DNA of 64,000 nucleotides from Candidatus Magasanikiibacteriota bacterium. GTDB taxonomy: Bacteria; Patescibacteriota; Patescibacteriia; Magasanikbacterales; UBA922. This document shows positions 1-64,000 of this stretch, piece by piece; positions within the stretch are counted from its first letter, which is position 1, and the number at the start of each line of letters is the position of its first letter. A model generated the notes under the pieces. The model did no database searches, had not been told where the DNA came from, and saw nothing but the letters and a program-made list of their open reading frames with translations. Both the position numbers and the translations under genes were made by a program. The stretch lies in assembly GCA_003482855.1 (NCBI GenBank), contig DMXO01000002.1, positions 112,114-176,113 on the forward strand, read 5' to 3'.

Positions 1-1253
<1,253 letters not shown>

Positions 1254-2267
1254 TTATTTAAGTAAACCCTTTATTTCGTCAATCACCTTCTCATCTACCT
1301 CAATCCACCCTCTCTTCAAACATATCTTTTTGTGCCTATATGCACGCTCGCCTGGGATCAAAATTTCTCTCACGCCTTTTCGTTTACGTGAACGCTTTAA
1401 CTGCTTCACTAATTCGCTGTTTTGCCTTTTAAATATTTTGATATCAACAAACTTACTTGGATCAATGGCAATAAATAACGCTCCGCGTAAACCAACTCCC
1501 ACTACACCTGGCGCGTCTTTTTTCAACCATAACTTTTTTGAACCAAATCCAGAACGAACCAACGTGCCAGTAAGCAATTCCACCAACAACCCCATAATAT
1601 ATCCCTTGTAACCACCGAAGGGTAAAGCAGAAAAGACATTATTTGGATCTATTGTAATATTACCTCGTTCATCCAAAAAGCAATCGGGTGATAATGTGCG
1701 CCCCTCTGCCTTGGCCAACCGTATTTCACCCCACGCCCGCTCTGAGACTGCCATATCAGCGACAATAGGGTCTGCTGTGGTTGGGATGGCATACCCAATA
1801 GGATTGGTACTTATAACAGGATCTATGCCACCATAAGGAGCAACTAATGATCCACCACCGTTATGAAATACTAACCCAACCAAATCATGCCGAGTGATAG
1901 ATTCTGCTTGACTACCCGGGCGAAGCAACGCCTGTGCGTTATAAGAGCCAACCATAGCTATCCCAAATTTCTTTGCTTTTTTGATAACTAATTTTCGTGC
2001 GACTTCAGCTACGAGCTGCCCTGCCTGGCGATTTCCATTGATAAGCGCAAAGGCTTGTTTGTCTTTCTCAATTTTTATTTTACGACCTTTCTCCTGTATA
2101 ATTTTCTCCATTCCGTGTTTAAAAGCAAATAGCCCATGAGTTTTCTTCCCCAACAGTTCCCCTTCTATATAATCATCAACAATGATTGAAGCATTCTTTT
2201 TTGCAATACCATGTACAGTTAAAACTTTTTTACACAATATTCTTATCTCGTCAATTTTTATTTTCAT
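1254..2267 (-). CDS. Ldh_2 family (malate/L-lactate/ureidoglycolate dehydrogenase-like) oxidoreductase
   Basis: 337 aa ORF; motifs typical of Ldh_2 family (HG...G; DMAVSERAWGEIRLAKAEG; GGYKGYIMGLLVELLTG). Confidence 0.65.
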   Translation of the reverse strand: MKIKIDEIRILCKKVLTVHGIAKKNASIIVDDYIEGELLGKKTHGLFAFKHGMEKIIQEKGRKIKIEKDKQAFALINGNRQAGQLVAEVARKLVIKKAKKFGIAMVGSYNAQALLRPGSQAESITRHDLVGLVFHNGGGSLVAPYGGIDPVISTNPIGYAIPTTADPIVADMAVSERAWGEIRLAKAEGRTLSPDCFLDERGNITIDPNNVFSALPFGGYKGYIMGLLVELLTGTLVRSGFGSKKLWLKKDAPGVVGVGLRGALFIAIDPSKFVDIKIFKRQNSELVKQLKRSRKRKGVREILIPGERAYRHKKICLKRGWIEVDEKVIDEIKGLLK

Positions 2268-2284
2268 AAACTCAAATTAGACAA

Positions 2285-3061
2285 TCAAAAACTCAAAAAA
2301 CTCAGATACCAGCTAAGTATTCGTTCACCCCACACCATTACTACAAACGTCGCGCTCGTCAAAAAAACCCCGAATGGCACCTGACTTTTCATTGTTTTCT
2401 TTTTTGAAACAAGTAAACCAACACTTATAATTGCCCCAACCACATATGCAATCCACAATGCCAAAAGCAACAATTTCCAACCCAAAATAACACCCATAAG
2501 TATACCAATCCTGATATCTCCTCCCCCCACCCAACGTCCTTTTGATAATATATATTGCAGAAGAAAAAAAAGACCACCCAAACAGGCACCGATAAGTAAG
2601 GGGAACCATTCACCCCCCCAAACAACATATCCCCCGATAAAAAATAAAATAACTGCTGACCCAAGTGTGATACTATCTACCACCTCCATATATATGAGAT
2701 CATATACAAAAATAAACGAAAGTACCCACATAACAAACCAATGCAATACTACTATAGGAAAGACCATCCCTACTACACTCCACTCAAACCATACAACAAA
2801 CACAAATACTATTCCCATCCATAACTCTACCAACGGATACTGCCATGATATTTTTTCTTTGCACATTCGACAACGGCTACGTAATAATAAAAAACTAAAC
2901 AATGGTATATTGTCATACCATGCAATCTGCTTTAAACAATGAGGACACTTAGACCGTTCTGTGATCTTATTGTGTGTATGGAGACGCCAAACAATAGCAT
3001 TCAAAAAACTGCCAAAAGACACTCCGAGTAATGCTACAATAAAATACAAAAATAACATCAT
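2285..3061 (-). CDS. pilD: prepilin peptidase (type IV leader peptidase/N-methyltransferase, A24 family)
   Basis: N-terminal CPHC...CRMC zinc-binding tetracysteine, multi-pass membrane protein, adjacent to pilin gene. Confidence 0.85.
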   Translation of the reverse strand: MMLFLYFIVALLGVSFGSFLNAIVWRLHTHNKITERSKCPHCLKQIAWYDNIPLFSFLLLRSRCRMCKEKISWQYPLVELWMGIVFVFVVWFEWSVVGMVFPIVVLHWFVMWVLSFIFVYDLIYMEVVDSITLGSAVILFFIGGYVVWGGEWFPLLIGACLGGLFFLLQYILSKGRWVGGGDIRIGILMGVILGWKLLLLALWIAYVVGAIISVGLLVSKKKTMKSQVPFGVFLTSATFVVMVWGERILSWYLSFLSF

Positions 3062-3080
3062 ATAGGCTTATTATAGCAAA

Positions 3081-3118
3081 AAAACAAAATAAAAAAAAGC
3101 CCCTTTTACGAGGCTTTT
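3081..3118 (-). terminator. putative rho-independent terminator downstream of pilin gene
   Basis: hairpin aaagcc..ggcttt followed by U-run on minus strand, between pilin stop (3136) and pilD start (3061). Confidence 0.4.
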
Positions 3119-3135
3119 TATTCATCAACCTAGAA

Positions 3136-3573
3136 CTATTGTGTAAGACCTGATGGGGTGGCACTCACTGTACCTGCTACGAAATTACCAGCGCCAACTT
3201 CGAGCACTGCGGTAATGACATAATCAGTACCAGCGCTAGAATTGTATGTGTAATATTCAGCTGAACCAGGACCTGCTGGGACAAGACCCATATATGGACT
3301 TGCACAACCAGAAGCTCCAAAACCACTAGAACCAAGACAAGTATAGTTACCTGTTCCAAGATTTACTTGGGCAGTAGTGGTAGGATATGAATTATTATCT
3401 GTATAGTACAATTCAAGTGCAGTCTGTACTTGTTTGACGTCAGCAAGACGCTTTGAGTCATTTGCTTTCTTACGTGCTGAACCTAGAGCAACTACAGCAA
3501 GTGTAGATAGCAAACCAATAATAGCGATAACAACCAAAAGTTCAATCAATGTAAAACCTTTCTTATTATTCAT
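3136..3573 (-). CDS. type IV pilin (prepilin with class III signal peptide)
   Basis: MNNKKGFTLIELLVVIAIIGLLSTLAVVAL: classic G/FTLIELL prepilin cleavage/N-methylation motif; strong SD GGAAGGGGGTGA 5 nt upstream of ATG at 3573 (ORF track start at 3582 is a GTG three codons upstream). Confidence 0.85.
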   Translation of the reverse strand: MNNKKGFTLIELLVVIAIIGLLSTLAVVALGSARKKANDSKRLADVKQVQTALELYYTDNNSYPTTTAQVNLGTGNYTCLGSSGFGASGCASPYMGLVPAGPGSAEYYTYNSSAGTDYVITAVLEVGAGNFVAGTVSATPSGLTQ

Positions 3574-3618
3574 GTGTATCACCCCCTTCCGATGCGAGAT
3601 GTATAGTTCCCATAATTT

Positions 3619-4002
3619 TTATAGGCCTAATACTTTTTTAACTTTTTCTACTGTTTCAGATGGTTTGAAATGTGCTTTGATAAGGTAGTCAACAGCACCC
3701 ATTTCAAGACCCTTTTCTACATCGTCTTTTTGACCCAAGTTGGTCAATAAGATAACGGGGATATCTTTTGTTGTTTCGTCCTTTTTGAGATTCTCCAAAA
3801 CAGCAAAACCATCCATTTTGGGCAACAAGATGTCAAGCAAGACAATATCCGGCTTTCTCTTTTTTACCGCCTCAAGGCCTGCTTCGCCATCTCCAGCTAC
3901 CGAGATATTAAATTTCTCCATCTCAAATTTGGTCTTGTAGATATTTGCCAAAAATGTATCATCCTCCACGAGAAGTATATGTATATCTTTCTTATCTGCC
4001 AT
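3619..4002 (-). CDS. single-domain response regulator (CheY-like receiver)
   Basis: MADKKDIHILLVEDD...DIVLLDILLPKMDGFAV...VILLTNLGQKDD...KAHF: receiver-domain acid pocket, phosphoacceptor Asp and conserved Lys; start taken at internal ATG (MADKK) rather than the upstream alternative start of the ORF track. Confidence 0.75.
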   Translation of the reverse strand: MADKKDIHILLVEDDTFLANIYKTKFEMEKFNISVAGDGEAGLEAVKKRKPDIVLLDILLPKMDGFAVLENLKKDETTKDIPVILLTNLGQKDDVEKGLEMGAVDYLIKAHFKPSETVEKVKKVLGL

Positions 4003-4078
4003 ACAAAAAATATTAAGATATATATAGTATATCAAAGAATAGATAAAAACCCTATATTTCGTTGTGGATAGAAAAATC

Positions 4079-5224
4079 TCAGAAATTTCGAAGTCCCAAA
4101 CCAATACTCACCGCCATACGGGGCCCTATTTCGCCCAATATACTCTTCAAACCATCCTGATATATGACACGAGCCCATGGATCACCCACAAACACTCTCA
4201 AAGGAAACATCTGTTGTATATACTCACTAATTGGAGGAAAAAGCCCTGCACCACCAGTTAGAATAATTTTTTCCGGACGTTTCGCCTCATTGCCACTCTG
4301 GTGCAAGTATAAATCAAGACTATATTGAATTTCTTTTGAGATAGGATCAAGGATACTCAAAAATAGGTCTGTGGTCATGCGTGACTGTAAAGATAGGTCT
4401 CTCTTTATCTGATCAACCTGCCCGATATCTACTCCGAGATGCTGGCTCAAAATTTTATCAAAATTATTACCCCCAATTTGGAGACTCCGGTGAGTCATCG
4501 GGACGCCGGCATCAATAATGAAAAAATTAGTACGTTCTGCACCCACATCGACCACCATAGACACTGTTGTATCTTTACCTACAAGGGAGCGGGCAAGGGC
4601 AAAAGCTTCAGTTTCGAGCTCCTCGAGTTGCAGGCCCGCGCGCTGAAATATGGCTGTATAAAAAGCCACAAGCGCTTTGGGGGCTGCTGTCACAAGAAGT
4701 GTCATATACTTCTTCTCTCGTTCTGGATCTTTGGTAATTTTTTGATGCACTATTTGCATGTCATCTATGGGACTGGTGATCATCTTGGCGACTTCTGCCC
4801 TCACAATCTGGGGTATTTCCTTATCACTTACATGAGGCAAATTGAGAATAGCATGAAATACGTACGATACTGGCAAACTTGAAGTAACACGGTGAGATTG
4901 TACCCGTGCTTTTTGAATCAACAATTTTAAAAGCTCTGCATATTCATTGATACGTGCATCTTTGAGGATAAGTTCTTGGGCAGAAGTTGGTTCTTTCTTG
5001 TCTTGCTTCTTTTTTTCATTTTCATACTGTATATCACGCTCGTGCAAGAGATCTTGTAGATCTTTCTCTGGAGGAGTCTGGACATGTACATCAAGTTCTT
5101 TATCAAGGATACCATATGTCCACAGTTGAGGTCTGCCTTTTGTCTTGTGTAATTCAACAAGCTTGATACCATGTGCACCAATATCTATGCCAAGATAATT
5201 TTCTTTTTTTGAGAATAAACCCAT
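4079..5224 (-). CDS. pilM: type IV pilus assembly ATPase-like protein PilM (actin-like fold)
   Basis: N-terminal GIDIGAHGIKLVEL motif typical of PilM/FtsA-like; 381 aa. Confidence 0.75.
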   Translation of the reverse strand: MGLFSKKENYLGIDIGAHGIKLVELHKTKGRPQLWTYGILDKELDVHVQTPPEKDLQDLLHERDIQYENEKKKQDKKEPTSAQELILKDARINEYAELLKLLIQKARVQSHRVTSSLPVSYVFHAILNLPHVSDKEIPQIVRAEVAKMITSPIDDMQIVHQKITKDPEREKKYMTLLVTAAPKALVAFYTAIFQRAGLQLEELETEAFALARSLVGKDTTVSMVVDVGAERTNFFIIDAGVPMTHRSLQIGGNNFDKILSQHLGVDIGQVDQIKRDLSLQSRMTTDLFLSILDPISKEIQYSLDLYLHQSGNEAKRPEKIILTGGAGLFPPISEYIQQMFPLRVFVGDPWARVIYQDGLKSILGEIGPRMAVSIGLGLRNF

Positions 5225-5290
5225 AAACGAAATTTATAAAATTGACTATAGTATACCATATTTCGAATTTTGACACTATAACAGGTTAAT

Positions 5291-5400
5291 AAATTCACCT
5301 AATTACCTAATTCACCTAATTTCTAACAAAGTTCCTAATATCTAAATTGAATCTTTTAATTTTTATTAGGTGAATTAGAAATTAGAAAATTAGGTGAATT
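5291..5400. repeat. nested inverted repeats / iteron-like cacctaatt motifs between MBL gene 3' end and pilM start
   Basis: aattcacctaatt (5292-5304) pairs with aattaggtgaatt (5388-5400); inner aattcacctaat (5309-5320) pairs with attaggtgaatt (5366-5377); cacctaatt occurs 3x direct, aattaggtg 2x inverted; overlaps the last codons and stop of the MBL gene. Confidence 0.5.
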
Positions 5401-6312
5401 CTCTGATATTTCGATACCATTTATTCCAATTCCAAATTCTATATCTCCCTGCTGATCCGTTCTCCACACCGTACTCGACGCTCGTTCAAGCCGTTTCAAA
5501 ACACGACGAGAAGGATGGCCAAATTTATTACTTACTCCCGCCGAAGCAATCGCATGTAAAGGCGTAACTACGTTGATAAATTCCTGTATTGATGAACTGT
5601 CACTGCCATGATGACCAAGTTTGAGTATATCTGAATCAAGCTGATCTCCATATATTGAAAGCAAATATTTTTCCAAAGGCTCTTCGGCATCACCCATCAT
5701 CAGTACTGAGTACCCTCCATAGGATAGCTCAAAAATAATAGACGTATTATTATTGTTGGATTCCTTATTCAAACCTGGAATTTTCGAATCACCAGACAAA
5801 GAATGATCCGGATACAAAAAATGCAATGAAGAACTTCCAATATTCCAAACATCCTCTTTGTTTATTTCAATATGATCGCCACTTTCTAAATCTTTTGCAC
5901 TCAAAAAAGCATCCCACTGCGAATCGTTATTCTTCTCGAATCCAGTATGTACAATATGCCGCACATCAAACCTATTGAGTACATCTTCACAACCTCCAAA
6001 ATGATCTGAATCCGGGTGTGTGACAACCATATAGTCAATATCGTGGTCATAATACGACATGACACGCCCGAGTGCTTCCAAAACCCTCGCATCTTCCGAA
6101 CAATCCACAAGCATTTGTTGACCATTATCAAATTCAATAAACGTGGCGTCTCCTTGACCAATATCCAAAAAAGTCATTTTAATTCCTTCAAATTGTTCTA
6201 CCTTTTCTCCAGCCACGTCTTGTGTGACTTCATTTTTATCACGCTTCACAAACCAAAGCATGGCACATACTATGACGAGAAGAATACCTATTGTGATAAG
6301 CAGTTTTTTCAT
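5356..6312 (-). CDS. membrane-anchored metallo-beta-lactamase fold protein, ComEC C-terminal (DNA internalisation nuclease) domain-like
   Basis: N-terminal TM helix then FLDIGQGDA...VVTHPDSDHFGG...LKLGHHGS: MBL HxHxDH-type motifs in the arrangement seen in ComEC/Rec2 C-terminal domains. Confidence 0.75.
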   Translation of the reverse strand: MKKLLITIGILLVIVCAMLWFVKRDKNEVTQDVAGEKVEQFEGIKMTFLDIGQGDATFIEFDNGQQMLVDCSEDARVLEALGRVMSYYDHDIDYMVVTHPDSDHFGGCEDVLNRFDVRHIVHTGFEKNNDSQWDAFLSAKDLESGDHIEINKEDVWNIGSSSLHFLYPDHSLSGDSKIPGLNKESNNNNTSIIFELSYGGYSVLMMGDAEEPLEKYLLSIYGDQLDSDILKLGHHGSDSSSIQEFINVVTPLHAIASAGVSNKFGHPSRRVLKRLERASSTVWRTDQQGDIEFGIGINGIEISENSPNFLISNSPNKN

Positions 6313-6379
6313 AGCGCGAGTAGAAAGTAAAAAGTATAAAGTTGAAAATTATATATAATCAATTATTTCTTTCTACTTG

Positions 6380-6985
6380 TTACTTTATACACTTAATAAT
6401 CTGATTCACCCACACCTCACCCTCTTTTACAAACTGCTCTTCCTCAACACTAAACGCCAATTCTTCGAGCAACTCTCTAATTTTTTCAGGTCTGTGATAA
6501 TATGAATCAATAATGATTTTTCCTTTCTCCGTTTCAACCTCAGGCGGGCGCTTTTGGTTTATATTCGTAACTACAAAAAAACTGCCGGGTTTGAGCACAC
6601 GGTATACTTCATCAAAAAATCTTTTGGGATCTTTCAAATGTACAATTAGAAATGTGGCGATAACTCCATCAAATGCCTCATCGGAAAACGGCAAATTTTC
6701 CGCATCTCCAACCTCGACTTTTACCTTTCTACTTTTTACTTTCAACTTATTCAACATCTCTTCCGAAATATCCAACGCGACAACATCTGATCCTCTTTTG
6801 GCAAGTTCAACTGAAACCCGCCCTGTCCCTGCACCAACATCAAGAATTTTCTTTCCTAAAACGTCTCCAACCAAATTCCACAAAACATCTTTTTCAAAAC
6901 TATCTAGATAGGATTTCTTTTTGTCGTAATTTTTTGCAGCGAGATTGTAGCCTTCTTGTGAATCGAGTATTTTTATTTTTTTCAT
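6380..6985 (-). CDS. class I SAM-dependent methyltransferase
   Basis: ILDVGAGTGRVSVELAKRGSDVVALDISEEML (motif I GxGxG) and VLKPGSFFVV; 201 aa. Confidence 0.85.
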   Translation of the reverse strand: MKKIKILDSQEGYNLAAKNYDKKKSYLDSFEKDVLWNLVGDVLGKKILDVGAGTGRVSVELAKRGSDVVALDISEEMLNKLKVKSRKVKVEVGDAENLPFSDEAFDGVIATFLIVHLKDPKRFFDEVYRVLKPGSFFVVTNINQKRPPEVETEKGKIIIDSYYHRPEKIRELLEELAFSVEEEQFVKEGEVWVNQIIKCIK

Positions 6986-6988
6986 ACT

Positions 6989-8509
6989 TCAAACTTTATA
7001 CTTTCTACTTTTAACTACCACAAAGTATATCATAATTCCATACAGAATCACCATTACCCACCATGGGAAACTGATATCAAGCGAAGAAAAATGTAAACCA
7101 GCAAACCATTTCACTGTTTGGACGATATATTCCATTCCCACCCAGGATATCCATGATAATACGAGAGCCAGTGGCTTGAATATGAAACTAATAAGAACAG
7201 TAAAAAAACCAAAAGCCATAATGATAGGGATCGTCCAAAGAATAAGCACATTTACAATTGGCGCAACAATAGATAGCCGTCCAAATTGAAACAAAATTAA
7301 TGGTAATGTGGCAATAATAGCGGCGAGTGTTGATAACAAAGATTCTCGCAATCCCAAAAATTCTGGAATTTTATCAAATGGCTTACGAATGGCTGGGGTA
7401 AGATACACAAGGCCAAGTGTAGAAATAAATGATAATTGGAATCCAGCGTCATATATCAAAATATAAGGATTTTGCAATGTCATGACTGTTGCTGTGAGTA
7501 CAAGAACATTTCCAATACGCGAAGTTCTGCCAACCTGTTTTGCGAGCAATGTTATAATACCCATTATCCCCGCTCGTACAACTGATGCGCTTGCTCCAGC
7601 AAAAATGACAAATAACACAATTCCACCGACAATAATCCAGAATGCTTTTTTGCGTGGAATATATAAATACACGCACATGGTAATCAAAATCGTCGCAATA
7701 ATCGTAATATTATACCCAGAAATTGCCACAATATGTGTAACACCTGTTTTTGAAAATAAATCTTGTAACTCACCAAGTCCACCACGATAGCCGTATAATA
7801 ATCCTGCCATAAAACTCGCATATGGTTCATGCCACAACTCATTTATTCTTTGTGCAATTACTTGTTTCAACGTAAATATACCACGCAATACACCATTCCC
7901 CTCACCTGATCCCATCTTTTTGATTTCAGAATTTTGACATAGCGTAAATACACCGTATCTCGCTAAATATTTATCATAGGCAAAATCATTTATTTGTTCT
8001 GGCTTCTCAAGATTGCATTTAATTTCTAATCTGTCACCGTATTCATATCGCGGATATAACGTGGATTTCAAATATATATATCCTTCTATGACATAATTTT
8101 GTACGGGTGGCTCTAGAGCCACCCCTTCACCAGCAATCATTTCTTCAATGCCCACAATATATCGCACGCCGTCCATCCTCACATCCGGCTCTACACTTAC
8201 ATACCCAACAACCGTCTTCTTTACCCCAACATAATGCACAATATTTTGCTCTGTATCTTGCGGAATTGAAATGCTATATCTCCATATTCCAAATGTTGCA
8301 AAAAATATACAGAATAATATAAAGCGGAATAATTTATTTTTCCAATAGATTATGATGAAAAAAATAGAAACGGATAGAGATACAAAGAGATAGAGTACAT
8401 CTATTTTAAAATCAAAAATTGAAACAATTCCAACGCCCAATAAAAAACAAAAGCAAAACGAAAAAAACGTCTTGCTTTTTGATTGTATAATCTGTTGTAT
8501 CCCCTCCAT
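6989..8509 (-). CDS. comEC: ComEC/Rec2 competence-domain membrane protein (lacks MBL domain)
   Basis: multi-pass membrane protein with competence-domain signature ...VTHIVAISGYNITII...; ORF track start (8527) is a TTG overlapping leuS stop; first ATG at 8509 (MEGIQQ) 2 nt after AAGGG-like SD region; either start is possible. Confidence 0.75.
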   Translation of the reverse strand: MEGIQQIIQSKSKTFFSFCFCFLLGVGIVSIFDFKIDVLYLFVSLSVSIFFIIIYWKNKLFRFILFCIFFATFGIWRYSISIPQDTEQNIVHYVGVKKTVVGYVSVEPDVRMDGVRYIVGIEEMIAGEGVALEPPVQNYVIEGYIYLKSTLYPRYEYGDRLEIKCNLEKPEQINDFAYDKYLARYGVFTLCQNSEIKKMGSGEGNGVLRGIFTLKQVIAQRINELWHEPYASFMAGLLYGYRGGLGELQDLFSKTGVTHIVAISGYNITIIATILITMCVYLYIPRKKAFWIIVGGIVLFVIFAGASASVVRAGIMGIITLLAKQVGRTSRIGNVLVLTATVMTLQNPYILIYDAGFQLSFISTLGLVYLTPAIRKPFDKIPEFLGLRESLLSTLAAIIATLPLILFQFGRLSIVAPIVNVLILWTIPIIMAFGFFTVLISFIFKPLALVLSWISWVGMEYIVQTVKWFAGLHFSSLDISFPWWVMVILYGIMIYFVVVKSRKYKV

Positions 8510-8519
8510 AGTAAGCCCT

Positions 8520-11500
8520 TTAGACAACTATAGAAATCAGCTTTCCCTTCACATAAATCACTTTTTTCGGTTCTTTCCCTTCCAGCCATTTGATCACTTT
8601 TCCACTTCTTAATGCTTCTACCTTTGCATCTTCTTCTGAAATATCTGTTGAAACAGTAATCGTATCGCGCAATTTTCCATTTATCTGTATAGCAAGGGTG
8701 ACAGTATTTTCTTTAGTTAATTCTGGATCGTATACTGGCCAAGGCTGAGTGGTCACAGTATCTTTATTCCCTAGTCTATACCACAATTCTTCAGACATAT
8801 GAGGTGCAAAAGGTGAAAGAAGTTTAATGAGTACAGTATACCCAACTTTTGAAATTTTTTCTTCTTTTAGGAGTACATTCGTGAACTGCATAAGCGCTGC
8901 AATGGCAGTATTAAATTTCAATGCTGCAACATCTTCGCCAACTTTTTTAATTGTTTGGTGCACAAGCGTTGTTAAACTATTACTCTTTGCTTCTGCCTCT
9001 ATTACTTTTTCTTGTAGATTCCAAACTTTATCAAGAAAACGCCTAATTCCTCTTACTCCATTCGTATCCCACGGCTTATCTTCCTCCAACGGCCCCATAA
9101 ACATTTCATACATCCTCATCGTATCCGCACCAAATTCATTGACCACATCTGTTGGATTTATCACATTCCCCCATCTCTTGCTCATCTTTCTATTGTCTGG
9201 TCCAAGAATCAATCCCTGGTGTCTATGAACTTTGAATGGTTCGTCTCCGACCAAGTCGGATCCGCCTTGGGCGGAAAAATCAATATAACCAGCATCGTAT
9301 AATACTTTGGTAAAAAATCGTGAATACAACAAATGCCCGTTCACATGTTCTGGCCCGCCAAGATAAAAATCAACGGGCATCCATTTTTTCAACGCTTCGG
9401 GCGATGCAAACTGCTGATCATTTTTGGGATCAAGATAGCGATAATAATACCAAGATGAACACATAAATGTATCAAGCGTATCTGGTTCGCGATGCCATCC
9501 CTTACCATATCTCTTTTCAACACCTTTTTGAAAATCTTCTGAATACGTCAATGGCGATTGACCTGTTGGTTTGAAGTCTACATCGTCTGGGAGAAGAACA
9601 GGAAGATCAGATTCAGAGACTGGCTTGAGACCAGTGACAATAGATTCCTCTAAAACAGAAGGTTCTATCTTCCCATTAAAATGTCTATCATTTGGTCTTG
9701 CTTTCACCAAACGAGCATCTAACAATTTTTGCATTTCTTCCAAATGTTCTTTTTTAATAGTTTTATAATCACAATCTGCAATCACTACAAATTCATCTGA
9801 TGATGATTTAATTTTTTCAAAATCAAATTCAAATGAATCACTGGCTTCTACGTCTGGACGTTTTTTGTCAGGAAAATCTGGTCGTAATACCGTGTCAACC
9901 AAAATCAATTTTGCAATTTTATTTTTCAATTTCTCCAAAATACGAAATGCAACTGGACCACCCAAACTATGTGCGACTATCACAGTATTTTCATCGATCG
10001 TGGTATTATTCAAAATATATTCGGCCCACTCAACTACATTTGGTTTGTCATTATGTGGCAAGTCTGGTGAAAAGACAGCATGTCCAAGCTGTTCTAACTC
10101 TTTTTTTAACCAAGGACGGAAATCATTATTACCCGTGGCTAAATAACCATGTATAAACACATAATTATATTTTCTATTTTTTCTTTCTTCATTAAACAAC
10201 ATCGGAATCGGTGCACCCCAAAACCGCTGACGAGAAACCGACCAGTCGCGGAGTTTGTATTGTACTTTTCGTTTGCCTATTCCCTTTTCTTCAAGCCATT
10301 GAATCATTTTTTCTTTGGCTTCTTGAGTTGAAAGGCCATCTAAAAAATTAGAATTTATTGCAGTGCCTTCACCTGAAAACAATCTCCCTGTTTTTTCCAA
10401 TGCCCTTCTTATAAATATTTCCTCTGAACCATTGTAAGTTTTCAATTTTTCAATAGCTTCATCTGGAGCCAACCAATTGGCCTCGTAATCTTCATAGCTC
10501 TCAAATGCAGTATCAGTTTTTTTATCACTCAACAATTTAAGCTTCAAGACCCTTTGTAATTTGTTCCATTGAATATTTTTGTCAACCGCATAAAAATTTG
10601 ATTCAATCATTCCTAGATCATCTACAACTTCATAATCCGTATACCCTGCTTCTTCGCGGAGTTCACGCTGTACTGTGTCTTCCACTGTCTCCCCCCGCTC
10701 CATCCCCCCAGATGGTAAACGATAAATATTAAACTTTTTATTAAACAAAACCAAAACCTTATCATCTTTAAAGACAACGGCCGCTGCTGAATCACGGTGT
10801 TTAGCGCTTTTATCAAAACCACCACAATGTTGAACAACTACATCTTTTATTGGTAAATTATATTTCTTCGCAAACTCAAAATCTCTTTCATCATGCGCTG
10901 GTACTGCCATAATTGCGCCAGTTCCATATGTTGCAAGTACATAATCAGCAACAAAAATAGGAATCTCTTCATTTTTCACGGGATTAATTGCTTTTATTCC
11001 TTTTAATTCTACACCTGTTTTTTCTTTCTGCACTTGACGATCAAGTTCAGTCTTTTTTGATGTTGCTTCAATATATTTTTCAACTTCATCCCAATTCTGG
11101 ACTTCGGACTTTAGACTACGGACTACAGCATGTTCAGGTGCTAGAACCATATATGTAGCTCCAAACAAAGTATCAGGTCTTGTAGTAAAAACCGTTATCT
11201 TCTTTTCTTGATTGTGGTCTGAAGTCTGAAGTCTGAAGTCTACTTCCGCTCCTTCCGACTTCCCAATCCAATCCTTCTGCCTTTTCTTCGTCTCTTCTGG
11301 CCAATCAAGTTTATCAATATCATTCAATAATCGTTCGGCATAATCAGTAATTTTGATATACCACTGTTCCATTTCTTTTTGAATAATCAAAGTATCACAT
11401 CGCTCGCAATGTCCTTCTTTTACTTGATCATTTGCAAGAACTGTTTTGCATGAATCACACCAATTCACTGATTGTTTTTTTCTATAGGCTAAACCGCGTT

Positions 11501-11936
11501 TATAAAATAATAAAAAAAACCACTGTGTCCATTTGTAGTAATCTGGATTATGCGATCCCACTTCCCTATCCCAATCTACAGAAATGCCCAAAGATTTTAT
11601 TTGACTACGAAAATTGTTCACTGCTGTCTCAGTGCTTTTTGCTGGATGTACATTTGTTTTAATTGCGTAATTCTCTGCAGGTAAACCAAAACTATCCCAG
11701 CCAATCACTTGTAAAACTTTCTTTCCAGTCATGCGCTGATATCGCGCGTAAATATCGCACGCTGTATACACTTCCGCATGGCCGACATGAAGACCGCTTC
11801 CGGATGGATATGGGAGCTGTGGAAGAATGTAAAACTTGTTTTCAGAATTAATATCTTCTGGAGTCTTAAACAACTTTTGTTCTTCCCAAATTTTTTGCCA
11901 TTTTGATTCTATTTCTTGAGGATTATACTTCTCCAT
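8520..11936 (-). CDS. leuS: leucyl-tRNA synthetase with two inserted domains (Nudix hydrolase-like ~nt 10377-10814; alpha/beta serine hydrolase-like ~nt 9633-10175)
   Basis: HVGHAEVY (HIGH), TTRPDT...VPAHDERD (CP1 editing), GEGTAINS...RDWSVSRQRFWGAPIP, WHREPDTLDTFMCSSWYY, KMSKR (KMSKS); plus GGMERGETVEDTVQRELREEAGY (Nudix box) and FIHGY...VIVAHSLGG (GxSxG) not found in canonical LeuS; 1138 aa. Confidence 0.9.
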   Translation of the reverse strand: MEKYNPQEIESKWQKIWEEQKLFKTPEDINSENKFYILPQLPYPSGSGLHVGHAEVYTACDIYARYQRMTGKKVLQVIGWDSFGLPAENYAIKTNVHPAKSTETAVNNFRSQIKSLGISVDWDREVGSHNPDYYKWTQWFFLLFYKRGLAYRKKQSVNWCDSCKTVLANDQVKEGHCERCDTLIIQKEMEQWYIKITDYAERLLNDIDKLDWPEETKKRQKDWIGKSEGAEVDFRLQTSDHNQEKKITVFTTRPDTLFGATYMVLAPEHAVVRSLKSEVQNWDEVEKYIEATSKKTELDRQVQKEKTGVELKGIKAINPVKNEEIPIFVADYVLATYGTGAIMAVPAHDERDFEFAKKYNLPIKDVVVQHCGGFDKSAKHRDSAAAVVFKDDKVLVLFNKKFNIYRLPSGGMERGETVEDTVQRELREEAGYTDYEVVDDLGMIESNFYAVDKNIQWNKLQRVLKLKLLSDKKTDTAFESYEDYEANWLAPDEAIEKLKTYNGSEEIFIRRALEKTGRLFSGEGTAINSNFLDGLSTQEAKEKMIQWLEEKGIGKRKVQYKLRDWSVSRQRFWGAPIPMLFNEERKNRKYNYVFIHGYLATGNNDFRPWLKKELEQLGHAVFSPDLPHNDKPNVVEWAEYILNNTTIDENTVIVAHSLGGPVAFRILEKLKNKIAKLILVDTVLRPDFPDKKRPDVEASDSFEFDFEKIKSSSDEFVVIADCDYKTIKKEHLEEMQKLLDARLVKARPNDRHFNGKIEPSVLEESIVTGLKPVSESDLPVLLPDDVDFKPTGQSPLTYSEDFQKGVEKRYGKGWHREPDTLDTFMCSSWYYYRYLDPKNDQQFASPEALKKWMPVDFYLGGPEHVNGHLLYSRFFTKVLYDAGYIDFSAQGGSDLVGDEPFKVHRHQGLILGPDNRKMSKRWGNVINPTDVVNEFGADTMRMYEMFMGPLEEDKPWDTNGVRGIRRFLDKVWNLQEKVIEAEAKSNSLTTLVHQTIKKVGEDVAALKFNTAIAALMQFTNVLLKEEKISKVGYTVLIKLLSPFAPHMSEELWYRLGNKDTVTTQPWPVYDPELTKENTVTLAIQINGKLRDTITVSTDISEEDAKVEALRSGKVIKWLEGKEPKKVIYVKGKLISIVV

Positions 11937-11940
11937 AAAA

Positions 11941-12363
11941 CTACTTTATTGAAAATTCTTTAGTAATAGGATCTACATTATCTGCTTTAATTTGCAAAAC
12001 AACTTGATATGCGCCGACAGGCCAACCATTATCTGGTATAGATAGACTGCCGTACACTTCTTGCTGATCTCCTTCTTTTTTCGTAAAATCTACAGAATCA
12101 ATCTCGTATGGTTCTTCTGTGCCTTGTTCTCCTAAATAATACCAAGAATAGTTTACGACAGTGCCTTCTACTGCATTTTGCAATAACGCGGTGAGAAATA
12201 ATTCTGGAGTATCAGATGAAAATTCAACTGTATCTTCTGCACATTGATAATCTACTAAAGCTGAACACATTTTTACATTTTGTAAATTTGCTGTTGTTAC
12301 TTCGCAACCTGCGCCAAGTAACGCTAAAATTCCTAATGATAATAAACCGATTCTATACTTCAT
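11941..12363 (-). CDS. putative lipoprotein
   Basis: MKYRIGLLSLGILALLGAGC: signal peptide with lipobox (LGAGC); 140 aa. Confidence 0.5.
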   Translation of the reverse strand: MKYRIGLLSLGILALLGAGCEVTTANLQNVKMCSALVDYQCAEDTVEFSSDTPELFLTALLQNAVEGTVVNYSWYYLGEQGTEEPYEIDSVDFTKKEGDQQEVYGSLSIPDNGWPVGAYQVVLQIKADNVDPITKEFSIK

Positions 12364-12380
12364 ACACGCATTTTTAAAAA

Positions 12381-13160
12381 TTAATTTTTAAATAATGACA
12401 AAAGTTGTGTGTGTAAATGCTGATTTGCCGCCACAATATCTTGTCTTCCTCGCTTCCACGGATTCCCGTCACTATCTGTAACGACAGCCCCAGCCTCAGT
12501 ACATATCAGATAAACAGGCAATCTATCCCAATCCAAACCTGAGTTTGCGATGACATAATCAAGTGCCCCACTTGCGAGGTAACACATATTTGCAGCATTT
12601 GCAAAATTCACCATAACCATATTTGTTTCTTGGACAGCACGCATAGTCATGACCCGATATCGTTCAAAATAATCTCCATACAAATTTACTGCTTTTGATC
12701 GACGTTGCAAAATTCCATATGCGCCATCAAGTAATTCTGTGTTTTTCACATGAATTTGTTTGTCATTCAAATACGCCCCTTTACCAATTTCTGCAAAAAA
12801 TAACTGTTCTGCCATAGGGAAATATACTGCACTCATAAGAGGCTTATTATCCTGCAGTACAGCCACCATCACCGCCCACACAGGGATACCATGCACGAAT
12901 CCCCATGTCCCATCTATAGGATCAATGACCCATTCATATTCACTGTTTACATTGATATCATCAGCCATTTCCTCACTTTTGATATGATGAGTCGGGTACT
13001 GTGCATTGATTTTTGATACCAAAAATTCACTCACCATCAGGTCTGCTTCTGACAAAAAATCATGCGGATGGCCCTTGGTCATAGGTGTAACCCCTCGCAA
13101 AAAGAATTCTTTTGCTATAGCTCCCGCTTCTTTGATAATTTGTTTCAAAAAATCTTGCAT
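12381..13160 (-). CDS. inositol monophosphatase family protein (IMPase/SuhB/CysQ-like)
   Basis: WVIDPIDGTWGFVHGIP (DPIDGT metal-binding motif), EEMADD upstream; 259 aa. Confidence 0.8.
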   Translation of the reverse strand: MQDFLKQIIKEAGAIAKEFFLRGVTPMTKGHPHDFLSEADLMVSEFLVSKINAQYPTHHIKSEEMADDINVNSEYEWVIDPIDGTWGFVHGIPVWAVMVAVLQDNKPLMSAVYFPMAEQLFFAEIGKGAYLNDKQIHVKNTELLDGAYGILQRRSKAVNLYGDYFERYRVMTMRAVQETNMVMVNFANAANMCYLASGALDYVIANSGLDWDRLPVYLICTEAGAVVTDSDGNPWKRGRQDIVAANQHLHTQLLSLFKN

Positions 13161-13293
13161 AACTTCTCTGTGTAATCCAATAAATCCGTGTAATCAGTGT
13201 ACTAAAATATGCCCAAAAAATCAAGAAATATTGACAGACATACCAAAAAATGATGATATATAACTTAGCTTACACCCCAAACATGGAGATAAC

Positions 13294-13428
13294 ATGGGTA
13301 AGATGATATCCAAGCGTCTCCTCCAAAGTGGCGTCGCAAGCTTGACCCTCTTCGGAGGGTCGTTCACACTTACCTGCATAGCGTTTTTCAGCTGCGCAGT
13401 ACTGCTCATGATCTGGACAGAACGATGA
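13294..13428 (+). CDS. putative small hydrophobic membrane peptide (44 aa)
   Basis: GGAGA SD 4-5 nt before ATG; MGKMISKRLLQSGVASLTLFGGSFTLTCIAFFSCAVLLMIWTER; below ORF-track size cutoff; preferred over overlapping minus-strand ORF 13221..13409 which lacks signals. Confidence 0.3.
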   Translation: MGKMISKRLLQSGVASLTLFGGSFTLTCIAFFSCAVLLMIWTER

Positions 13429-13493
13429 ATCCGATACCAAGGAGAAAGGAGGGCAATCGGTTGAGTATATTTATCTCAAGTATATTCAACAAG

Positions 13494-13522
13494 AAAAAAA
13501 CACCTTCGTCAGGTGTTTTTTA
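13494..13522. terminator. bidirectional rho-independent terminator
   Basis: aaaaaaacacct-tcgtc-aggtgtttttt: 6-bp stem, A-run 5' and T-run 3'. Confidence 0.55.
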
Positions 13523-13713
13523 TATAGCAGTGCCATCTTTCCTCCAGTCCTTCTGTGATCTTTCTGTCTGTTCTTTGGTCAAATGAATAGTTATATGTTG
13601 TACATTTCCATCACCTCTACCAGACTCAAATCCTGGAAAACCTCTATGTTCTTTCTTCGCCTCATCAGAGAGAGTAAGTGTGTCACGTCTTTCTTCAACA
13701 AAGGGTCTATCAA
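13513..13713 (-). repeat. direct repeat copy 1 (~200 bp, ~90% identical to 24376-24571): 3' fragment of a paralog of the small ORF at 24382..24666
   Basis: alignment by eye of 13513-13713 with 24376-24571; repeat edge (…caaagggtctatca) coincides with stop codon of giant gene A (13710-13712); minus-strand reading gives …VDRPFVEERRDTLTLSDEAKKEHRGFPGFESGRGDGNVQHITIHLTKEQTERSQKDWRKDGTAI* in the +1 frame relative to gene A, with no start codon. Confidence 0.7.
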
Positions 13714-16700
13714 CTGTCGTGGTCTTTCTTTTTCAAAACTTCATTTCGTGCAATCAAGCCACCCAAACCACCAGTTTTTTTACTTGAAAAATCCACCTCT
13801 TCACTCTTCTTTTCCTCATAGCCTAGTTTATCATATGTAACATAATACACACTTGGTCCGACAAGAGCCGCATATCTCCCTTTTTTATCGGTAACGCTCG
13901 TCGCAATAAGCTTGTTGTATGCCGCGTCAAATATACGCACCACGACTTTACCAAGTGGCTTTTCAGTTAATGCCTCTAAGACTTTACCAAAGTTACCACC
14001 AAGCTTCTTGCTGGCAAAACGACGAAGCATATCATAGACAAAGATATGGAACACAAGCATAACAGCAATATACCACTTTGGTGATATGATGAAAGACACT
14101 GCAGTTAAAATGACGCCAGACAACGCGAGAGTCTTTTGGAATGTTTGACGTGTGTATTCTTTGATAACTTTTGCTGTAGAATCCACTTTCGTTTCAGGAT
14201 CAAGCGGGATATTATAATTCATCTCAAATTGTTCTTCAGTCACTTCAAATTCTTTGCCATGATATAAATTGATATAGTTGCTGTCTTCATCAAATTTCTG
14301 TAGATATTCACTAAAACCAACAAAGCCGGGCTTTTGAATTTCGATACGATATTTGCCTTCGTCAGCAATGATAAAAAATCGTCCTTGGCTATCAGTAACT
14401 TGCGTCTGTACTACTTGTAAATTTGAGGTATTGACCAAACGCACAGTTGCTAAGTCTATTGGCTGTTTAGTATATGCATTGTATACCACACCCCACTGTT
14501 TTCTCTTGCGTCTACGCAAAAGGACGAGTGGCTGAGTAAAAATATAGCGTAAGTATGCAAGAATATTCGGTAGCTGAAACCCGACTGCAACATTTGCGAC
14601 AGCTATGATAGCGACAGACGGCGCGACAACTTTTTCATTAACTGATTCTACAACAGGATTATTTACAACTCTTTTAATAACTTCAAATGTTTTGCGTGTA
14701 AAATCTTTTATGGAATCAGGAATAATATCAGCTATAGTTTCTGTTATTTTTTTGAAAATATGACCAATGCTGTCCGTTATATATCCGCTTATATCAGTTA
14801 TAACATCGACAAAAGAATTAAAACCAAACTGACTGTCTGAAACATTACTACTGTCTTCTCCCTCTAATCTATCTGTAACATCAGGTAAACTATCATTATC
14901 TTTTTCATCTGCTTCTTCTGATTCGTCCCTACACAAAGACGAACAGCCATCACCTGAAACTACATTGCCATCATCGCATGACTCACCTTTTTCTACAATC
15001 ATATTGCCGCACGCTATCTCAGGTATGATCTTTACAAGCTTACATCTCAAATTACAATAATATCCTTCAGGAGCACTGCCATCGCATGCTTCACTGTCTT
15101 CTTTAATACCATTTCCGCACACTCTTACTATTTCTTCACACACATCTCCAATGCCGTCACTGTCCTTATCCAGTTGGTTAAAATTTTTATGATAGGGACA
15201 ATTATCACAAACATTGCCCACCTTATCTCCATCGATATCCAATTGATCAGTATTAGGAATATCAACACAATTGTCAGCCCCATCAAGCACTTTATCCTTG
15301 TCCTTGTCTTTACAAGTATTGGTACTATCATGGGGACACGTGTCACACAAATTACCAACGCCATCTTTGTCGCTATCCAACTGGCCGGCATTTGATACGC
15401 TTGGACAATTATCAATGCCATCTTGAATGCCATCGCCATCTGTGTCACCAGAACAAATATACAACGCAGGATTTTCAAGGCATTGATCAACGGTAGTGAC
15501 TGGCTTTATACCTATCCCTACCGTATTGCCATACAAGAGAGTGGAATCATTTGGATCAATTACTGCCGCAGCGCTCACAGAAGTCATTGGCGCTTTGACG
15601 CCAAAACGAAGATATATATATTCTGGAAAATCATATAACTTCGCTTTTATACTGCGGTACATGAGAATTGATGTGATGCCTGTCTTTGCAGATGCACCGC
15701 TCCAGGTAGCAGGATAAACGAAAAACTTCTCACCTACATTATTGTCGCTGAATGGTTTGTCACTTATATACACCTCATACTCTGTCGCCTTTTTACACAA
15801 TTGAAATGTAAAATATATATCACCTCTCGAACTATTTTTTACCAACTTCAAAAGACCAGTGCCATCAAGAGGAACTTCTTCGTCAGAGTAAGGTTCCAAT
15901 TTTAAGATATCAGGCGGTGTATCAAGGCATGGATGTTTGGGAGAAATACCTATATATCCTATGCTCGCGCTTCTGCTAAAAATAACATTCCGCGCACCCG
16001 GGGCATAAAATTTTACACAGACAGTCTTGTTGCCTGGGCCATCGGAAAAAGTAAATGGCACACGCTTTGAGGAGCCATTGGGCAAAGGAATTTGATCCAA
16101 AGTCTGTTCTGTATCACATCCTTGCCCGCCTTGTACTTCAAATGGCGTATAATAATGCGTTGCTGAATTGCTTGAAATAGTAAGAAGCACGTCTCTTTTA
16201 TTTGTCGTACTTTCTCCGCCATTTATAACCACAGTGCCATTGGCATCCTGTGGACATGTATTGGTCTCATTGCAATTAGGAGGCGGAGGCGGCGGGGGCG
16301 TAGAAGGGTTCCCGATATTCACTGTCACACCTGATGCATTTACAAAAGATGTTTCTACATCAGCTGTATTTTTTGCTTTTACACGAAATGTATAGGTGCC
16401 ATTGGACAAACCACTAAATATGTACGAAGTACTCGTGACCCAGCCAGAATTTAGAGAGGCATTTGAACTGTCTTCAACATAATATGCTGCGGCTGTGCCA
16501 GACCATGAAACAGTAACATCTTGATTTGCAACTGAAGCACTCAGTGACGACAGGCTTGCCAATGTATAATTTGAAATAGCGTCAGTCGAAGATGTCATTT
16601 CCCCATCTACATTACGCGCTGTCACACGAAAAGAATAACTCTGGTTTGGGGTAAGCCCTGCAAAAGCATAAAAAGCGTCTGCTATCCACCCAGAGTTCAG

Positions 16701-19475
16701 ACCATTGGTTATGTTTTCAGCCAAAAATTCTGCGCCGCTATCACCGGTCCACGATAGTGTGATTTGTATAGCGCTGTCTACTGTCGTAGTTGCCGAAGTT
16801 GGCACATTGGTAAGTGTATATACAGCAGAGGCACTTACATAGATGGTTTCATCGTCACCGCCATTTTTTGCTTTTACTTTGAATTGGTACTGCGTATTTG
16901 CGCTCAGGCCAGTAAACTGATACGACGTTGCCCCTATCCAATCTGAGTTACGACTCGCATCATTGTTGTCCTCTACCCAGTATGATGGTGCATCGCCAGA
17001 CCACGAAACAGTAATAGTACTCGTGCTATTGGCAATGGCCGCAACAGAATACGGAAGTCCGACAGTAGTATAGGCAGAAGCAGATGGTCCATATGCTGTT
17101 ACAGCGCCGTCTCCATTACGCGCCTTTACCTCAATGCTATGCAAGGTATTTGTCACAAAACCGACGGTCGTGGTGCCAGATGCAGCACCAAGTTCTTCGT
17201 ATGTAAACCATACCTCTGCAGCCCCCCACGTAGCATCACTTTGCAAATACAAATCATCTTGTGAATCATGAACTAAAAATTCAGTCCCTGCAGGATTGCT
17301 ATTTGGATTTATGGTGATATCTAGTGTTGTCTCTGTAGGATTGGAAATACTTGGTACTCCTGGTGTGTTTGCAAGAGTAAAAAAATCCAAACTGCTCGTT
17401 GCCGAAGATATTCCATCAGCATTGCGTATATTTGCAGAGGTACTGTACTGCACATTAGGCGACAACCCACTTATAGACCAGCTACTCACTCCTGATTGCC
17501 ACCCGGAACTCGACACGACCGACCCGCCAAATAATGAGATATCAAAATAATAACCTGAAAGGCCTGTGGAATGATTATCGAATGTATCGACTAACAATGA
17601 AACAGATGAAGCACCAAGCGAGCTCGTGGCAAACCCAGATACGGCAGGCGCCAAAGTATAAAAACTTAATTCAGATGTAGAAGAGACGCTACGCCCAAAA
17701 ATATCATACGCCCATAAACTCATATAGTACAATGAATTCCCTATAAGTGAAGAAACTAATACAGTCGTATTTCCTTCCCAGGTACTTGATGCAAAATATG
17801 AAAATGTAGAAGATGTGAGTGATGAACTAAATTCAGTGACCGGAGTAGATGTACTATAATAAATAATATACTCCAAAAAATTTGTATCCGTGGTTGTTGT
17901 CAAATTTACAATAGTAGACGTGGCAAATATAGTATTGGTAGTCAGTGGACCAGGGAGCGGTGATGGCGCCAATGTATCAATGGCAAAAGCAGTGGATGAC
18001 ACTGTCGTTCCATTTACTGTACCATCATTTGGCGTCAAACGAAAATAGACTGTGCTATCATCAATATTTGGCACATCCGCGGCAATGTTCCACTCAAATG
18101 ACAGATCAACAGAACCATCAAGGTTTGTGTCTACGCTTGAAATACTACCTGTCGAAGTGGAGACAGATCCTTCGCTTAAAATAGCACTACCAATAGTTGA
18201 TGAAACCCATGTACTATTATCAAGCGAGTACTCTGCGATAATACTTGTTACATTATTATCTGCATCAGCAATAGTTGTTGTCACGGTAACTACGTTTGTT
18301 AAGGTTTGAGCTGGATAAATGTTGGTAAGTGTGGGCGCAGTGTTTGGATTGGTGTCTACATAACTTAAATAATTAACACTACCCAAATCAGAAGAATTGT
18401 GTGATATTGCTATAACATCACCATATTTTTGTAATTCATGCAAAGAACCCCAATACACGCCACCATCGACTTTCTCTGTGCTCCAAGTACCATTTTTTAT
18501 ACTAAATTTTAAATCATCCGGTACTTCATCAAACCACGCTATCATTGGGTTGCTACCAGCCGAATCCACCCACAAAGACACTTGACGAGCAGATACGGTA
18601 TTAGCAACTTCAGCGCATCCCAAAGAACCGCCGATACTAGCGGTACAGTATTGTAAATCTTGGTCTGAATCAACATATGCAAAATGAATATTATCCGACC
18701 CGTCAACATCCAAACCAATATCACCAACAATAGTGCTGGCTGGCAGATAAGTAACTTTGGCTGTATCATAACAATTCCAATTCGTGTCAGTACAAGTACC
18801 AGCGCCAGCGCCGTTTTTAACCGCGTACCACATACGCGCAGTGGAATACTCATTATAAGCAATAACCGGCACGCCACTGCTGTTAAAGGCCAAACGCAAA
18901 CTCAAACCCAGCTCGTTGGCGATATCATGCACCAAAGTAAAAGTCCAATTAACCGCGGAACCACAATCATTGGCCGTATCGCAAAATCCATAATAAATAT
19001 TTTCATTAGTGGCATAGGTCACACCGACCGTACTGCCAAAAACATCAGCAGAGACGGTTCTCGTAAAACCAGCCCCATTGTTAATACTGACCGCTGACCA
19101 ATTAACCCCATTATCCGATGAACTGGCGACATAAAGGTCGCCGGTCGCATATACACTGTAAAATGTTAATAATTTATTTGTTCCAGCGTAAACTATGTCT
19201 ATATTTTGCATCTTGTCTCCCGTACCAGCATCACTCGTAACCACATGCTCCGCACTTGGTACGCCATTATTGACTGACACATGATAAATTTTATCTGTGG
19301 CTTCGTTTGAATAATAAATTGTATGGATTAATGTCTCTGACTCCATAGCCACGGCTGTTTGTTCCAATCCGACTTCATCAGTGGATAAAGCTACAGTTTG
19401 CCACGAATAAGCATTGCCATAACGAGGCAATAAAAAAGCTGATAACAAAAACGTGATATCTAAAAAAAATAACAT
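13710..19475 (-). CDS. giant secreted/membrane-anchored surface protein (BNR/Asp-box beta-propeller-like N-terminal region, multiple fibronectin type III-like repeats, poly-Pro linker, thrombospondin type 3-like Ca-binding repeats, Cys-rich repeats, two carboxypeptidase-regulatory-like domains and C-terminal TM helices)
   Basis: 1953-aa ORF in track (TTG at 19571); likely start ATG at 19475 (MLFFLDITFLLSAFLL signal-like, GGAAAG SD); SSDNGVNW Asp-box; repeated ...SWSG...Y.F.V.A.N FnIII-like units; DTDGDGIQDGIDNCP / DIDGDKVGNVCDNCP TSP3-like; PPPPPPP; CGNGIKEDSEACDG; VYNAYTKQPIDLATVRLV...TDSQGRF. Confidence 0.8.
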   Translation of the reverse strand: MLFFLDITFLLSAFLLPRYGNAYSWQTVALSTDEVGLEQTAVAMESETLIHTIYYSNEATDKIYHVSVNNGVPSAEHVVTSDAGTGDKMQNIDIVYAGTNKLLTFYSVYATGDLYVASSSDNGVNWSAVSINNGAGFTRTVSADVFGSTVGVTYATNENIYYGFCDTANDCGSAVNWTFTLVHDIANELGLSLRLAFNSSGVPVIAYNEYSTARMWYAVKNGAGAGTCTDTNWNCYDTAKVTYLPASTIVGDIGLDVDGSDNIHFAYVDSDQDLQYCTASIGGSLGCAEVANTVSARQVSLWVDSAGSNPMIAWFDEVPDDLKFSIKNGTWSTEKVDGGVYWGSLHELQKYGDVIAISHNSSDLGSVNYLSYVDTNPNTAPTLTNIYPAQTLTNVVTVTTTIADADNNVTSIIAEYSLDNSTWVSSTIGSAILSEGSVSTSTGSISSVDTNLDGSVDLSFEWNIAADVPNIDDSTVYFRLTPNDGTVNGTTVSSTAFAIDTLAPSPLPGPLTTNTIFATSTIVNLTTTTDTNFLEYIIYYSTSTPVTEFSSSLTSSTFSYFASSTWEGNTTVLVSSLIGNSLYYMSLWAYDIFGRSVSSTSELSFYTLAPAVSGFATSSLGASSVSLLVDTFDNHSTGLSGYYFDISLFGGSVVSSSGWQSGVSSWSISGLSPNVQYSTSANIRNADGISSATSSLDFFTLANTPGVPSISNPTETTLDITINPNSNPAGTEFLVHDSQDDLYLQSDATWGAAEVWFTYEELGAASGTTTVGFVTNTLHSIEVKARNGDGAVTAYGPSASAYTTVGLPYSVAAIANSTSTITVSWSGDAPSYWVEDNNDASRNSDWIGATSYQFTGLSANTQYQFKVKAKNGGDDETIYVSASAVYTLTNVPTSATTTVDSAIQITLSWTGDSGAEFLAENITNGLNSGWIADAFYAFAGLTPNQSYSFRVTARNVDGEMTSSTDAISNYTLASLSSLSASVANQDVTVSWSGTAAAYYVEDSSNASLNSGWVTSTSYIFSGLSNGTYTFRVKAKNTADVETSFVNASGVTVNIGNPSTPPPPPPPNCNETNTCPQDANGTVVINGGESTTNKRDVLLTISSNSATHYYTPFEVQGGQGCDTEQTLDQIPLPNGSSKRVPFTFSDGPGNKTVCVKFYAPGARNVIFSRSASIGYIGISPKHPCLDTPPDILKLEPYSDEEVPLDGTGLLKLVKNSSRGDIYFTFQLCKKATEYEVYISDKPFSDNNVGEKFFVYPATWSGASAKTGITSILMYRSIKAKLYDFPEYIYLRFGVKAPMTSVSAAAVIDPNDSTLLYGNTVGIGIKPVTTVDQCLENPALYICSGDTDGDGIQDGIDNCPSVSNAGQLDSDKDGVGNLCDTCPHDSTNTCKDKDKDKVLDGADNCVDIPNTDQLDIDGDKVGNVCDNCPYHKNFNQLDKDSDGIGDVCEEIVRVCGNGIKEDSEACDGSAPEGYYCNLRCKLVKIIPEIACGNMIVEKGESCDDGNVVSGDGCSSLCRDESEEADEKDNDSLPDVTDRLEGEDSSNVSDSQFGFNSFVDVITDISGYITDSIGHIFKKITETIADIIPDSIKDFTRKTFEVIKRVVNNPVVESVNEKVVAPSVAIIAVANVAVGFQLPNILAYLRYIFTQPLVLLRRRKRKQWGVVYNAYTKQPIDLATVRLVNTSNLQVVQTQVTDSQGRFFIIADEGKYRIEIQKPGFVGFSEYLQKFDEDSNYINLYHGKEFEVTEEQFEMNYNIPLDPETKVDSTAKVIKEYTRQTFQKTLALSGVILTAVSFIISPKWYIAVMLVFHIFVYDMLRRFASKKLGGNFGKVLEALTEKPLGKVVVRIFDAAYNKLIATSVTDKKGRYAALVGPSVYYVTYDKLGYEEKKSEEVDFSSKKTGGLGGLIARNEVLKKKDHDS

Positions 19476-19680
19476 TATTACCACTTTCCATTTTTTATTC
19501 AATTGTCCTAATAAAAATGACATATTATACAAAACTATCCGCCAACAAAAGGAAGATTCCTGATATAACAAATAACCTGTAATACAAGTTCATTTGGTTC
19601 ATGCTAAATTGTGCTTTAGAGATAGTCTTAGAGACAAGAGAATTATATCATTCTTTATGCGCCTCAACAACATAATACTG

Positions 19681-19707
19681 TGCACAAAAATACGCTCGGT
19701 TGAGCGT
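19681..19707 (-). terminator. putative terminator after giant gene B
   Basis: acgctc-ggtt-gagcgt hairpin followed (minus strand) by AUUUUUGU. Confidence 0.45.
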
Positions 19708-19740
19708 ACTTTGTTTATTTTGTCAAATTTACTTTCCACC

Positions 19741-22700
19741 TTACTTCAATATCTCTCCCTCCTCATATATCTCAGTATCTGGAACAGTAACAATGCGGTC
19801 CCAACGGAAGTCGAGCGAGGTGAAGATGAGCTCGTCTTTGATGAGACGCTTCACTTGCGAGGTTTGATCTTGTGGATTTGGTTCAATTCTATAGATGTGA
19901 GGACTATTTGCGTACTTGATCAAGGTATAATCAGGATGGTGAGTGGTATAGTTTATCTCTTGTGCTGTAGTATATTTATCCAAAAGTTGTGTTGAAATAT
20001 CTTCTATCCAATTCCACGCATAATGAAGAGCTTCAAACACGGCTGGTGAAGTAATCCAATATTTTTGTGTACCCAGAAGCAAATAAATCTTTGGGTCAGA
20101 GACTATTTTGACAATAGCGCCATATTGAGGATTGTACAACGGTCCCTTAGGCATGAAACCTAAAGAGTCATTTGGTACTAAATTAAGCTTGGTTTGTGTG
20201 GTATTGTTGACACTGCTCCATGAGGTAAAGTAGGTTTTGTATGTTGTTTCATCTTTGAACGCGCGTCTGGTGCAGTCTTCGGTAATATAGTAGATTGCAG
20301 AGCTATCCGGTATTTTGTAGGCTTTGCCAATGTCTAACGGACATACGCCTGTCTTTTGTTCAGTTGCTTGGCTCACAAACTCAATAGTATCTGAAACAAT
20401 CTTTGTACCGCCTGCTGTTGTGCGAAATTTTACATAGACTGTTTTTACTCCATTACCAGAAGTTAAAATCCATGATTTTGTTTTGCTATATGGTTCAAAT
20501 GATATATTGGTAAAATCATTTGAGTTAGAAATAGCCATCTGCGTTGCGTCTGGTGAATTTAGATACAATGTAACATTTTGAGAGTTGGTCTTTGACAAAG
20601 CTTTATTGATACTCATTTCTAAATCAACAATAGCAGATAAAGTAAGTTTTACTTGCTTACTGTCTGCTGACGCGAGCCTCACAAACAAATCATCTGTTCC
20701 ATCTTTATTTGTGTCCACCAATTGTTCCTCCCCTGCTTTTAATGTGATGGTAATGGGGTCAGATTGGACTGTGACGGTAACATCACCTACTGCGTCTGGT
20801 GAGCTTGCTGTAATAGTATGTGTAGCATTGCCAACAGAGACGGACGTGGGAGTATGAGGAGATATCGTAATGCTTAACGTAGTCGGTGCACTAGAGACCG
20901 GTGTTGAAGGTGCAGAAGGAACAGCAGAACTACCACCACCTGATGTATCGTTGTCTGTAATGGTTACTGTGACAGAGGCAATAGTAGCGCCATCATAGTC
21001 TGTGTCATCGCTCACTGCAGTATGGGTAATTGTAGAGCTATGTGAGCCATCGACTGTGCTATTGTCTGTAGCAGTTACCGTAACGGTTTGGGTAGTATCC
21101 CAATTGGCAGAGGTAAAGGTAATCGTTGATGGTGACACAGATGCCCCTGTAGTAACTGATGGTGTTATAGTTACATTGGTTGATGGTTTTGTCGTAAGAA
21201 CAACCGTATATGTATCAGTCGTACCACCTTCGGTGACAGCTTGGGTGGATTCAGAAACAGTAACAGCTGGAACAGTAGACAAAATAGCCGACGCGGAACT
21301 GGTCGCGGCCGTGCCCGCGTCCGTACCGTCATCAGGTGTTACTTCAAATTTCAAATATTTGCCCGCGTGGCTAGAACTAACAATTGTAGTGGTAGTAGTG
21401 GCGCCGGCAATAACACTATACACACCACCGGAAGTATCAGCTACCAACCAACGGTAGGTTGAACCGCTTTCCAGGTCATCATCGGTGTCAGTAAAAGTAT
21501 AAGTACCGGTCAACGTCTCACCCACGCGCAAAGTACCGGAAATTACTGCATCAGACGCGGTTGGGGCGGTATTACTTGGTACTGCGGCCAGTACCAAAGT
21601 GGCAGTTTTATTTGGTGAATCAAGCGTAAAATTACTGGTTGATGAGGCACTATATGTGCCGTCTCCGGCAAAACTAACAGTGAACGGATTGCGATTTCCA
21701 TTATCAGTATCAATGCTTGAACTGGTCATGATCCATGACAATAAATAATCTGTGTATGGCGTGTATCCGCCCGCGGTAGAAGTGACAGTCTCACTTTGCG
21801 ATCCGCCAGAGCCGTCAGCAAAAGTCATGCCAATATCTGCAAGGCCACTACTCGTGGAAGTCGCAAGACCTCTCGCTTTGAAATACACATTCACATTGCC
21901 GGTGCTCGCGATTGAGCTTGACGCGGATGTAAATGTGACATTTTTCAAATTATTATCTGTTGTCGCGTCAGAATAAATATCATACGCATCGCTAGAAGAA
22001 AATACTGTGCTTGACACATTATTACTTGCAGACGTGCCGTTAAACCAAATACCATAATACCCATCAGTCGTTGTAACATTTTGAATCGTATTTGAATTGG
22101 AGTTGATGAGTTTGATGTTGGAGTAAACTACAGAAGAACCACCAGAAAGAGTAGGTGGGTTCGTATAACCACCTGCAACACCTGTTATGGGTACACTTGC
22201 ATTTGCCAAAGCATCAGCATTGTATGAATATACACCATTACTTAAAGTAAAAACATCTGATGCCCAAGAATCAACGGCTATTGAACAAATTGACTCCCAT
22301 GCTCCTTCAGTAGAAGCTACACTGTCCGGAACCCACATCATCATTTTTACTCCACCGCTATCAAATAATGCGACGTTTATGTTATCAACTCCAAACTCGT
22401 CATATGAAGTAACATCAGTAGCCGAAGTAAAACTAGTCAGATGCACATCTTGTTGACAACCTGCCCCATCATAGTGCAACAAAACAAAACCACCATAAGC
22501 TGCTGCATCGTATGCCGTTTCACCAATAGCTAATGGTGAGTAAGACATAATATATGGAGATACACCTGTAGAACTCGCGTTCTGCACTACCAAATCTTGA
22601 ATCGTGCTATTATCCGCTGAAGACAGTGTAATGCCATTTTGGCCAGAGCCGGCGCTAATAATCGTATTCACGCCCGAGCCGTCTATGGTCACACTGGAAG

Positions 22701-24180
22701 TAGCAATGGTAAATGGACTGTATGTTCCATTTGACAATGACACTGTGTCTCCAGGTTTTAAACTATTAGTCAGGGCAGTGGACATATCTTCCGCGTAAAT
22801 ATTCGCATAGTCAACCACGCCATCATCGGTAACAACTATTGGAGTGTCTGTTAAACGCGTGCACGCGAAAGCGCCAACGTCATAGTCGCAATATAAGCTA
22901 TGCGGAGCAAGGTGCTGGTCATTTGCTGTGCTTGTATCTCCGGTCTTGAACCATGGTCCCGCGGTCGGCGTCTGATGCCCACCTCCGTTAACAAAAGCAA
23001 TAGTCCCACTCGTAGTTGTATTCAAATCAAGATTATAATAAGCATTATTGGCTATATAAGCAGTAAAATTACCATCAGCCCTTTCAAAATATTCTCCTCC
23101 ACCCATTGATGATCCTGATGAGGAATAAAATAAATTGTTGGTGGAAGTAACAAAAACATCATTATTCGCGCCTGCGGTACGCAAACTTAAGCAAGCAGTA
23201 TAATTTCCATCTTCATCTGATAAAACATTACATGTATTATATTGGTAAGTCAGGCTTATATCAGTAAAAGGCCACGATACACTATTACTATTTCCATAAA
23301 AACCGCGCGTACCAGCTGGAATAGTAAAATAATTACCAGAAACAAGCACATTAGTATGTGTCCCTTGAAAAGCACTGATCATTACACCACCATCTCCACT
23401 GCCAAGCGATGTGTTGAGCGTATTGGAAGTAATTGACATATTAGTTGATGTACCAAACTGTATGGCATCACCACCAAAGTCTGTCCAATATAGAGTATTG
23501 GAAGTAATAAGAGCATTATTAGTTGTTGGCAAGTCAATAATACCTCTGTTTGACATATCTACATACCGACTGTATATTTCATTATTTTGTATAGTCAAAT
23601 TATCCATGGTCATGGTTCCACTGTAACCGATTTGCTTCATGCCCGTATTATTGCTAATAGTCCAGCCTGTCACGCTGTTTAGCAAAAAAATAGTGGTCGT
23701 GGCCGTACTCGTCACTGATGTATTTCCAGTGATGAGCACATTATCCGAACCACCAAAAGCAGTGGTTATCATTACATTATTAAGCTGGCAATTTTGCAAT
23801 GTGGAACTATTGGATAATTTAATAGCGCTTGTAAAATTATCATAATTACCTGCAAAAGTAGTTGAAGCAATGGTTGCTTCATTGTGACAATCTATTGTTA
23901 TACTTGAGGTTGGAACAGTAATCGGATAATTCTCGCCAGTTGGATCATAATCTGAATAAACCCGAATGGTATCACCTTCCACTGATGCAGCTAATGCCGC
24001 GGCTATGGTCTGGTATGTGTGACTGGCTCCTACTTCAAGAGTACCCACAGCCTCAACATTTTGTGTATCATACAACTGCGGAATCAAAACACTCAAAATC
24101 GCCAAACTAAAAACAATAAGACCAAGCCAAACATTTTTTATAGCTATATAAAAAATTTTGCCTTTGATAGTGAGAGACAT
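19741..24180 (-). CDS. giant secreted protein with right-handed parallel beta-helix (pectate-lyase-like PbH1) repeats
   Basis: 1479 aa; N-terminal signal/TM (VWLGLIVFSLAILSVLIP); many ...ITSNTL.../NNxI.. beta-helix-type repeats; Ser/Thr/Pro-rich linker; C-terminal ~330 aa domain of unknown type; no LPXTG or C-terminal TM. Confidence 0.75.
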   Translation of the reverse strand: MSLTIKGKIFYIAIKNVWLGLIVFSLAILSVLIPQLYDTQNVEAVGTLEVGASHTYQTIAAALAASVEGDTIRVYSDYDPTGENYPITVPTSSITIDCHNEATIASTTFAGNYDNFTSAIKLSNSSTLQNCQLNNVMITTAFGGSDNVLITGNTSVTSTATTTIFLLNSVTGWTISNNTGMKQIGYSGTMTMDNLTIQNNEIYSRYVDMSNRGIIDLPTTNNALITSNTLYWTDFGGDAIQFGTSTNMSITSNTLNTSLGSGDGGVMISAFQGTHTNVLVSGNYFTIPAGTRGFYGNSNSVSWPFTDISLTYQYNTCNVLSDEDGNYTACLSLRTAGANNDVFVTSTNNLFYSSSGSSMGGGEYFERADGNFTAYIANNAYYNLDLNTTTSGTIAFVNGGGHQTPTAGPWFKTGDTSTANDQHLAPHSLYCDYDVGAFACTRLTDTPIVVTDDGVVDYANIYAEDMSTALTNSLKPGDTVSLSNGTYSPFTIATSSVTIDGSGVNTIISAGSGQNGITLSSADNSTIQDLVVQNASSTGVSPYIMSYSPLAIGETAYDAAAYGGFVLLHYDGAGCQQDVHLTSFTSATDVTSYDEFGVDNINVALFDSGGVKMMMWVPDSVASTEGAWESICSIAVDSWASDVFTLSNGVYSYNADALANASVPITGVAGGYTNPPTLSGGSSVVYSNIKLINSNSNTIQNVTTTDGYYGIWFNGTSASNNVSSTVFSSSDAYDIYSDATTDNNLKNVTFTSASSSIASTGNVNVYFKARGLATSTSSGLADIGMTFADGSGGSQSETVTSTAGGYTPYTDYLLSWIMTSSSIDTDNGNRNPFTVSFAGDGTYSASSTSNFTLDSPNKTATLVLAAVPSNTAPTASDAVISGTLRVGETLTGTYTFTDTDDDLESGSTYRWLVADTSGGVYSVIAGATTTTTIVSSSHAGKYLKFEVTPDDGTDAGTAATSSASAILSTVPAVTVSESTQAVTEGGTTDTYTVVLTTKPSTNVTITPSVTTGASVSPSTITFTSANWDTTQTVTVTATDNSTVDGSHSSTITHTAVSDDTDYDGATIASVTVTITDNDTSGGGSSAVPSAPSTPVSSAPTTLSITISPHTPTSVSVGNATHTITASSPDAVGDVTVTVQSDPITITLKAGEEQLVDTNKDGTDDLFVRLASADSKQVKLTLSAIVDLEMSINKALSKTNSQNVTLYLNSPDATQMAISNSNDFTNISFEPYSKTKSWILTSGNGVKTVYVKFRTTAGGTKIVSDTIEFVSQATEQKTGVCPLDIGKAYKIPDSSAIYYITEDCTRRAFKDETTYKTYFTSWSSVNNTTQTKLNLVPNDSLGFMPKGPLYNPQYGAIVKIVSDPKIYLLLGTQKYWITSPAVFEALHYAWNWIEDISTQLLDKYTTAQEINYTTHHPDYTLIKYANSPHIYRIEPNPQDQTSQVKRLIKDELIFTSLDFRWDRIVTVPDTEIYEEGEILK

Positions 24181-24320
24181 AATGATAATGATAATACAAA
24201 AAACTTTATATATAGTATACCATAAAAAGCAAGTAATACGTATATCAGATACAAAACTGTGGATAATCTTTGCCTGAATTTAGACAACCATTCATCCCCG
24301 CACTCCGGCCAACGTAAGAA

Positions 24321-24354
24321 CTACAACAAAAAACCAACGATTAGATGACGTTGG
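24321..24354 (-). terminator. rho-independent terminator downstream of small ORF 24382..24666
   Basis: ccaacg-tcatctaat-cgttgg followed by UUUUUUG on minus strand. Confidence 0.55.
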
Positions 24355-24375
24355 CATTCTTGTGGGGTTTCCTAG

Positions 24376-24571
24376 TGTTTTTTATATAGCAGTGCCATCC
24401 TTCCAGTCCTTCTGTGATCTTTTAGTCTGTTCTTCAGTCAAATCAATAGTTGTATGTTGTACATTTCCATCACCTCTACCAGACTCAAACCCTGGAAAAC
24501 CTCTACGTTCTTTCTTCGCTTCATCAGAGAGAGTAAGTGTATCACGTCTTTCTTCAACAAAGGGTCTATCA
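24376..24571 (-). repeat. direct repeat copy 2 (matches 13513-13713); lies inside small ORF 24382..24666
   Basis: ~90% nucleotide identity with copy 1; differences include an in-frame 3-nt indel and substitutions of which about half are synonymous in the minus-strand frame. Confidence 0.7.
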
Positions 24572-24666
24572 GCTTTTGGCATATATTTCCGAACATCTCT
24601 TATGGGGCTGACAGGACTAACACGCCTATCTCCAGGTCCTGGTCCTGGTCCTTTAATTTCACTCAT
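24382..24666 (-). CDS. small hypothetical protein (94 aa) with GPGPGPG and RGD motifs; paralogous fragment at 13513-13713
   Basis: MSEIKGPGPGPGDRRVSPVS...ESGRGDGNVQH...; own terminator; conserved in the second copy with frame-preserving indel. Confidence 0.5.
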   Translation of the reverse strand: MSEIKGPGPGPGDRRVSPVSPIRDVRKYMPKADRPFVEERRDTLTLSDEAKKERRGFPGFESGRGDGNVQHTTIDLTEEQTKRSQKDWKDGTAI

Positions 24667-24678
24667 ATATTTGAGAAA

Positions 24679-25959
24679 TTAAGATAATGTTTTTTTAAGT
24701 CCCTGTGCTACACGCTCAATTGCTTTGACAAATGCTGCTGTTCGCATATCAATTCCATATTTTTCTTTAGTATCCCACACTTCGTTGAATGCATCAACCA
24801 TAATCTTTTCTAATTTTTGCAATACATCTACCTCTGTCCAGTGTTCACCTTTGACATTTTGATCCCATTCAAAATAACTCACCGTCACCCCACCAGCATT
24901 GGCCAAGACGTCAGGCACAATAATAATACCCTTTTCCTTCAAAATTTCATCAGCTTCAGGAGTTGTTGGACCATTGGCAAGTTCTACAATAGCTCTTGCT
25001 TTGATATTTCCTGCATTTTCTGCAGTAATTTGGTTTTCGAGAGCGGCAGGTACCAAAATATCTACGTCAAGCTCAAGCAGATCTTCGTTGGTAATATGTT
25101 TGCATGGTCCTTCATGGGGGACTTCACTCAGTGAACACGCATTACCCAGACAATAGCATGCAAGTGGGCTACCTGTCTTTTTTATCTCCTCTACTTTGTC
25201 AGGATCAAGACCATGTTCATCATAAAATACACCACCCTGTGAATCACTCACTGCAACAATTTTATATCCCATGTTATATAGTAATTTTGCCATAAAGCTC
25301 CCTGCATTGCCAAAACCCTGAATGGCAACTGTTGTCTCTTCAGGCTTCATATTCATTTTTTTTGCAAGTTCGCGCACACAATAGACACCGCCCTGAGCTG
25401 TAGAAAATCCTCGTCCTTCAGAGCCGCCTTGTTCTATAGGTTTGCCGGTAATGACCCCGGGGTCAGCATGCCCAACCAATTTTTCATATTCATCACGCAT
25501 CCATGCCATAATTTGTGGTGTGGTGTACACATCTGGTGCAGGCACATCTTTATCAGAACCAATATCACGCCAAATCTTTTGGATATATGTGCGAGACATG
25601 CGTTCAAGCTCACCTATTGATAACTCTTTTGGATTTACAATAATGCCACCCTTTCCTCCGCCCATAGGAATATTGACTGTCGCACATTTCACCATCATCC
25701 AAAAAGATAATGCTTTGACTTCATCAAGCGTTACATTCCAATGATAGCGAATACCGCCTTTGTAAGGGCCAAGTGTATTATTATATTGAGAACGATAACC
25801 AGTGAATATTTTTATTTCTCCATTATCCATCTTGACCGGTATAGAGACAGTCAACACACGCTCCGGCTGTTTCAAGACTTCATGAACATCCTTATCAAGG
25901 TTCATTATTTTGGCCGCTTTATTGAGTTGAGACATGGCGTTTTCAAACGGGTTTGACAT
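24679..25959 (-). CDS. gdhA: glutamate dehydrogenase (Glu/Leu/Phe/Val dehydrogenase family)
   Basis: NIPMGGGKGGI catalytic Lys motif; GFGNAGS Rossmann motif; 426 aa. Confidence 0.9.
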   Translation of the reverse strand: MSNPFENAMSQLNKAAKIMNLDKDVHEVLKQPERVLTVSIPVKMDNGEIKIFTGYRSQYNNTLGPYKGGIRYHWNVTLDEVKALSFWMMVKCATVNIPMGGGKGGIIVNPKELSIGELERMSRTYIQKIWRDIGSDKDVPAPDVYTTPQIMAWMRDEYEKLVGHADPGVITGKPIEQGGSEGRGFSTAQGGVYCVRELAKKMNMKPEETTVAIQGFGNAGSFMAKLLYNMGYKIVAVSDSQGGVFYDEHGLDPDKVEEIKKTGSPLACYCLGNACSLSEVPHEGPCKHITNEDLLELDVDILVPAALENQITAENAGNIKARAIVELANGPTTPEADEILKEKGIIIVPDVLANAGGVTVSYFEWDQNVKGEHWTEVDVLQKLEKIMVDAFNEVWDTKEKYGIDMRTAAFVKAIERVAQGLKKTLS

Positions 25960-26050
25960 ATATACAAGTTCAAAATTTAAAAATTAAAACTCAAAGTTGC
26001 CTTTATAGTGTACGCCGCTTTTTATAGCTTTGCAAGAGGTGGACAAATAC

Positions 26051-26079
26051 TTGACAAAAACCTTATTTTATGCTATAAT
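26051..26079 (+). promoter_or_regulatory. near-consensus sigma70-type promoter
   Basis: TTGACA (26051-26056) - 17 nt - TATAAT (26074-26079), ~48 nt upstream of ATG at 26127. Confidence 0.55.
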
Positions 26080-26126
26080 TTTTTAATATTTTTAATATAA
26101 ATCATTTATTTTAATTTTTCATTTAT

Positions 26127-26417
26127 ATGGTAAAATCCTTAAAAACATTGGTGGCCATAACTGTCTTATTTTCACTCTCTCTTGTATTACTTCCCCAAAA
26201 GACAAGCGCGGCTATAGACATGGAACGTATGTATTTTCCACATGCTGAAAATGCACAATCATTCTATCCAAGTAAATATATCGCAGGTGTTGCAAAAATT
26301 CAAACAGACACAGATATGGATGATTACAGCGGTGATGTAGTGGCTCCACATATAAACAATACTTTTATAAATATACATCCTACAATCACACGATTTGTCT
26401 GTACCATCTGCAAATAA
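26127..26417 (+). CDS. small secreted protein (96 aa, hypothetical)
   Basis: N-terminal signal peptide MVKSLKTLVAITVLFSLSLVLLPQKTSAA; consensus promoter upstream, terminator downstream. Confidence 0.5.
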   Translation: MVKSLKTLVAITVLFSLSLVLLPQKTSAAIDMERMYFPHAENAQSFYPSKYIAGVAKIQTDTDMDDYSGDVVAPHINNTFINIHPTITRFVCTICK

Positions 26418-26423
26418 CCAACA

Positions 26424-26460
26424 TATAAAAATATCCCGATTCAGTCGGGATATTTTTATT
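26424..26460. terminator. bidirectional rho-independent terminator between convergent genes
   Basis: aaaa-atatcccga-ttcag-tcgggatat-ttttatt. Confidence 0.6.
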
Positions 26461-26474
26461 ATACGTTTAGAACA

Positions 26475-27455
26475 TTACATTTCCAATTTCTTATTTCCAC
26501 GCCGCCTCACAATCCTGACAATCACCCACACCACAAGTATAATTACCAACCACAGCGGAATATACACCACAATCCAAATCACAAAATTGACAAACCCTTG
26601 TCCCACATCTACCAAAGAGCGGAATGCCTCTTTTACCTGGGCCCACGGCTTCCATTGATCTTCATCATCCCATGCAGGCAATACCTCTGGATTCGTAGAC
26701 AAATATATAGTCAATGTAGACAAATCAGCACTCTGACGCAAATACTTCATACGCCCTTCAATACGATCAATCTCCCCGCGAACCCATGAGAGTTCACGTT
26801 GTACAGCTAGGACATCTTCAATTGCTACAGCTCGTTTCATAATTTCCAAAAATTGATTTTCTGTTGCGCGCAAATTTTTGATTTGAGCATCAAGATCTAC
26901 ATATTCCTCAGTCACATCCTGACCATACATTGCTTGGCTCGTCACTTCACCATATGATTTCACCTGCTCGATACTTTCATCAAAAGATGCCACAGGTATA
27001 CGGATCGTGATATTGCCATACAATGTAAGACCTGACTTACTTATATCACTCGAAACTACAAAACCACCTTTCTCCAAGGTATAACTATTTATTTTTTGTA
27101 TTGCTTCACGCACATTGTCCACAACAAGAGACATATTTCCTGTCTTCACAATAAGCCTGTCCTGAGTTGGTGTAGCATCAGAATCAGCTGTCCCAGAACT
27201 AGGAACATTTTGTGCTGAAGGAGACGATGGCTCAGCATTTCGTACCATCTTGGCTGAATCTCGAGCTGCCATACCAGCTGACTCACTTACCACAGCGAGA
27301 CCAAACTGATCATCCATTGCGTATCCTTCTTCATAATCATATGAACCAGCTGTCTCATATACTTCGTTATTAACAAATTTGTATCCCAATACAACAAGCA
27401 CTAGGACGAGTATGGATGCACCAATACCCAAACCCCATTTGAGACCTTTTGACAT
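26475..27455 (-). CDS. membrane protein with N- and C-terminal TM helices (DUF4349-like architecture; hypothetical)
   Basis: 326 aa; TM at res ~8-30 and ~290-315, long extracytoplasmic middle region. Confidence 0.5.
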   Translation of the reverse strand: MSKGLKWGLGIGASILVLVLVVLGYKFVNNEVYETAGSYDYEEGYAMDDQFGLAVVSESAGMAARDSAKMVRNAEPSSPSAQNVPSSGTADSDATPTQDRLIVKTGNMSLVVDNVREAIQKINSYTLEKGGFVVSSDISKSGLTLYGNITIRIPVASFDESIEQVKSYGEVTSQAMYGQDVTEEYVDLDAQIKNLRATENQFLEIMKRAVAIEDVLAVQRELSWVRGEIDRIEGRMKYLRQSADLSTLTIYLSTNPEVLPAWDDEDQWKPWAQVKEAFRSLVDVGQGFVNFVIWIVVYIPLWLVIILVVWVIVRIVRRRGNKKLEM

Positions 27456-27530
27456 AAGATATAATTAAAAATTAAAAACAAAAATTATCTATGAATAATA
27501 TAACATAAAAATAAAATATATGAAAGAGAA

Positions 27531-27573
27531 TTGTTAAATTGCTGTGAATTTTAACAGTTTAGCAATTTAACAA
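27531..27573. promoter_or_regulatory. perfect 13-bp palindrome (operator-like) upstream of gene 26475..27455
   Basis: TTGTTAAATTGCT-N17-AGCAATTTAACAA. Confidence 0.4.
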
Positions 27574-27577
27574 TAGA

Positions 27578-27610
27578 ATAATAAAAACAATCCTGACTGA
27601 GTCGGGATTG
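27578..27610 (-). terminator. rho-independent terminator after trxA
   Basis: minus strand: caatcccga-ctcag-tcaggattg followed by UUUUUAUU. Confidence 0.5.
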
Positions 27611-27643
27611 CTTCAAAGTATAGTACTTGGTTAAATTGTTGAA

Positions 27644-27967
27644 TTAAAGATGTTTATCAAGCATGGCTTTCAACTTTTCTTTGGGTACGCCACCAACCAT
27701 CTGGTCAACTACTTGTCCACCCTTAAATACGAGAAATGTAGGTATACTCATGACACGATATTGTCCGGCAACAGTACCATTGTCATCTACATTAAGTTTA
27801 CCAATTTTTGCTTTTGTCATTTCATATTCCCCTGCCAATTCTTCTATCACCGGGCCCATCATCTGACAAGGACCACACCAAGGCGCCCAAAAATCAACAA
27901 GTACAGGGACATCTGACTTGAGTACCTCTGCTTCAAAATTTGCATCGGTAAGAGTAATTTCTGACAT
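27644..27967 (-). CDS. trxA: thioredoxin
   Basis: [13 protein letters not shown] active site; 107 aa. Confidence 0.9.
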
Positions 27968-28002
27968 ATAACTATAGTTTAATAATTATTGTAGTAACAA
28001 AT

Positions 28003-28803
28003 TTAATTTTGTGCCTGTTTTGGTTCTTTCTCATCCTGACCAACACCATTTGAATCTTGCGGATTATTTTCATGATCTTCTGGTTGTGCACTTTCGTCTT
28101 CACCACTACCAGCTCTTTTATTTTTATTTTCGCCATACAAAAATAAAATAGTATTGTATGGTTCCTTTTCTCCATATACGAGAGAAAACCCTTTATCATC
28201 TAAATATTGAAAGCGTAAATTCAAATTGAAATGTTCACTCTGCCCAGGAGCAATATTGATGGTCTTCGTTGCCAATTGTCGTATATCAGCCTCACGGCTT
28301 TTGGGAATTACAAAGGTTGTTGCTTTTTCAAAATCTTGAATATGACCGAGTTTTGCCGCATCAAATCCAGGCCCTTTGCCCTCATCACCTGCTGAATCGA
28401 TATTTTCGACAAGATATACATCATTGGCACCAAAGCGTCTCAAAAGCAATGCAAATGTCGCAATGATCTCACTGTGTACATGTGTATATTCCAGTTGCTG
28501 TTTTATTTCCAATTCAGCGTGTTCTGGATCATCGAGATGAGCTTCTACATCATGCGCCTTTGCCTGCTCTGCATCGGCCAATTTGCTCAATTTGGTTGCT
28601 TCACTATCGATATAACTTCTCCCTTTGAGAGGTACTACATTGGCCCATGCGTCTGGTGTATCATATAGCTTCGCCTGCAATTGTCCTCTCATATCCCGAC
28701 GCATAAGCATCTCATTGTCTTGGTATTGAGAGGGTTCCTGTCCTCCGTCAATAACTTTCAAATGTTCTCTGCCTTCACGAGAAGGACCATTCTCTGGAGT
28801 CAT
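28003..28803 (-). CDS. hypothetical protein (266 aa, acidic)
   Basis: long ORF downstream of infB in same orientation; no recognisable motif. Confidence 0.45.
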   Translation of the reverse strand: MTPENGPSREGREHLKVIDGGQEPSQYQDNEMLMRRDMRGQLQAKLYDTPDAWANVVPLKGRSYIDSEATKLSKLADAEQAKAHDVEAHLDDPEHAELEIKQQLEYTHVHSEIIATFALLLRRFGANDVYLVENIDSAGDEGKGPGFDAAKLGHIQDFEKATTFVIPKSREADIRQLATKTINIAPGQSEHFNLNLRFQYLDDKGFSLVYGEKEPYNTILFLYGENKNKRAGSGEDESAQPEDHENNPQDSNGVGQDEKEPKQAQN

Positions 28804-28809
28804 AATACT

Positions 28810-30834
28810 TTATTTAAAAACTATTTCACGTGCTTTTGTTTCCTCAGTATAAAATTCAAGTACATCACCTTCTTCAACACGTGTGTTACCTTCAAACTTC
28901 ACACCACACTCAGTTCCTCTCCCTGCTTCTTTTACTGTGCCTTGGCCTACTTTACATTCAGTGATTTTGCCAGTACCCATTACTACTCCTTCATGTTTGA
29001 CACGAGCACGTACATTTTTTATTGCTTTACCATCTTCTATCCTACCACCTACGATCATAGATCCTTTCTCTCTCCGGAAAATGGCAAGCACTTTCATAGT
29101 GCCAATTTCAGTAATAATTTTCTCATCACTCAAAAGTTTGCCCAGCTCTTCTTTGGCCCAATTTATTAAATCATAAATAATACTATACTGCAAAAAGTGG
29201 ATATGTTTTTCTCGCACGCTATCCTCTGCTACTGGCGTCAAATTTACATTAAACCCAATGATAGCAGCCTGTCCTGCTTCTGCCTTGTTCACGTCGTCTT
29301 CAGTGACATTGCCAAGTCCTTTACCCACGACTCTCACACCCACTTCATCATGTTGTATCTTACCAAGAGATGCAATAATGGCTTCAAGTGAACCAAGTAC
29401 ATCAGCTTTTACAATAAGATTAAGCATTTTCTTTTTTTCATCTTCACTATCTGTTTGGGAATCACTTATAGTCTCGCGCTCAGCACCTGTCTGTTGTGTC
29501 CTTTTTTTCCTTACATTAATCTCTGTTGCTTCAGCAGCCTTGCCTACATTGAGTACATCGCCAACCTCTGGAGCAAGTTTGAATCCTATAATCTGTACAG
29601 GTACTGAAGGACCTGCCACATCTATATTTTTCCCACTATAGCTCTTCATTGCACGCACACTACCATATATCTCTCCATTCACGACAAGTTTATCGCCTCT
29701 TTTGAGAGTACCCGACTGAATAAGAATTGTAGATACAGGGCCCATACTTTTGTCCACGTGTGACTCAATGACCGTCCCAACCGCTGGCATATGTGGGTCT
29801 GCAGTAATTTTGTCCGCATTCATATCTGCCACAAGGAGAAGGACATCAAGCAATTTATCAATATTAGTATTTTGCTTTGCAGAAATTTCGACCATAGGCA
29901 CGTCGCCGCCCCACTCTTCAGCCAAAATACCTCGCTGAGACAAATCTGTTTTTGTTTTTTGTGGATCAGCACCTTCTTTATCAATCTTGTTAATAGCCAC
30001 GACAAAAGGAAGTCTTGCCGCTTTAATAATATTGATAGCCTCTTCTGTCTGAGGCTTTACACCATCATCAGCTGCGACGATCAAAATTGCGATATCTGCG
30101 ACTTTCGCACCACGAGAACGCATCATAGTAAAGGCTTCGTGCCCTGGAGTATCAATAAAGCTCAATTCACGCTCAACCTGAGTCTTGGGATCCTTCCATA
30201 CTGTCTGATATGCACCAATATGCTGTGTAATACCACCTGCTTCAGTATCAATAATATTTGCGTGACGAATAGTATCAAGTAATTTTGTTTTACCATGATC
30301 AACATGCCCCATTACCACAATAACCGGTGCACGCCCCTCTGCATGTTCATCCATTGCCAAAGCTTCTTCAAGACTCTGAACACGTGCAGCTTCTTTTTGT
30401 TCATTCATTACTTTTTCTTCTTCTTTCTTCACTTCAAACCCAAGCTCATCAGACAAAATCGCCATCGTATCAAAATCTATATCCTGATTTTGATTTGCAA
30501 GAATACCATTTTTCATAAGCTCAGTAATGACTTGACTCACCGACATATTCAAACGCTCGGCAAACTGCCTCACCGAGAGACGCATAGGCAATACAACACT
30601 GTGACCCATTTGCTTACGTAATTCACGTTCCTTTATTTTACGTTCCTCAAGTTCTTTTCGTTGTTTTTCTTCCAAATCACGCTTAATAAATTTCCATTTA
30701 CGTTGTACCTGCTGCGCTGTCCTGTCATCTATCTTGATAGCTTTGGCGCCAATATCAAATCCATACTGCGGTAATATATCGAGTAAATCTTTGGTGTTGA
30801 TGTGGAGTGTTCGTGCTAATTCAGTAACATTCAT
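28810..30834 (-). CDS. infB: translation initiation factor IF-2
   Basis: [16 protein letters not shown] (G1), DTPGHEAF (G3), NKIDK (G4); 674 aa. Confidence 0.9.
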
Positions 30835-30939
30835 AAAGTCTAGAACGCCAAAATGCTTATAAAGCTTAGAGGCTAATATATATAATTAATGTGCTGAGAG
30901 TATACGTAATTATGATAAAAAAGTCAATGAAATTGCGAG

Positions 30940-31045
30940 GAAGGTGTCATTTAGGTCGGCGGTTTCTGTACCGCCGACAGCGACAGTACAATCCGACTTA
31001 GTCGAAGGTTTTACACCTTCTTTTCGCAATAAAAGGATCAAAAAA
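30940..31045. other. structured element in infB upstream intergenic region (nested hairpins)
   Basis: outer gaaggtgt/acaccttc stem enclosing gtcggcgg-tttctgta-ccgccgac hairpin. Confidence 0.3.
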
Positions 31046-31109
31046 CTACCACTCAAAAAAGTGATAGTGATTTATTATTTGGTAAATTTAAAATTTCCTT
31101 AACACACCA

Positions 31110-31238
31110 CTACTCGTCACCGTCTATACTTTTATCTTCTTCCTCAAAAACATCATGCAATTCTATATCAAATTCGTGTTCCAAAAATTGATCCTCATCA
31201 GAATGATCATCCATACCTCTATGTGTATGTGGCATCAT
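31110..31238 (-). CDS. possible small His-rich acidic protein (42-48 aa)
   Basis: GAGGGG SD 6 nt before ATGATG: MMPHTHRGMDDHSDEDQFLEHEFDIELHDVFEEEDKSIDGDE; below ORF-track cutoff. Confidence 0.25.
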   Translation of the reverse strand: MMPHTHRGMDDHSDEDQFLEHEFDIELHDVFEEEDKSIDGDE

Positions 31239-31259
31239 TTTTTCCCCTCGAAACATAAT

Positions 31260-32663
31260 TTACGCAAAATAGCGAGTGATTAATTCATTGACTTTTGTAT
31301 CAACATCATGAGATGTCAATGGAGCTGTCTGCCCAGACTTTTCAATCAATTCTATTACTGTATTTAATATATGCTTAATACCTGGAATAATATGGATATC
31401 TCTATCTTCAGCATAAGAAAACCTCACATAACCCAATCCCATTTTACCAAAATCTGATCCAGCCAGAGTCGCAATCCCCCGTTCGTATAAAAACCAACGG
31501 GATAGTTGTTTATCATTCTCAATTTTTAATTCATCCTTTACATAGGATAATTTTAGAATATTTGCAAAACTAGGATATAGATAAAAAGCACCTTCAGCTT
31601 CGTTGCAAACTACATATGGCTTAAGTAAATTTAAAGCTTCTGAAACAAACTGTCCTTTCTTTTCATATTCTACGAAATCTTTGTTAATCAATTCTTGCAC
31701 TTGCGTCTTGATACTCGGATATTTGAAGCCATCGAGTTCCATATCACCATAGATAGCTCCTGCCACAATCTGATTAACGCGTGATACACAACTCCATTTA
31801 TTGATTGCCAACCTACCAAAAATCTCTATTACCCATTCTGGGGCCACCACAAAGCCCAACCGCCAACCAGTCATGGCATAATTCTTAGAATAACCATTCA
31901 AATTAATAGTCCAATCGAGCATGCCCGGAATGGAAATAAAACTAAAATGTTTACGTCCACCAAACGTAATCTGATCATAAATGTCATCAAAAATCACAAA
32001 GAACTTATATTGACGAACAAGATCGGCCACAGCTTCTAATTTTTCTCTGCCAATCACCATGCCCGTCGGATTTTGTGGTGTATTTATCACGAGTAATTTT
32101 ACACCTTCATTTTCTTCAATCAGTTTTTGCAAATCTCCTACCCGAAACTCCAAAGTTTGTTTTTCCTCATCTTTGTATGCTTGCCAATGCAAAACTTGAC
32201 CATGATGATAAAACTCGGCCAAAGATTCATAAACTGGATACCCTGGATCTTGAACAATAATTTTGTCTCCCGGAGCAACCAAAACTTGCATGGCTAATTC
32301 GATTGGTGATTTACCAGCTGGTTCTAGAAGAATATTAGTTGGCTTAATTTCTACTCCACGCAACTCACTCCAATATTTGGCAATATTTTCTCGTACTTTA
32401 GGATAACCAGCAAAGTGGCCATACTTAGTTTGTTTGTCTTTCAAAGCTTGAATTGCAACATCAATAATTGGCTGTGGAGTCTTTGGGCCAGTATCACCCA
32501 CATGAAATTTATAAACCTGAGAAAATTTTTTTGATGCTTCAACGGCAATTACTTCTGCTCCAAAACCAAACGCAGTTTCTGTACCAAGATAATTGAGAGC
32601 AGGATTGATAGTGACGTTTGGAATTAAATTTTTGTCAGTGAGAAATTTGGGAAGTTGTGACAT
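31260..32663 (-). CDS. pyridoxal-phosphate-dependent aminotransferase, class I/II
   Basis: NPTGMV..., YSKNYAMTGWRLGF (PLP-Lys motif SKxxxxxGxRxG); ORF track start 32696 is TTG overlapping tkt stop; first ATG at 32663 (MSQLPK). Confidence 0.75.
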   Translation of the reverse strand: MSQLPKFLTDKNLIPNVTINPALNYLGTETAFGFGAEVIAVEASKKFSQVYKFHVGDTGPKTPQPIIDVAIQALKDKQTKYGHFAGYPKVRENIAKYWSELRGVEIKPTNILLEPAGKSPIELAMQVLVAPGDKIIVQDPGYPVYESLAEFYHHGQVLHWQAYKDEEKQTLEFRVGDLQKLIEENEGVKLLVINTPQNPTGMVIGREKLEAVADLVRQYKFFVIFDDIYDQITFGGRKHFSFISIPGMLDWTINLNGYSKNYAMTGWRLGFVVAPEWVIEIFGRLAINKWSCVSRVNQIVAGAIYGDMELDGFKYPSIKTQVQELINKDFVEYEKKGQFVSEALNLLKPYVVCNEAEGAFYLYPSFANILKLSYVKDELKIENDKQLSRWFLYERGIATLAGSDFGKMGLGYVRFSYAEDRDIHIIPGIKHILNTVIELIEKSGQTAPLTSHDVDTKVNELITRYFA

Positions 32664-32692
32664 AGAATTATAGATAATTGATATGCAAATTA

Positions 32693-34957
32693 TCAAGTTA
32701 AAATTTTAATTACCCTTTCTTTGATGTCACTTGCTGTCAAACCTGCAAGTTCATACACTTCGCTGACTGAACCAGATTTGAGATAGGTGTCAATCGCAAT
32801 AGTACGCTTCTCATAATCAGGCGGCAATAAAAACGGATACAGAAATCCTTTCCAACCAGCATGCAATGCAATTGCAAGGCTACGGTCCTCATCAGAAAAT
32901 ATCTTATGTGCTTTCTCTGGATTTGTCTTTCTCAAGTCCTCAAACAATTCAGGAGATGTGACCGCAACCAATTTCACGTCATACCCCTGTGCTTCTAGAT
33001 CAGGCAGAATATCAATGGTATTTTTCAAAACTTGCATTCCTGCGATTACCAAGGTAGTTTTCTTTTTACCATTATTTCTATAATCTTTAAAAATATATGC
33101 ACCATTCACTGCTTCACGCACTTCTGGGACAAATTGGCCACAACATGCATTCTCGCCTCGAACAAACACTGGTGTATCAGGACGAGCAACTGACAAAGCA
33201 ATAGGTTCACCTTTTTCAAGCGCGTAAAACAACATCTCCACTGTCTCGTTCGCGTCCATTGGTTTATAAACTTTGATACCTGGGTATGCGGTATACATAC
33301 TCATCCAATATAAACCTTGGTGTGTCGGGCCGTCTTCGCCAGTTTCTGGACCATCATGCGCAGAAAGTAATATAAAAAATCCTTTGTGTTCTGGATACAA
33401 ATGATTACCTATGAGAATAAGACGAATCGCATTGCACATCATAGAGCTAAATACTGCATATGATCCAAACACAGACACTGGTGCAAATCCTCCGGGCAGC
33501 CTATCGGCAGTCATCGCCGCGCCCATCATTGCCATATTTTGTTCAGCAATGCCATATCGAATACCGCGTCCATACGGATTTTTGCGGCTCACAACACCAT
33601 ATACATCTTCTGACTTATTTACCAATATGGAACCAGAAAGATCTCCTGCCCCAGACCAAAAAAATGCAGTCTGTTTCATGAGCCACTCAAAAAATGCTCC
33701 ACTTGCTTTGCGAGTTGCGGTATTTTTACCTTGTTCAAAAACCAATTCAGCAGGAAGCGTATCAGGACGTCGAATTGTTATAGGATTTACCAATGGGCGA
33801 TCTCCAAGTTTTGTCTTCATCTCTCCAACTAATTCCTGTTCTGTCTTGACCAAGCTCTTTGCAATATCTAATCTTTCTGAAATATATTCTGCGACTTCAC
33901 TTGTGAGCTGCGAAAGTACATGTTCAATATCTTTTGAAGCCTCGCCTTGTACACCAGGAATATCAAACCTCAAGCTCTTCATCACCTGCACATAATCATC
34001 ATGTTTTGCCGGAGCACCATGAGATTTGTGAGTACCTTCTACAACACCATAGCATTTTCCTTTGAGCGTATGTGCAACAACGACAGTCGGATTTCCATTA
34101 TCAAATATTTTTTGTTCTGCCAGTCTATATGCATATATACACTCAAGTATATTATGTCCATCTATTTCTATCACATTCCAACCAAGCCCAAGCCAATGAT
34201 TAATCATAGGACTACTAACCACTTCTTCAATAAGCCCATCTATACCATTATGATTATAATCAAATGCGACAATCATATTGTCAGCTCCAACTGTGTGCAA
34301 TATATTACGTGCTTCATACGTCATACCCTCCTCACTTTCAGCGTCTCCCATAAATGCCCACACATTGGTAGACAGACCCGATGATTTGTGCACGATGGCC
34401 ATACCACCAGCAGAGGGCATACCATGTCCTGAAGGACCTGTAGCTATATCACTCAAGGGATAATAATTTTCAATATGGCCTTGTGGACCATCATGCCGCC
34501 TAAAACGAGGAAGATCATCTGCCATAACTGCACGTAATTTTTTAGCATCAAATCCTTGACCAACTTTTTTCAAAGATTCATACAAAACAGTCAAACCTGC
34601 ATAAAGACCTGGAGAGCAATGCCCTGCCGACCACACCAGTCTATCTCTGCCAGGATTCTTGGGGTCAAGAGGATCAAAGGCAAATGCGCCACCAAGTATC
34701 ATGCCAAAAAACTGCTCTACCTTGCCTGATGAACCACCAGGATGACCTGATTGTGAAGCTTCAAGCATTGAAAAAATAAAACCACGCATAATACGCGCAG
34801 CTTCATTAAGTTTGTCAACGTCAATCCCTTCCAAAGGGGTCAAATCTAAATTTTGCAGTTTTAAATAGCTTCCACCTTTCATCTCATGATTAAAACGCTC
34901 AGGCTGATTCGCCTTGAGCTTGTCGACCTCCTCTTTATTCAACAAATTATATGACAT
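32693..34957 (-). CDS. tkt: transketolase
   Basis: SQSGHPGGSSG...DRLVWSAGHCSPGLY TPP-binding N-terminal motifs; 754 aa. Confidence 0.75.
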   Translation of the reverse strand: MSYNLLNKEEVDKLKANQPERFNHEMKGGSYLKLQNLDLTPLEGIDVDKLNEAARIMRGFIFSMLEASQSGHPGGSSGKVEQFFGMILGGAFAFDPLDPKNPGRDRLVWSAGHCSPGLYAGLTVLYESLKKVGQGFDAKKLRAVMADDLPRFRRHDGPQGHIENYYPLSDIATGPSGHGMPSAGGMAIVHKSSGLSTNVWAFMGDAESEEGMTYEARNILHTVGADNMIVAFDYNHNGIDGLIEEVVSSPMINHWLGLGWNVIEIDGHNILECIYAYRLAEQKIFDNGNPTVVVAHTLKGKCYGVVEGTHKSHGAPAKHDDYVQVMKSLRFDIPGVQGEASKDIEHVLSQLTSEVAEYISERLDIAKSLVKTEQELVGEMKTKLGDRPLVNPITIRRPDTLPAELVFEQGKNTATRKASGAFFEWLMKQTAFFWSGAGDLSGSILVNKSEDVYGVVSRKNPYGRGIRYGIAEQNMAMMGAAMTADRLPGGFAPVSVFGSYAVFSSMMCNAIRLILIGNHLYPEHKGFFILLSAHDGPETGEDGPTHQGLYWMSMYTAYPGIKVYKPMDANETVEMLFYALEKGEPIALSVARPDTPVFVRGENACCGQFVPEVREAVNGAYIFKDYRNNGKKKTTLVIAGMQVLKNTIDILPDLEAQGYDVKLVAVTSPELFEDLRKTNPEKAHKIFSDEDRSLAIALHAGWKGFLYPFLLPPDYEKRTIAIDTYLKSGSVSEVYELAGLTASDIKERVIKILT

Positions 34958-35042
34958 ACATATACAAATTATAATTTTAGCCTAATGAGTATATCACTTC
35001 AAACGCGCGTTGTGCAAGGGTAAAAAATGGGCAAAAAATTAG

Positions 35043-35984
35043 TTATGGACTTTTAATTTTATGGGCTTTTGGATACTTTATCCCCAACACAATATACCCC
35101 TGACTCTCTACCCATCTACCTACGGTAAGCATCTCAACCAATCCATACAATTCCCAAAACGCAGTTGAAAATGGGTGTGTCTTTTGTTTAATCCAAAAAA
35201 ATATCTTGTTAAAAAATTTAAGTATAGGAAAATTTTTCTGATGTTGCAAGGCATCGTATAATTCATCGGGGTGGGCAAAAAACTTAGCCCAAAAAGTAGA
35301 GTACATTCTTTTTATATCAAACCCAGCCTCATACAATAGTGCCCTAAGCTCATGTTTGCTATACAATGAAATGTGAAACTCGGCATGTGGATCAATATTT
35401 AGTCCACGCTTCAAAAGACAATTTCGTATCCATGCATGCTTTCCCAATTTTGATTCACTAAACATGGCAAGCCTACCACCAGGTCTTAAGACACGATACA
35501 ATTCATCAAGCCACGCAGGTACATCGCGTACATGACCAAGAACATCTGACGTATATACGACATCAAATGATTCGTCTTCAAACGGCAAACGCTTCCCGTC
35601 GTAATGCTGAAACTCAGCCCACACACCATATTCTTTGACCCGCTTCCGTGCTACATCTATTTGCATAGCAATGACATCTACTCCCACGACTTCGACACGC
35701 TTGCCCCACAACTTCTTCATTTCAATAACAGATGCGCCAGTACCACACCCAACATCAAGTATTCGCACATGTGCTCCCGTACTTTTGTGCTTGACTGCTT
35801 TTGTGATAAATCGGTAGAGCAAAAATTTTTTTGGAAAGAAAAACAATTTAAAAAGGTCCTTCCATGTAGCCATCTCTCCCGTGATGACCGGTCGTGCATC
35901 CCAAAATTCAGTATGTGTCCCTTCTATTACTCCCCAGCCTTTGGTTGTTGAATTTTTTTCGTTCATATGAGAGTATTGTATCAT
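35043..35984 (-). CDS. class I SAM-dependent methyltransferase
   Basis: ILDVGCGTGASVIEMKK...VLRPGGRL. Confidence 0.8.
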   Translation of the reverse strand: MIQYSHMNEKNSTTKGWGVIEGTHTEFWDARPVITGEMATWKDLFKLFFFPKKFLLYRFITKAVKHKSTGAHVRILDVGCGTGASVIEMKKLWGKRVEVVGVDVIAMQIDVARKRVKEYGVWAEFQHYDGKRLPFEDESFDVVYTSDVLGHVRDVPAWLDELYRVLRPGGRLAMFSESKLGKHAWIRNCLLKRGLNIDPHAEFHISLYSKHELRALLYEAGFDIKRMYSTFWAKFFAHPDELYDALQHQKNFPILKFFNKIFFWIKQKTHPFSTAFWELYGLVEMLTVGRWVESQGYIVLGIKYPKAHKIKSP

Positions 35985-36076
35985 ATTAGAGTACTTGGTT
36001 CATAGTTAATAGTTCTTGGTTCGGGGTTTATAAAATTGTAAAATAAAAAAAGCCTTTTTCAAAAAGCTTTTCCTTT

Positions 36077-36131
36077 CCGCCGGCCCACTTGGAGCGAAGA
36101 ACCGAAGTCCTTGCTACAAGTGGGCCGGCGG
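36077..36131 (-). terminator. strong GC-rich stem-loop (15-bp perfect stem) immediately after small Cys-rich ORF
   Basis: ccgccggcccacttg-N25-caagtgggccggcgg, followed on minus strand by U-rich tract. Confidence 0.5.
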
Positions 36132-36133
36132 GG

Positions 36134-36313
36134 TCAGCGTCCGGCGTCGGCGCCGCAGTGGCCGCAGTCGTCAGCCGTCTCGCACTCACCCGAGACGTAG
36201 GCCTCCACGCAGGCCGGCTCGATGCCAGAGCCCATGATCTTGTCCCAGGCCATCCACACGATGGCGGCCGGGACGAGCGCTACACGACGCCAGGTCCAAC
36301 GGAATTCCTCCAC
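36134..36313 (-). CDS. small Cys-rich protein (59 aa) in high-GC island
   Basis: AGGAGG SD 5 nt before GTG; VEEFRWTWRRVALVPAAIVWMAWDKIMGSGIEPACVEAYVSGECETADDCGHCGADAGR (N-terminal hydrophobic helix, 5 Cys in C-terminal 25 aa); ~65% GC vs ~37% for surroundings. Confidence 0.35.
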   Translation of the reverse strand: MEEFRWTWRRVALVPAAIVWMAWDKIMGSGIEPACVEAYVSGECETADDCGHCGADAGR

Positions 36314-36379
36314 GGTCTCCTCCTTTCGCGCCTCCTACTGGCGCGTAATCCAGCTATTGCATACACGAAAAAACATATT

Positions 36380-37099
36380 ATGTCAACCCTCCATTCAGGT
36401 TTTCTCCTCATCAACAAACCAAAAAACTGGACCAGCCATGATGTCGTGGCTTATGTTAGAAACATTGCACGAAAAGCTACTGGAGAGAGAAAAATACGTG
36501 TAGGACATGCAGGAACGCTTGATCCATTTGCTACTGGTCTTCTCATTGTCGGTGTTGGACGCGAAGCAACAAAAAGGCTAGATGAATTCAAATCATTGTC
36601 AAAAACATACATTGCAACACTCAGATGTGGAGCGACAAGCAATACCTACGATAGTACTGGAATAATTCAACAATGTAACAATGAAACAATGAAGCAATTA
36701 TCAACAAAACTAACCCTAAAAAAAATACATATTGTTGTACAATCGTTTCTTGGTAAACAAAATCAAACCCCTCCCATGTACTCTGCAAAAAAAATAAATG
36801 GTAAAAAATTATATGAACTCGCGCGAAAAGGAATAGAGATTAAACGAAAATCAAATGAAATTGAGATATTGGATATTAAGATATTAGAATATTCATGGCC
36901 GACACTGACTATTGAAGTACAATGTTCTTCAGGGACGTATATCCGTACGCTTGCACACGACATCGGTCAAAAACTTGACTGCGGTGCGTACTGTGAAGAA
37001 TTGGAACGCACGAGCATCGGGGAATATAAAATTGAAAACACGGTTGATCCCAAAAAAATTACAAGGGAAAATATAGAATCTCTCATCATGAAATTATAA
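36380..37099 (+). CDS. truB: tRNA pseudouridine(55) synthase
   Basis: LLINKPKNWTSHDVV...GHAGTLDPFATGLL (catalytic Asp); start at ATG 36380 (MSTLHSG); the ORF-track N-terminal extension from 36089 is high-GC read-through of a foreign-looking island. Confidence 0.85.
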   Translation: MSTLHSGFLLINKPKNWTSHDVVAYVRNIARKATGERKIRVGHAGTLDPFATGLLIVGVGREATKRLDEFKSLSKTYIATLRCGATSNTYDSTGIIQQCNNETMKQLSTKLTLKKIHIVVQSFLGKQNQTPPMYSAKKINGKKLYELARKGIEIKRKSNEIEILDIKILEYSWPTLTIEVQCSSGTYIRTLAHDIGQKLDCGAYCEELERTSIGEYKIENTVDPKKITRENIESLIMKL

Positions 37100-37123
37100 A
37101 TCTGGAACAAAAATTGACCAAAC

Positions 37124-37160
37124 AACCACCCGATTACTCGTGGTGGTTTTATTTATTCGG
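37124..37160 (+). terminator. rho-independent terminator after truB
   Basis: aaccacc-cgattactc-gtggtgg followed by TTTTATTTATT. Confidence 0.5.
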
Positions 37161-37210
37161 CCTAGCCCCGAATTATCGGGCTGAAGATGGATTGACAAAA
37201 ACAAAAATCT

Positions 37211-37762
37211 ATGTTAGATTCGAACGTCCGTTTGCCGACTTTTCCCGATGGCGACGGACAAAGGAAAAAAGTGTATTTCACAACGAAAGGCTTGCTATTC
37301 TGGGTTGACGACGACCAGTACGACATGGAGGAAACACTCTACGTGCTCCTCCCGGATGGCAGGCAGATCGATGCGGGTCTCCTCCTCCAAGAGGAGGACG
37401 ATGAGAATCAGAAAGTGATCGTCGATCTCGACAAAATCACTGACGAAGATCCCCATGCTCCAGTCTACGTTGGGGGAATTATGGCCACCTTGGTCGGGTT
37501 GGCCGAGACGCCCGTCGACATCGTCGAGAAGATGAACGACGGACGTGGGCAGTACTCCTTCCAGGTTACACTTTCGAACCCGTATGACCTCGCACTCCTG
37601 CGCATGGTCGCGAAGGCCATGTGTCATGGAGGTGTCGAGATCATCCACGCGGACTCTCTCGACAGGGAGCTGGGCTCTGATCCTCTTGCGACAGTCGATG
37701 ACATCCTCATCGCCCCCGAGGTCAGCGTGCCGACGCCCGAAGAGCTCGACGACAACAGGTGA
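37211..37762 (+). CDS. hypothetical acidic protein (183 aa) in high-GC island
   Basis: long ORF with ~60% GC and GC3-rich codon usage unlike neighbours; no SD seen; start uncertain. Confidence 0.4.
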   Translation: MLDSNVRLPTFPDGDGQRKKVYFTTKGLLFWVDDDQYDMEETLYVLLPDGRQIDAGLLLQEEDDENQKVIVDLDKITDEDPHAPVYVGGIMATLVGLAETPVDIVEKMNDGRGQYSFQVTLSNPYDLALLRMVAKAMCHGGVEIIHADSLDRELGSDPLATVDDILIAPEVSVPTPEELDDNR

Positions 37763-37951
37763 GACTCATCGCGGGCCCAAGTGACTCCGCGACTGACCTG
37801 CGACATATCGAGCAGAACTACACGAATCCGAGGACGCGCGACTTCTTCGCGCCTGGCGCACACGCGTCCTCGGGTTCATCACATCAAACTGCATACCAGT
37901 TTGTTTTTATTTATCCACACCCATTTGCTTTAGACTAGCGAAATACAAAGA

Positions 37952-37980
37952 TTGACAAAAGCACTAAAACCTGCTACACT
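37952..37980 (+). promoter_or_regulatory. putative sigma70-type promoter upstream of rny
   Basis: TTGACA-17 nt-TACACT. Confidence 0.35.
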
Positions 37981-38262
37981 CAATACGCATTTCAATATAT
38001 AGGTTCGAGAGTTACACGTATGCAAGAGATATGAATGCAAGCTATACTATTATCAAACTTCGCTAAATTATGAGAAAAAAGGAATTAAAAATTCAAAACC
38101 TTTCTTTTTCATATAGTGTATTTCTTTCTAAAAATACATCTATAGCACCTCTCAAATAGTACGAGATCCAAAATCTCGAGCTTCTTCGTGTCATCATATA
38201 CATGTCAAACTCTCAATACTAGAGTAATTTTATTTTAATCTAAACGTAATTAATATACATGT

Positions 38263-39789
38263 ATGTCAGAACTTACACTAATAGTCACCATACTTGGTGG
38301 GCTCATACTGGGCGGAGGACTTGGGTACTTCATCCGAGTGCAAATGGGCAAAGCCAAGGCAAACTCTGTAGAAGCAAAAGCAGAGAAAATGCTCAATGAG
38401 GCAAAACAAAAAGAGCAAGAACTTTTGCTCCACGCAAAAGAAAAAGCTATCAAAATAATTGATGACTCAAAAAAAGAAGAAAATGATCGCAGAAGCGAGC
38501 TTGGTCAATTGCAAAAAAGACTCACTGAACGCGAGTCCATGTTTGACCAAAAACTTATGGAGTTTGAAGAGCGAAAGACAAATCTTCAACAAAAAGTAGA
38601 AGAAATACAGGCTATCAAACAAAAAGTTGATCTCTTGCGAGAAGATGCAACAAAAAAATTGGAAACAATCTCAAACATGACACGAGAAGAAGCAAAAGAA
38701 GAGATTATCCACCAAGTCGAAGAACAAAGTCAGGAAGATCTATTTGGTCGCATCATGAAAATTGAACGTACCAATAGTGAAAAATACGAAATTAAAGCTC
38801 GTGAAGTAGTACTCTCTGCAATACAACGATGTGCGTCTGATCATTCTTCAGAGACAACTTCGACCTCAGTAAATCTCCCTAGTGACGAAATGAAGGGGCG
38901 GATTATAGGAAAAGACGGCCGTAACATCAAAACTATTGAAAAACTTACTGGCTGTGAATTAATCATTGACGACACGCCAGACATGCTCCTGGTCTCAGGA
39001 TTCTCCCCTATCCGCCGACGTGTTGCACAAATTGCAATTGAAAAATTGATCAAAGACGGCCGTATCCAGCCAGCACGTATCGAAGAATTCATAGAAGAAG
39101 CAAAAAGAGAACTTGCTATCGATATCAAACAGGCAGGAGAAGAGGCTCTCTACAAACTAGGTATTACAGGACTTGATCCAAAACTTGTGTCTATCGTCGG
39201 ACGTCTCAAATATCGTACTAGTTATGGCCAAAATATTCTGAACCATTCAGCCGAAGTAGCACATCTGTCTGCACTCATTGCACAAGAGCTTGGAGTAGAT
39301 GCTGCAACAGCAAAGAAAGCAGGGTTCTTCCATGATATAGGTAAAGCAGTAGACCAAGAGACGCAAGGTGGTCATCCGGAAATTGGAGAAACCATCCTCA
39401 AAAAATTTGGTCTTCCTGTAGAAATCCAAGATGCAGCTGCTCACCACCATGATGACAAGCCTGAGAGCGTCATCACACAGATCGTGAAGGCAGCAGATGC
39501 TATATCTGGATCACGCGTCGGAGCACGTCGCGATACGTATGAACAATACGTGGCACGTCTCGAAGAGCTTGAGGCAACAGCAAGTGGTTTTGCAGGCATT
39601 GATAAAGTATACGCAATTCAAGCTGGACGCGAAGTACGCATATTTGTAAAACCAGAAGAAATTGATGATTACGAAGCATATAATCTAGCAAAAGACATTG
39701 CTCGTAAAATAGAAAATGAACTTCAGTATCCTGGCGAAATCAAAGTGCACGTCATCCGAGAATCACGCGTCATCGAATATGCTAAGTAA
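38263..39789 (+). CDS. rny: ribonuclease Y
   Basis: N-terminal TM helix, KH domain (GRIIGKDGRNIKTIEKLTG), HD domain (HSAEVAHLSALIAQELG...FFHDIGKA); 508 aa. Confidence 0.9.
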   Translation: MSELTLIVTILGGLILGGGLGYFIRVQMGKAKANSVEAKAEKMLNEAKQKEQELLLHAKEKAIKIIDDSKKEENDRRSELGQLQKRLTERESMFDQKLMEFEERKTNLQQKVEEIQAIKQKVDLLREDATKKLETISNMTREEAKEEIIHQVEEQSQEDLFGRIMKIERTNSEKYEIKAREVVLSAIQRCASDHSSETTSTSVNLPSDEMKGRIIGKDGRNIKTIEKLTGCELIIDDTPDMLLVSGFSPIRRRVAQIAIEKLIKDGRIQPARIEEFIEEAKRELAIDIKQAGEEALYKLGITGLDPKLVSIVGRLKYRTSYGQNILNHSAEVAHLSALIAQELGVDAATAKKAGFFHDIGKAVDQETQGGHPEIGETILKKFGLPVEIQDAAAHHHDDKPESVITQIVKAADAISGSRVGARRDTYEQYVARLEELEATASGFAGIDKVYAIQAGREVRIFVKPEEIDDYEAYNLAKDIARKIENELQYPGEIKVHVIRESRVIEYAK

Positions 39790-39790
39790 T

Positions 39791-39819
39791 ACAAAACTCC
39801 CTTCGGGGAGTTTTTGTTT
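39791..39819 (+). terminator. rho-independent terminator after rny
   Basis: aaactccc-ttcg-gggagttt-ttgttt. Confidence 0.6.
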
Positions 39820-39986
39820 CAAATCCTAAATTCTAAACCAAAAATCCTAAACAAACTAAAATGTTCAAATTACCAAAACTCTAAACGTGATTGTTTGTGG
39901 TATTAGTGCTTTATTAATTTTGTATTATTTAGAATTTCGATATTAGAATTTCGAATTTACACGATTGTGGATAAAAAATGCCTCTA

Positions 39987-40015
39987 TTGACAGCTTTTTC
40001 TATGTATTATACAAT
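39987..40015 (+). promoter_or_regulatory. putative sigma70-type promoter for HU gene
   Basis: TTGACA-17 nt-TACAAT; HU gene has AAGGAA SD. Confidence 0.4.
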
Positions 40016-40093
40016 AAATCTGTAATAGTAATCTCATTTATCTTCTAACCTTCCCCATGAACCTATCAGTTTCTTGGGGAATAAGGAACACAT

Positions 40094-40372
40094 ATGAACA
40101 AAGCAGAATTGGCACAGGCCATAGCCGACAAAGCAGGAGTATCCAAAAAGGAAGCAGAAAGTATGGTAGCTTCTTTTGTACAAATTGTTACCACCACTAT
40201 CAAAGGCGGTGGCGAGGTAAATATTGCAGGCTTTGGTGCATTTAGCGCAAAGATGCGTGCAGGACGCGTCGGAGTCAACCCACAAAACCCAACACAAAAA
40301 ATTCAAATCCCCCCTGTCACCGTGCCAAAATTCAAAGCTGGCAAAGCATTGAAAGATGCGTTGAAGAAATAG
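40094..40372 (+). CDS. hup: DNA-binding protein HU
   Basis: MNKAELAQAIADKAGVSKKEAE...GFGAFSAKMRAGRVGVNPQN...: HU/IHF family signature; 92 aa. Confidence 0.9.
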   Translation: MNKAELAQAIADKAGVSKKEAESMVASFVQIVTTTIKGGGEVNIAGFGAFSAKMRAGRVGVNPQNPTQKIQIPPVTVPKFKAGKALKDALKK

Positions 40373-40387
40373 AATAACAATTTACAC

Positions 40388-40418
40388 AAAAACCTCTCAT
40401 AATGAGAGGTTTTTTATT
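40388..40418 (+). terminator. rho-independent terminator after HU gene
   Basis: acctctc-ataat-gagaggt-tttttatttttt. Confidence 0.6.
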
Positions 40419-40432
40419 TTTTCATGAAACTG

Positions 40433-40556
40433 TGTCAGAGGGGAGGATCGAACTCCCGACCTTAGCGTTATGAATGCTACGCTCTAACCGACTGAGTCCC
40501 GAGGCGAGCTCGGGATCCCGATTCAGCCCCAAGGCTGACATCGGGACTACTCTCCA
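40433..40556 (-). pseudogene. tRNA-Met(CAT)-like second copy with ~50-nt twin-hairpin insertion in D-arm and mismatched acceptor stem (pseudogene or insertion-containing tRNA)
   Basis: revcomp: TGGAGAGTAG-[TCCCGATGTCAGCCTTGGGGCTGAATCGGGA TCCCGAGCTCGCCTCGGGA]-CTCAGTCGGTTAGAGCGTAGCATTCATAACGCTAAGGTCGGGAGTTCGATCCTCCCCTCTGACA; D-arm to 3' end nearly identical to tRNA at 40824-40900 with compensatory T-stem changes; 5' acceptor strand pairs only 4/7. Confidence 0.5.
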
Positions 40557-40822
40557 ATATTATTTTTATCTTCAATAATTTTTTCAATAATAATTCTGCT
40601 TTTCTGTCTCTTTAGCCAACGTTCTCTTTGGTAAGCTTCCTCGATTGAGCTAAACTTTTCAATTTTCTTTAATTCCCAAGGTCTTTTTGTGACTGTAGAT
40701 TTTGATTGTCCACGGTTATGTTCTTTTATCCTTCTTTCAATATTATTAGTTACGCCAATATAAAAACTCCCATGTTTTATACTTTGTAAAAAATATACAT
40801 AATATGGGAGTTTTATACTCAT
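40547..40822 (-). CDS. GIY-YIG nuclease family protein (small UPF0213/YhbQ-like)
   Basis: MSIKLPYYVYFLQSIKHGSFYIGVTNNIERRIKEHNRG: GIY-(10)-YIG, Arg, Glu and Asn catalytic residues; ORF starts 2-3 nt after tRNA-Met 3' end and its TAG stop lies in the 5' end of the downstream tRNA-like copy. Confidence 0.8.
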   Translation of the reverse strand: MSIKLPYYVYFLQSIKHGSFYIGVTNNIERRIKEHNRGQSKSTVTKRPWELKKIEKFSSIEEAYQRERWLKRQKSRIIIEKIIEDKNNIGE

Positions 40823-40823
40823 A

Positions 40824-40900
40824 TTGTGACAGAGGAGGGAATCGAACCCTCGACCTTAGCGTTATGAATGCTACGCTCTAACCGACTGAGCTACTCTGTC
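40824..40900 (-). tRNA. tRNA-Met (anticodon CAT; elongator-type or tRNA-Ile2 lysidine-type)
   Basis: GACAGAG TA GCTC AGTCGGTTA GAGC G TAGCA TTCATAA CGCTA AGGTC GAGGG TTCGATT CCCTC CTCTGTC A; cloverleaf by eye; no GGG/CCC initiator signature in anticodon stem. Confidence 0.8.
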
Positions 40901-40929
40901 ATAGTTATAATTTCGAATTTTTTAACCAG

Positions 40930-41001
40930 TACCGCCACGGGGAATTGAACCCCGGTTGCATGGATGAGAACCATGCGTCCTAGCCACTAGACGATGGCGG
41001 C
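40930..41001 (-). tRNA. tRNA-Glu (anticodon CTC)
   Basis: GCCGCCA TC GTC TAGTGGCTAGGAC G CATGG TTCTCAT CCATG ... GGGGT TCAATTC CCCCG TGGCGGT A; resembles bacterial tRNA-Glu (TCGTCTAG D-arm). Confidence 0.75.
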
Positions 41002-41072
41002 GTATATATCTTTTCAAAAAATACAAAGAGAGCGAGCATAGTATACTGTATATAGACTCATCTGTCAACGAA

Positions 41073-42842
41073 TCATCTATCTGGTGGAACCCGATAATAT
41101 TGCATAATATACTTGGCAATCTCTGCAAACGTAGGTGCAGCTGTCGTCGACGCGTATGCACGCTTGGGTTTTTCAAATTTAACTATCATTACAAATTTTG
41201 GATCATCAACAGGACCGAAGCCAATGAACGAATGATTTGTGTCTGCCAGATAACCCCCCGGTCCAGGAATCTGTGCAGTCCCCGTCTTGCCTGCCACATA
41301 GTACCCCGGCACATGCCCTAATCGTGCCGATCCCACGTCTACTACGCGAACAAGCATACCAGACAAAAGTTGTGCTGTTCTCTTTTCAATTACCTGTCTA
41401 ATTATCTTCGGCTTTGTCTCTTCTATCTTACCATTTGGATATATAACATCTTTGATAATATATGGCTTCAAAAGAGTACCACCATTTGCAATAGCAGCAA
41501 ACGCACTTACCATTTGGAGAGGAGTAGCGGTAATGCCCTGCCCAAAAGATGCTGTGGCTGTGTAACAATCTATTTTGTCTTTTTTGTTGCGATAAAGTGA
41601 GTCTATAGTGCCCGATGACTCAGTATTGAGCTCTATGCCTGTCTTTACGCCAAAACCAAATCGTTCCACATAATCTCTAAATCGTTCTTTGCCGAGTGAG
41701 GTAACCACATGCACCATCCCAGTGTTTATTGAATTTTCAAGAACGCCAGTCATAGTTTGGTCACCATACGATTTGAAATCAGCATTTTTGATAGGCTTCG
41801 TACATCCGACATCTACGCTACCACTGTCAAAAAAATAAGAGTCTGGTGTTACTATTTCTTCATTCAAAGCCGCAGCCATACCAATTGGCTTGAATATAGA
41901 ACCAGGTTCGTAAGGAGTAAATATGTTGAGATTATTATATGCGTCTATTGATTCAACCTCATTGTACGTATTTGGATCAAAATCAGGCAAAGAGCACATA
42001 GCTGTTATTGCTCCTGTCTTCGGATCCATAATAACTAAAGAAGCAGTCTGTGCTCCATACTCATCCATCCGTTGTTTCAAAATATCACACGCTTTGAACT
42101 GAAGTGTACGGTCGATAGTTAATGTAAGACTTACGCCATCTTCTGCTGGTTCAAATAAACGACCGGCAAGCGGTATCCATCCGCCTTTCGCACCCATAGC
42201 GCCTTCAAGAAAACCACCCGTGCCTGATAATTCTTTATTCCAATATCCTTCGATACCATAACTCCCGATGTCATTGCCATCTGCGTCTTTTCCCAAAAAA
42301 CCTATAACTTGCGATGCGAGCGATGCCTCAGGATAAAAACGGTGTGGTCTCCTTACAAAATGGATGCCCGGCAATTTAAGTCCGTCAATCATATCTGCAA
42401 TTTCTTGTTCTACTTTTTTTTCAAGAGGCTCATAAGGATCGTCACGCTTACTGAGCTGCATATAGAGACTCAACTTTTTTTCGTCGTCATAATGAAACAA
42501 CTCAGCTAATTTCTCAGCTATGTCTTCTGCCGTCTCATCATCTTGAATTACCCGCGTATCAACATACATCAAAAACAAGTCCCTATTTATTGCAAGAGGA
42601 TATCTCTCCTGCGAATCCTGCGACTCGAGATAGATAGACCCACGTTCAGGGAAAAGCTGCGCATATATATCATGGGATCCTGAAGCAAGCGCGGTGTAAA
42701 ACCCGTGTTGCCATACCATAAGTACAAAAAGACGAAACACAATAAACAAAAATACGACGGTGAACAGTATGCCCACCGCGCGTATTCGAGAATCCTGTGT
42801 GCCAGGACGTTCAAAGCTATTATGAGAGCGTACGTGTCTCAT
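41073..42842 (-). CDS. penicillin-binding protein 2 / class B transpeptidase
   Basis: N-terminal TM anchor; KTGTAQ (KTG motif), transpeptidase domain; 589 aa. Confidence 0.8.
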   Translation of the reverse strand: MRHVRSHNSFERPGTQDSRIRAVGILFTVVFLFIVFRLFVLMVWQHGFYTALASGSHDIYAQLFPERGSIYLESQDSQERYPLAINRDLFLMYVDTRVIQDDETAEDIAEKLAELFHYDDEKKLSLYMQLSKRDDPYEPLEKKVEQEIADMIDGLKLPGIHFVRRPHRFYPEASLASQVIGFLGKDADGNDIGSYGIEGYWNKELSGTGGFLEGAMGAKGGWIPLAGRLFEPAEDGVSLTLTIDRTLQFKACDILKQRMDEYGAQTASLVIMDPKTGAITAMCSLPDFDPNTYNEVESIDAYNNLNIFTPYEPGSIFKPIGMAAALNEEIVTPDSYFFDSGSVDVGCTKPIKNADFKSYGDQTMTGVLENSINTGMVHVVTSLGKERFRDYVERFGFGVKTGIELNTESSGTIDSLYRNKKDKIDCYTATASFGQGITATPLQMVSAFAAIANGGTLLKPYIIKDVIYPNGKIEETKPKIIRQVIEKRTAQLLSGMLVRVVDVGSARLGHVPGYYVAGKTGTAQIPGPGGYLADTNHSFIGFGPVDDPKFVMIVKFEKPKRAYASTTAAPTFAEIAKYIMQYYRVPPDR

Positions 42843-42853
42843 GTCATGAAAGA

Positions 42854-44023
42854 TTAGTTGCCAAAATTAATCGCGTCAAGGTTTTCTTCCATGCCATCTT
42901 GAGGTAATACCGTGCCATCTAAATCTTCCAAACTACCAAAATCAAAAGTCATAGAGTCTCCCAAAGCCGCATTATCAGAGGTATCCATCATCGTATTCAA
43001 GCTACCAAATGCTCCAAACAACATAGCACCAACAACTTGTTGCATAACCTCTTCAAATGAAGAAAAGCTATCAGGAGCCATGACATTGACTGGCTTGTTA
43101 TGATCATATAATTCTATATTGGCGTCTACAGTCGCATCAATACCTTCGGCTTCACTCTTGACAGGACCGGCTATACTTATCTTGTATAATAATGCATCTT
43201 TTTCCCCTACCCACAAACCAATATCTAAACGGGTCAATTGTTCAATCATTTCTTGTTTTTTGACTATCTCGTCATCTCTAAGTTTCTTTTCCTTGTTTAA
43301 CAATACGCGAGTAAGTGCATCCTTATTAAATTTGGCACGCACATGGACAGTATTCACACCACGTATAGTCTCCTTAGATGTTTTTTGTTCAAGTATAAAA
43401 AGAGACTCTTCTTCGAGTAAATCTTCAAACTCCTGAACATCTTTTTTTTCACCTTGCACTGCAATTGTCTGGCCTTCTGGGCTAACTGCGTCATCTTTCT
43501 TCTCAAGTCCAATCCATTTGTTTGAGGCAGCACTACTTATAGAGTCCAACAAGGGCTTCACATCCTCTGGCGCCTGCAGATTAACATTTGATAACTTAAT
43601 ATATGTCATATCTTCCAACATGCGCGTAGACAATGACAATGACCCTGTATCTTCACCTGATTCATAACTCAATGCTATCTCTACACTCCCTTTGGAAACA
43701 TCATTTTCTATTTTTTCAAATCCCCCCTCAGCATCAATAATCGTTTTTCCTTGTTTCATTTCCTTCGCCGTATCACCTGACTCGTCTAGTCCACCCCCAC
43801 CCATCATGGAAGTTAATTCTTTTGTAGGCAATAGATCACTTGCAAAACTACCTTCCAAAACTAGGTGTGCATTAAATTTTCCAGACTTGACCTCGGCCAT
43901 ATTTTCTTGCATCTTTTGCAAGAGTTTTTCAGGAGATGCACTATTTACTACATTGGTAAAAAAATACCACCCTCCTGCTACTACAGCTACGACGATGACG
44001 ATACTGACGATTAGTTTACGCAT
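42854..44023 (-). CDS. hypothetical membrane-anchored protein (389 aa)
   Basis: N-terminal TM (LIVSIVIVVAVVAGGWYFF) then acidic soluble region; no motif recognised. Confidence 0.45.
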   Translation of the reverse strand: MRKLIVSIVIVVAVVAGGWYFFTNVVNSASPEKLLQKMQENMAEVKSGKFNAHLVLEGSFASDLLPTKELTSMMGGGGLDESGDTAKEMKQGKTIIDAEGGFEKIENDVSKGSVEIALSYESGEDTGSLSLSTRMLEDMTYIKLSNVNLQAPEDVKPLLDSISSAASNKWIGLEKKDDAVSPEGQTIAVQGEKKDVQEFEDLLEEESLFILEQKTSKETIRGVNTVHVRAKFNKDALTRVLLNKEKKLRDDEIVKKQEMIEQLTRLDIGLWVGEKDALLYKISIAGPVKSEAEGIDATVDANIELYDHNKPVNVMAPDSFSSFEEVMQQVVGAMLFGAFGSLNTMMDTSDNAALGDSMTFDFGSLEDLDGTVLPQDGMEENLDAINFGN

Positions 44024-44076
44024 ATATCTTTAAATTAAAAACTTAAAAAAATTATTTCGAAACTTAAAATTCAAAA

Positions 44077-45111
44077 TTATACTCTCCTCTGTTTTCCTAC
44101 TCTTTTCTCTGCTGTCTCTTTTGATATAAGCCCTTCTTTCAAAAGTTGCTTGACTGAATTTTCCATAGTGACCATACCATCTCTTGCACCGGTCTGCATA
44201 GCACTATATATTTGCGCAATATTATTCTCGCGAATAAGATTTGATACGGCAGATGTATTGACCAAAACTTCTCGTGCGACAGTCTGTTTGCCATCTACTG
44301 TAGGCAGTAATTGCTGGGCAACAATCCCACGCAAGACTGCACCCAACTGAATAAGAACTTGTTTCTGACGAGACCCATCAAATACATCCACAATACGCTC
44401 TACTGCCTCTGCTGCTGTAGACGTATGTAGTGTCGAAAACACTAAATGGCCTGTCTCTGCGGCCGTCAAAACAGTTGCTATGGTCTCCGGATCACGCATC
44501 TCCCCTACCAAAATAACATTGGGGTCCTGGCGCAGTACATGTTTGAGTGCTGCTGCAAATGAATGGGTATCTGTACCTATTTCACGCTGTTCAATCAGAC
44601 TCTTTTTGTCTTCAAACACAAACTCTATAGGATCTTCAACCGTCACAATATGTGCTTTTCTGGTTTTATTGATTTCTTCGACCATACTTGCCAATGTCGT
44701 AGATTTCCCATGTCCTGTCGGTCCAACTACCAAGACAAGCCCATCGAGTAAATTGGTAAAATTAATAAGCGCTGGCTCAAAACGCAATACATCAGGACTC
44801 GGTATATCTTTTGGAATTACACGAGCTGCGAGCCCAATACCGCCATCTTGACGGTGTAAATTGACACGAAAACGAACTCCTGAGACTTCATACCCAAAGT
44901 CCATTTCAAGATTCTCTTGAAATTTCTTCTTCTGCTCAGATGAGAGAACCCCATTGATCGCAGTCTCGAGTTCTTTTGCAGGAAGTGACTTCGTGTCCAT
45001 TTCTTGAAGTTCTCCCTGTATACGCAACATCGGCATTTCACCTCCGATAAGGTGAAGATCAGAGGCATTGCTCTTAATCGCCTCCTCAAAATATGATTTA
45101 ATGGATTTCAT
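44077..45111 (-). CDS. pilT: type IV pilus retraction ATPase PilT family
   Basis: GPTGHGKSTTLASMV Walker A, 344 aa typical PilT length, Asp-box and His-box regions. Confidence 0.85.
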   Translation of the reverse strand: MKSIKSYFEEAIKSNASDLHLIGGEMPMLRIQGELQEMDTKSLPAKELETAINGVLSSEQKKKFQENLEMDFGYEVSGVRFRVNLHRQDGGIGLAARVIPKDIPSPDVLRFEPALINFTNLLDGLVLVVGPTGHGKSTTLASMVEEINKTRKAHIVTVEDPIEFVFEDKKSLIEQREIGTDTHSFAAALKHVLRQDPNVILVGEMRDPETIATVLTAAETGHLVFSTLHTSTAAEAVERIVDVFDGSRQKQVLIQLGAVLRGIVAQQLLPTVDGKQTVAREVLVNTSAVSNLIRENNIAQIYSAMQTGARDGMVTMENSVKQLLKEGLISKETAEKRVGKQRRV

Positions 45112-45300
45112 AAGATTATGTTTAAGTTTATGTATTTTATCATATTTGTATAAAAACAGACAATGTCTTGATTTTAAGCTTAAGAAAGACTAAAATAAAC
45201 TATAGTGGGCTAAATATAAAGCTCACTGTCGTTCGCCACGGGGCGAGTAGAGATTTTAGATCTTCTCGTCGTGTGATAGACGGTAGTCTATTTTACGCGA

Positions 45301-45373
45301 CGGGCTATAGCGCAGTTGGTAGCGCGCATCGTTCGGGACGATGAGGTCGGCAGTTCGAGTCTGCCTAGCCCGA
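45301..45373 (+). tRNA. tRNA-Pro (anticodon CGG)
   Basis: CGGGCTA TA GCGC AGTTGGTA GCGC G CATCG TTCGGGA CGATG AGGTC GGCAG TTCGAGT CTGCC TAGCCCG A. Confidence 0.8.
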
Positions 45374-45404
45374 CTATACAGCATTTTAACTTTTACTCAA
45401 TTTT

Positions 45405-46433
45405 ATGCCTGTCAAACATACTGCGTCCAAAGACCATATAATCCTCGAAAAAGATCAAATCTCTATATTTGATTATAATAAAGACAAATTTGAAGAAAAA
45501 GATACAGGCAGCTTATCTGACTGTATACAATATAAAAATACGCCAAGCGTTACCTGGGTGAATATAGACCGGGTACCACCGGCTGATTTTTTGAAAAAAC
45601 TCGGGCTTGGATTTGAGCTTCACCCTATTATTTTGGAAGATATTGAAAACCTAAACCAGCGGCCAAAAGTTGAATTCATGGACGACTATATATACACGTC
45701 TGTCAAAATGCTGAATCCGGATCCAAAAACAAAAAAAATACAATCAGAACAAGTGAGCATCATTACTGCGCCAAAATTCGTCCTCACATTTCAAGAAGGC
45801 ATAAAAGGAGATACGTTTGAACCGGTACGTGAACTAATCCGCAAATCCCATACCCGCATCCGTACGCTTGATACTGATTATCTGCTTTATGAACTGATTG
45901 ATTCTATTGTCAACAAATACTTTTCAGTGCTCGAAACGTTTGGAGAACGCATTGAAACACTTGAAAATGAGGTAGTAAAGACGCCCAATCCCAAAACACT
46001 CAAATCAATACATACACTTAAGCGTGATATCCTCCATGTGAGAAAAAGTGTCTGGCCATTGCGCGAAGTCGTGAGCATGCTTGAGCGGAGCGAAACAATG
46101 CTTATCAAAAAAAATACACGAATTTATTTTCGCGATATTTATGAGAGACTCATCCAAATTATAGACTCACTTGAAACATACCGCGATATCCTATCTGGGT
46201 TACTCGATGTATATCTTTCAAGTATCAACAACCGCCTAAATAGCGTCATGAAAATTTTGACGATAATCACTACTATATTCATGCCGTTGTCATTTCTAAC
46301 TGGATTGTATGGAATGAACTTCGTATACATGCCAGGGTTACACTCAATATGGGGCTTCCCGATTATGCTCGGGGCTATGTCTTCTGTATTTATTGTCATG
46401 ATGATATTTTTTAACAAAAAAAAGTGGCTGTAA
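45405..46433 (+). CDS. corA: magnesium/cobalt transporter CorA
   Basis: C-terminal two TM helices with YGMNF (GMN) motif; 342 aa. Confidence 0.85.
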   Translation: MPVKHTASKDHIILEKDQISIFDYNKDKFEEKDTGSLSDCIQYKNTPSVTWVNIDRVPPADFLKKLGLGFELHPIILEDIENLNQRPKVEFMDDYIYTSVKMLNPDPKTKKIQSEQVSIITAPKFVLTFQEGIKGDTFEPVRELIRKSHTRIRTLDTDYLLYELIDSIVNKYFSVLETFGERIETLENEVVKTPNPKTLKSIHTLKRDILHVRKSVWPLREVVSMLERSETMLIKKNTRIYFRDIYERLIQIIDSLETYRDILSGLLDVYLSSINNRLNSVMKILTIITTIFMPLSFLTGLYGMNFVYMPGLHSIWGFPIMLGAMSSVFIVMMIFFNKKKWL

Positions 46434-46439
46434 GCGCGT

Positions 46440-47528
46440 ATGAATTTACCTCAACTGTATAACACACAAATCTCGCTTCCCGAATGGTTCGAACAAATTG
46501 GGCATAAAAAAACACAACATATCCGTGATGAAGACTTGACGCGACAGACACGCCTCAAAACTCTGAATGAAATCACTGGACTCCCCTATGACAAGCCAGA
46601 AATTTTTAATTCCGATGATGTTTTGAATAATACAGAAAAATTCAAAATATTTTTTGAACGAGAAAAAAATAATACCTGTCGCCTTCGCCTCTTACCTCTT
46701 TCAAAAGAGGCTCCCAAGTTGAGAACAGTTGGACGAACAGTTGCGCAGTCGGTTGAATGGTTCAAAGAACAAAAAGTAGATCCTGAAAATTACCAATTAA
46801 ATTTTTTAAGTTTTACAAACCAGCCATTGTGGGCAACAATCTTTGTTATCAGCCGCTATGGCATCTTTGGTGAAATGGTGTTTGGTGGTCATAACCAGCT
46901 CACCCAAGGATTTTATGACAAAAAACCCATAACCTTTGCATATGACTATAGTATATGGAAACTAAGTGAAACAAATGAGAAAGCGCTTGAACATCTCAAA
47001 TATATAATCCATTTCCTACACATCCCAGATAGCTCAAACCAAAAAAAATTAAAAGACAAACTACATGCTGAATTCACACAAAGATACCTCAATGGATATT
47101 TTGAAACCGTATCAGACGTCACTATTCCTTTACAATTCATTGATTATAACCGCGTACTAGGAGAAATCTACAGGGATTACAAAAATAAACCTCAAAACAA
47201 AATCACTACACATCTTGCAGGGCAAACCGGATCACCAGGTATGGTGATAGGCAAAGTAAAAATTGTAATGCCAGAACATATTTCAACTACCCAGCTCCAA
47301 CCCGATGAAATAATTGTCTGTGATATGACCAGCCCAGATTATATATCACTCATGAAACAAGCATGTGGTATTATTACAAACAGAGGTGGTATTTTGAGCC
47401 ATGCGGCAATTATAAGCCGTGAACTTGGTAAACCATGCATTGTGGGTACAGGAAATGCGACAAAAATTTTAAAAGATGGACAAAAAATCATTCTCGATGC
47501 GACAAACGGTACAGTCGAAATAACATAA
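46440..47528 (+). CDS. protein with C-terminal PEP-utilising-enzyme mobile (swivel phosphohistidine) domain and uncharacterised N-terminal domain
   Basis: GQTGSPGMVIGKV...DMTSPDYISLMKQACGIITNRGGILSHAAIISRELGKPCIVG: swivel-domain signature with phospho-His; N-terminal 250 aa unrecognised. Confidence 0.6.
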   Translation: MNLPQLYNTQISLPEWFEQIGHKKTQHIRDEDLTRQTRLKTLNEITGLPYDKPEIFNSDDVLNNTEKFKIFFEREKNNTCRLRLLPLSKEAPKLRTVGRTVAQSVEWFKEQKVDPENYQLNFLSFTNQPLWATIFVISRYGIFGEMVFGGHNQLTQGFYDKKPITFAYDYSIWKLSETNEKALEHLKYIIHFLHIPDSSNQKKLKDKLHAEFTQRYLNGYFETVSDVTIPLQFIDYNRVLGEIYRDYKNKPQNKITTHLAGQTGSPGMVIGKVKIVMPEHISTTQLQPDEIIVCDMTSPDYISLMKQACGIITNRGGILSHAAIISRELGKPCIVGTGNATKILKDGQKIILDATNGTVEIT

Positions 47529-47553
47529 AACCACCTCCAGGTGGTTTTAAAAT
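47529..47553 (+). terminator. rho-independent terminator
   Basis: aaccacc-tcca-ggtggtt-ttaaaat. Confidence 0.55.
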
Positions 47554-47600
47554 CGTTATCTATAAATCTGTAAAATCCATTAAAATCAGTGTAATCAATG

Positions 47601-47915
47601 TTATTTCTTATCCCCTTTTACATTTTTCCATTGAGCCTTGACCAATTTTTCTACCATGTCCCGCATATTGTCGACAAGTCCATTTTCTACTGCATATTTA
47701 TTCACAACTTCTTCTACTGCTTGGTAATATTTACTCTTCGTCATACTACTCCATTGTTCTGAACTGGTTACTTTGTTTTTGACTTCTCCATACACATCAG
47801 CTGCGTAGTCAAGAAGTTCATCTCTTACTTGTTTACCCTTCTTGGTCGCGTTGAGCCACATGAGTCCGGCGCCAAGCAATCCCCCTACAAAAAGACCTTT
47901 TTTAAATGTACCCAT
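47601..47915 (-). CDS. YtxH-like (DUF948) small membrane-associated protein
   Basis: MGTFKKGLFVGGLLGAGLMWLNATKKGKQ...: N-terminal Gly-rich helix then coiled region; 104 aa. Confidence 0.5.
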   Translation of the reverse strand: MGTFKKGLFVGGLLGAGLMWLNATKKGKQVRDELLDYAADVYGEVKNKVTSSEQWSSMTKSKYYQAVEEVVNKYAVENGLVDNMRDMVEKLVKAQWKNVKGDKK

Positions 47916-47980
47916 ATGATTAAAATTATATTCAAATTTTTATATCACTACTCTCTATACAAAGTATACCAGACGATACT

Positions 47981-49171
47981 CTATCCTACAAGCTCTCTAT
48001 ACAAAGTATCAAGCTGTCCTGCTACCTGCTCCCACGCATATTTGCGCTCAGCCACCATACGGACATCTTGACGCCAAGATGCTTGCTGCGTATCTTGTGA
48101 AAAATAACCAGCAATGGTATCTGCCAATTCATGGGTATTGCCGGGTTCAAATACCATCCCCCCATCACGTGCAACCGTACGGACGCCAGGCAAATCACTT
48201 GCAACCACAGGCACACCACTTGCCATAGCTTCGAGAAGCACCATGCCAAATGCCTCACCCCTTGTCATAGACGGAAGTACAAGCAAATCAGCCATATTAT
48301 AATAATATGGCAATTCTTCATTTGAAACTGAACCAACAAAACGAACTATCTCTCCAAGTCCCATACCCTGCGCTCGCAATTCAAACTTTTCTCGTAATTC
48401 ACCATCACCAACACACACACACTGTATGCGTTCATCACGCTGTTTGAGTAAGAGTAATGCATCAAGCAACAAAGGTATACCCTTGAAATAATGGGGTGCA
48501 TCCATGCCTCCAACAAACAACACAGTTGGCAATTCAGGATTAAGACGATGGCGTGCAAATAAAGCGTCCTGTACCATCCGTGGCTCAAACTGATGTATAT
48601 CCACACCAAAAGGAATTTCTACCCACTTATCTTCGTTCGCGCGAAATAACCCTGCTGCATCACTTACCTTGATATAATCAAAAGAACTTGCGATAAGTTT
48701 GTCAGCACTCCCTAAAATTTTGGGCATCCAATATGATGCATAATATTTGAACACAAGTCCTTTCCACCCGCCACTACGCGTATCCATATGATACGTGATT
48801 ACCAATGGTTTCTCTGGATGTTTTTCTTTCCATTTTCGCACCATATTTGCCGTACCAAAAAAAGGATAATGTAAATGCACAATATCGAAATCGTCAAGCT
48901 CCTGTTTTATCTGGGGCATATACGCCGCATTCCCATAACTAATAGGTATTTTGAGACGTTTGGCATAATCTATTGACTCTTGAAGCTTCGGTGTATGTGT
49001 ACGAGCAGATGGGGTGTCTTTTGCGCGAATTTCTTTGTGTTCATAATACTGCGGGGTAAAAACCATCACCTCATGACCATAATTTGCCAAATAACTTGCA
49101 GTCTGAAACACGACATTACCCATGCCGCCAAAATAAGGAGGGTATGTAGATACGATGTGAGCAATGCGCAT
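47981..49171 (-). CDS. glycosyltransferase family 4 (GT-B fold)
   Basis: MRIAHIVSTYPPYFGGMGNVV..., C-terminal E-x7-E-like region; 396 aa. Confidence 0.8.
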   Translation of the reverse strand: MRIAHIVSTYPPYFGGMGNVVFQTASYLANYGHEVMVFTPQYYEHKEIRAKDTPSARTHTPKLQESIDYAKRLKIPISYGNAAYMPQIKQELDDFDIVHLHYPFFGTANMVRKWKEKHPEKPLVITYHMDTRSGGWKGLVFKYYASYWMPKILGSADKLIASSFDYIKVSDAAGLFRANEDKWVEIPFGVDIHQFEPRMVQDALFARHRLNPELPTVLFVGGMDAPHYFKGIPLLLDALLLLKQRDERIQCVCVGDGELREKFELRAQGMGLGEIVRFVGSVSNEELPYYYNMADLLVLPSMTRGEAFGMVLLEAMASGVPVVASDLPGVRTVARDGGMVFEPGNTHELADTIAGYFSQDTQQASWRQDVRMVAERKYAWEQVAGQLDTLYRELVG

Positions 49172-49179
49172 ACAAATGT

Positions 49180-49575
49180 TTATTTATCCAACGCTTTATC
49201 GCGTACAACTTTGGTCAAGTCTCGTTTCAACTCCTCAAACTTAACATGTAATCTAAACAGTATAAAAAAGATAATGACGAGCGCAATATAAATCACAAAG
49301 TCGACACCGCGGCCAATTCCAAAACGACGTGCTATGATTTGAACTGATTCAGGCCACATGACCACTATGCTTGCACCAACCCAAAATAGAATCCAAAACA
49401 ACATGCCTTTGGGTCCCAAAGAACTTTCTCTCCTCTTGTTCACCACACTTACAATTGCAAATAATGCAAAAAGTATAAAAACCACTTGAAAAACTGAAAG
49501 CATATACTTATAAATTACATATATGAGTAAAAAATTCAGAAGCGAGAGCATATATTCCCGTTCCCCAATCCACAA
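49180..49575 (-). CDS. DUF2304-like small membrane protein (often paired with GT2 in polysaccharide loci)
   Basis: 3 TM helices; RRFGIGRGVD motif; alternative start ATG at 49548. Confidence 0.5.
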   Translation of the reverse strand: MWIGEREYMLSLLNFLLIYVIYKYMLSVFQVVFILFALFAIVSVVNKRRESSLGPKGMLFWILFWVGASIVVMWPESVQIIARRFGIGRGVDFVIYIALVIIFFILFRLHVKFEELKRDLTKVVRDKALDK

Positions 49576-49621
49576 CCCAGTACTTACTCTCTAAAACCTA
49601 AGCTTACCTAAAACCTAACAC

Positions 49622-50290
49622 CTATTTCACGATCTTCCCCCACAACAAATCTCTAACTATTTTGAAACCTCCTACTGCACGTTGGCCATATTCATGGTAC
49701 GTCACCTGTACCGGAAATTCAATATAATTCAAATGATATTTTTTTGTAAGAGCGAGAATTTCAGTCGCATGTGCCATCCGATTTTGAGTGATCCGTATCT
49801 TATCCAAAGCCTTTTTATTGAGTATGCGAAATCCATTATGCGCATCAGTCACTTGCACCGCACCAAACAACAGATTCACAATTCGACCAAGAGGTGCAAG
49901 CACATGGCGTTTGAACCAAGGCATATTTGAACGTTTGTCAAAAAAGCGTGATCCAAACAATATATCAGCACCTTGTGCTTGTAACTTCTCTAGGGCTGGA
50001 TCTATATCTGCCGCGTCAAACTGTTCATCAGCATCAAAATGTAATACATAATCAGCATTCATTCCTCGAGCATATGTGTGTCCAGTCTCCAAGGCAGCTC
50101 CTTGTCCCAAATTAATTTCATGGCGCAGGACAATCGCCTGAGCATGCTCTGCTTCTCTACTTGTTGCATCAGATGATGCATCATCTACCACTACCACACT
50201 GTCTACATGTTCAAAAAGACTCTGCACCACAGAGCCTATTGTCTTTTCTTCATTATGAGCTGGTACAATTGCGATAAACATAGTATTCAA
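49622..50290 (-). CDS. glycosyltransferase family 2 (GT-A fold)
   Basis: FIAIVPAHNEEKTI...VVVVDDASSD (DxD/DD motifs). Confidence 0.8.
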   Translation of the reverse strand: MNTMFIAIVPAHNEEKTIGSVVQSLFEHVDSVVVVDDASSDATSREAEHAQAIVLRHEINLGQGAALETGHTYARGMNADYVLHFDADEQFDAADIDPALEKLQAQGADILFGSRFFDKRSNMPWFKRHVLAPLGRIVNLLFGAVQVTDAHNGFRILNKKALDKIRITQNRMAHATEILALTKKYHLNYIEFPVQVTYHEYGQRAVGGFKIVRDLLWGKIVK

Positions 50291-50306
50291 CTACAGTCTG
50301 GCAAAA

Positions 50307-51338
50307 TTAGCCAATATGATTATTCATCAACAGCATTTCCTTGTTGGCAAGTGTATAATCAATCGTGCGTTGTAATCCTTCCTCAAGTCTCACGAGAGGA
50401 ATCCAACCCAGCTGTTCTTTTGCACGGCGCAGGTCAGGCAGCCCTTTCTTGGTCAAAAATACCAAAGGATCTTCATACCGAATATGCGACAATGAATTGG
50501 TCATCTCAATAATTTTTTCTGCAACTTCTTGCATTCTATAGGGTTCATCAAGTCCTAAATTGACTATAGACATATCTGGATCAGTACCCATGAGACGCAC
50601 GAGACCATCTATCATATCAGATACAAAACATAATGATTGATGCAAACTTCCCTCACCGTAAATAACTAAATCTTTATTTTCAAGTGCATTCAAAATAAAA
50701 TCAGGTATAAGCAATCCGTCGCGCAATTTCATACGCGGACCGTATGTCGTGAATATACGTGCTATTTTGGCATCAAGCCCATATACTTGGCGATAGGTTT
50801 CTATACAGGTCTCAGCAAAACGTTTGCCCTCATCATAACAACCACGGGGAGACAGATGTTGAACAATACCCTCCTCATCTTCTGAAAAAATATGATCTTC
50901 TCCTGTGGGCTCGCCATATACAACAGAGCTTGAACCAAATACATATTTTGCTCGATAAACAACGGCCAAATCAAGCGTATTGAGCATGGCACGAGAATTT
51001 GCCCACAAGGAATGAATTTTCAAATCTTCAAAGTTTTTTGGGCTTGTAGGACATGCAAGGTGATATATTTCTTGAATTCCCTGAAATCTAACTTTGAATT
51101 TTTCAAGCTCAGGAAAACTATTGATGTCAATGGGTTGATTGACATCATATTTAATAAATTCAAAATCAGGATATTGCAACAAATGCTGAATATTTTGGAT
51201 ATGTGAATTTGACAAATCATCCATGCAAATCACTTTTGCCTCTTTGAGCAACCGTTCACATAGGTGGGAACCCAAAAAACCAGCCCCACCGGTTACGAGA
51301 ACATTCTTTTTTTCAAAAATAGGTGTATCTCCAATCAT
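50307..51338 (-). CDS. NAD-dependent epimerase/dehydratase (SDR family; UDP-glucuronate decarboxylase/UDP-sugar epimerase-like)
   Basis: VLVTGGAGFLGSHL Rossmann motif; YxxxK present; 343 aa. Confidence 0.8.
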   Translation of the reverse strand: MIGDTPIFEKKNVLVTGGAGFLGSHLCERLLKEAKVICMDDLSNSHIQNIQHLLQYPDFEFIKYDVNQPIDINSFPELEKFKVRFQGIQEIYHLACPTSPKNFEDLKIHSLWANSRAMLNTLDLAVVYRAKYVFGSSSVVYGEPTGEDHIFSEDEEGIVQHLSPRGCYDEGKRFAETCIETYRQVYGLDAKIARIFTTYGPRMKLRDGLLIPDFILNALENKDLVIYGEGSLHQSLCFVSDMIDGLVRLMGTDPDMSIVNLGLDEPYRMQEVAEKIIEMTNSLSHIRYEDPLVFLTKKGLPDLRRAKEQLGWIPLVRLEEGLQRTIDYTLANKEMLLMNNHIG

Positions 51339-51355
51339 ATAAATAGTATAAGGAA

Positions 51356-53401
51356 TTACAATTGAGTGACGAGTATTGGGCCACGATCCTTGCTATTGAG
51401 CGCCCACCACTCTTCTATGAGTCTGCCATAAGTATCAAATACGCGTACTGGCTGGCCGTTCACTTGTGGCGTTACTATAAGCTCATAGGTGCCATTATCA
51501 TCATAATCAAAAATATTCATAAATACCCCTTCTTTGTACTGTGGCAAATATACTCTAAAATCGCGAACAACTTCTCCGCTCTGTTCAATAATATAGGCAC
51601 GCGCTTGTTTGCCTACACGAGAATTGACTATATATTCATCTATACCGTCATTGTCTATATCCCCCACTATGATGCGATCACCTTTGACCCCATCGATAGA
51701 ATATACATCAATCGTATCAAATGAAGAACCTTCTATTCGTTCAACAAATGTACTACCATCATATATGTACGTAAGCACAACATCATAAATATCGCGTACC
51801 TCATCATATATAACATTCACCGAGGCGCCGTCATGTGATGTGTCTTCAATACTACGTAATGATTGACCATCGAGTGTATATACAGACACGTATGTCTCAC
51901 TTGCTTGCTTAGGAGATATAAGTACTTCAGATTCATAATCTCCAAGCACGTCCCCCGCTGTTATGTCATATATGCCATCTCCCTCAATAGACCACTTGTG
52001 AAGACGACCTAATTCATGATTATAAATACTAACAATTTTTTCATGAGGTGCTCCACTGCGAATAGTTACATAGCGTACAAGCCCATCGCGTGTAACAAAA
52101 CGTTCTATGTCTTCGACTCCTTCAAACGCAATACGTCTCACGATATCAGTCATTTCATTTCCATGTGTGCGGCGTTCATATTCACCAGTCAGTGGAGCCA
52201 AAAATATCATGCGACTTTGAGATTCACCACTCGCAGGTAGAGAAGGCCCTACAACTTGCTTGGATCTATCTTGCTTTTGACTATCTGTCTGCTGCCCGAG
52301 CGCGTACTCTATTGCCTTATCAATTTGAAGCAACCCTGCACCAAACAAATTGGCATATACCACTTCATCTTGACCCGGTGTGTGTTGCACTGTAGATGTC
52401 AATGCACGTATAAGCTCAGGTGCCTTCCATAGAGGTTGGAGGCTCTTGATAAGTGCTGCGGCACCACTCAAAAAAGGAGTTGCAAATGAAGTGCCATCCC
52501 ATCCTTCATCCACAGAATATGTATCATACAGTGCATCTAATGGGGAAAAAAACAATGTCGATTTGATACCAACACCAGGAGCTGTGATATCTATACATTG
52601 TGATCCAGAATTAGAAAAAATAGCCAAATGATGTCCTTCGTCAATAGCGCTCACCCCGACAACTTTCTCAATCGTTGTGTCATTATCTGCGCAAATAGGA
52701 TATCTTGGAGACTCATTCAAATAAGTCAAATTGTTGCCCGCTGCAGCAGCAACAAAAACACCGTGATCATATGCATAGGTAACTGCTTCAATTACATCAT
52801 CCACTTCTCCACTCCCTACCATGCTGACATTGATGACATCAGCGCCATTGTCTACCGCATAATATATTGCCTCAGCGAGAGGAGCTAGATCTCCCACACC
52901 ATCATTCCCAAGAACCTTGAGATTCATAAGTTTTACATCCCAGTTCACGCCAGCACCATCACGTCCATTATTGCCTTTTGCACCAATAATACCAGCTACA
53001 ATAGTACCATGATTATAGATACCTTCTTCTTGTGAAGCAGCATCTAGACCCAATACATCAGGACGAGGATCATTGGTATAATCGAGAAAATTCCATCCAT
53101 ATACATCATCCACATACCCATTATGGTCATCATCCAATTTATTATCGGGAATTTCGCTCTCGTTCTTCCATACATTATCGCGCAAATCTGGATGAAACAT
53201 GTCAAAACCATTGTCTATCACAGCCACAACAACGTCTTTGGATCCTGTGGTCTTGTCCCATGCATCATATATACCCAAATCATTATACGCCCACTGAAGT
53301 GCATATGGATCATTGGGAATTTTTGCCATTGCAGGAAAAGGGAAATACGCACTAATTATAATCAAAATAAGAAAAATGTATGCATGAATTTTTTTAAACA
53401 T
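51356..53401 (-). CDS. secreted S8 family serine peptidase (subtilase) with C-terminal extension
   Basis: signal peptide; VVAVIDNGFD (Asp), HGTIVAGIIGA (His), GTSFATPFLSGAAAL (Ser) catalytic triad motifs; 681 aa. Confidence 0.85.
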   Translation of the reverse strand: MFKKIHAYIFLILIIISAYFPFPAMAKIPNDPYALQWAYNDLGIYDAWDKTTGSKDVVVAVIDNGFDMFHPDLRDNVWKNESEIPDNKLDDDHNGYVDDVYGWNFLDYTNDPRPDVLGLDAASQEEGIYNHGTIVAGIIGAKGNNGRDGAGVNWDVKLMNLKVLGNDGVGDLAPLAEAIYYAVDNGADVINVSMVGSGEVDDVIEAVTYAYDHGVFVAAAAGNNLTYLNESPRYPICADNDTTIEKVVGVSAIDEGHHLAIFSNSGSQCIDITAPGVGIKSTLFFSPLDALYDTYSVDEGWDGTSFATPFLSGAAALIKSLQPLWKAPELIRALTSTVQHTPGQDEVVYANLFGAGLLQIDKAIEYALGQQTDSQKQDRSKQVVGPSLPASGESQSRMIFLAPLTGEYERRTHGNEMTDIVRRIAFEGVEDIERFVTRDGLVRYVTIRSGAPHEKIVSIYNHELGRLHKWSIEGDGIYDITAGDVLGDYESEVLISPKQASETYVSVYTLDGQSLRSIEDTSHDGASVNVIYDEVRDIYDVVLTYIYDGSTFVERIEGSSFDTIDVYSIDGVKGDRIIVGDIDNDGIDEYIVNSRVGKQARAYIIEQSGEVVRDFRVYLPQYKEGVFMNIFDYDDNGTYELIVTPQVNGQPVRVFDTYGRLIEEWWALNSKDRGPILVTQL

Positions 53402-53491
53402 AGGTATACAACACTTGTTTTTTTGTGTTTATTATGCTATAAATTATATGAACTTAGTATATCAATTTATATAAACTTAATCAACATAAGC

Positions 53492-54880
53492 ATGAAATAC
53501 ATGTACCGGTTCAAACAGCTCATCCTAGCGAGTGGTGACCTCATCGCTTTTTTCAGCGGATTTTTGCTGAGCCTTATCACACGATCTGTTGCACTCCCAT
53601 CAGTGGCGCAAGTCACATCAAACATGACACTATTCTTTTTTGTGTTTTTGTTCTGGATAGTTGCCAATTACATCAATGGCCTGTATGACTTGAAGCTTAT
53701 CCGAGATGCTGGATTATACAAACGCATTATCCAGACAAGCATCTTTTCTCTTGCTGTAGGTGTTATATTTTTTTATATCACACCAAATCGTTACATCACA
53801 CCGAAAACAATTCTTATATTATCCGTCATATTTGGATATATGTTTGCCTATGTATGGCGTGTTATTTACAATGCCGTCATAGGAGAAAAAACTCTGCAAA
53901 CCAATATCATGTTCCTTGGCTACTCAGCCGAAACTGCTGAATTACTCAATATATTACGCAAAGAAACTAATCTTGGTTACCATGTAGTCGCTCTCATTGA
54001 CCCTGAACACCTTGCAAAAACATCGGACCACCCAAACATAAAAATAATTGATGATATCAATCAGATAGACACTATTGCACAGACATACCATGTCACGACC
54101 ATAGTCACGTCTCCACACCTCGAGATGTATGAAGAAATAACAAAAAAAATATACTCACTACTCTTTTCTACAGTGAGTATTATTGATCTTACATCTTTTT
54201 ATGAGACACTCACCGGTCGTATACCTCCTACAACCTTTTCAGAAGGCTGGTTTATAAAAAACATACGCAGTTCTGAACATATTGTGTATGACAAACTCAG
54301 AAGACTCACAGATATTATTGCGGCCATAGCGCTCGGCGTAGTCCTCCTTATTACATCACCTATTATCATCCCTCTTATTCATTACACATCTCAAGGGCCT
54401 GTCATATTTAGACAAAAAAGAATAGGAAAAAATGGATACATATTCTGGATATATAAATTCAGAACCATGTATGCGCTCGCTGCAGACGGAAGCGCAGAAA
54501 CGCAGGGAGCACAATTCGCTGAAAAAGATGATGAACGAATTACAAAGATAGGAAAATTATTACGCAAAACACGGCTTGATGAAATACCCCAAGTATGGAA
54601 TCTCCTCAAAGGAGATGTAACACTTATAGGACCTCGGCCAGAACGACCGGAAATCGTACAAAAACTTGAAGCACACATGCCCTATTATGCGCTACGCCAC
54701 ATGGTGAAACCGGGCATCACCGGTTGGGCTGCTGTACACCAACATTATACAGATACACTCGAAACATCGTTACAAAAACTGCAGTACGATTTATATTATA
54801 TAAAAAACAAATCCTGGTTATTGGATTTGTCTATCATACTCAAAACGATAAATGTAGTATTGAGAGGGATGGGACAGTAA
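53492..54880 (+). CDS. polyprenyl-phosphate sugar phosphotransferase (bacterial sugar transferase, WbaP/WcaJ-like initiating enzyme)
   Basis: C-terminal ...PVIFRQKRIGKNG..F.IYKFRTM...DERITKIGKLLRKTRLDEIPQVWNLLKGDVTLIGPRPERPE; start at ATG 53492 (MKYMYRF); upstream part of track ORF is read-through. Confidence 0.85.
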   Translation: MKYMYRFKQLILASGDLIAFFSGFLLSLITRSVALPSVAQVTSNMTLFFFVFLFWIVANYINGLYDLKLIRDAGLYKRIIQTSIFSLAVGVIFFYITPNRYITPKTILILSVIFGYMFAYVWRVIYNAVIGEKTLQTNIMFLGYSAETAELLNILRKETNLGYHVVALIDPEHLAKTSDHPNIKIIDDINQIDTIAQTYHVTTIVTSPHLEMYEEITKKIYSLLFSTVSIIDLTSFYETLTGRIPPTTFSEGWFIKNIRSSEHIVYDKLRRLTDIIAAIALGVVLLITSPIIIPLIHYTSQGPVIFRQKRIGKNGYIFWIYKFRTMYALAADGSAETQGAQFAEKDDERITKIGKLLRKTRLDEIPQVWNLLKGDVTLIGPRPERPEIVQKLEAHMPYYALRHMVKPGITGWAAVHQHYTDTLETSLQKLQYDLYYIKNKSWLLDLSIILKTINVVLRGMGQ

Positions 54881-54907
54881 AATCCCCCATTAGAATAAAA
54901 AGTTGTC

Positions 54908-55957
54908 ATGAAAGAACGCGACTTTCCAATTGATTTCCTGAGAACACTAGGGTTGTTTGCGATAATCTTGGCACATGTTTCTCCACCTGCTCTTATTTCC
55001 CAATTAAGAAGTTTTGACGTTCCTCTCATGGTGGTAATATCTGGTTACGTATTTGCCATAACAAAGCCAACTTCTGAAAATACATTCAAATTAATTCCTT
55101 ATGTTAAAAATCGCTTTGTTAGACTCGCTATCCCTGTCTGGATTTTTTTGTCATTTTTTTTCATCCTTGTCTTTATATCATCGCACGTATTAAACATACC
55201 TTTTCCCTTTGGTGGAGCAAAGATACTATCAAGCTATTTGTTATGGAATGGCATCGGATACGTGTGGATAATTAGAGTATTCTTGATGATAGCAATATGT
55301 GGTCCTCTTTTTATAAAAAAAATAGAAAAATTTAAAAATAAACTACACATCATTGCCATCTTGTATGTCTCATATGAAATAATATTTCTTTTATACACAA
55401 AAATATATTTCAAACTCAATGACAATTTAAACCTTATACTTATTGGAACATTATTTTACCTTATACCCTATTTACTATTTTTTACTTATGGAACATTTTT
55501 TAGACAGATGAAAAAAAATACAACCTCATCTATTATTTTAATATTGGTCATCACACTAGTTGTTGGGATATGGTACACATACGACAAAAACGGCGTACTC
55601 CTTGACATCAGACGTTTCAAGTATCCGCCAACTTCTTTTTACACCACATACGCTATATTAATATCAACCCTGCTATTAAAATATATAAACATTTTTGAAA
55701 AAATAAAGTCTATCAAATCCCGCACATTAATACACTTTATAGGGTCGTCGACGTTATGGATATACTTGTGGCATATTCCTATTGTCCTTTTTCTACACTT
55801 TGCGGAATTCAATTATATTTTTATTAAATATATACTCGTCATCTGTCTTTCTATATGTATCACTTTTATACAACAAAAATTTCTTTATTTTTTGCTGACC
55901 AAAAATAAACTACTAAAAAGCAGAGAAAAACTACTAAAAATCATATTTACTGGATGA
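54908..55957 (+). CDS. acyltransferase family 3 membrane protein (O-acetyltransferase-like)
   Basis: MKERDFPIDFLRTLGLFAIILAHV N-terminal signature, ~10 TM helices. Confidence 0.8.
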   Translation: MKERDFPIDFLRTLGLFAIILAHVSPPALISQLRSFDVPLMVVISGYVFAITKPTSENTFKLIPYVKNRFVRLAIPVWIFLSFFFILVFISSHVLNIPFPFGGAKILSSYLLWNGIGYVWIIRVFLMIAICGPLFIKKIEKFKNKLHIIAILYVSYEIIFLLYTKIYFKLNDNLNLILIGTLFYLIPYLLFFTYGTFFRQMKKNTTSSIILILVITLVVGIWYTYDKNGVLLDIRRFKYPPTSFYTTYAILISTLLLKYINIFEKIKSIKSRTLIHFIGSSTLWIYLWHIPIVLFLHFAEFNYIFIKYILVICLSICITFIQQKFLYFLLTKNKLLKSREKLLKIIFTG

Positions 55958-55977
55958 ATGTATTCAAACCAGCCTAT

Positions 55978-56012
55978 CAAAAAGAGCATATATGTATCAT
56001 GCTCTTTTTTTA
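55978..56012. terminator. bidirectional terminator between convergent genes
   Basis: aaaa-agagcat-atatgtatc-atgctct-tttttt. Confidence 0.55.
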
Positions 56013-56049
56013 TATATATCTTATTATTTCTAGATATTCTTGGCTTGAA

Positions 56050-56973
56050 TCAGCCTACTACCCCCCACCCAATTTTGAGCTCCCTAATCCCATCTTCGAG
56101 ATTAATCTTTGGCTCCCAACCAAGGAGCTGTTTTGCTTTTGTGTTGTCTGCTTCTGTATAGCGTACGTCACCTGGACGCTCCTCTACGTGTACAAAATTA
56201 CCACCCATCAATTTTACAATGTCATTCACTGAATATGGATTTTTATTCCCAATATTAATTGTTTCTCCGTTCCCCACGCTGTCTTTTGTCATAGCAAGGA
56301 TATTTGCTCTTACAACATCTGATACATGGGTATAATCGCGATAATATTCCCCATCACCGCATACGGTCATCTTTTCCCCATGTTTAAGTTGTTTCAAAAA
56401 TTTTGCTATGACCAATGCATATGCACCGTCAGGATCAGCATAGGGACCATACACATTGAAATAAATTAGGCTAACCGTTTCAAGATTGTACAACTCTGAA
56501 AAAATTCTACAGTAATGCTCTCCTATGTATTTATGCAATGCATAGGGCGCAATTGGTCTTTTGACAATACCATCTTCCACCAGAGGATATGCTTCACGTG
56601 GTTGGTCACCATATGTCGAAGACGAAGACGAAAATACTACTCGTTTTACGCCATTATCCCGCGCGGCAAGCAATACATTGAGTGTGCCATTGACATTCAC
56701 GTCATGTGTTTCTTGTGGATGCTCTACAGAAAATGTTACCCGAGGCAGAGCAGCCATATGAAATATTCCATCTATGCTCTGCATTGCGCTATTGAGATCA
56801 TCCATCTTGCGGATGTCCCCATCGATATATTCAGCGCCATTCTGAAATCGTTCTTCTTTTTTACCACCAGCATAATTATCCAAAACACGAACTTGGTGCC
56901 CTTCAGCGAGCAATTGTTTTGTCAAATTTGTCCCTATGAATCCGGCACCCCCGGTAACAAGATAATGTGACAT
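56050..56973 (-). CDS. NAD-dependent epimerase/dehydratase (UDP-glucose 4-epimerase-like)
   Basis: MSHYLVTGGAGFIGTNL; 307 aa. Confidence 0.8.
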   Translation of the reverse strand: MSHYLVTGGAGFIGTNLTKQLLAEGHQVRVLDNYAGGKKEERFQNGAEYIDGDIRKMDDLNSAMQSIDGIFHMAALPRVTFSVEHPQETHDVNVNGTLNVLLAARDNGVKRVVFSSSSSTYGDQPREAYPLVEDGIVKRPIAPYALHKYIGEHYCRIFSELYNLETVSLIYFNVYGPYADPDGAYALVIAKFLKQLKHGEKMTVCGDGEYYRDYTHVSDVVRANILAMTKDSVGNGETINIGNKNPYSVNDIVKLMGGNFVHVEERPGDVRYTEADNTKAKQLLGWEPKINLEDGIRELKIGWGVVG

Positions 56974-56977
56974 ACGT

Positions 56978-58366
56978 TTATTTTTTACCTTTTAAAAATG
57001 GAGAGCCGATGGCAATAATATCAAATCCTGCTTTTTGCAAATCAATATATCGATGCTGTAACATTCTGCGTCCATCCATAATAAGAGGCTTGTGCTTTAA
57101 TTCAGTAATAATACTATCACCTAATCCTCTAAATTGAGGCCAGTCAGTTGCTATAATAATAACATCAGCATCTTTTACTGCGTCAAATTCATGATTAAAA
57201 TAATGATACTGTTCGTTTTCTGGAAAGACAAGCTTGAAGTTGTCCATTGCCGCAGGGTCATATATATATATATTCTTTACAAGACGCTCCTGTAAATAAT
57301 AACAGATATCAATACTAGGAGAATTACGTATATCATTAGTATCACGCTTGAATGCTGTACCAACAAGTGCCACCGTCTTTCCTTCCCACTCAAAATCTGC
57401 CTCTTTTTCTGCACGTCCAATAAACGTTTCCAGCTGTCGCTTATTTGCCACATAGGTTTCGTTCACTAGAACTGCTCCATACCCCGCAGTCTGTAGTTGA
57501 TGAGACAGAGAGCGTGCATCTTTTATAAAGCAACTTCCACCTGCATACAAACTATCATACAACCCCCATGAACCTATACGTGGGTCACTACTCAAAACCT
57601 TTCGTATTTGTTCATAACTTATATTATCAAAAGCCTCGCATGTACGACCGATGACATCAAACGTAATAGCAAGCTTATTGAACAGTGTGTAATTAGCAAG
57701 CAACTTTCCTGCAGCGGCTTCCTTGGGATTTACTTCTATATATTGTACAGTCGGGGAGTCATAGAATCGCTGATACATACGGCGCATTATCTCAAAATCT
57801 TTTTCGTGCCACGCGCCTACAACGACTCTGTCTGGACTCAGTGATCCCTCTATGGCTTTGCCCTCTACCAAGAATTCTGGATTTGAAACCACACCATAAT
57901 TTTTTACTCCTGCCCTATCCATAATTTCCTGTGTCTTATCTACCATATCAATTGGCACAGTACTTTTGTTGACAATAACTACATATTTTTCCTGCATACC
58001 GCTGTTGCGTCTTGCAAGGACAGACCCAATCTTTTCGGCAGCATCAAAATAATACGTCAAATTGCTTTCTCCAGTCTCTCCTATCTCTGGGGTAGGAAGA
58101 CACATAAAAACTCCATCACATACATCAAGGAAGCCTTCTACCTTAGAATAATCTGTGGTGAAATCAATACGTCCTTGATTACGGACAAGGAGATCTCCAA
58201 GACCTTTTTCAAATAAACAAGACTCTATGGTATCACGATCTCCGGAAGAAAGCATGTCGATCTTTTTTTTATCAACATCATAAACAAGAACGTTGTGCCC
58301 GCTCGCGGCCGATACTGCTGCAGAACATGCACCGACAAAACCAGAGCCGATATATAAGATGTTCAT
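56978..58366 (-). CDS. UDP-glucose/GDP-mannose 6-dehydrogenase family (nucleotide-sugar dehydrogenase)
   Basis: MNILYIGSGFVGACSA N-terminal Rossmann; 462 aa; central Cys region. Confidence 0.85.
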   Translation of the reverse strand: MNILYIGSGFVGACSAAVSAASGHNVLVYDVDKKKIDMLSSGDRDTIESCLFEKGLGDLLVRNQGRIDFTTDYSKVEGFLDVCDGVFMCLPTPEIGETGESNLTYYFDAAEKIGSVLARRNSGMQEKYVVIVNKSTVPIDMVDKTQEIMDRAGVKNYGVVSNPEFLVEGKAIEGSLSPDRVVVGAWHEKDFEIMRRMYQRFYDSPTVQYIEVNPKEAAAGKLLANYTLFNKLAITFDVIGRTCEAFDNISYEQIRKVLSSDPRIGSWGLYDSLYAGGSCFIKDARSLSHQLQTAGYGAVLVNETYVANKRQLETFIGRAEKEADFEWEGKTVALVGTAFKRDTNDIRNSPSIDICYYLQERLVKNIYIYDPAAMDNFKLVFPENEQYHYFNHEFDAVKDADVIIIATDWPQFRGLGDSIITELKHKPLIMDGRRMLQHRYIDLQKAGFDIIAIGSPFLKGKK

Positions 58367-58374
58367 AAATAATG

Positions 58375-59466
58375 TTAGCTAAGTTTGAGTATATAGTTTA
58401 GCTGATCAGACATGACTTTGCAAGTATAACGCTCCAAAACTAATTTATGACCCTGTATTGCTATTTTTTTTGCTAAATCTTCATTATTTTTTAATAAATC
58501 AATTTTTTTACGCAAATCTTCTACAGATCCTGGGGTATAGAAAAGACAATGTATCTCATCTTCAAAAAGTTCTCTAAATGGTGGTGCGTCAGACACTATA
58601 ACTGGTCTTCCACACGCAAGCGCCTGCAAAACGCAACTAAGACCGGAAGACTCTGTTTGTAATGGGAAGCTAGGTATAACCACTATGGTAGACTGTGAAT
58701 AACAAGTTCGTACCTCAGCATTTGATATTCCCGAAAGTATAGTAATATATTTTTTTTCTTGATCATACTCAACATGTTTATTTGTAATAAACACCGCCTT
58801 TTCATCGTATCGAAGTGCCCCTATCAGCGTAGCGAAATCTCGATTCATATCATTTCCGATCGACATAATATTATAAATCACGTCGTGACGTTCCTGTACC
58901 CAAAAACTGGTGTCTATACCAAAATACCATGTATATATCTTTTTACGATCTAATTTAAATTTTAGAGCCAACGTATCTGACGCAACTTCCGAAAGGGTGA
59001 GTATGGAGTTCGCTTGTCTGAGTAATGCGGACACAAACCATCTGAGCGGTTGGATATGTTCAAAATACTTAATACGCTCAGAAAAACTCATTACTATCGC
59101 ATGAATTTTTTTACCCTTCAACGCGCCACATAGCCTCCAGAACAATATGCCTACTGATACTTGATCATAGGTACATACTATCTCATCAGCCCACAGTAGA
59201 TCTTTCCTGTATTTCAAATATATGTCGAGCGGCAGACCAATACGAGTATATTTTGCAAATGCCACTTCAAAAAACCATGTAAATCTGCGAATACCTGTGC
59301 GTTTGCCAAAGCGAGGGGCATTTATAAAACGTACCTCATATTTCGTCCGATCAAGATCTTTCATACCCCACAAAAACTCTGAAGGTTCACTCACTTTTTC
59401 GTCATTAATAAGACCAATATTTTCCATCGGCGTCCGAAATACAAATAATATCTTAATTTTGCCCAT
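58375..59466 (-). CDS. glycosyltransferase family 1/4 (GT-B)
   Basis: C-terminal ...GLSCVLQALACGRPVIVSDAPPFRELF; 363 aa. Confidence 0.7.
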   Translation of the reverse strand: MGKIKILFVFRTPMENIGLINDEKVSEPSEFLWGMKDLDRTKYEVRFINAPRFGKRTGIRRFTWFFEVAFAKYTRIGLPLDIYLKYRKDLLWADEIVCTYDQVSVGILFWRLCGALKGKKIHAIVMSFSERIKYFEHIQPLRWFVSALLRQANSILTLSEVASDTLALKFKLDRKKIYTWYFGIDTSFWVQERHDVIYNIMSIGNDMNRDFATLIGALRYDEKAVFITNKHVEYDQEKKYITILSGISNAEVRTCYSQSTIVVIPSFPLQTESSGLSCVLQALACGRPVIVSDAPPFRELFEDEIHCLFYTPGSVEDLRKKIDLLKNNEDLAKKIAIQGHKLVLERYTCKVMSDQLNYILKLS

Positions 59467-59467
59467 A

Positions 59468-61201
59468 TTAATAATTTATATGCGTGCGATTCTGATCAAA
59501 CCACCAAGCAAACACAAGCAATTTCCAATACATGAGCCTATATATATGCGCATTATCTAACACATATGTAACGAAGTCTGTATTGACAAATGGACAATCT
59601 TTGAGTGTTCTCTTTATGTATATAACTTTGTCACTCGACAAAAGTGTATGTACAGGCCTAACAAAGCCTTGTTTTTTTCTCGTCAAAATATACCCTGGTA
59701 TTTTATCTGACATGAATGAACGTAATACCGCCTTCCCCTGTGGATGAGACAGATGTACCTTATGATCTATAGATAAAGCAAACTCTACCATGGGACGATA
59801 ACAAAAAGGAGCGCGCATTTCGATAGAATGTAACATACTCATAGCATCGGTTTTTCTCAAATAATAATCTGGTAGTGTATGCTTTAAATCAAACATACGC
59901 ATCTGCAACGATGGGGTACTATAATATATGTCATCAAGCAGAGCAAGAGATGCTTCATCATAATTATTGACAATGTTTAATAATTTCTTGTCAAAACCAA
60001 AATAATATTTCAATATCCAATCTTTTTGAAAACTACGAATTATGCGTACCCACGCTTGTTTTCTATATAACTGTATATATTTCGTATAGCCAAAAAATGT
60101 CTCATCCGCTCCATCGCCACCAAGAACAACTTTGACATGTTCTGATGTTTCTTTGGCTATCAATGAGTTGGCTATACTGGCTGGGTCAGCAAAAGGCTCA
60201 TCAAAGTACAGCATACTTTCTTGTGCATGTTCTATAAAATCTTTGGCAGTAACTGAAAGTTCTGTATGGTGCGTCCCAAAATGGCGGGCAACTCTACGAG
60301 CAAATAATATATCTTCATCAACATTTTTTCCATCTTTCACATAAACAGTAAAAGTATTTACATCCTGTATATTTTGCTTTATAGCCCATAAAATGCTAGA
60401 AGAGTCTAATCCCCCACTTAATAATGCTCCTATGGGAACATCCGAGATTAAATGATCTTTTACAGATTGGACAAAAATATGTGATAAAGTTTTTGTTGCT
60501 TCATCTAAAGTTTTTATGGTTGGATTATATTTAGGCTCCCAGTATAATTCTTGAGTTACATCCAACGATGAGCTATTCATACGCATGAACAGATAATGAC
60601 CAGCCTCTAACTTTAGAATATTTTTATAAATAGTTCGCGGGGCTGGGATAAATTTATAAGTGAAAAAGTCTGATAATGCAACAAGATCCACTTCCTGTGG
60701 AATTTCGAGCAGTGCTAAGATTGCTTTAAGTTCTGAAGCGAAATAAAATGTATGATCATCATAGGCATAGACAACCGGCTTCATACCAATAGGATCCCGA
60801 GCAACAAAAAGTGTCTCTTTTTGAGTATCATATATTGCAAAAGCAAACATGCCTTCCACATGTTTTAACATATCTACTCCATACACATGATATGCAGCCA
60901 ACAACACTTCTGTGTCTGACTGAGTAACAAAACGATATGAAAAAGATAATTGTTGCTTTAAAACTTTGTAATTATATAACTCACCATTATATACAATTGT
61001 GTATCTTCCATCATATGAGGACATCGGCTGTGTCCCTGTTTTCAAATCTATAATACTTAAACGAGTGTGACCGAGCACACAATGTTTATATCCAACAGTG
61101 GACTGCCCATCTGGTCCCCTCTTATTAAGATATTGCATTACTTTGTCCAACTTTTCTTTCTGTAAGTTTTGAGAGCTAAAGACTCCTGTAATACCACACA
61201 T
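59468..61201 (-). CDS. asnB: asparagine synthase (glutamine-hydrolysing) family amidotransferase
   Basis: MCGITGVF N-terminal nucleophile Cys; SGGLDSS PP-loop; 577 aa. Confidence 0.85.
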   Translation of the reverse strand: MCGITGVFSSQNLQKEKLDKVMQYLNKRGPDGQSTVGYKHCVLGHTRLSIIDLKTGTQPMSSYDGRYTIVYNGELYNYKVLKQQLSFSYRFVTQSDTEVLLAAYHVYGVDMLKHVEGMFAFAIYDTQKETLFVARDPIGMKPVVYAYDDHTFYFASELKAILALLEIPQEVDLVALSDFFTYKFIPAPRTIYKNILKLEAGHYLFMRMNSSSLDVTQELYWEPKYNPTIKTLDEATKTLSHIFVQSVKDHLISDVPIGALLSGGLDSSSILWAIKQNIQDVNTFTVYVKDGKNVDEDILFARRVARHFGTHHTELSVTAKDFIEHAQESMLYFDEPFADPASIANSLIAKETSEHVKVVLGGDGADETFFGYTKYIQLYRKQAWVRIIRSFQKDWILKYYFGFDKKLLNIVNNYDEASLALLDDIYYSTPSLQMRMFDLKHTLPDYYLRKTDAMSMLHSIEMRAPFCYRPMVEFALSIDHKVHLSHPQGKAVLRSFMSDKIPGYILTRKKQGFVRPVHTLLSSDKVIYIKRTLKDCPFVNTDFVTYVLDNAHIYRLMYWKLLVFAWWFDQNRTHINY

Positions 61202-61204
61202 AGA

Positions 61205-61585
61205 TTATTCAAAAGACCAATATTTATGACTAAAAAAAGAAACGGGGGCTATAAAGGCCAAAATAAAAAATTGACTGATCCCAGCACGAAACATCAATAT
61301 ATCAACACATATATATAACAACACATAATTTAAACCAAATACTATTATATACACCAAGACAAACTTACTAAATGCCCTTCTGTGTGTAGTCCTACTATGA
61401 AATGTTAGGTAACGATTCCACACATAGGAATTAATAGTACCAAATATATATTCAGCCACAAGCGCATATACATATGAGATAGACAATATATAAAGAGATC
61501 CCAAATAAACTCCATAAGCAAGCAAGGTATTAAAACCACCAATTAAAATAAATAGTATAAATTGTCTATTCAAAAAATATTTCAT
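61205..61585 (-). CDS. GtrA family membrane protein (polysaccharide synthesis/translocation associated)
   Basis: 126 aa, 4 TM, FILIGGFNTLLAYGVY signature. Confidence 0.7.
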   Translation of the reverse strand: MKYFLNRQFILFILIGGFNTLLAYGVYLGSLYILSISYVYALVAEYIFGTINSYVWNRYLTFHSRTTHRRAFSKFVLVYIIVFGLNYVLLYICVDILMFRAGISQFFILAFIAPVSFFSHKYWSFE

Positions 61586-62319
61586 TTTTTTGCAACGATA
61601 AATAAAGAACTACCGAAAGGAAATGATATAAAAGGTATAAGTCTATTTTCTATCATACCTACTACATATAACGACCTATCTATTATTTTAGGAAGTCTTT
61701 GCAAATCCGATCGTACGTTCATATCTCTTTTTACATATTCAAATATCTTCTTTGCAAGCAATATACAAAAAATGTATGGGAGTCTATAAGTGGCTTTTTG
61801 TATATCAAAACCGATACCTTTCATATTATTTTTTAGACTTTTTCTACGATATCGACGAGCACCAAATACTTGCTTGTCGTGTCTGCGTCTTAATAAAGAA
61901 AAAGCTGGTACATTAAGTATCACAATTCCACCAGGTTTTAGTGAATGGTAGATAGACTCAAGCACCTGCACATCATTTATGATTGCTTGGTGATAAAGGA
62001 CATCAAGACATATAACAACATCATATATACCAGAAACAGGTAGCCACGTATTTATATCTTGTTGTTGAACTTTTGTCAGACCCCGTTTTTTACAAAAATG
62101 TATTGCCTCGGGTGCATAGTCAAAACCTTCAACATCTCCATACACTAATAATTTTTTCATCATTCTCCCTGTACCACACCCAGCATCAAGCATAGAGATA
62201 TCTTTTTTTTTACTTCTTATATGTTTCTTTACGTAAAACAAAACAAGTGAATCAAGAACCCTATACCACCAATAAGACTCTTCATGTATAAACATGTTAC
62301 TATATTCATTTTCTCTCAT
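61582..62319 (-). CDS. class I SAM-dependent methyltransferase
   Basis: MLDAGCGTGRMMKKL; LKPGGIVIL. Confidence 0.8.
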   Translation of the reverse strand: MRENEYSNMFIHEESYWWYRVLDSLVLFYVKKHIRSKKKDISMLDAGCGTGRMMKKLLVYGDVEGFDYAPEAIHFCKKRGLTKVQQQDINTWLPVSGIYDVVICLDVLYHQAIINDVQVLESIYHSLKPGGIVILNVPAFSLLRRRHDKQVFGARRYRRKSLKNNMKGIGFDIQKATYRLPYIFCILLAKKIFEYVKRDMNVRSDLQRLPKIIDRSLYVVGMIENRLIPFISFPFGSSLFIVAKK

Positions 62320-62325
62320 GTAATT

Positions 62326-63246
62326 TTATTCAAATGACTCTCTTATTGTATACTGGGGAGTTTTATTCTGTGACAAAAACATACGGCCAAGGTACTCACC
62401 CATGACACCTATAGAGATAAGCTGAATACCAGACAACATCAAGATAGCAATAACAAGCGACGGATACCCCAAAGGCAAAGATGGATTAGTAAATTTTTCA
62501 TATACAACAAATAACCCGACAATAAAGGCTCCTACCGCAAACAAAAATCCAACCACGATCATTATTCTTAGTGGTAAAATCGAAAAATTGATAAACATAT
62601 TGGACCACAATGATACCAATTTTTTGAGTGTATAATTTGACTTTCCTACCTCGCGAGCAACATGCTCCACTTTGATTTTCCCTATATAACAAGTGGTACG
62701 CAAAATAAGTCCATCAACATAAGGAAACGGTGATGTATAAGAAATTATCTTATCTATGGTAAAACGATTTATAGCTTTAAAACTTGATAGATATAAACCT
62801 CTTGGCTTCCGAAGCATTACGTTTGCAACCCTATCATTAAAAGTGCTCCCTAAATTACGAAAACGCGAATGCTTCTTCTCTTCATAATATGTATATACGA
62901 CATCAAAACCACGTTCAACAATATACCTAATAAGCTTTATTACTTCGGTTATAGGATTTTGGAAATCGTCATCCATGATAACAGCATAATCACCTGTGCA
63001 CTTATTGAGTCCCGCCATCACAGCATTATGTTCACCAACATTTTTAGCTAAACTATAAAATTTTATATGTTGGGGAAAACGTTTTTGTACCTCTACACAT
63101 GCATCTCTTGAATTATCAGGCGAACAGTCATTCACCAATACAATCTCCAAATTATATGAATTACCTACCTGCTTAATCAATTCTTCTGCAAGTCGCCCTA
63201 TGGTTTGTGAACCATTATATACTGGTATGATAATAGAAATACGCAT
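62326..63246 (-). CDS. glycosyltransferase family 2 with C-terminal TM helices (polyprenyl-phosphate sugar synthase-like)
   Basis: ISIIIPVYNGSQTI...VLVNDCSPDNS, DDD; start taken at ATG (MRISIIIPVYNG). Confidence 0.8.
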   Translation of the reverse strand: MRISIIIPVYNGSQTIGRLAEELIKQVGNSYNLEIVLVNDCSPDNSRDACVEVQKRFPQHIKFYSLAKNVGEHNAVMAGLNKCTGDYAVIMDDDFQNPITEVIKLIRYIVERGFDVVYTYYEEKKHSRFRNLGSTFNDRVANVMLRKPRGLYLSSFKAINRFTIDKIISYTSPFPYVDGLILRTTCYIGKIKVEHVAREVGKSNYTLKKLVSLWSNMFINFSILPLRIMIVVGFLFAVGAFIVGLFVVYEKFTNPSLPLGYPSLVIAILMLSGIQLISIGVMGEYLGRMFLSQNKTPQYTIRESFE

Positions 63247-63250
63247 ATAA

Positions 63251-64000
63251 TTAATCACCAAAAGTATTAATAACGGAGATGATCTCATCTACCTGACTAT
63301 CTGTCAACTCTGGATATATAGGTATACTGACAATCTCTTCTGCAAAACGTGACGCCTGTTGATAGTCATCTCCAATCTTCCATACAAAAGCTTTCTGCGC
63401 ATGATTTGGTATAGGAAAATGAATTAGTGTTTTAATTCCTCTATCTTCCATAAACTTCATAAAGGCATCCCTCGAACCTGTCTTAACGACAAACAAATGG
63501 TACACGCTGTCACCATACGGACGTTCTACAAGAGGAACTACTTTATGTAAATTGCTTTGATACGCGTGTGCAATGGCTCTGCGTTTTTGATTATCGGCAT
63601 CTAAGTGTAAAAGTTTCACGCGCAATATGGCAGCCTGTATTTCATCAAGCCTACTATTTATACCAAAACTGTCATGCGTATATCGAGATGTCTGCCCATA
63701 ATTTCTCATGGAAATCAATGTCTCATACAATTTTTCATCATTGGTAGTGATAGCACCACCATCACCATAAGCACCCAAATTTTTGGTGGGATAAAAAGAA
63801 AATGCCCCACAAGTACCCATTGAACCTACTTTTGACCCTTTGTAACTGGCCCCAGCTGCCTGAGCACAATCCTCAACAATAGAAATTCCACGATCTTGGG
63901 CAATACGTCTCAAGGCATCCATATCACAACTTTGTCCATATAAATGCACAGGGACAATTGCCTTTGTATTTGGTGTGATATACTGCTCAATTTTTGAAGA
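63251..64000 (-). CDS. DegT/DnrJ/EryC1/StrS family PLP-dependent sugar aminotransferase (C-terminal part; N-terminus beyond window end)
   Basis: ...DALRRIAQDRGISIVEDCAQAAGASYKGSKVGSMGTCGAFSFYPTKNLGAYGDGGAITT...; frame stays open to position 64000. Confidence 0.8.
   Translation of the reverse strand, partial: SSKIEQYITPNTKAIVPVHLYGQSCDMDALRRIAQDRGISIVEDCAQAAGASYKGSKVGSMGTCGAFSFYPTKNLGAYGDGGAITTNDEKLYETLISMRNYGQTSRYTHDSFGINSRLDEIQAAILRVKLLHLDADNQKRRAIAHAYQSNLHKVVPLVERPYGDSVYHLFVVKTGSRDAFMKFMEDRGIKTLIHFPIPNHAQKAFVWKIGDDYQQASRFAEEIVSIPIYPELTDSQVDEIISVINTFGD

What the first reader, a model, noticed from the sequence alone, without database searches (positions are those of the whole stretch)
5356..8527. 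Split ComEC: competence-domain membrane protein and a separately encoded, membrane-anchored MBL nuclease domain, with a methyltransferase between them and translationally coupled to leuS
The leuS stop and the ComEC-like start are 2-11 nt apart. The ComEC-like stop and the methyltransferase start are 3 nt apart. The 512-aa ComEC homologue ends after the competence (channel) domain. The metallo-beta-lactamase domain that normally forms the ComEC C-terminus is instead a separate 318-aa gene (5356..6312), two genes downstream, with its own N-terminal TM anchor. A SAM-dependent methyltransferase gene sits between the two halves. The window also carries type IV pilus genes (pilD, pilin, pilM, pilT) that would feed DNA uptake.
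Basis: partly seen in the sequence, partly recalled or inferred. Interest (0 to 1): 0.5.

Follow-up and report, generated by a model that had tools for sequence, protein, structure and literature searches.

The report
ComEC DNA-uptake protein split in two
In this candidate-phyla-radiation bacterium the DNA-import protein ComEC is encoded as two genes, a membrane channel and a separately membrane-anchored nuclease. The same split was found in every related patescibacterial genome sampled, so it is a real lineage-wide gene fission and not an error or a one-off.

Summary
On the minus strand lie leuS (8520..11936), a ComEC channel protein with DUF4131/OB and Competence domains only (6989..8509, or 8527 from an upstream TTG), a class I SAM methyltransferase (6380..6985) and a 318-aa protein (5356..6312). 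That last protein has one N-terminal transmembrane helix and a ComEC-type metallo-beta-lactamase (MBL) nuclease domain.

- **Identity of the MBL.** Its best sequence and structure matches are ComEC C-terminal domains, and all catalytic motifs are intact.
- **Not a frameshift.** All 71 patescibacterial loci sampled carry a stand-alone MBL of about 290 aa. In 50 split loci, ComEC-N lies upstream on the same strand. Thirteen non-CPR loci (Chloroflexi, Bacillus, Chitinophagales) carry the fused form of about 790 aa.
- **Break point.** It falls in the cytoplasmic loop before the last transmembrane helix (TM11 of the cryo-EM structure), so both halves keep their topology.
- **Methyltransferase.** It is a lineage-specific passenger. 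Other lineages have nothing, a superoxide dismutase, NUDIX or guanylate kinase at that spot.
- **Most likely function.** A two-subunit ComEC: a channel plus a nuclease acting in trans. Physical assembly is inferred, not shown.
- **Coupling.** Translational coupling to leuS is plausible from a 10-nt spacer but untested.

Verdict: a new variant of a known kind, of moderate interest.

The parts
6989..8509 (-). comEC-N: membrane DNA-channel subunit of 506 aa from ATG 8509 (512 aa if the upstream TTG 8527 is used). It ends 7 residues after its last hydrophobic helix, with a basic tail KSRKYKV.
   Evidence: ORF list and sequence. Pfam DUF4131 plus Competence only. TIGR00360 ComEC_N-term E 3.9e-20. 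Aligns to residues 140-470 of full-length ComEC 30bt. Identical public protein P0121 is 506 aa. Hydropathy: 3 hydrophobic segments before the OB fold, several after it, the last at aa 487-505, and a +4 tail.
7946..8392 (-). DUF4131 region of ComEC-N, containing the OB fold (aa 46-194 in 512-aa numbering).
   Evidence: PF13567 E 5.6e-14. A beta-rich block at residues 97-200 of the 506-aa numbering in the pseudo-fusion AF2 model, with pLDDT mostly above 80.
7013..7801 (-). Competence (channel) domain of ComEC-N (aa 243-505 in 512-aa numbering).
   Evidence: PF03772 E 4.4e-50, covering profile positions 1-265 of 270.
6380..6985 (-). Class I SAM-dependent methyltransferase (201 aa, no transmembrane segment) inserted between the two ComEC halves. 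It is a passenger gene, not a conserved part of the system.
   Evidence: Methyltransf_11 E 1.7e-27. All NCBIfam hits are below their cut-offs. Best PDB relatives are phosphoethanolamine N-methyltransferases at E 1e-19. Orthologue at the same position in L001, L002, L015-L019 but absent in L003, L007, L008, L010, L013, L014.
6313..6379 (-). 67-nt spacer upstream of the MBL gene, with a sigma-70-like match (TAGAAA-16-TATAAT, 6375..6348). Possibly a separate promoter for the nuclease subunit.
   Evidence: Best-scoring promoter-like site in 5150..8700 at 10 of 12 matches. The total number of sites is no higher than in shuffles, so this is only a lead.
5356..6312 (-). comEC-C: stand-alone, membrane-anchored ComEC-type MBL nuclease subunit (318 aa).
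6247..6303 (-). N-terminal transmembrane anchor of the MBL protein (aa 4-22), the counterpart of TM11 in fused ComEC.
   Evidence: Kyte-Doolittle mean of 2.98 over 19 residues. AF2 helix 2-27. Conserved in 16 of 16 homologues. All fused relatives have a hydrophobic helix directly before the MBL domain, preceded by a basic loop. TM11 is described in PMC13539106.
5398..6183 (-). MBL (alpha-beta/beta-alpha) nuclease domain, aa 44-305.
6001..6018 (-). Active-site motif H99-P-D101-S-D103-H104 (H-x-D-x-D-H).
   Evidence: Read from the sequence. Invariant in 16 of 16 homologues. H99, D103 and H104 are conserved in 13 of 13 fused and at least 53 of 54 other stand-alone sequences. The same motif form is found in the Moorella ComEC nuclease (PMC12455585).
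8520..11936 (-). leuS, the upstream neighbour. Conserved synteny; its stop codon lies 10 nt before the comEC-N ATG.
   Evidence: TIGR00396 E 7e-281. leuS is found upstream of comEC-N in 14 of the first 19 loci.
2285..5224 (-). Downstream type IV pilus genes: pilM (4079..5224), a response regulator (3619..4104), a pilin (3136..3582) and a prepilin peptidase (2285..3061). This is conserved context for DNA uptake.
   Evidence: Pfam PilM_2, Response_reg, N_methyl/T2SSG, and A24_N_bact/Peptidase_A24. The same gene order is found in L001 and L003.

Best explanation
The two genes are the products of an ancient fission of comEC that is fixed across Patescibacteria (CPR).

The break lies in the cytoplasmic loop between the last helix of the channel domain (TM10) and the peripheral helix TM11, which in fused ComEC carries the nuclease domain to the outer face of the membrane.

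- The first gene product keeps the three N-terminal helices, the extracytoplasmic OB fold and the ssDNA channel, and ends in the cytoplasm with a basic tail.
- The second gene product starts in the cytoplasm (Met-Lys-Lys), crosses the membrane once with the TM11-equivalent helix, and displays a catalytically intact ComEC-type MBL nuclease outside the membrane.

Inferred mechanism:
1. The two polypeptides reassemble in the membrane into a ComEC-like machine.
2. The type IV pilus encoded next door brings in dsDNA.
3. The OB fold binds it.
4. The nuclease, acting in trans, degrades one strand.
5. The other strand passes through the channel.

Shown here: domain identities, intact catalytic residues, the break point, and conservation of the split and of gene linkage. 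Inferred: physical association, nuclease activity and the role in DNA uptake. The methyltransferase is a passenger inserted between the halves in part of the Magasanikbacteria.
For: - **Domain identities.**. The two proteins cover complementary parts of one model (TIGR00361: positions 83-351 and 442-663) and of one solved chain (30bt: residues 140-470 and 533-783).
- **Structure.** The AF2 model's best match is the ComEC nuclease domain 9ic4.
- **Catalytic residues.** D50, G52, Q53, G54, D55, H99, D103, H104, D208, H234, H235 and H266 are conserved equally in fused and stand-alone forms.
- **Split versus fused.**
  - The top 120 homologues of the MBL are all stand-alone proteins of 284-326 aa.
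  - The top 120 homologues of ComEC-N are all 351-526 aa with no Lactamase_B domain.
  - The top 120 homologues of a Chloroflexi ComEC are almost all about 790 aa, nearly all carrying all three domains.
- **Loci.** Of 86 loci, 13 are fused (all non-CPR), 50 are split with ComEC-N upstream on the same strand, and 23 have the MBL alone within the fetched DNA.
- **Adjacency.** In 15 loci the two genes are directly adjacent, from a 37-nt overlap to a 79-nt gap, including ATGA overlaps.
- **Break point.** Fused proteins show TM10, then a basic loop of about 22 aa, then a hydrophobic helix, then the MBL. The split proteins end and start within that loop.
- **Cryo-EM context.** TM11 is peripheral, mobile and not channel-lining. 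The MBL is held by a flexible linker and positioned by a small OB-fold interface (PMC13539106).
- **Pseudo-fusion model.** AF2 folds both halves confidently (mean pLDDT 86.2, pTM 0.67). Low confidence is confined to the anchor and linker.
- **Context.** Conserved synteny with type IV pilus genes.
Against: - No direct evidence that the two proteins associate. Output from the AF2 pseudo-fusion gives no interface information. No solved or predicted full-length ComEC was available in the structure libraries for comparison. pTM is only 0.67.
- In 23 loci no ComEC-N lies within the fetched upstream DNA, so linkage is not universal.
- The anchor-to-domain linker is about 20 aa in Magasanikbacteria, against about 5 aa in fused forms. 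That would also suit a freely diffusing surface nuclease.
- A possible separate promoter precedes the MBL gene.
- The crude neighbour-joining tree does not resolve whether there was one fission or several, and it does not give a direction.
Confidence: 0.7

Rival explanations
1. The stand-alone MBL is homologous to the ComEC nuclease but now works independently of the channel. It would be a membrane-tethered surface DNase that degrades environmental or host DNA to feed nucleotide salvage in an organism that cannot make nucleotides. It would have no physical complex with ComEC-N.
For: - It has its own transmembrane anchor and a long, low-confidence linker (pLDDT below 50 at aa 25-39).
- A promoter-like site lies in its own upstream spacer.
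- 23 loci have no ComEC-N nearby.
- Unrelated genes are tolerated between the halves, including an opposite-strand superoxide dismutase.
- The isolated ComEC nuclease domain is active on its own in vitro, though weakly (PMC12455585).
Against: - Same-strand linkage downstream of comEC-N in 50 of 73 non-fused loci, often with overlapping stop and start codons.
- In fused ComEC the isolated nuclease has poor rate and no measurable DNA affinity without the OB fold (PMC12455585).
- Tn-seq in a cultured saccharibacterium suggests the com system is not needed for nucleotide acquisition (PMC10633639).
Confidence: 0.2
2. The two-gene state is ancestral. Patescibacteria would preserve the pre-fusion stage of ComEC evolution, and the three-domain protein of other bacteria arose later by fusion of adjacent genes.
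For: - Ancestral-state reconstruction by Pimentel and Zhang favours a Competence-only ancestor with later gains of Lactamase_B (PMC6299819).
- The gene order N-then-C in CPR equals the domain order in fused proteins.
- In the neighbour-joining tree the fused Chloroflexi sequences nest among stand-alone CPR sequences.
Against: - Fused forms occur in distant phyla: Bacillus, Chitinophagales, Chloroflexi and Legionella and Moorella. A single fission on the CPR stem is therefore more parsimonious.
- The tree is unrooted in effect, distance-based, and has very short deep branches.
- Two Anaerolineae stand-alone MBLs (L056, L081) nest inside the fused Chloroflexi clade, which shows that fission does occur.
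Confidence: 0.07
3. The 318-aa protein is not a DNA nuclease. It would be another extracytoplasmic MBL hydrolase, such as a phosphorylcholine esterase like pneumococcal Pce/CbpE or a beta-lactamase-like enzyme, that merely resembles the ComEC domain.
For: - NCBIfam lists a weak hit to the AHM B3-like metallo-beta-lactamase family at 84 bits.
- A paper argues for multifunctional MBL-fold proteins in CPR (PMC10459063).
Against: - ComEC hits are far stronger. PDB sequence E is 7e-25 for ComEC against 5.8e-5 for CbpE. TIGR00361 gives 125 bits, against 84 bits for blaAHM whose cut-off is 590.
- The residue pattern matches ComEC.
- The gene is linked to comEC-N.
Confidence: 0.03

Closest known systems
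Full-length ComEC/Rec2 (DUF4131-Competence-Lactamase_B), e.g. Bacillus subtilis ComEC and the Neomoorella carbonis cryo-EM structure (PMC13539106)
   Same: All three domains are present, in the same order along the DNA, with the same H-x-D-x-D-H nuclease motif. A transmembrane helix lies directly before the nuclease domain. Type IV pilus genes are nearby.
   Different: The protein is cut into two polypeptides in the TM10-TM11 cytoplasmic loop. In this genome an unrelated methyltransferase gene lies between them. The linker from anchor to nuclease domain is about 20 aa instead of about 5. Neither half reaches the TIGR00361 cut-off alone (125 and 60 bits against 190).
ComEC proteins of the 'DC' domain profile (DUF4131 plus Competence, no Lactamase_B) catalogued by Pimentel and Zhang 2018 (PMC6299819)
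   Same: The 506-aa protein on its own has exactly this profile.
   Different: Here the 'missing' nuclease domain is not lost. It is encoded by a separate gene downstream. That study counted only domains on the Competence-bearing polypeptide and did not consider this possibility.
EndA of Streptococcus pneumoniae, a membrane-anchored nuclease that degrades the non-transforming strand alongside ComEC (described in PMC8579336 and PMC12455585)
   Same: The concept is the same: a separately encoded, membrane-anchored extracytoplasmic nuclease acting in trans with the ComEC channel.
   Different: EndA is not related to the ComEC MBL domain. The statement that it has a different nuclease fold comes from my own knowledge and was not tested here. 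The protein in this window is the ComEC nuclease domain itself.
MAG0480 family ComEC-like proteins of mycoplasmas (NCBIfam NF045979)
   Same: Short ComEC-like channel proteins without an MBL domain. ComEC-N hits this model weakly (E 1.4e-15, 57 bits).
   Different: The score is well below the 150-bit cut-off, so ComEC-N is not a member.

Membership tests
ComEC/Rec2 (full-length, TIGR00361 equivalog) | Competence (PF03772) polytopic channel domain | tested here: met
   E 4.4e-50, covering profile positions 1-265 of 270, in the 512-aa protein.
ComEC/Rec2 (full-length, TIGR00361 equivalog) | N-terminal DUF4131 region with OB fold | tested here: met
   PF13567 E 5.6e-14. A beta-rich block is modelled with high pLDDT.
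ComEC/Rec2 (full-length, TIGR00361 equivalog) | ComEC-type MBL nuclease domain with metal-binding motifs (DxGQGD, H-x-[HD]-x-D-H, GD, HHGS, GHP) | tested here: met
   Present in the 318-aa protein.
ComEC/Rec2 (full-length, TIGR00361 equivalog) | All three domains on one polypeptide | tested here: not met
   There are two ORFs separated by a 201-aa gene. The two-gene state is conserved in relatives.
ComEC/Rec2 (full-length, TIGR00361 equivalog) | Score at or above the curated cut-off of TIGR00361 (190.05 bits) | tested here: not met
   125.0 bits for the MBL protein and 60.4 bits for ComEC-N, each covering its own part of the model.
ComEC/Rec2 (full-length, TIGR00361 equivalog) | Transmembrane helix (TM11) immediately N-terminal to the nuclease domain, placing it outside the membrane | tested here: met
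   Hydropathy and the AF2 helix in the MBL protein. The equivalent helix is present in 13 of 13 fused relatives. The actual membrane topology was not tested experimentally.
ComEC/Rec2 (full-length, TIGR00361 equivalog) | Imports ssDNA and degrades the complementary strand | not testable with these tools
   This needs genetics or biochemistry.
ComEC 'DC' profile (DUF4131 plus Competence only) | Competence and DUF4131 present, Lactamase_B absent from the same polypeptide | tested here: met
   All 120 top homologues lack Lactamase_B, and all but one partial sequence carry both other domains.
Pce/CbpE phosphorylcholine esterase | Closest sequence relationship to Pce, plus choline-binding repeats | tested here: not met
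   Sequence E is 5.8e-5, against 7e-25 for ComEC. Pfam reports no domain other than the MBL.
AHM subclass B3-like metallo-beta-lactamase (NF049846) | Score at or above the curated cut-off (590 bits) | tested here: not met
   84.1 bits.

The most novel reading that the evidence does not exclude
Across Patescibacteria, ComEC is an obligate two-subunit machine. Uncoupling the nuclease lets the cell set channel and nuclease levels independently. It could then switch between importing a strand for recombination and simply shredding surface-bound DNA for nucleotide salvage.

A corollary is that many of the roughly half of bacterial ComECs scored as 'lacking the nuclease domain' may in fact have it in trans. 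That would answer the open question of how the non-transforming strand is removed in those organisms.
Probability: 0.25. Interest if true: 0.65.

Novelty: new variant of a known kind. Interest (0 to 1): 0.45.

Why it matters
Silale et al. (PMC8579336) state that almost half of ComEC proteins lack the nuclease domain, and that how the non-transforming strand is degraded in those organisms is an open question. Here, in a whole major bacterial radiation, the domain is not lost. It is encoded separately, with its own anchor that corresponds to TM11.

This has four consequences:
- Domain-loss counts that look only at the Competence-bearing polypeptide overestimate loss.
- Nature has already done the experiment of cutting ComEC at the TM10-TM11 loop. 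That supports the cryo-EM view that TM11 and the nuclease form a loosely attached module, and it suggests a way to express and study the channel and nuclease separately.
- Annotation pipelines name the second gene only 'MBL fold metallo-hydrolase'. Competence potential in CPR genomes is therefore under-described.
- In the one patescibacterium where natural transformation was shown to need comEC (PMC10633639), the separate nuclease gene, if present there too, is an obvious next knockout target.

Tried and rejected
- **Frameshift or misassembly.** Rejected. A full gene lies between the halves. The start and anchor are conserved. Identical proteins occur in independent public assemblies (P0001, P0121). 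The split occurs in every patescibacterial locus sampled.
- **Methyltransferase as a functional part.** Rejected as unsupported. It is present in only some Magasanikbacteria loci (L001, L002, L015-L019). Elsewhere there is nothing, a 223-aa protein with no Pfam match, an opposite-strand Fe/Mn superoxide dismutase (13 loci), NUDIX, guanylate kinase, and others. It is a generic cytoplasmic small-molecule-type methyltransferase.
- **Block alignments without bridging sequences.** MAFFT misaligned one half or the other. Adding duplicates of the query did not help.
- **Bridged alignment.** Six natural fused ComECs were used as bridges and the prediction ran. The output has no inter-domain information.
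- **Neighbour-joining tree of MBL domains.** Too poorly resolved at depth to give the direction or number of fission events.
- **Literature searches.** Searches for a prior description of split ComEC in CPR found none (COG2333/COG0658, ComEC with candidate phyla radiation, the MBL-in-CPR paper, Baker 2016, Pimentel 2018, Silale 2021, Stedman 2025). The library covers only open-access papers, so absence is not proof.
- **Promoter and terminator scan.** Total counts are at chance level.


Full report
**1. What is there**

The region is read on the minus strand. The ORF list and the sequence show four consecutive genes.

| Gene | Coordinates | Length |
|---|---|---|
| leuS | 8520..11936 | 1138 aa |
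| ComEC-like gene | 6989..8527 from the first possible start (TTG) | 512 aa |
| Methyltransferase | 6380..6985 | 201 aa |
| MBL-fold gene | 5356..6312 | 318 aa |

- Homologues of the ComEC-like protein align only from residue 7-11 onward. An identical 506-aa protein in public assemblies (P0121, Candidatus Magasanikbacteria, contig of 617,594 nt) starts at the ATG at 8509. I take 8509 as the start, 10 nt after the leuS TAA.
- The ComEC-N stop and the methyltransferase start are 3 nt apart.
- The methyltransferase stop and the MBL start are 67 nt apart.
- The organism is a Magasanikbacteria-type member of the Patescibacteria (CPR), judged from source names of the nearest homologues.

**2. Domain identities**

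- The 512-aa protein has DUF4131 (E 5.6e-14) and Competence (E 4.4e-50) and nothing else.
- The 318-aa protein has Lactamase_B. Its best NCBIfam match is the C-terminal third of the full-length ComEC/Rec2 model (TIGR00361 positions 442-663, E 2.6e-36). ComEC-N matches positions 83-351 of the same model.
- Against solved structures, the two proteins map to complementary parts of the same ComEC chain, 30bt: ComEC-N to residues 140-470 and the MBL to residues 533-783.
- An AlphaFold2 (AF2) model of the MBL protein has mean pLDDT 79.7. It shows an N-terminal helix at residues 2-27, a disordered linker at 25-39, and an alpha-beta/beta-alpha domain at 44-305.
- The motif THPDSDHFGG has the H-x-D-x-D-H form reported for the ComEC nuclease (PMC12455585).
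- Residues D50, G52, Q53, G54, D55, H99, D103, H104, D208, H234, H235 and H266 are conserved alike in 13 fused ComECs and about 70 stand-alone relatives.

**3. Not an artefact, and not peculiar to this genome**

- The 120 best homologues of the MBL protein are all 284-326 aa.
- The 120 best homologues of ComEC-N are all 351-526 aa and none has Lactamase_B.
- The 120 best homologues of a Chloroflexi ComEC are almost all about 790 aa, and nearly all carry all three domains.
- Gene neighbourhoods of three relatives show a conserved order: inositol monophosphatase, leuS, sometimes a PDDEXK_3 gene, comEC-N, a variable or absent gene, then the MBL. In L001 and L003, pilM, a response regulator, a pilin and a prepilin peptidase follow; L005 has other genes downstream.
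- A scan of one genome per species returned 80 loci. I analysed these together with the six loci above using phmmer on all ORFs.

| State | Loci | Notes |
|---|---|---|
| Fused ComEC | 13 | All non-CPR: Anaerolineae, Dehalococcoidia and other Chloroflexi, one Bacillus, one Chitinophagales |
| Stand-alone MBL, ComEC-N upstream on the same strand | 50 | |
| Stand-alone MBL, no ComEC-N in the fetched flank | 23 | Several of these contigs are short |

- Every patescibacterial locus has the split form. The lineages named in the records include Magasanikbacteria, Campbell-, Yanofsky-, Zambryski-, Kaiser-, Yonath-, Wildermuth- and Moranbacteria, Gracilibacteria, Peribacteria and Minisyncoccia.
- In 15 loci the two genes abut, from a 37-nt overlap to a 79-nt gap, including ATGA overlaps.
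- Thirty-three ComEC-N/MBL protein pairs from the two database searches share the same longest-contig length. This indicates that they lie on the same contig.

**4. Where the protein was cut**

- In all 13 fused relatives the MBL domain is preceded by a hydrophobic helix, which is preceded in turn by a basic, polar stretch of about 20 aa. An example is ...TAQETSRLKALWQRLTDRFSTK-ALVAGLSIVVLLVWVAAFS-LPDGK-LHVTFLDVGQGD.
- The window's ComEC-N ends seven residues after its last hydrophobic helix (aa 487-505) with KSRKYKV, a net charge of +4. The MBL protein begins MKK, then has a 19-residue helix with Kyte-Doolittle mean 2.98, then the domain.
- The same short basic N-terminus followed by a transmembrane helix is seen in all 16 aligned Magasanikbacteria homologues and in most other stand-alone sequences.
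[quoted passage not shown] A short cytoplasmic helix lies between TM10 and TM11. TM11 is peripheral, not channel-lining, mobile, and absent from the map of one protomer. The nuclease domain is attached through a flexible linker and positioned by a small interface with the OB fold (PMC13539106).
- The fission therefore lies in the TM10-TM11 cytoplasmic loop. The second gene product equals TM11 plus the nuclease. By the positive-inside rule and by homology, both products should keep their original topology. This is inferred, not measured.
- One lineage-specific difference: in Magasanikbacteria the anchor-to-domain linker is about 20 aa, against about 5 aa in fused forms and most other CPR.

**5. 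The gene in between**

- An orthologous methyltransferase sits between the halves in L001, L002, L015, L016, L017, L018 and L019, with phmmer E values from 1e-72 to 1e-99. It is absent from L003, L007, L008, L010, L013 and L014, where the halves are adjacent. In L005 a 223-aa protein with no Pfam match takes its place.
- These loci are spread over the Magasanikbacteria part of the tree. The insertion is therefore probably old within that group, with repeated loss.
- In 13 Paceibacteria-type loci the intervening gene is an Fe/Mn superoxide dismutase on the opposite strand. Others have a NUDIX hydrolase, guanylate kinase, a PaaX/Cas2-like protein or a VTT-domain protein.
- The methyltransferase itself is a generic class I enzyme with no transmembrane segment: Methyltransf_11, all NCBIfam hits below cut-off, and best PDB relatives phosphoethanolamine N-methyltransferases.
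- I treat it as a passenger in the operon.

**6. Do the halves work together?**

This is the inferred step.

In favour:
- Persistent same-strand linkage and frequent stop/start overlap.
- An intact active site after what must be a very long time apart.
- The published finding that the isolated nuclease domain is slow and has no measurable DNA affinity unless the OB fold is on the same chain (PMC12455585). That would select for continued association.

Attempted test:
- A pseudo-fusion (ComEC-N residues 1-506 followed by the MBL protein) was accepted. Its alignment was block-structured and bridged by six natural fused ComECs.
- The model has mean pLDDT 86.2 and pTM 0.67. Low confidence is confined to residues about 501-550 (the anchor and linker) and the C-terminal tail.
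- No inter-domain measure is returned. The structure libraries contained no full-length ComEC and the AlphaFold database library was unavailable.
- The test shows only that both halves fold as expected. It leaves the docking question undecided. It is also partly circular, because fused sequences were in the alignment.

The main rival is an independent surface DNase for nucleotide scavenging. I give it about 0.2. Tn-seq in a cultured saccharibacterium argues that the com system is not needed for nucleotide supply, while comEC is needed for transformation (PMC10633639).

**7. Coupling to leuS**

- leuS lies upstream of comEC-N in 14 of the first 19 loci. In L003 the two genes overlap by 4 nt. 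In L001 and L005 a small PDDEXK_3 gene lies between them.
- In the window the spacer is 10 nt, with AGGG 7-10 nt before the ATG.
- Co-transcription and coupling are plausible but untested.
- The best sigma-70-like match in 5150..8700 lies in the 67-nt spacer before the MBL gene. A hairpin followed by a T-run lies just inside comEC-N at 8449..8479. Both kinds of site occur at chance frequency in this AT-rich DNA.

**8. Comparison with what is known, and novelty**

- ComEC, its three domains and the nuclease function of its C-terminal domain are well established.
- Variation in domain content is catalogued, but as gains and losses on the Competence-bearing polypeptide (PMC6299819).
- Silale et al. 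call the fate of the non-transforming strand in nuclease-less ComECs an open question.
- CPR papers mention comEC only as present. A survey of MBL-fold genes in CPR does not mention ComEC.
- I found no paper describing the split, in a library limited to open-access texts.
- Annotation pipelines partly reflect it. JGI names some of the 300-aa proteins 'competence protein ComEC', while NCBI names them 'MBL fold metallo-hydrolase'.
- I classify this as a new variant of a known kind: a lineage-wide gene fission of ComEC at a structurally sensible point.

**9. Verdict**

- Observation: confirmed.
- Interpretation: supported. The split is a clade trait, the methyltransferase is incidental, and coupling is untested.
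- Interest: 0.45.
- Confidence that these are the two halves of ComEC produced by fission or retained as separate genes: about 0.95.
- Confidence that they act together as one DNA-uptake machine: about 0.7.

Noticed in passing
window 8520..11936 (- strand), LeuS aa 380-504 and 593-754: The essential leucyl-tRNA synthetase is 1138 aa. It carries two inserted domains between the editing domain and the C-terminal half of the catalytic core: a NUDIX hydrolase and a Ser_hydrolase/alpha-beta hydrolase. Presence varies among close relatives. Both are present in the window and L001. Only the hydrolase is present in L003, L005, L013 and L015. Only NUDIX is present in L007, L008, L009, L014 and L016. 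Neither is present in L012 (785 aa) and L019 (809 aa). A literature search found no description.
   Followed up: partly
window 5356..6312, MBL residues C71 (VDC) and C108 (GGC): Two cysteines are invariant in 17 of 17 Magasanikbacteria stand-alone MBLs. In all other stand-alone and fused relatives they are replaced together, by G/A/S/T at the first site and L/I/F/A at the second. This co-varying pair could be an extracytoplasmic disulfide.
   Followed up: partly
L020, L023, L027, L039, L041, L047, L058, L060, L064, L065, L066, L079 and one more locus (between comEC-N and the MBL gene, opposite strand): In 13 Paceibacteria-type loci an Fe/Mn superoxide dismutase gene sits between the two ComEC halves on the opposite strand. 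This is a recurrent, lineage-specific insertion at the same fission site.
   Followed up: partly
L056:5806-6750 and L081:3223-4080: Two Anaerolineae loci carry a stand-alone, transmembrane-anchored ComEC-type MBL with no ComEC-N in the flank. Both cluster inside the fused Chloroflexi clade in the neighbour-joining tree. This suggests an independent fission or duplication outside CPR.
   Followed up: no
L001:4374-4757, L002:957-1340, L005:4078-4473: A small PDDEXK_3 (nuclease-fold) gene of about 130 aa is inserted between leuS and comEC-N in some Magasanikbacteria. It is absent from the window.
   Followed up: no
window 8449..8479 (- strand): A 12-bp hairpin followed by a T-run lies just inside the 5' end of comEC-N, about 40-70 nt after the leuS stop. 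It could attenuate read-through from leuS. The number of such sites in the region is at chance level.
   Followed up: no
window 13710..19571 and 19741..24180 (- strand): Two very large ORFs of 1953 and 1479 aa carry fibronectin-III, thrombospondin-3, CarboxypepD_reg and NosD/beta-helix-like domains. They are probably giant surface proteins.
   Followed up: no
L007, L008, L009, L012, L019 and many 'binchicken' TPA records: The record titles call these MAGs 'uncultured Gammaproteobacteria' or 'Candidatus Saccharibacteria'. Their leuS-comEC-N-MBL synteny and 41-55% MBL identity place L007-L019 with Magasanikbacteria. Organism names of these third-party assemblies are unreliable.
   Followed up: no
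window 35043..35984 (- strand): There is a second Methyltransf_11-type class I methyltransferase (313 aa) elsewhere in the window. Such enzymes are not specific to the comEC locus.
   Followed up: no

What the first reader, a model, noticed from the sequence alone, without database searches (positions are those of the whole stretch)
8520..11936. Leucyl-tRNA synthetase carrying an embedded Nudix-hydrolase-like domain and an alpha/beta serine-hydrolase-like domain
The LeuS ORF is 1138 aa, about 250-330 aa longer than typical bacterial LeuS. All core LeuS landmarks are present and in the normal order: HVGH, the CP1 editing TTRPDT...VPAHDERD segment, GEGTAINS, RDWSVSRQRFWGAPIP, WHREPDTLDTFMCSSWYY and KMSKR. 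Two extra blocks sit between them. Residues ~370-520 contain a textbook Nudix box (GGMERGETVEDTVQRELREEAGY, i.e. Gx5Ex7REUxEExGU). Residues ~588-770 contain FIHGY...VIVAHSLGG (a GxSxG nucleophile elbow) followed by Asp- and His-containing segments, as in small YdeN/RBBP9-type serine hydrolases. Neither is an intein: no Cys/Ser-1 and no HN-C+1 junctions are present. A synthetase that permanently carries a nucleotide pyrophosphohydrolase and a serine esterase is unusual. Possible roles include an extra editing or deacylation activity, NpnN or aminoacyl-adenylate turnover, or a moonlighting function.
Basis: partly seen in the sequence, partly recalled or inferred. Interest (0 to 1): 0.75.

Follow-up and report, generated by a model that had tools for sequence, protein, structure and literature searches.

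The report
Swappable enzyme cassettes inside LeuRS gene
This candidate-phyla-radiation bacterium's essential leucyl-tRNA synthetase gene carries two intact extra enzymes (a Nudix pyrophosphatase and a YdeN/RBBP9-type serine hydrolase) spliced into surface loops, and comparison with relatives shows they are optional, interchangeable cassettes that recombination swaps between strains, which appears not to have been described before.

Summary
ORF 8520-11936 (-) is an uninterrupted 1138-aa bacterial LeuRS with every catalytic and editing landmark. It also contains a Nudix domain (Pfam E 2.7e-13) and a YdeN/RBBP9-type Ser-Asp-His hydrolase (profile vs PDB 1UXO E 5e-28). AlphaFold models both as well-folded domains.

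At this orthologous, syntenic locus, Magasanikbacteria leuS alleles occur with no insert, Nudix only, hydrolase only or both. Rarer cargo is HAD, methyltransferase or unknown domains.

Two pairs of contigs that are ~100% identical in flanking DNA differ only by a replaced hydrolase cassette, with breakpoints in conserved LeuRS codons. That indicates homologous recombination.

Catalytic residues are invariant (Nudix REx2EE 48/48; Ser and His 66/66), and cassette dN/dS is about 0.16, so these are working enzymes.

The same enzyme kinds recur in LeuRS across Patescibacteria at four or more positions: a nucleotide pyrophosphatase (Nudix or Ham1) and this hydrolase. The hydrolase is also, rarely, nested in ValRS, AlaRS, SecA, TsaD and EngA.

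The biochemical role is inferred only. Most likely they clean up aminoacylation by-products (Ap4N, aminoacyl esters). The main rival is that LeuRS is a passive carrier. I found no publication describing this.

The parts
8520..11936 (-). leuS: complete bacterial-type leucyl-tRNA synthetase, 1138 aa, hosting two nested enzyme cassettes
   Evidence: TIGR00396 934 bits vs cut-off 548; 1H3N E 1e-213; AF2 mean pLDDT 89.9, pTM 0.82
11778..11789 (-). HIGH signature (HVGH, residues 50-53) of the class I synthetic site
   Evidence: H50, G52 and H53 invariant in 100 homologues
11397..11459 (-). ZN-1 type Cys4 knuckle (C160, C163, C177, C180)
   Evidence: these cysteines are nearly invariant
10821..11276 (-). 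CP1 editing domain, N-terminal part (residues 221-372), with T-rich TTRPDT 251-256 and the editing Asp in VPAHDERD 345-352
   Evidence: PF13603 E 8e-60; D349, R351 and D352 invariant, T251-T256 at 90% or more
10380..10829 (-). Cassette site 1: Nudix hydrolase domain (about residues 370-519) nested in a surface loop of CP1 (equivalent to Tth LeuRS 364-373)
   Evidence: PF00293; boundaries from insert-free orthologues; best solved relative is Aquifex Ap4A hydrolase 3I7U, E 9e-10; 10-residue-block pLDDT mostly 89-97, one block 78
10641..10709 (-). Nudix box GX5EX7REUXEEXGU (residues 410-432); catalytic E425, E428, E429
   Evidence: R424, E425, E428, E429 and G431 are 48/48 and E416 is 45/48 among Nudix cassettes
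10257..10388 (-). CP1 C-terminal part and return to the catalytic core (residues 517-560), lying between the two cassettes
   Evidence: aligned to Tth 374-438
10197..10220 (-). Conserved codons for WGAPIPML (residues 573-580): left homology arm of site 2
   Evidence: in L001/L002 the left breakpoint lies immediately after WGAPLPM; W573, G574, P576 and P578 invariant
9630..10178 (-). Cassette site 2: YdeN/RBBP9-family (PF06821) alpha/beta serine hydrolase, type A (residues 587-769), inserted in the turn of the beta-hairpin after WGAPIP (Tth 438-442)
   Evidence: profile vs 1UXO E 5e-28, RBBP9 E 3e-18; boundaries; pLDDT 94-98; lower GC3 (0.22) than the core (0.28-0.32)
9966..9968 (-). Nucleophile Ser657 (AHSLGG)
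   Evidence: 66/66 conserved
9774..9776 (-). Probable catalytic acid Asp721
   Evidence: an acid is present in 66/66 at one of two alternative positions
9681..9683 (-). Catalytic His752 (RHF)
   Evidence: 66/66 conserved
9567..9605 (-). Conserved codons for LPVLLPDDVDFKP (residues 778-790): right homology arm of site 2
   Evidence: the right breakpoint of the L001/L002 swap lies here
9174..9188 (-). KMSKS signature (KMSKR, residues 917-921)
   Evidence: K917, M918, S919 and K920 invariant
8637..8969 (-). Anticodon-binding domain (residues 990-1100)
   Evidence: PF08264 E 8e-21
6989..8527 (-). Context only: comEC (DNA-uptake channel), overlapping the leuS stop by 8 nt; conserved neighbour of leuS in this lineage
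   Evidence: PF03772 E 4e-50 plus DUF4131; synteny in L003, L008, L010, L011

Best explanation
The gene encodes a fully functional LeuRS that also serves as a chassis for two autonomous, catalytically active accessory enzymes nested in surface loops. One is an Ap4A-hydrolase-like Nudix pyrophosphohydrolase in a CP1 loop. The other is a YdeN/RBBP9-type Ser-Asp-His hydrolase at a beta-hairpin tip of the catalytic body. They are optional cassettes, not fixed parts of the enzyme. In Patescibacteria populations they are gained, lost and replaced by homologous recombination, with the very conserved LeuRS codons on either side acting as homology arms. Imported DNA is probably taken up by natural competence. 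Proposed biochemical role (inferred, not shown): tethered house-cleaning of by-products of aminoacylation. The nucleotide pyrophosphatase (Nudix, or Ham1/ITPase in other lineages) would destroy dinucleoside polyphosphates or aberrant nucleotides that synthetases make or bind. The RBBP9-like hydrolase, whose characterised relative forms an acyl-enzyme with single hydrophobic amino acids that have a free alpha-amine, would hydrolyse aminoacyl esters or amides such as stray or mis-made aminoacyl compounds. Sub-confidences: real nested domains 0.99; active enzymes under selection 0.85; cassette exchange by recombination 0.9; functional coupling to LeuRS chemistry 0.45.
For: SHOWN. LeuRS is intact: TIGR00396 at 934 bits; HIGH, KMSKS, ZN-1 and the editing residues are invariant or nearly so across 100 homologues with or without cassettes. 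Both domains are real and folded. They are active enzymes: Nudix R424/E425/E428/E429/G431 are 48/48; Ser657 and His752 are 66/66, His596 is 65/66, and the acid is 66/66 at one of two positions. In a vertically inherited pair, dN/dS is 0.17 (Nudix) and 0.16 (hydrolase) against 0.04-0.09 for the core, with similar dS. They are optional alleles of one locus: the four states are interleaved on the core tree, and an insert-free leuS sits in the same GDH-IMPase-leuS-comEC-MTase-LactB synteny. Recombination: L001 and L002 are 98-100% identical over more than 4 kb except for the hydrolase cassette (18-55%), with breakpoints in WGAPLPM and LPVxLPNDVDFKP codons. L010 and L011 have 100%-identical flanks around a 1.6-kb mosaic tract. 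Cassette identity among close pairs is bimodal, and cassette and core similarity are discordant (the query Nudix is closest to P0106 at 45%, whose core is 58% identical; P0017/P0068 share a 94% hydrolase on 81% cores). INFERRED coupling. The same two enzyme classes recur in LeuRS of distant Patescibacteria at different positions: hydrolase at site 0, 1 or 2; Nudix at site 1 or a fourth CP1 position; Ham1 at site 0. About 55 of 74 long proteins among the top 149 cluster representatives hit by the hydrolase profile are LeuRS, plus one ValRS and one AlaRS. The best solved relative of the query Nudix is an Ap4A hydrolase. Synthetases make Ap4N and Nudix enzymes degrade it (PMC7705103). RBBP9 traps single Leu/Ile/Phe/Tyr/Trp, needs a free alpha-amine and cleaves amide, ester or thioester bonds (PMC8866121). 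RBBP9 also activates the L-valyl ester valacyclovir (Shenoy 2020, cited in PMC7730578).
Against: Coupling is not demonstrated. The cassettes are dispensable, since sister lineages lack them. The two cassettes assort independently. Site 1 also accepts HAD, methyltransferase and at least four unknown small domains. The same hydrolase is nested in SecA, TsaD and EngA. The host census used a profile built from LeuRS-nested cassettes, so it is biased towards LeuRS. No Nudix cassette reaches any NCBIfam equivalog cut-off, so the substrate class is open. The RBBP9 alpha-amine anchor (Glu108) is not clearly conserved. No near-identical strain of the window's own lineage with a different cassette was found.
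Confidence: 0.45

Rival explanations
1. Pure carrier model. LeuRS is only a conserved, essential, constitutively expressed scaffold. The cassettes are ordinary housekeeping or accessory enzymes (nucleotide sanitation, an esterase or aminopeptidase) whose function has nothing to do with leucylation. Nesting in a highly conserved essential gene gives them expression without their own promoter, protection from deletion, and conserved flanks that let them spread by homologous recombination. That would make them an intein-like niche without splicing.
For: The same hydrolase family is nested in SecA, TsaD, EngA/Der, AlaRS and ValRS. Cargo at site 1 is heterogeneous: Nudix, HAD, methyltransferase and unknowns. 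The cassettes are dispensable and assort independently. Insertions are at surface loops that already vary in length, 2-57 residues at site 1. About 75 of the top 149 cluster representatives are free-standing proteins of 175-200 aa. Recombination through conserved flanks is shown directly.
Against: LeuRS outnumbers all other hosts combined by about 10 to 1 among nested copies, although the search was biased. The recurring second cargo in distant LeuRS is again a nucleotide pyrophosphatase, either Nudix or Ham1, at different sites, which looks like convergence on a function. Family chemistry (Ap4A; aminoacyl-X hydrolysis) matches aaRS by-products.
Confidence: 0.35
2. Conflict or immunity model. 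The cassettes are cis-acting detoxifiers that protect LeuRS or tRNA-Leu from attack. Targets could be aminoacyl-adenylate-mimic antibiotics (as MccF and MccE do for processed microcin C) or toxin-modified tRNA 3' ends or aminoacyl-tRNA. Rapid turnover of cassette alleles would reflect an arms race.
For: Allelic diversity is extreme (17 Nudix clusters at 40% identity among 47 sequences; 4 hydrolase types) and replacement is frequent in near-identical strains. The cargo classes (hydrolase, phosphatase, methyltransferase, pyrophosphatase) are typical small-molecule-modifying resistance enzymes. NCBIfam already recognises an IleRS with a GNAT domain (NF040702). Natural toxins target many aaRS, including LeuRS (PMC5388404).
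Against: There is no significant match to known defence-system models beyond a weak generic Nudix hit (PADLOC). When inherited vertically, the cassettes evolve under plain purifying selection at about 2-4 times the core's dN/dS, with no sign of positive selection. The diversity can be explained by ancient cassettes, present across Patescibacteria, being shuffled by recombination. No toxin or antibiotic locus is linked.
Confidence: 0.12
3. The hydrolase is a replacement or back-up editing domain for a degenerate CP1.
For: It is an ester or amide hydrolase of the RBBP9 type placed in an editing synthetase.
Against: The CP1 editing residues (T251-T256; D349, R351, D352) are invariant or nearly so in all 100 aligned homologues, irrespective of cassette state. 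The hydrolase is absent from many sister lineages.
Confidence: 0.04
4. Artefact or known element: mis-assembly, a frameshift fusing separate genes, or inteins.
For: None, beyond the unusual length.
Against: LeuRS sequence continues in frame on both sides of each insert. More than 60 independent assemblies share the architecture. Pfam finds no Hint, intein or endonuclease domain. The junctions lack Cys/Ser-1 and HN-Cys/Ser/Thr. AF2 folds the whole chain confidently.
Confidence: 0.01

Closest known systems
Bacterial-type leucyl-tRNA synthetase (LeuRS-B; T. thermophilus 1H3N/2BYT, E. coli 4AQ7)
   Same: Full set of domains and motifs in the usual order: HIGH, ZN-1, CP1 editing domain, KMSKS, anticodon-binding and C-terminal domains. 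E 1e-213 to 1H3N. Above the TIGR00396 cut-off.
   Different: Two complete extra enzymes of about 150 aa and 183 aa sit in loops equivalent to Tth 364-373 and 438-442. The leucine-specific domain (Tth 577-634) is reduced to a short disordered loop.
Nudix dinucleoside-polyphosphate hydrolases (Aquifex aeolicus Ap4A hydrolase 3I7U; RppH/NudH/YgdP)
   Same: Canonical Nudix box. Full-length similarity to 3I7U, E 9e-10. The weak best NCBIfam matches of diverse cassettes are RppH-type models.
   Different: It is nested inside another enzyme rather than free-standing. All NCBIfam equivalog cut-offs are missed. The cassettes are only about 31% identical to each other. Substrate untested.
PF06821 serine hydrolases: B. 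subtilis YdeN (1UXO) and human RBBP9 (2QS9/7OEX)
   Same: Same minimal alpha/beta-hydrolase fold and Ser-Asp-His triad; profile E 5e-28 and 3e-18 over the full length. RBBP9 acts on single hydrophobic amino acids with a free alpha-amine.
   Different: In type A cassettes the catalytic acid is shifted three residues upstream. The RBBP9 alpha-amine anchor is not clearly conserved. The domain is embedded in LeuRS at three alternative sites.
Synthetases carrying an extra enzyme domain (e.g. NCBIfam NF040702 'isoleucine--tRNA ligase, N-acetyltransferase domain-containing'; MprF-LysRS fusions mentioned in PMC5388404)
   Same: An aaRS polypeptide that also contains an unrelated catalytic domain.
   Different: Here there are two cargo sites and several alternative cargo families. 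Presence varies among close relatives, and allelic replacement is shown directly. None of these features is described in the aaRS surveys I could read.
Inteins
   Same: In-frame insertions at conserved sites of essential, highly conserved genes; patchy phylogenetic distribution; spread by recombination through conserved flanks.
   Different: No Hint splicing domain, no homing endonuclease and no splice-junction residues. The insert stays in the mature protein and encodes an enzyme under purifying selection.
Mosaic alleles made by transformation and homologous recombination (e.g. mosaic pbp genes of streptococci; from general knowledge)
   Same: Imported tracts with sharp identity breakpoints inside an essential gene. 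A competence gene (comEC) lies next door.
   Different: What is exchanged is a whole nested domain, of the same fold but about 25-30% identical, or domain against no domain. It is not a set of point differences.

Membership tests
Bacterial leucyl-tRNA synthetase (TIGR00396 leuS_bact) | Whole-protein score above the curated equivalog cut-off | tested here: met
   934.1 bits against a cut-off of 548.4, matched in 3 stretches interrupted by the inserts
Bacterial leucyl-tRNA synthetase (TIGR00396 leuS_bact) | Class I signatures HIGH and KMSKS | tested here: met
   HVGH 50-53 and KMSKR 917-921; invariant in the alignment
Bacterial leucyl-tRNA synthetase (TIGR00396 leuS_bact) | CP1 editing domain with the T-rich motif and conserved editing Asp, placed after ZN-1 (bacterial arrangement) | tested here: met
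   PF13603 E 8e-60; TTRPDT 251-256; D349 invariant
Bacterial leucyl-tRNA synthetase (TIGR00396 leuS_bact) | Leucylation and editing activity | not testable with these tools
   Needs an enzyme assay
Bacterial leucyl-tRNA synthetase (TIGR00396 leuS_bact) | It is the orthologous housekeeping copy, not a paralogue | tested here: met
   Insert-free (P0082) and insert-bearing (window, P0002, P0012, P0036) genes share the IMPase-leuS-comEC-MTase-LactB synteny. A whole-genome check for a second copy was not possible.
Nudix hydrolase superfamily (PF00293) | Pfam gathering threshold | tested here: met
   50.5 bits against 21.1 in context; 53.4 bits for the isolated cassette
Nudix hydrolase superfamily (PF00293) | Nudix box GX5EX7REUXEEXGU with its catalytic glutamates | tested here: met
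   Residues 410-432; strict box in 45/48 cassettes and the REx2EE core in 48/48
Nudix Ap4A/NpnN hydrolase subfamily (3I7U, RppH/NudH) | Sequence membership in a curated subfamily model | tested here: not met
   The best solved relative is Ap4A hydrolase 3I7U, E 9e-10. RppH models score 20-35 bits against cut-offs of 116-259.
Nudix Ap4A/NpnN hydrolase subfamily (3I7U, RppH/NudH) | Hydrolysis of dinucleoside polyphosphates | not testable with these tools
   Needs an enzyme assay
PF06821 Ser_hydrolase (YdeN/RBBP9) | Pfam gathering threshold and full-length similarity to solved members | tested here: met
   40.6 bits against 22 in context and 45.5 bits isolated; cassette profile against 1UXO E 5e-28 and RBBP9 E 3e-18
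PF06821 Ser_hydrolase (YdeN/RBBP9) | Ser-Asp-His catalytic triad plus the HG oxyanion motif | tested here: met
   S657 66/66, H752 66/66, H596 65/66; acid 66/66 at the D721-equivalent or the canonical SxxDP position
PF06821 Ser_hydrolase (YdeN/RBBP9) | RBBP9-type alpha-amine anchor (Glu108, Ser76 or Tyr99), implying aminoacyl-X specificity | tested here: inconclusive
   The loop aligns poorly. The equivalent column is mixed (E17, K14...). Nearby D690 (54/65) and R693 (47/65) are conserved.
Intein | Hint splicing domain; Cys/Ser at residue 1; C-terminal His-Asn followed by Cys/Ser/Thr | tested here: not met
   No Hint, intein or LAGLIDADG/HNH hit in Pfam. The junctions read ...NEERK|NRKY... and ...IVTG|LKPV....
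Homing-endonuclease-driven mobile insertion | An endonuclease encoded within or beside the insert | tested here: not met
   There is none inside the cassettes. A patchy PD-(D/E)xK gene lies beside leuS in some relatives but not in the window. Its role was not tested.
Known anti-phage defence systems (PADLOC-DB) | A match to a defence-system protein model | tested here: not met
   Only a weak generic Nudix hit (PDC-S07, E 6e-7, partial), and none for the hydrolase

The most novel reading that the evidence does not exclude
Patescibacteria keep part of their accessory genome inside their core genes. Non-splicing, enzyme-encoding 'domain cassettes' (Nudix, Ham1, HAD, methyltransferase, RBBP9-like hydrolase, several unknown folds) occupy permissive loops of highly conserved essential proteins, above all LeuRS but also ValRS, AlaRS, SecA, TsaD and EngA. 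They circulate between strains and lineages by homologous recombination through the conserved host codons. This would be an intein-like ecological niche filled by useful enzymes, with the aaRS-nested ones acting in cis on synthetase by-products.
Probability: 0.4. Interest if true: 0.85.

Novelty: new variant of a known kind. Interest (0 to 1): 0.72.

Why it matters
First, it shows an essential, textbook-conserved translation enzyme behaving as a polymorphic locus. Whole catalytic domains are present, absent or swapped between otherwise identical strains. This is an unrecognised route by which ultra-small, streamlined CPR genomes could exchange accessory functions.

Second, it links LeuRS physically, as a natural 'Rosetta stone', to two poorly understood enzyme families: the bacterial YdeN/RBBP9 hydrolases and Nudix or Ham1 nucleotide pyrophosphatases. 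That yields concrete, testable hypotheses about clearing Ap4N and aminoacyl esters at their source.

Third, there is a practical consequence. Annotation pipelines name several of these essential genes 'alpha/beta fold hydrolase' or 'hypothetical protein'. LeuRS is also used as a phylogenetic marker, so nested cassettes and mosaic tracts can distort alignments and trees.

Tried and rejected
(1) Searching the 5.8-billion-protein word index with each cassette alone gave nothing for the Nudix and one free-standing hydrolase. The cassettes are too diverged for exact-word seeding. The exhaustive HMMER search was used for the hydrolase instead, and no equivalent search was left for the Nudix.

Whether phages carry cassettes was therefore not tested.

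(3) The genome and metagenome scans with the whole protein were dominated by ordinary 800-aa LeuRS from unrelated bacteria, because the back-translated patterns hit conserved core motifs. They were still useful for the Patescibacteria hits. They did not find a near-identical strain of the window's own lineage.

(4) PADLOC gave no meaningful defence-system match.

(5) NCBIfam could not assign any Nudix cassette to a substrate-defined equivalog.

(6) Mapping the RBBP9 alpha-amine anchor residues onto the cassettes was inconclusive.

(7) I first considered that the low cassette identity was just fast drift. I rejected this because identity among close pairs is bimodal (about 80% or about 25-35%), because dS in a vertical pair equals that of the core, and because the DNA breakpoints are sharp.

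(8) I rejected ancient paralogy, because the states are interleaved on the tree and share synteny. I rejected the intein reading and the editing-replacement reading.

(9) Ten literature searches found no description of the architecture or of the cassette polymorphism. The aaRS surveys I read do not mention it.

Full report
OBSERVATION. The minus-strand ORF 8520-11936 is an uninterrupted 1138-codon gene. It scores 934 bits on the NCBIfam bacterial leuS equivalog model, against a cut-off of 548. It aligns to T. thermophilus LeuRS (1H3N, E 1e-213) in four blocks: query 1-368, 517-581, 768-886 and 917-1138. The two gaps between blocks hold a Nudix domain (PF00293, 50.5 bits against GA 21.1) and an alpha/beta serine hydrolase (PF06821, 40.6 bits against 22; PF00561, 41.3 against 25.8). 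Each insert scored alone gives the same families. A profile of 35 hydrolase inserts hits B. subtilis YdeN (1UXO) at E 5e-28 and human RBBP9 at E 3e-18 over their full lengths. The query's Nudix insert is most similar to the Aquifex Ap4A hydrolase 3I7U (E 9e-10, full length; the next hit is 7e-5). An AlphaFold2 model built on 100 homologues has mean pLDDT 89.9 and pTM 0.82. Both inserts appear as confidently folded globular domains, with 10-residue-block pLDDT mostly 89-97 for the Nudix (one block at 78) and 94-98 for the hydrolase, and the LeuRS body is intact. Comparison with insert-free orthologues gives exact boundaries. The hydrolase is residues 587-769 (window 9630-10178), inserted in the turn of the hairpin PMLxNE-GE-LKPV. 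The Nudix is about residues 370-519 (window 10380-10829), in a variable loop of the CP1 editing domain. A 99%-identical protein from other data and dozens of independently assembled homologues share the architecture.

THE INSERTS ARE CASSETTES, NOT FIXED FEATURES. The 120 closest homologues are mostly annotated Candidatus Magasanikbacteria. They fall into four length classes: no insert (about 800 aa), Nudix only (about 945), hydrolase only (about 990) and both (about 1130-1200). Site 2 is binary: 10 residues, or 188-221 residues of hydrolase. Site 1 holds 2-57 residues of loop, a Nudix domain (47 sequences), a HAD phosphatase (P0016), a SAM methyltransferase (P0093, P0104), or one of at least four small domains with no Pfam match. 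P0051 carries the hydrolase at a third site near residue 239. On a tree of the 769 core columns the four states are thoroughly interleaved. Presence of the two cassettes is statistically independent (26/21/31/33; Fisher p = 0.57). Insert-free leuS (P0082, GCA_018657365.1) lies in the same GDH-IMPase-leuS-comEC-methyltransferase-Lactamase_B neighbourhood as the window and its closest relative P0002. These are therefore alleles of one orthologous locus, not paralogues.

THEY ARE EXCHANGED BY HOMOLOGOUS RECOMBINATION. Among sequences carrying both cassettes, mean identity is 70% in the core but 31% in the Nudix and 36% in the hydrolase, and cassette identity barely correlates with core identity (r = 0.22 and 0.07). 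This is not simple fast drift, because among close pairs cassette identity is bimodal. Some pairs keep the cassettes at about the identity of the core: P0008/P0009 have core 83%, Nudix 82%, hydrolase 85%; P0025/P0041 have 90/78/81. Other pairs have a completely different cassette: P0040/P0041 have core 98%, Nudix 100%, hydrolase 30%; P0012/P0036 have core 96%, hydrolase 26%; P0009/P0010 have core 87%, Nudix 36%, hydrolase 83%. Conversely, P0017/P0068 share a 94%-identical hydrolase on cores that are 81% identical. The query's own Nudix is closest (45%) to that of P0106, whose core is only 58% identical to the query's, while its nearest core relatives (83-88%) carry Nudix domains about 31-32% identical.

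The DNA shows this directly. Contigs L001 and L002 are 98-100% identical in every 60-nt window across more than 4 kb, covering the IMPase gene, leuS including its Nudix cassette, and the downstream region. The exception is about 700 bp that coincide with the hydrolase cassette, where identity is 18-55%. The left breakpoint falls right after the WGAPLPM codons. The right breakpoint falls within the LPVxLPNDVDFKP codons and is followed by a short run of synonymous differences. A second pair, L010 and L011, has 100%-identical flanks around a 1.6-kb mosaic tract. That tract brings a different site-1 loop, a different hydrolase type and 540 bp of LeuRS core at 83-93% identity. These are the signatures of imported DNA integrated through the conserved LeuRS-coding flanks. 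A comEC competence gene abuts leuS, which is compatible with uptake by transformation, but the link is circumstantial.

THEY ARE WORKING ENZYMES. Across 48 Nudix cassettes, G410, R424, E425, E428, E429, G431 and W488 are invariant, and 45 have the strict Nudix box. Across 66 hydrolase cassettes, Ser657 and His752 are invariant and the oxyanion His596 is 65/66. A catalytic acid is present in all 66 at one of two alternative positions: D/E at the 721 equivalent in type A, or the canonical S-x-x-D-P in types B and C. For the vertically inherited pair P0025/P0041, Nei-Gojobori dN/dS is 0.17 (Nudix) and 0.16 (hydrolase), against 0.04-0.09 for the LeuRS core, with comparable dS (0.7 against 0.3-0.9). 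So selection is clearly purifying, only 2-4 times weaker than on LeuRS itself. The LeuRS catalytic and editing residues are invariant or nearly so in all 100 aligned homologues whatever their cassette state. This argues against the hydrolase being a substitute for a dead editing site.

BREADTH. An exhaustive HMMER search with the hydrolase profile against 1.84 billion cluster representatives gave 169 hits at E <= 1e-30. Of the best 149, about 75 are free-standing proteins of 175-200 aa, and about 55 are LeuRS only 35-75% identical to the query core. In those LeuRS the hydrolase sits at site 0 (near residue 240), site 1 or site 2. One cluster is named Candidatus Taylorbacteria. Distant LeuRS repeat the pairing in other arrangements: hydrolase at site 0 with Nudix at site 1 (P0145, P0154, P0188); Nudix at a fourth CP1 position with hydrolase at site 2 (P0129); and Ham1/ITPase at site 0 with hydrolase at site 1 or 2 (P0197, P0170). 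The genome and metagenome scans, typed with HMMs built from my own alignments, show Nudix at site 1 in Saccharimonadales (including the complete 778-kb chromosome OY970356.1), Paceibacterota, Parcubacteria and other Patescibacteria. They also turned up one LeuRS with hydrolases at both site 1 and site 2. The same hydrolase is also nested, much more rarely, in ValRS, AlaRS, SecA, TsaD and EngA/Der.

MECHANISM. Shown: an intact LeuRS; two nested, folded, selectively maintained enzymes; dispensability; allelic replacement through conserved flanks. Inferred: what the enzymes do. My preferred reading (about 0.45) is tethered house-cleaning of aminoacylation by-products. Synthetases make Ap4N and related dinucleotides, and Nudix enzymes of the RppH/NudH type degrade them (PMC7705103). 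The query's Nudix is most like an Ap4A hydrolase. In other lineages the nucleotide-pyrophosphatase slot is filled by the unrelated Ham1 fold, which looks like convergence on a function. [quoted passage not shown] It also activates the L-valyl ester valacyclovir (Shenoy 2020, cited in PMC7730578). That is the chemistry of an aminoacyl ester. The nested copies are overwhelmingly in synthetases for hydrophobic amino acids.

The main rival (about 0.35) is that LeuRS is merely a carrier: a long, essential, constitutively expressed and extremely conserved protein whose loops tolerate insertions and whose codons provide recombination arms. The heterogeneous cargo, the dispensability, the independent assortment of the two cassettes and the non-aaRS hosts all fit this. 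In addition, my host census is biased, because the profile was built from LeuRS-nested copies. A conflict or immunity reading (about 0.12) would explain the allelic diversity (17 Nudix clusters at 40% identity). It has no support from defence-system models or from the pattern of selection. The diversity is also explained by cassettes that are ancient across the phylum and reshuffled by recombination.

COMPARISON AND NOVELTY. Each component belongs to a known family: LeuRS-B, the Nudix superfamily, and PF06821. Synthetases with an extra enzyme domain exist (NCBIfam has an IleRS-with-GNAT model). Mosaic essential genes made by recombination are classical. Inteins occupy the same kind of niche, but the tests for intein membership fail. 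What I could not find described is the combination: alternative enzyme cargo at several fixed loops of an essential synthetase, polymorphic between near-identical strains, and widespread in Patescibacteria. Ten full-text searches and two aaRS-wide surveys yielded nothing on this. The held library lacks most subscription papers, so absence is not proof. I rate it a new variant of known kinds, with interest 0.72.

LIMITS. No coordinates were available to measure where the cassette active sites point. The Nudix could not be searched exhaustively. No near-identical strain of the window's own lineage was recovered, so the recombination evidence comes from related lineages. Substrate assignments rest on family resemblance only.

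Noticed in passing
window 6989-8527 (-), overlapping leuS by 8 nt: comEC (Competence plus DUF4131 domains) directly follows leuS. The leuS-comEC-methyltransferase-Lactamase_B order is conserved in L003, L008, L010 and L011. A DNA-uptake gene beside a recombination hotspot may be coincidence.
   Followed up: partly
L003 9437-9820; L006 6305-6724; L012 4600-4992 (absent from the window, L008, L010, L011): A small PD-(D/E)xK nuclease-fold gene (PF13366, 127-139 aa) is patchily present between leuS and comEC. A free-standing endonuclease next to the swapped region could promote gene conversion. Not tested.
   Followed up: no
window 11941-12363 (-): A 140-aa ORF with a lipoprotein-like N-terminus lies between the IMPase gene and leuS. 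It is absent from relatives L003 and L008, where the IMPase gene lies next to leuS with no gene called between them.
   Followed up: no
L002 6390-7230 and L002 about 5970-6150: Compared with the ~99-100%-identical L001, L002 has an extra 840 bp with a 247-aa ORF (no Pfam hit) immediately after leuS. It also has two small indels that truncate the leuS call to 1001 aa. This is either pseudogenisation or sequencing error.
   Followed up: partly
proteins P0132, P0175, P0189, P0227, P0230: The YdeN/RBBP9-type hydrolase is nested inside SecA, TsaD, EngA/Der, AlaRS and ValRS, so nesting in conserved essential proteins is not unique to LeuRS.
   Followed up: partly
site-1 inserts of P0022/P0080, P0026/P0031, P0038, P0039; L018, L019: At least four kinds of 79-160-aa domains occupy the same CP1 loop and have no Pfam match (L018 and L019 were checked only against my own Nudix HMM). 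Their folds are unknown.
   Followed up: no
P0170, P0197; P0016, P0093, P0104: Other LeuRS cargo: Ham1/ITPase at the site near residue 240, HAD phosphatase and SAM methyltransferase at site 1. L107 and P0123 carry two hydrolase copies.
   Followed up: partly
P0002, P0008, P0055, P0071; P0272, P0273: Public annotation names several of these essential LeuRS genes 'alpha/beta fold hydrolase' or 'hypothetical protein'. This is a systematic misannotation caused by the nested domains.
   Followed up: no
window 9246-9275 (residues 888-897): The leucine-specific domain of T. thermophilus LeuRS (577-634) is replaced by a short loop. It includes a 10-residue query-specific stretch (SAQGGSDLVG) that is the only region with pLDDT below 50.
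   Followed up: partly
window 13710-19571 and 19741-24180 (-): Two giant ORFs of 1953 and 1479 aa. The second has a NosD-like hit in Pfam. By eye, the first reads as Ser/Thr-rich repeats, with Asp-rich repeats towards its C-terminal part. They are unrelated to the finding.
   Followed up: no

Follow-up and report, generated by a model that had tools for sequence, protein, structure and literature searches.

A probable recombination scar around two giant surface-protein genes in a Magasanikbacteria genome

In the stretch of DNA analysed in this study (64 kb, hereafter the window), which comes from an uncultured Magasanikbacteria member living in groundwater, two adjacent giant genes on the minus strand are bracketed by a direct repeat of ~200 nt. 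We conclude that this repeat is probably a recombination scar, formed when a cassette of ~11 kb carrying the two genes entered a backbone of gdh, a small gene, an inositol monophosphatase (IMPase) gene and LeuRS. Such a scar is an ordinary footprint of gene acquisition and not a new system. The first-pass annotation had described the repeat and suggested a recombination or insertion scar; the bracketing repeat was confirmed, with copies at 13513-13715 and 24375-24574, and the synteny of ~45 relatives lends support to the proposed origin. The features of the locus are as follows.

12381..13160, minus strand: IMPase gene, conserved right flank of the putative insertion (Pfam Inositol_P)
13495..13521, minus strand: complete terminator hairpin AAAAAACACCT-GACGA-AGGTGTTTTTT, left arm inside the downstream repeat (terminator scan and fold)
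13513..13715, minus strand: downstream repeat copy, start-less and out of frame, a putative relic of small94 codons 32-94, now in the 3'UTR of giant gene 1
13710..19571, minus strand: giant gene 1, 1953 aa from a TTG, with fn3, TSP3, Cys-rich repeats, CarboxypepD_reg and three C-terminal TM segments
19741..24180, minus strand: giant gene 2, 1479 aa, a secreted or N-terminally anchored beta-helix protein (NosD/PbH1-type)
24328..24354, minus strand: putative replacement terminator after small94 (CCAACG, 9 nt, CGTTGG, T6; from sequence, hairpin in the RNA fold)
24375..24574, minus strand: upstream repeat copy, comprising small94 codons 32-94, the stop codon and AAAAAACAC (only the left arm of the presumed ancestral terminator)
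24382..24666, minus strand: small94, intact 94-aa gene 12 nt after gdh (ORF; apparently native, fast-evolving, predicted disordered)
24679..25959, minus strand: gdh (glutamate dehydrogenase), conserved left flank of the putative insertion (Pfam ELFV_dehydrog, NCBIfam GdhA)

Probable insertion into a conserved backbone

We compared the locus across related genomes, as the first-pass annotation had proposed. The order IF2-DUF4349-gdh-(IMPase)-LeuRS is kept in ~45 related Magasanikbacteria loci, in most of which IMPase or LeuRS comes 0.1-1.3 kb after gdh, versus 11.5 kb in the window. Sixteen of the related loci have IMPase, 8 nt to 3.2 kb after gdh (<1.2 kb in 14 of them). The cassette is absent from all ~45 related gdh loci, and tblastn with giant 1, giant 2 and small94 found none of them there. 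Judged from this syntenic absence, the giants appear to be an insertion between gdh/small gene and IMPase, and the downstream repeat copy a displaced relic. The ancestral state is drawn from distant synteny only, because we found neither a donor nor a close relative without the cassette (no gdh exceeds 82% identity). The genome and metagenome collections that we searched do not contain the host species, and metagenome scans by protein and by a 37-nt invariant core gave zero matches.

The small gene after gdh

The upstream repeat copy had been described as the 3' part of an intact 94-aa ORF, and it does correspond to codons 32-94 of small94. This gene was an orphan in the 5.8 G and 1.84 G protein searches, and a word-based search recovered only its own 90% cluster of two members. 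Exhaustive phmmer added only P0002, a tail-fibre-like repeat protein of 2151 aa, which we judged spurious as a homologue, since its score only adds up weak matches to a 'DTxFLxQKRDTxTLSN' unit. The domain database searches recommended for all three proteins found domains in the giants and none in small94: no family or fold was found in Pfam or NCBIfam, and neither a lenient Pfam scan of all six members of the small94 family nor a PDB profile search gave anything. The AF2 model is of low confidence (pLDDT 63) and mostly coil.

The top phmmer matches to small94 are small ORFs located directly after gdh in related loci (L029, L028, L023, L046 and L092), and in several relatives a small, Pro-rich and charged ORF immediately follows gdh. 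Given these positional homologues, small94 appears to be native to the locus. The ORF of L029 matches residues 6-52 of small94 (E = 2.8e-5) and thus spans the repeat boundary at residue 32, which argues that the intact gene is the ancestral unit.

Two giant genes of chromosomal type

The ORFs of 1953, 1479 and 94 aa were all recovered as claimed previously. For giant 1, gene callers place the start at an ATG at 19523, 16 codons in, and the resulting product of 1937 aa is probably the correct one. Among the domains proposed for this protein, fn3, TSP_3, CarboxypepD_reg and Cys-rich repeats (myxo_disulf_rpt/DUF4215) were recovered in Pfam and NCBIfam, while the Asp-box propeller is doubtful, with one S.D.G..W motif and no BNR match in Pfam. 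Its proposed C-terminal TM anchors agree with three C-terminal hydrophobic segments, accompanied by one at the N-terminus. Giant 2 has an N-terminal hydrophobic segment only, and its assignment as a beta-helix (PbH1) protein is borne out by a match to NosD (PbH1-type) in Pfam/NCBIfam. The spaces between ORFs inside the block are only ~170-200 nt.

The closest homologues of the giants occur in other Magasanikbacteria at unrelated loci (between fusA and trmD in L098, and elsewhere in L101), and no flanking repeats were found around them in either locus. GC3 and RSCU of the cassette equal those of the host genes, so no compositional foreignness was found by these two measures; the donor may therefore have been a close relative, or the event may be old. 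Viral contigs contained neither relatives of either giant nor a copy of the repeat, and no plasmid-like relatives were found.

The stop of giant 1, TGA(TAG), is built from repeat bases. Two homologues (P0004 and P0006) carry a ~55-aa longer tail with a shared end motif that is missing from giant 1. These observations suggest that giant 1 was truncated; the case is suggestive only, because a third homologue (P0005) also ends early.

Divergence of the two repeat copies

A repeat search resolved the pair into a main block of 173 nt (13543-13715 vs 24402-24574, 94% identity) and an adjoining block of 30 nt (13513-13542 vs 24375-24404, 97%). By BLAST, the copies align over 200 nt at 93% identity with 11 mismatches and one gap, the latter a 3-nt indel in the MAFFT alignment, and they are ~90% identical at the protein level. 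Within the window the 200-nt unit occurs only twice, and the only other long repeat is a tRNA-Met duplicate. The two-copy arrangement is not an assembly artefact, because each copy is found again, with fixed diagnostic bases of its own, in independent assemblies from ENA, NCBI, JGI and Logan.

About half of the differences had been called synonymous, and the count agrees: six synonymous, five non-synonymous and one in-frame codon indel. The 11 substitutions are a mixture of transitions and transversions (T/C, A/G, G/C and others), and their pattern tracks the reading frame. For the pair, dN/dS is 0.21 and dS is 0.17. Tested against full neutrality, this dN/dS gives P = 0.016; the excess at third positions does not reach significance by itself (P = 0.12), and neutrality of one copy since the event gives P ~0.15 by a hand binomial estimate. 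By dN/dS, and not by third-position excess, the earlier claim of a present or recent coding role thus stands for the upstream copy and, historically, for the pair. The dN/dS and dS values together with the in-frame indel fit a history in which both copies were coding for much of their divergence. These data would be accommodated alike by a crossover with a homeologous donor and by duplication in situ, without separating the two.

Terminators and the downstream copy

A hairpin plus T-run follows each copy, and the two differ, as noted previously. The upstream copy retains only the left arm of a terminator, while the downstream copy has the whole hairpin (13495..13521), which we take to be the ancestral terminator of the small gene, now probably terminating the giant operon. 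The sequence around the hairpin at 24328..24354 belongs to the cassette side and bears no relation to the downstream flank.

The downstream copy starts at the TGA of giant 1 (13712-13710) and reads in the +1 frame as DRPFVEE...DGTAI followed by a stop, with no start codon, as had been described. In this frame a stop lies 7 codons upstream of the junction, and 63 codons run without an in-frame stop to the relic's own. If the relic were translated, its specific peptides would include EHRGFPGFESGR and GDGNVQHITIHLTK, and the junction would read KDHDS-DRPFVEER.

One alternative is that a programmed +1 frameshift or recoding event appends the relic to giant 1 as a C-terminal extension, a domain shared with the free small protein. 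The open small-gene frame, the in-frame indel, the dN/dS below 1 and a UAG directly after the UGA stop would agree with this idea. A check for such a site, which had been proposed earlier, came out negative: no +1 slippery motif was found, the AGU-UGA-U context is not a known +1 shift site, and an A AAA AAG-like run (G AAA AAG) leads to -1, the wrong and not the homologous frame. Moreover, the repeat peptide shows no relationship to the tails of P0004, P0005 and P0006, exhaustive phmmer found it in no large protein, and 63 intact codons are expected by chance given so few substitutions. We therefore regard recoding as very improbable; the relic is most likely untranslated and would have no coding function of its own.

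Proposed course of the insertion

Several observations match what is expected of an insertion-duplication: direct repeats of chromosomal sequence flank the insert, one copy joins the native 5' part while the other is 5'-truncated and joins the native downstream flank, and the insert is absent at the same syntenic position in ~45 relatives. The ancestral order would have been gdh, small gene, terminator (AAAAAACACCT-GACGA-AGGTG-T7) and IMPase. Integration would have duplicated the segment from codon 32 of the small gene through the left arm of its terminator. The upstream copy would then complete a functional small gene, followed by cassette sequence with a new terminator; the downstream copy would persist as a displaced, untranslated relic that begins where giant 1 ends, forms its 3'UTR and supplies the ancestral terminator. 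No dedicated recombinase would have been involved, and gene conversion between the copies probably continues in the natural population.

The route that we favour, although we hold it tentatively and at a little less than even probability, is that DNA of a related Magasanikbacterium was taken up and a single RecA-type (Campbell-type) crossover took place within the ~200-nt homology. The donor DNA would have carried a homeologous piece of the small gene together with the giants, and would have been circularised or anchored on one side. The genome encodes ComEC and genes of a type IV pilus; ComEC, PilM, a prepilin and a prepilin peptidase all lie nearby, within 10 kb, and natural transformation is therefore a plausible route. 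A less probable course, to which we still give appreciable weight, is that two staggered illegitimate joints made the duplication in situ and that the copies diverged later.

Variation in the population and alternative explanations

The first-pass annotation had also offered that the repeats mediate cassette exchange or variation of the locus, for which the evidence is limited. Over 1832 nt, the metagenome contig L001 departs from the window at four positions only. They coincide with the first four diagnostic sites, and each carries the base of the downstream copy. This clean conversion tract shows that the copies recombine; an assembly chimera could in principle produce the same mosaic, but it would need two switches across identical stretches of 32-38 nt. 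On the other hand, the ~20 contigs at either flank included no form in which the cassette was excised or missing. The contigs with exact small94 (19) or IMPase (22) either have the parental junctions or stop within or close to the block.

A functional recombination module, with repeats kept for reversible loss and gain (circular excision and homologous reintegration) or conversion-based variation of the giant surface-protein locus, appears unlikely. Direct repeats of this length suffice for RecA recombination, the L001 tract shows an interaction between the copies, and a 25-nt deletion that inactivates giant 2 in another population variant (L006) indicates that the locus varies. Nevertheless, parental flanks were found in 7/7 upstream-copy and 9/9 downstream-copy contigs, no gdh-small-IMPase deletion contig was found, and the two-member 90% cluster contains no hybrid small protein. 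No flanking repeats occur at the other giant-gene loci of relatives, a divergence of 6.5% lowers recombination efficiency, and there is no sign of selection for the repeat as such. Under excision, the deletion junction would consist of gdh, a hybrid small gene, AAAAAACACCTGACGAAGGTG and IMPase, and the circle junction of the giant 1 3' end, the repeat and TAGGAAACCCC. A bolder version, which we consider distinctly unlikely, is that the repeats are a recombinase-free mobility device: the giant adhesin cassette with one repeat would excise as a circle and re-enter relatives with the gdh-linked small gene, or, in a variant, the relic would be translated by +1 recoding as a giant-protein tail. If this were true, CPR populations could switch and share giant surface proteins, and the L001 tract would be a visible trace of the process.

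Integrase islands and prophages duplicate the 3' end of their target gene, as phage 21/e14 does at icd and as islands do at tRNA/tmRNA genes. By analogy, an integrase could have integrated an island into the 3' part of the small gene with a replacement 3' end, the repeats being attL/attR. The locus resembles such elements in having an intact target at one end and a 5'-truncated partial duplicate of its 3' part at the other, with mostly conservative differences. This genome does carry scars of mobile elements, since in the same window a GIY-YIG remnant is flanked by a tRNA-Met and its 5'-truncated duplicate. Unlike integrase islands and prophages, however, the block (two giant ORFs) contains no integrase, excisionase or other mobility gene; no integrase, transposase, RT or other mobility gene was found among the Pfam-annotated neighbours from 2.4 to 34.7 kb; and phage, viral or plasmid-like relatives and presence/absence polymorphism were not found. 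A region of odd composition at 36-40 kb was considered as a source of a recombinase, and it encodes TruB and RNase Y instead. Integration by a site-specific element is thus improbable. The reading that we judge least probable, and largely refuted, is a non-coding functional element (a regulatory RNA, a REP/MITE-like repeat or a DGR template/variable pair) overlapping the small ORF by chance. Both copies do lie just upstream of a terminator. Against it, a generic intergenic repeat is rejected by the finding of just two copies within 64 kb and of none when viral and metagenome sequences were scanned, and no terminal inverted repeats were found; a structured RNA, by the lack of an Rfam match and by fold z-scores near 0 (-0.16 and +0.50); and a DGR (TR/VR pair), by mixed mismatches that are not adenine-specific and by the absence of an RVT domain or RT gene among the neighbours. 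The substitutions also follow the reading frame.

Comparison with known systems

In E. coli, a single crossover with a circle carrying truncated lacZ yields direct duplications of 109-950 bp that flank the insert, and such duplications were commoner than true homology-facilitated illegitimate recombination (HFIR) (PMC3240628). Our locus is similar in that a few-hundred-bp duplication of a chromosomal gene flanks the insert, one copy is 5'-truncated and no site-specific recombinase is needed. It differs in being a natural event in an uncultured CPR bacterium, in an insert of two chromosomal-type giant genes rather than a plasmid, in copies that are 6.5% diverged (homeologous donor or age) and in a circular intermediate that is inferred here.

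In T6SS and Rhs loci, an incoming module shifts start-less 3' ends downstream (PMC5361080). As in HFIR and the displaced 3' ends of these T6SS/Rhs/CDI arrays, upstream homology would anchor the module, the far end would be illegitimate and a start-less 3' end is retained, in a host with natural-competence machinery. Unlike in those arrays, the displaced end is ~90% identical to the retained one rather than a different toxin tip, there is no toxin/immunity logic, and the displaced piece lies 11 kb off behind unrelated giants. An orphan 3' module of a polymorphic toxin was also rejected as an identity for the repeat (no toxin/immunity domain, ~90% identical protein copies, small protein predicted disordered).

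The giants themselves resemble other giant surface proteins of CPR/Patescibacteria. Four Magasanikbacteria proteins (P0008, P0009, P0018 and P0020) show the same mosaic of fn3, TSP3, beta-helix and CarboxypepD_reg domains at variable chromosomal positions; identity to them is 30-63% over parts of the proteins, and the other loci examined have no flanking repeat.

Implications

This locus does not change current understanding. For annotators, it is a warning that a start-less fragment of this kind should not be mistaken for a gene, for a site of frameshifting or for a new type of repeat. The analysis also identified a gdh-linked family of small proteins in Magasanikbacteria that evolves fast and is predicted to be disordered. 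The scar would record both junctions, loosely date the event (dS ~0.17) and show ongoing gene conversion in the aquifer population. Taken as a probable insertion, it offers a clean natural example of how an uncultured CPR bacterium with a reduced genome may gain ~11 kb of giant surface genes without mobile-element machinery.

Organization of the giant-gene locus

The first-pass annotation described two adjacent giant genes bracketed by a direct repeat derived from a small protein-coding gene, and this description held nearly word for word. The repeat (13513-13715 and 24375-24574) encloses both giant ORFs, and the block is flanked by a 94-aa ORF directly after gdh and by an inositol monophosphatase (IMPase) gene.

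Features of the giant-gene locus
12381..13160, IMPase gene, one flank of the giant pair
13513-13715, downstream repeat copy, in direct orientation relative to the upstream copy
13710..19571, minus strand, giant 1 (1953 aa, ORF call)
19741..24180, minus strand, giant 2 (1479 aa, ORF call)
24375-24574, upstream repeat copy, in direct orientation relative to the downstream copy
24382..24666, small gene (94 aa, ORF call), other flank of the giant pair

Gaps between ORFs within the block are only ~170-200 nt. Repeat detection resolved the repeat into a 173-nt block at 94% and a 30-nt block at 97% identity; over 200 aligned nt the copies are 93% identical and differ by 11 mismatches and a single 3-nt indel. 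Read along the coding strand, the upstream copy comprises codons 32-94 of the small gene, its stop codon and nine further bases. The downstream copy begins at the TGA (13712-13710) of giant 1, whose TGA-TAG end is built from repeat bases (T|GATAGA), and continues in the +1 frame as DRPFVEE...DGTAI*, with a stop seven codons upstream and no start codon. An assembly artefact was rejected since the arrangement recurs, with the upstream copy on seven contigs and the downstream copy on nine (ENA, NCBI GCA_001783195.1, JGI and Logan), and the diagnostic bases of each copy are fixed across these contigs.

The only other long repeat in the window is a tRNA-Met duplicate. An intact tRNA-Met(CAT) has a second copy, truncated at its 5' end, 330 nt downstream (40441-40498 and 40826-40900, both on the minus strand; 85% identity over 80 nt). 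The truncated copy matched only positions 9-63 of the Rfam tRNA model (30.9 bits) and was not called by ARAGORN. The spacer (40500-40825) encodes what remains of a GIY-YIG nuclease (Pfam PF01541, E = 3.8e-14), with no start codon and without the first ~10 profile positions. This pair is a second scar of the "intact gene plus displaced 3' fragment" type, for which a small mobile or homing element is probably responsible.

Comparison with related loci

The first-pass annotation had proposed comparing this locus across relatives. We carried out a Gdh-anchored scan of species-representative genomes, a collection without the organism's own species, which mainly matched Candidatus Magasanikbacteria (CPR/Patescibacteria; best Gdh identity 82%). 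Searching window proteins against these loci by tblastn revealed a conserved backbone of IF2, (orf266), DUF4349, gdh, (IMPase) and LeuRS; downstream of gdh, 45 loci have LeuRS and 16 have IMPase. The cassette was absent: the post-gdh gap was 0.1-1.3 kb in most related loci versus 11.5 kb between gdh and IMPase in the window, and neither giant nor the small protein had a tblastn match at any related gdh locus. These data identify the giant-gene block as a lineage-specific insertion into conserved synteny. GC3 (0.33) and RSCU correlation (0.82-0.88) of the cassette are the same as those of neighbouring housekeeping genes, which would point to a close relative as its source or to an old event.

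The LeuRS-like synthetase of the window (8520-11936, minus strand, 1138 aa) carries NUDIX and alpha/beta-hydrolase (Abhydrolase_1/Ser_hydrolase) Pfam matches inserted between the synthetase core and the anticodon-binding domain. In one assembly (L009), this gene is divided into 462-aa and 670-aa genes.

The small gene after gdh

Groundwater metagenomes, among them the Rifle "ANAN16" assemblies, yielded 19 contigs that encode the exact small protein. A word-indexed search covering 5.8 billion proteins found nothing outside its own 90% cluster, and exhaustive phmmer against 1.84 billion representatives added only one repetitive tail-fibre-like protein (P0002), regarded as spurious because its score sums weak repeat matches. 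The protein is thus an orphan. Several relatives nevertheless possess a small Pro-rich, charged ORF starting ~10-40 nt from the gdh stop. When all 174 ORFs in the post-gdh gaps of related loci were compared with the small protein by phmmer, first-after-gdh ORFs made up five of the six best matches.

Small post-gdh ORFs in related loci
L029:11239-11424
L028:11239-11424
L023:11279-11623
L046:8542-8859
L092:11274-11507

The L029 ORF aligned to residues 6-52 (E = 2.8e-5), sharing the core "..DRP(F/Y)....DT(L/V)T(L/I)S.EA..". Since this match extends across residue 32, where the repeat boundary falls, the gene that is intact upstream is the ancestral unit, and the copy downstream is a truncated derivative. 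The small gene is native and not a by-product.

These proteins (61-114 aa, Pro-rich, charged, encoded right after gdh in several Magasanikbacteria, core "DRP(F/Y)...DT(V/L)T(I/L)S.EA") form a previously undescribed, very fast-evolving and probably disordered family. No relatives of the family were present in Pfam, NCBIfam or PDB, and the AlphaFold model of the 94-aa protein is largely coil, with a single helix at the C terminus (pLDDT 63, pTM 0.18). A recognisable Shine-Dalgarno motif was found in none of 16 genes inspected (30 nt upstream of starts, 4-35 kb), whose upstream regions are merely AT-rich, so its lack in the small gene is normal for this host. Translation start in this Magasanikbacterium appears to proceed largely without Shine-Dalgarno pairing.

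The giant proteins

Domain searches recovered the fn3, TSP_3, CarboxypepD_reg and Cys-rich repeats claimed for giant 1, and a NosD (PbH1-type) match agreed with the beta-helix assignment of giant 2; for the "Asp-box propeller" also claimed in giant 1, the sole support was one S.D.G..W motif. Giant 1 carries a hydrophobic segment in its N-terminal part and three in its C-terminal part, giant 2 an N-terminal one only. The closest homologue of giant 1 (P0004) shares 37% identity with it in the N-terminal 850 aa and 63% in the C-terminal anchor. It and another homologue (P0006) run ~55 aa past the conserved "...GGLIARNE.L" to a common terminal motif, "KLR(D/E)(V/I)A(Q/E)YG..(D/E)S", and giant 1 ends six residues past the conserved point. 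This suggests that the junction clipped its tail, but is not proof because a further homologue (P0005) likewise ends early.

Giant-gene loci of relatives occupy other positions (the fusA-trmD interval in L098, elsewhere in L101) and have no flanking repeats, so the repeat is not a general device of giant cassettes. A perfect 55-nt tandem-like direct repeat with 90-nt spacing (L101:15606-15750) lies just downstream of a giant 2 homologue (P0017).

A 25-nt deletion in giant 2 (window-equivalent 23696-23720) was observed in one population contig (L006, JGI 3300025081), with a 2-nt CA microhomology at its edges. The resulting frameshift near codon 154 breaks the ORF into a 158-aa and further fragments; the beta-helix giant is thus dispensable in at least some cells.

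Junctions and divergence of the repeat copies

The downstream copy continues into an intrinsic terminator with its hairpin complete, AAAAAACACCT-GACGA-AGGTGTTTTTT (13521-13495); the left arm of the hairpin lies inside the repeat. The upstream copy keeps this left arm only (AAAAAACAC), beyond which follow unrelated sequence with a different hairpin (CCAACG, 9 nt, CGTTGG, T6; 24354-24328) and then the upstream region of giant 2. We infer that the downstream flank is the ancestral terminator of the small gene and that the 3' boundary of the upstream copy is a breakpoint within it.

The copies differ by six synonymous and five non-synonymous changes and one in-frame codon indel (Nei-Gojobori dS = 0.168, dN = 0.035, dN/dS = 0.21). 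So few non-synonymous changes have P = 0.016 if both copies were neutral; the third-position excess by itself (6/11) is not significant (P = 0.12). A history with one copy constrained and one neutral may also account for them (P ~0.15, binomial estimate by hand). The substitution data fit both copies having been coding for most of their divergence, a pattern that points to a homeologous donor.

One population contig (L001; JGI 3300025154, Ga0209417_1062666; 1832 nt, window-equivalent 24776-22945) differs from the window at only four positions, 24541, 24520, 24506 and 24490, and these coincide exactly with the first four diagnostic sites in the repeat. All four carry the base of the downstream copy, and the other seven sites and the indel are in the upstream state. 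One of the four changes results in R54H in the small protein of this contig (P0001). This contig most likely represents a gene-conversion tract of 52-120 nt; a double-switch assembly chimera is less likely. The repeat copies thus still interact in the population. No contig joins gdh and the small gene to IMPase as a crossover product would, and no hybrid small protein is present in the 90% cluster (two members). Logan contigs break within the repeat.

Origin of the locus

Several other readings of the repeat were considered. No integrase, transposase or reverse transcriptase was found in or near the block, and a DGR was rejected because the mismatches are of mixed kinds and not adenine-specific. 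The repeat had no Rfam family and gave no folding signal above that of shuffled sequence (z = -0.16 and +0.50), and viral contigs contained no relatives of either giant or of the repeat. A programmed frameshift at the giant 1 stop, raised by the first-pass annotation, failed on mechanistic grounds: reaching the homologous frame takes a +1 shift, AGU-UGA is no +1 shift site, and the sole run that looks slippery, G AAA AAG, would lead into the -1 frame. It also failed on conservation, because the tails of giant homologues are unrelated to the repeat peptide. Nothing indicates that the downstream copy is translated.

Together, the syntenic insertion, the duplicated 3' 200 nt of a native small gene, the broken and intact terminators and the lack of a recombinase define the locus as an insertion-duplication scar. 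DNA from a related Magasanikbacterium may have brought part of its own small gene together with the giants and, circularised or anchored one-sidedly, integrated by a single homologous crossover. Alternatively, the target could have been duplicated in situ by two staggered illegitimate joints. We favour the homologous crossover on three grounds: the divergence is of the coding type, the indel is in frame, and genes for ComEC, PilM, a prepilin and prepilin peptidase all lie within 10 kb. Experiments have documented such a crossover: in E. coli, when a circular molecule bearing a truncated lacZ segment recombined with the chromosome by a single crossover, direct duplications of 109-950 bp flanked the insert, and this outcome was commoner than true homology-facilitated illegitimate recombination (PMC3240628). 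In the model proposed for T6SS/Rhs arrays, an incoming module shifts the start-less 3' end of the resident gene downstream (PMC5361080). By either route, the downstream copy would now serve as the 3'UTR of giant 1 with the ancestral terminator.

The architecture resembles what integrases produce when they duplicate the 3' end of a gene as att sites, although the defining integrase is absent here. It also resembles the orphan 3' modules of toxin loci, whereas here the copies are ~90% identical and no toxin/immunity logic is evident. It is very improbable that the cassette is mobile without a recombinase or that the relic is recoded. The locus fits a known category, the Campbell-type or illegitimate insertion-duplication scar; what is new is the instance of such a scar in a CPR bacterium, together with population-level conversion between its copies.
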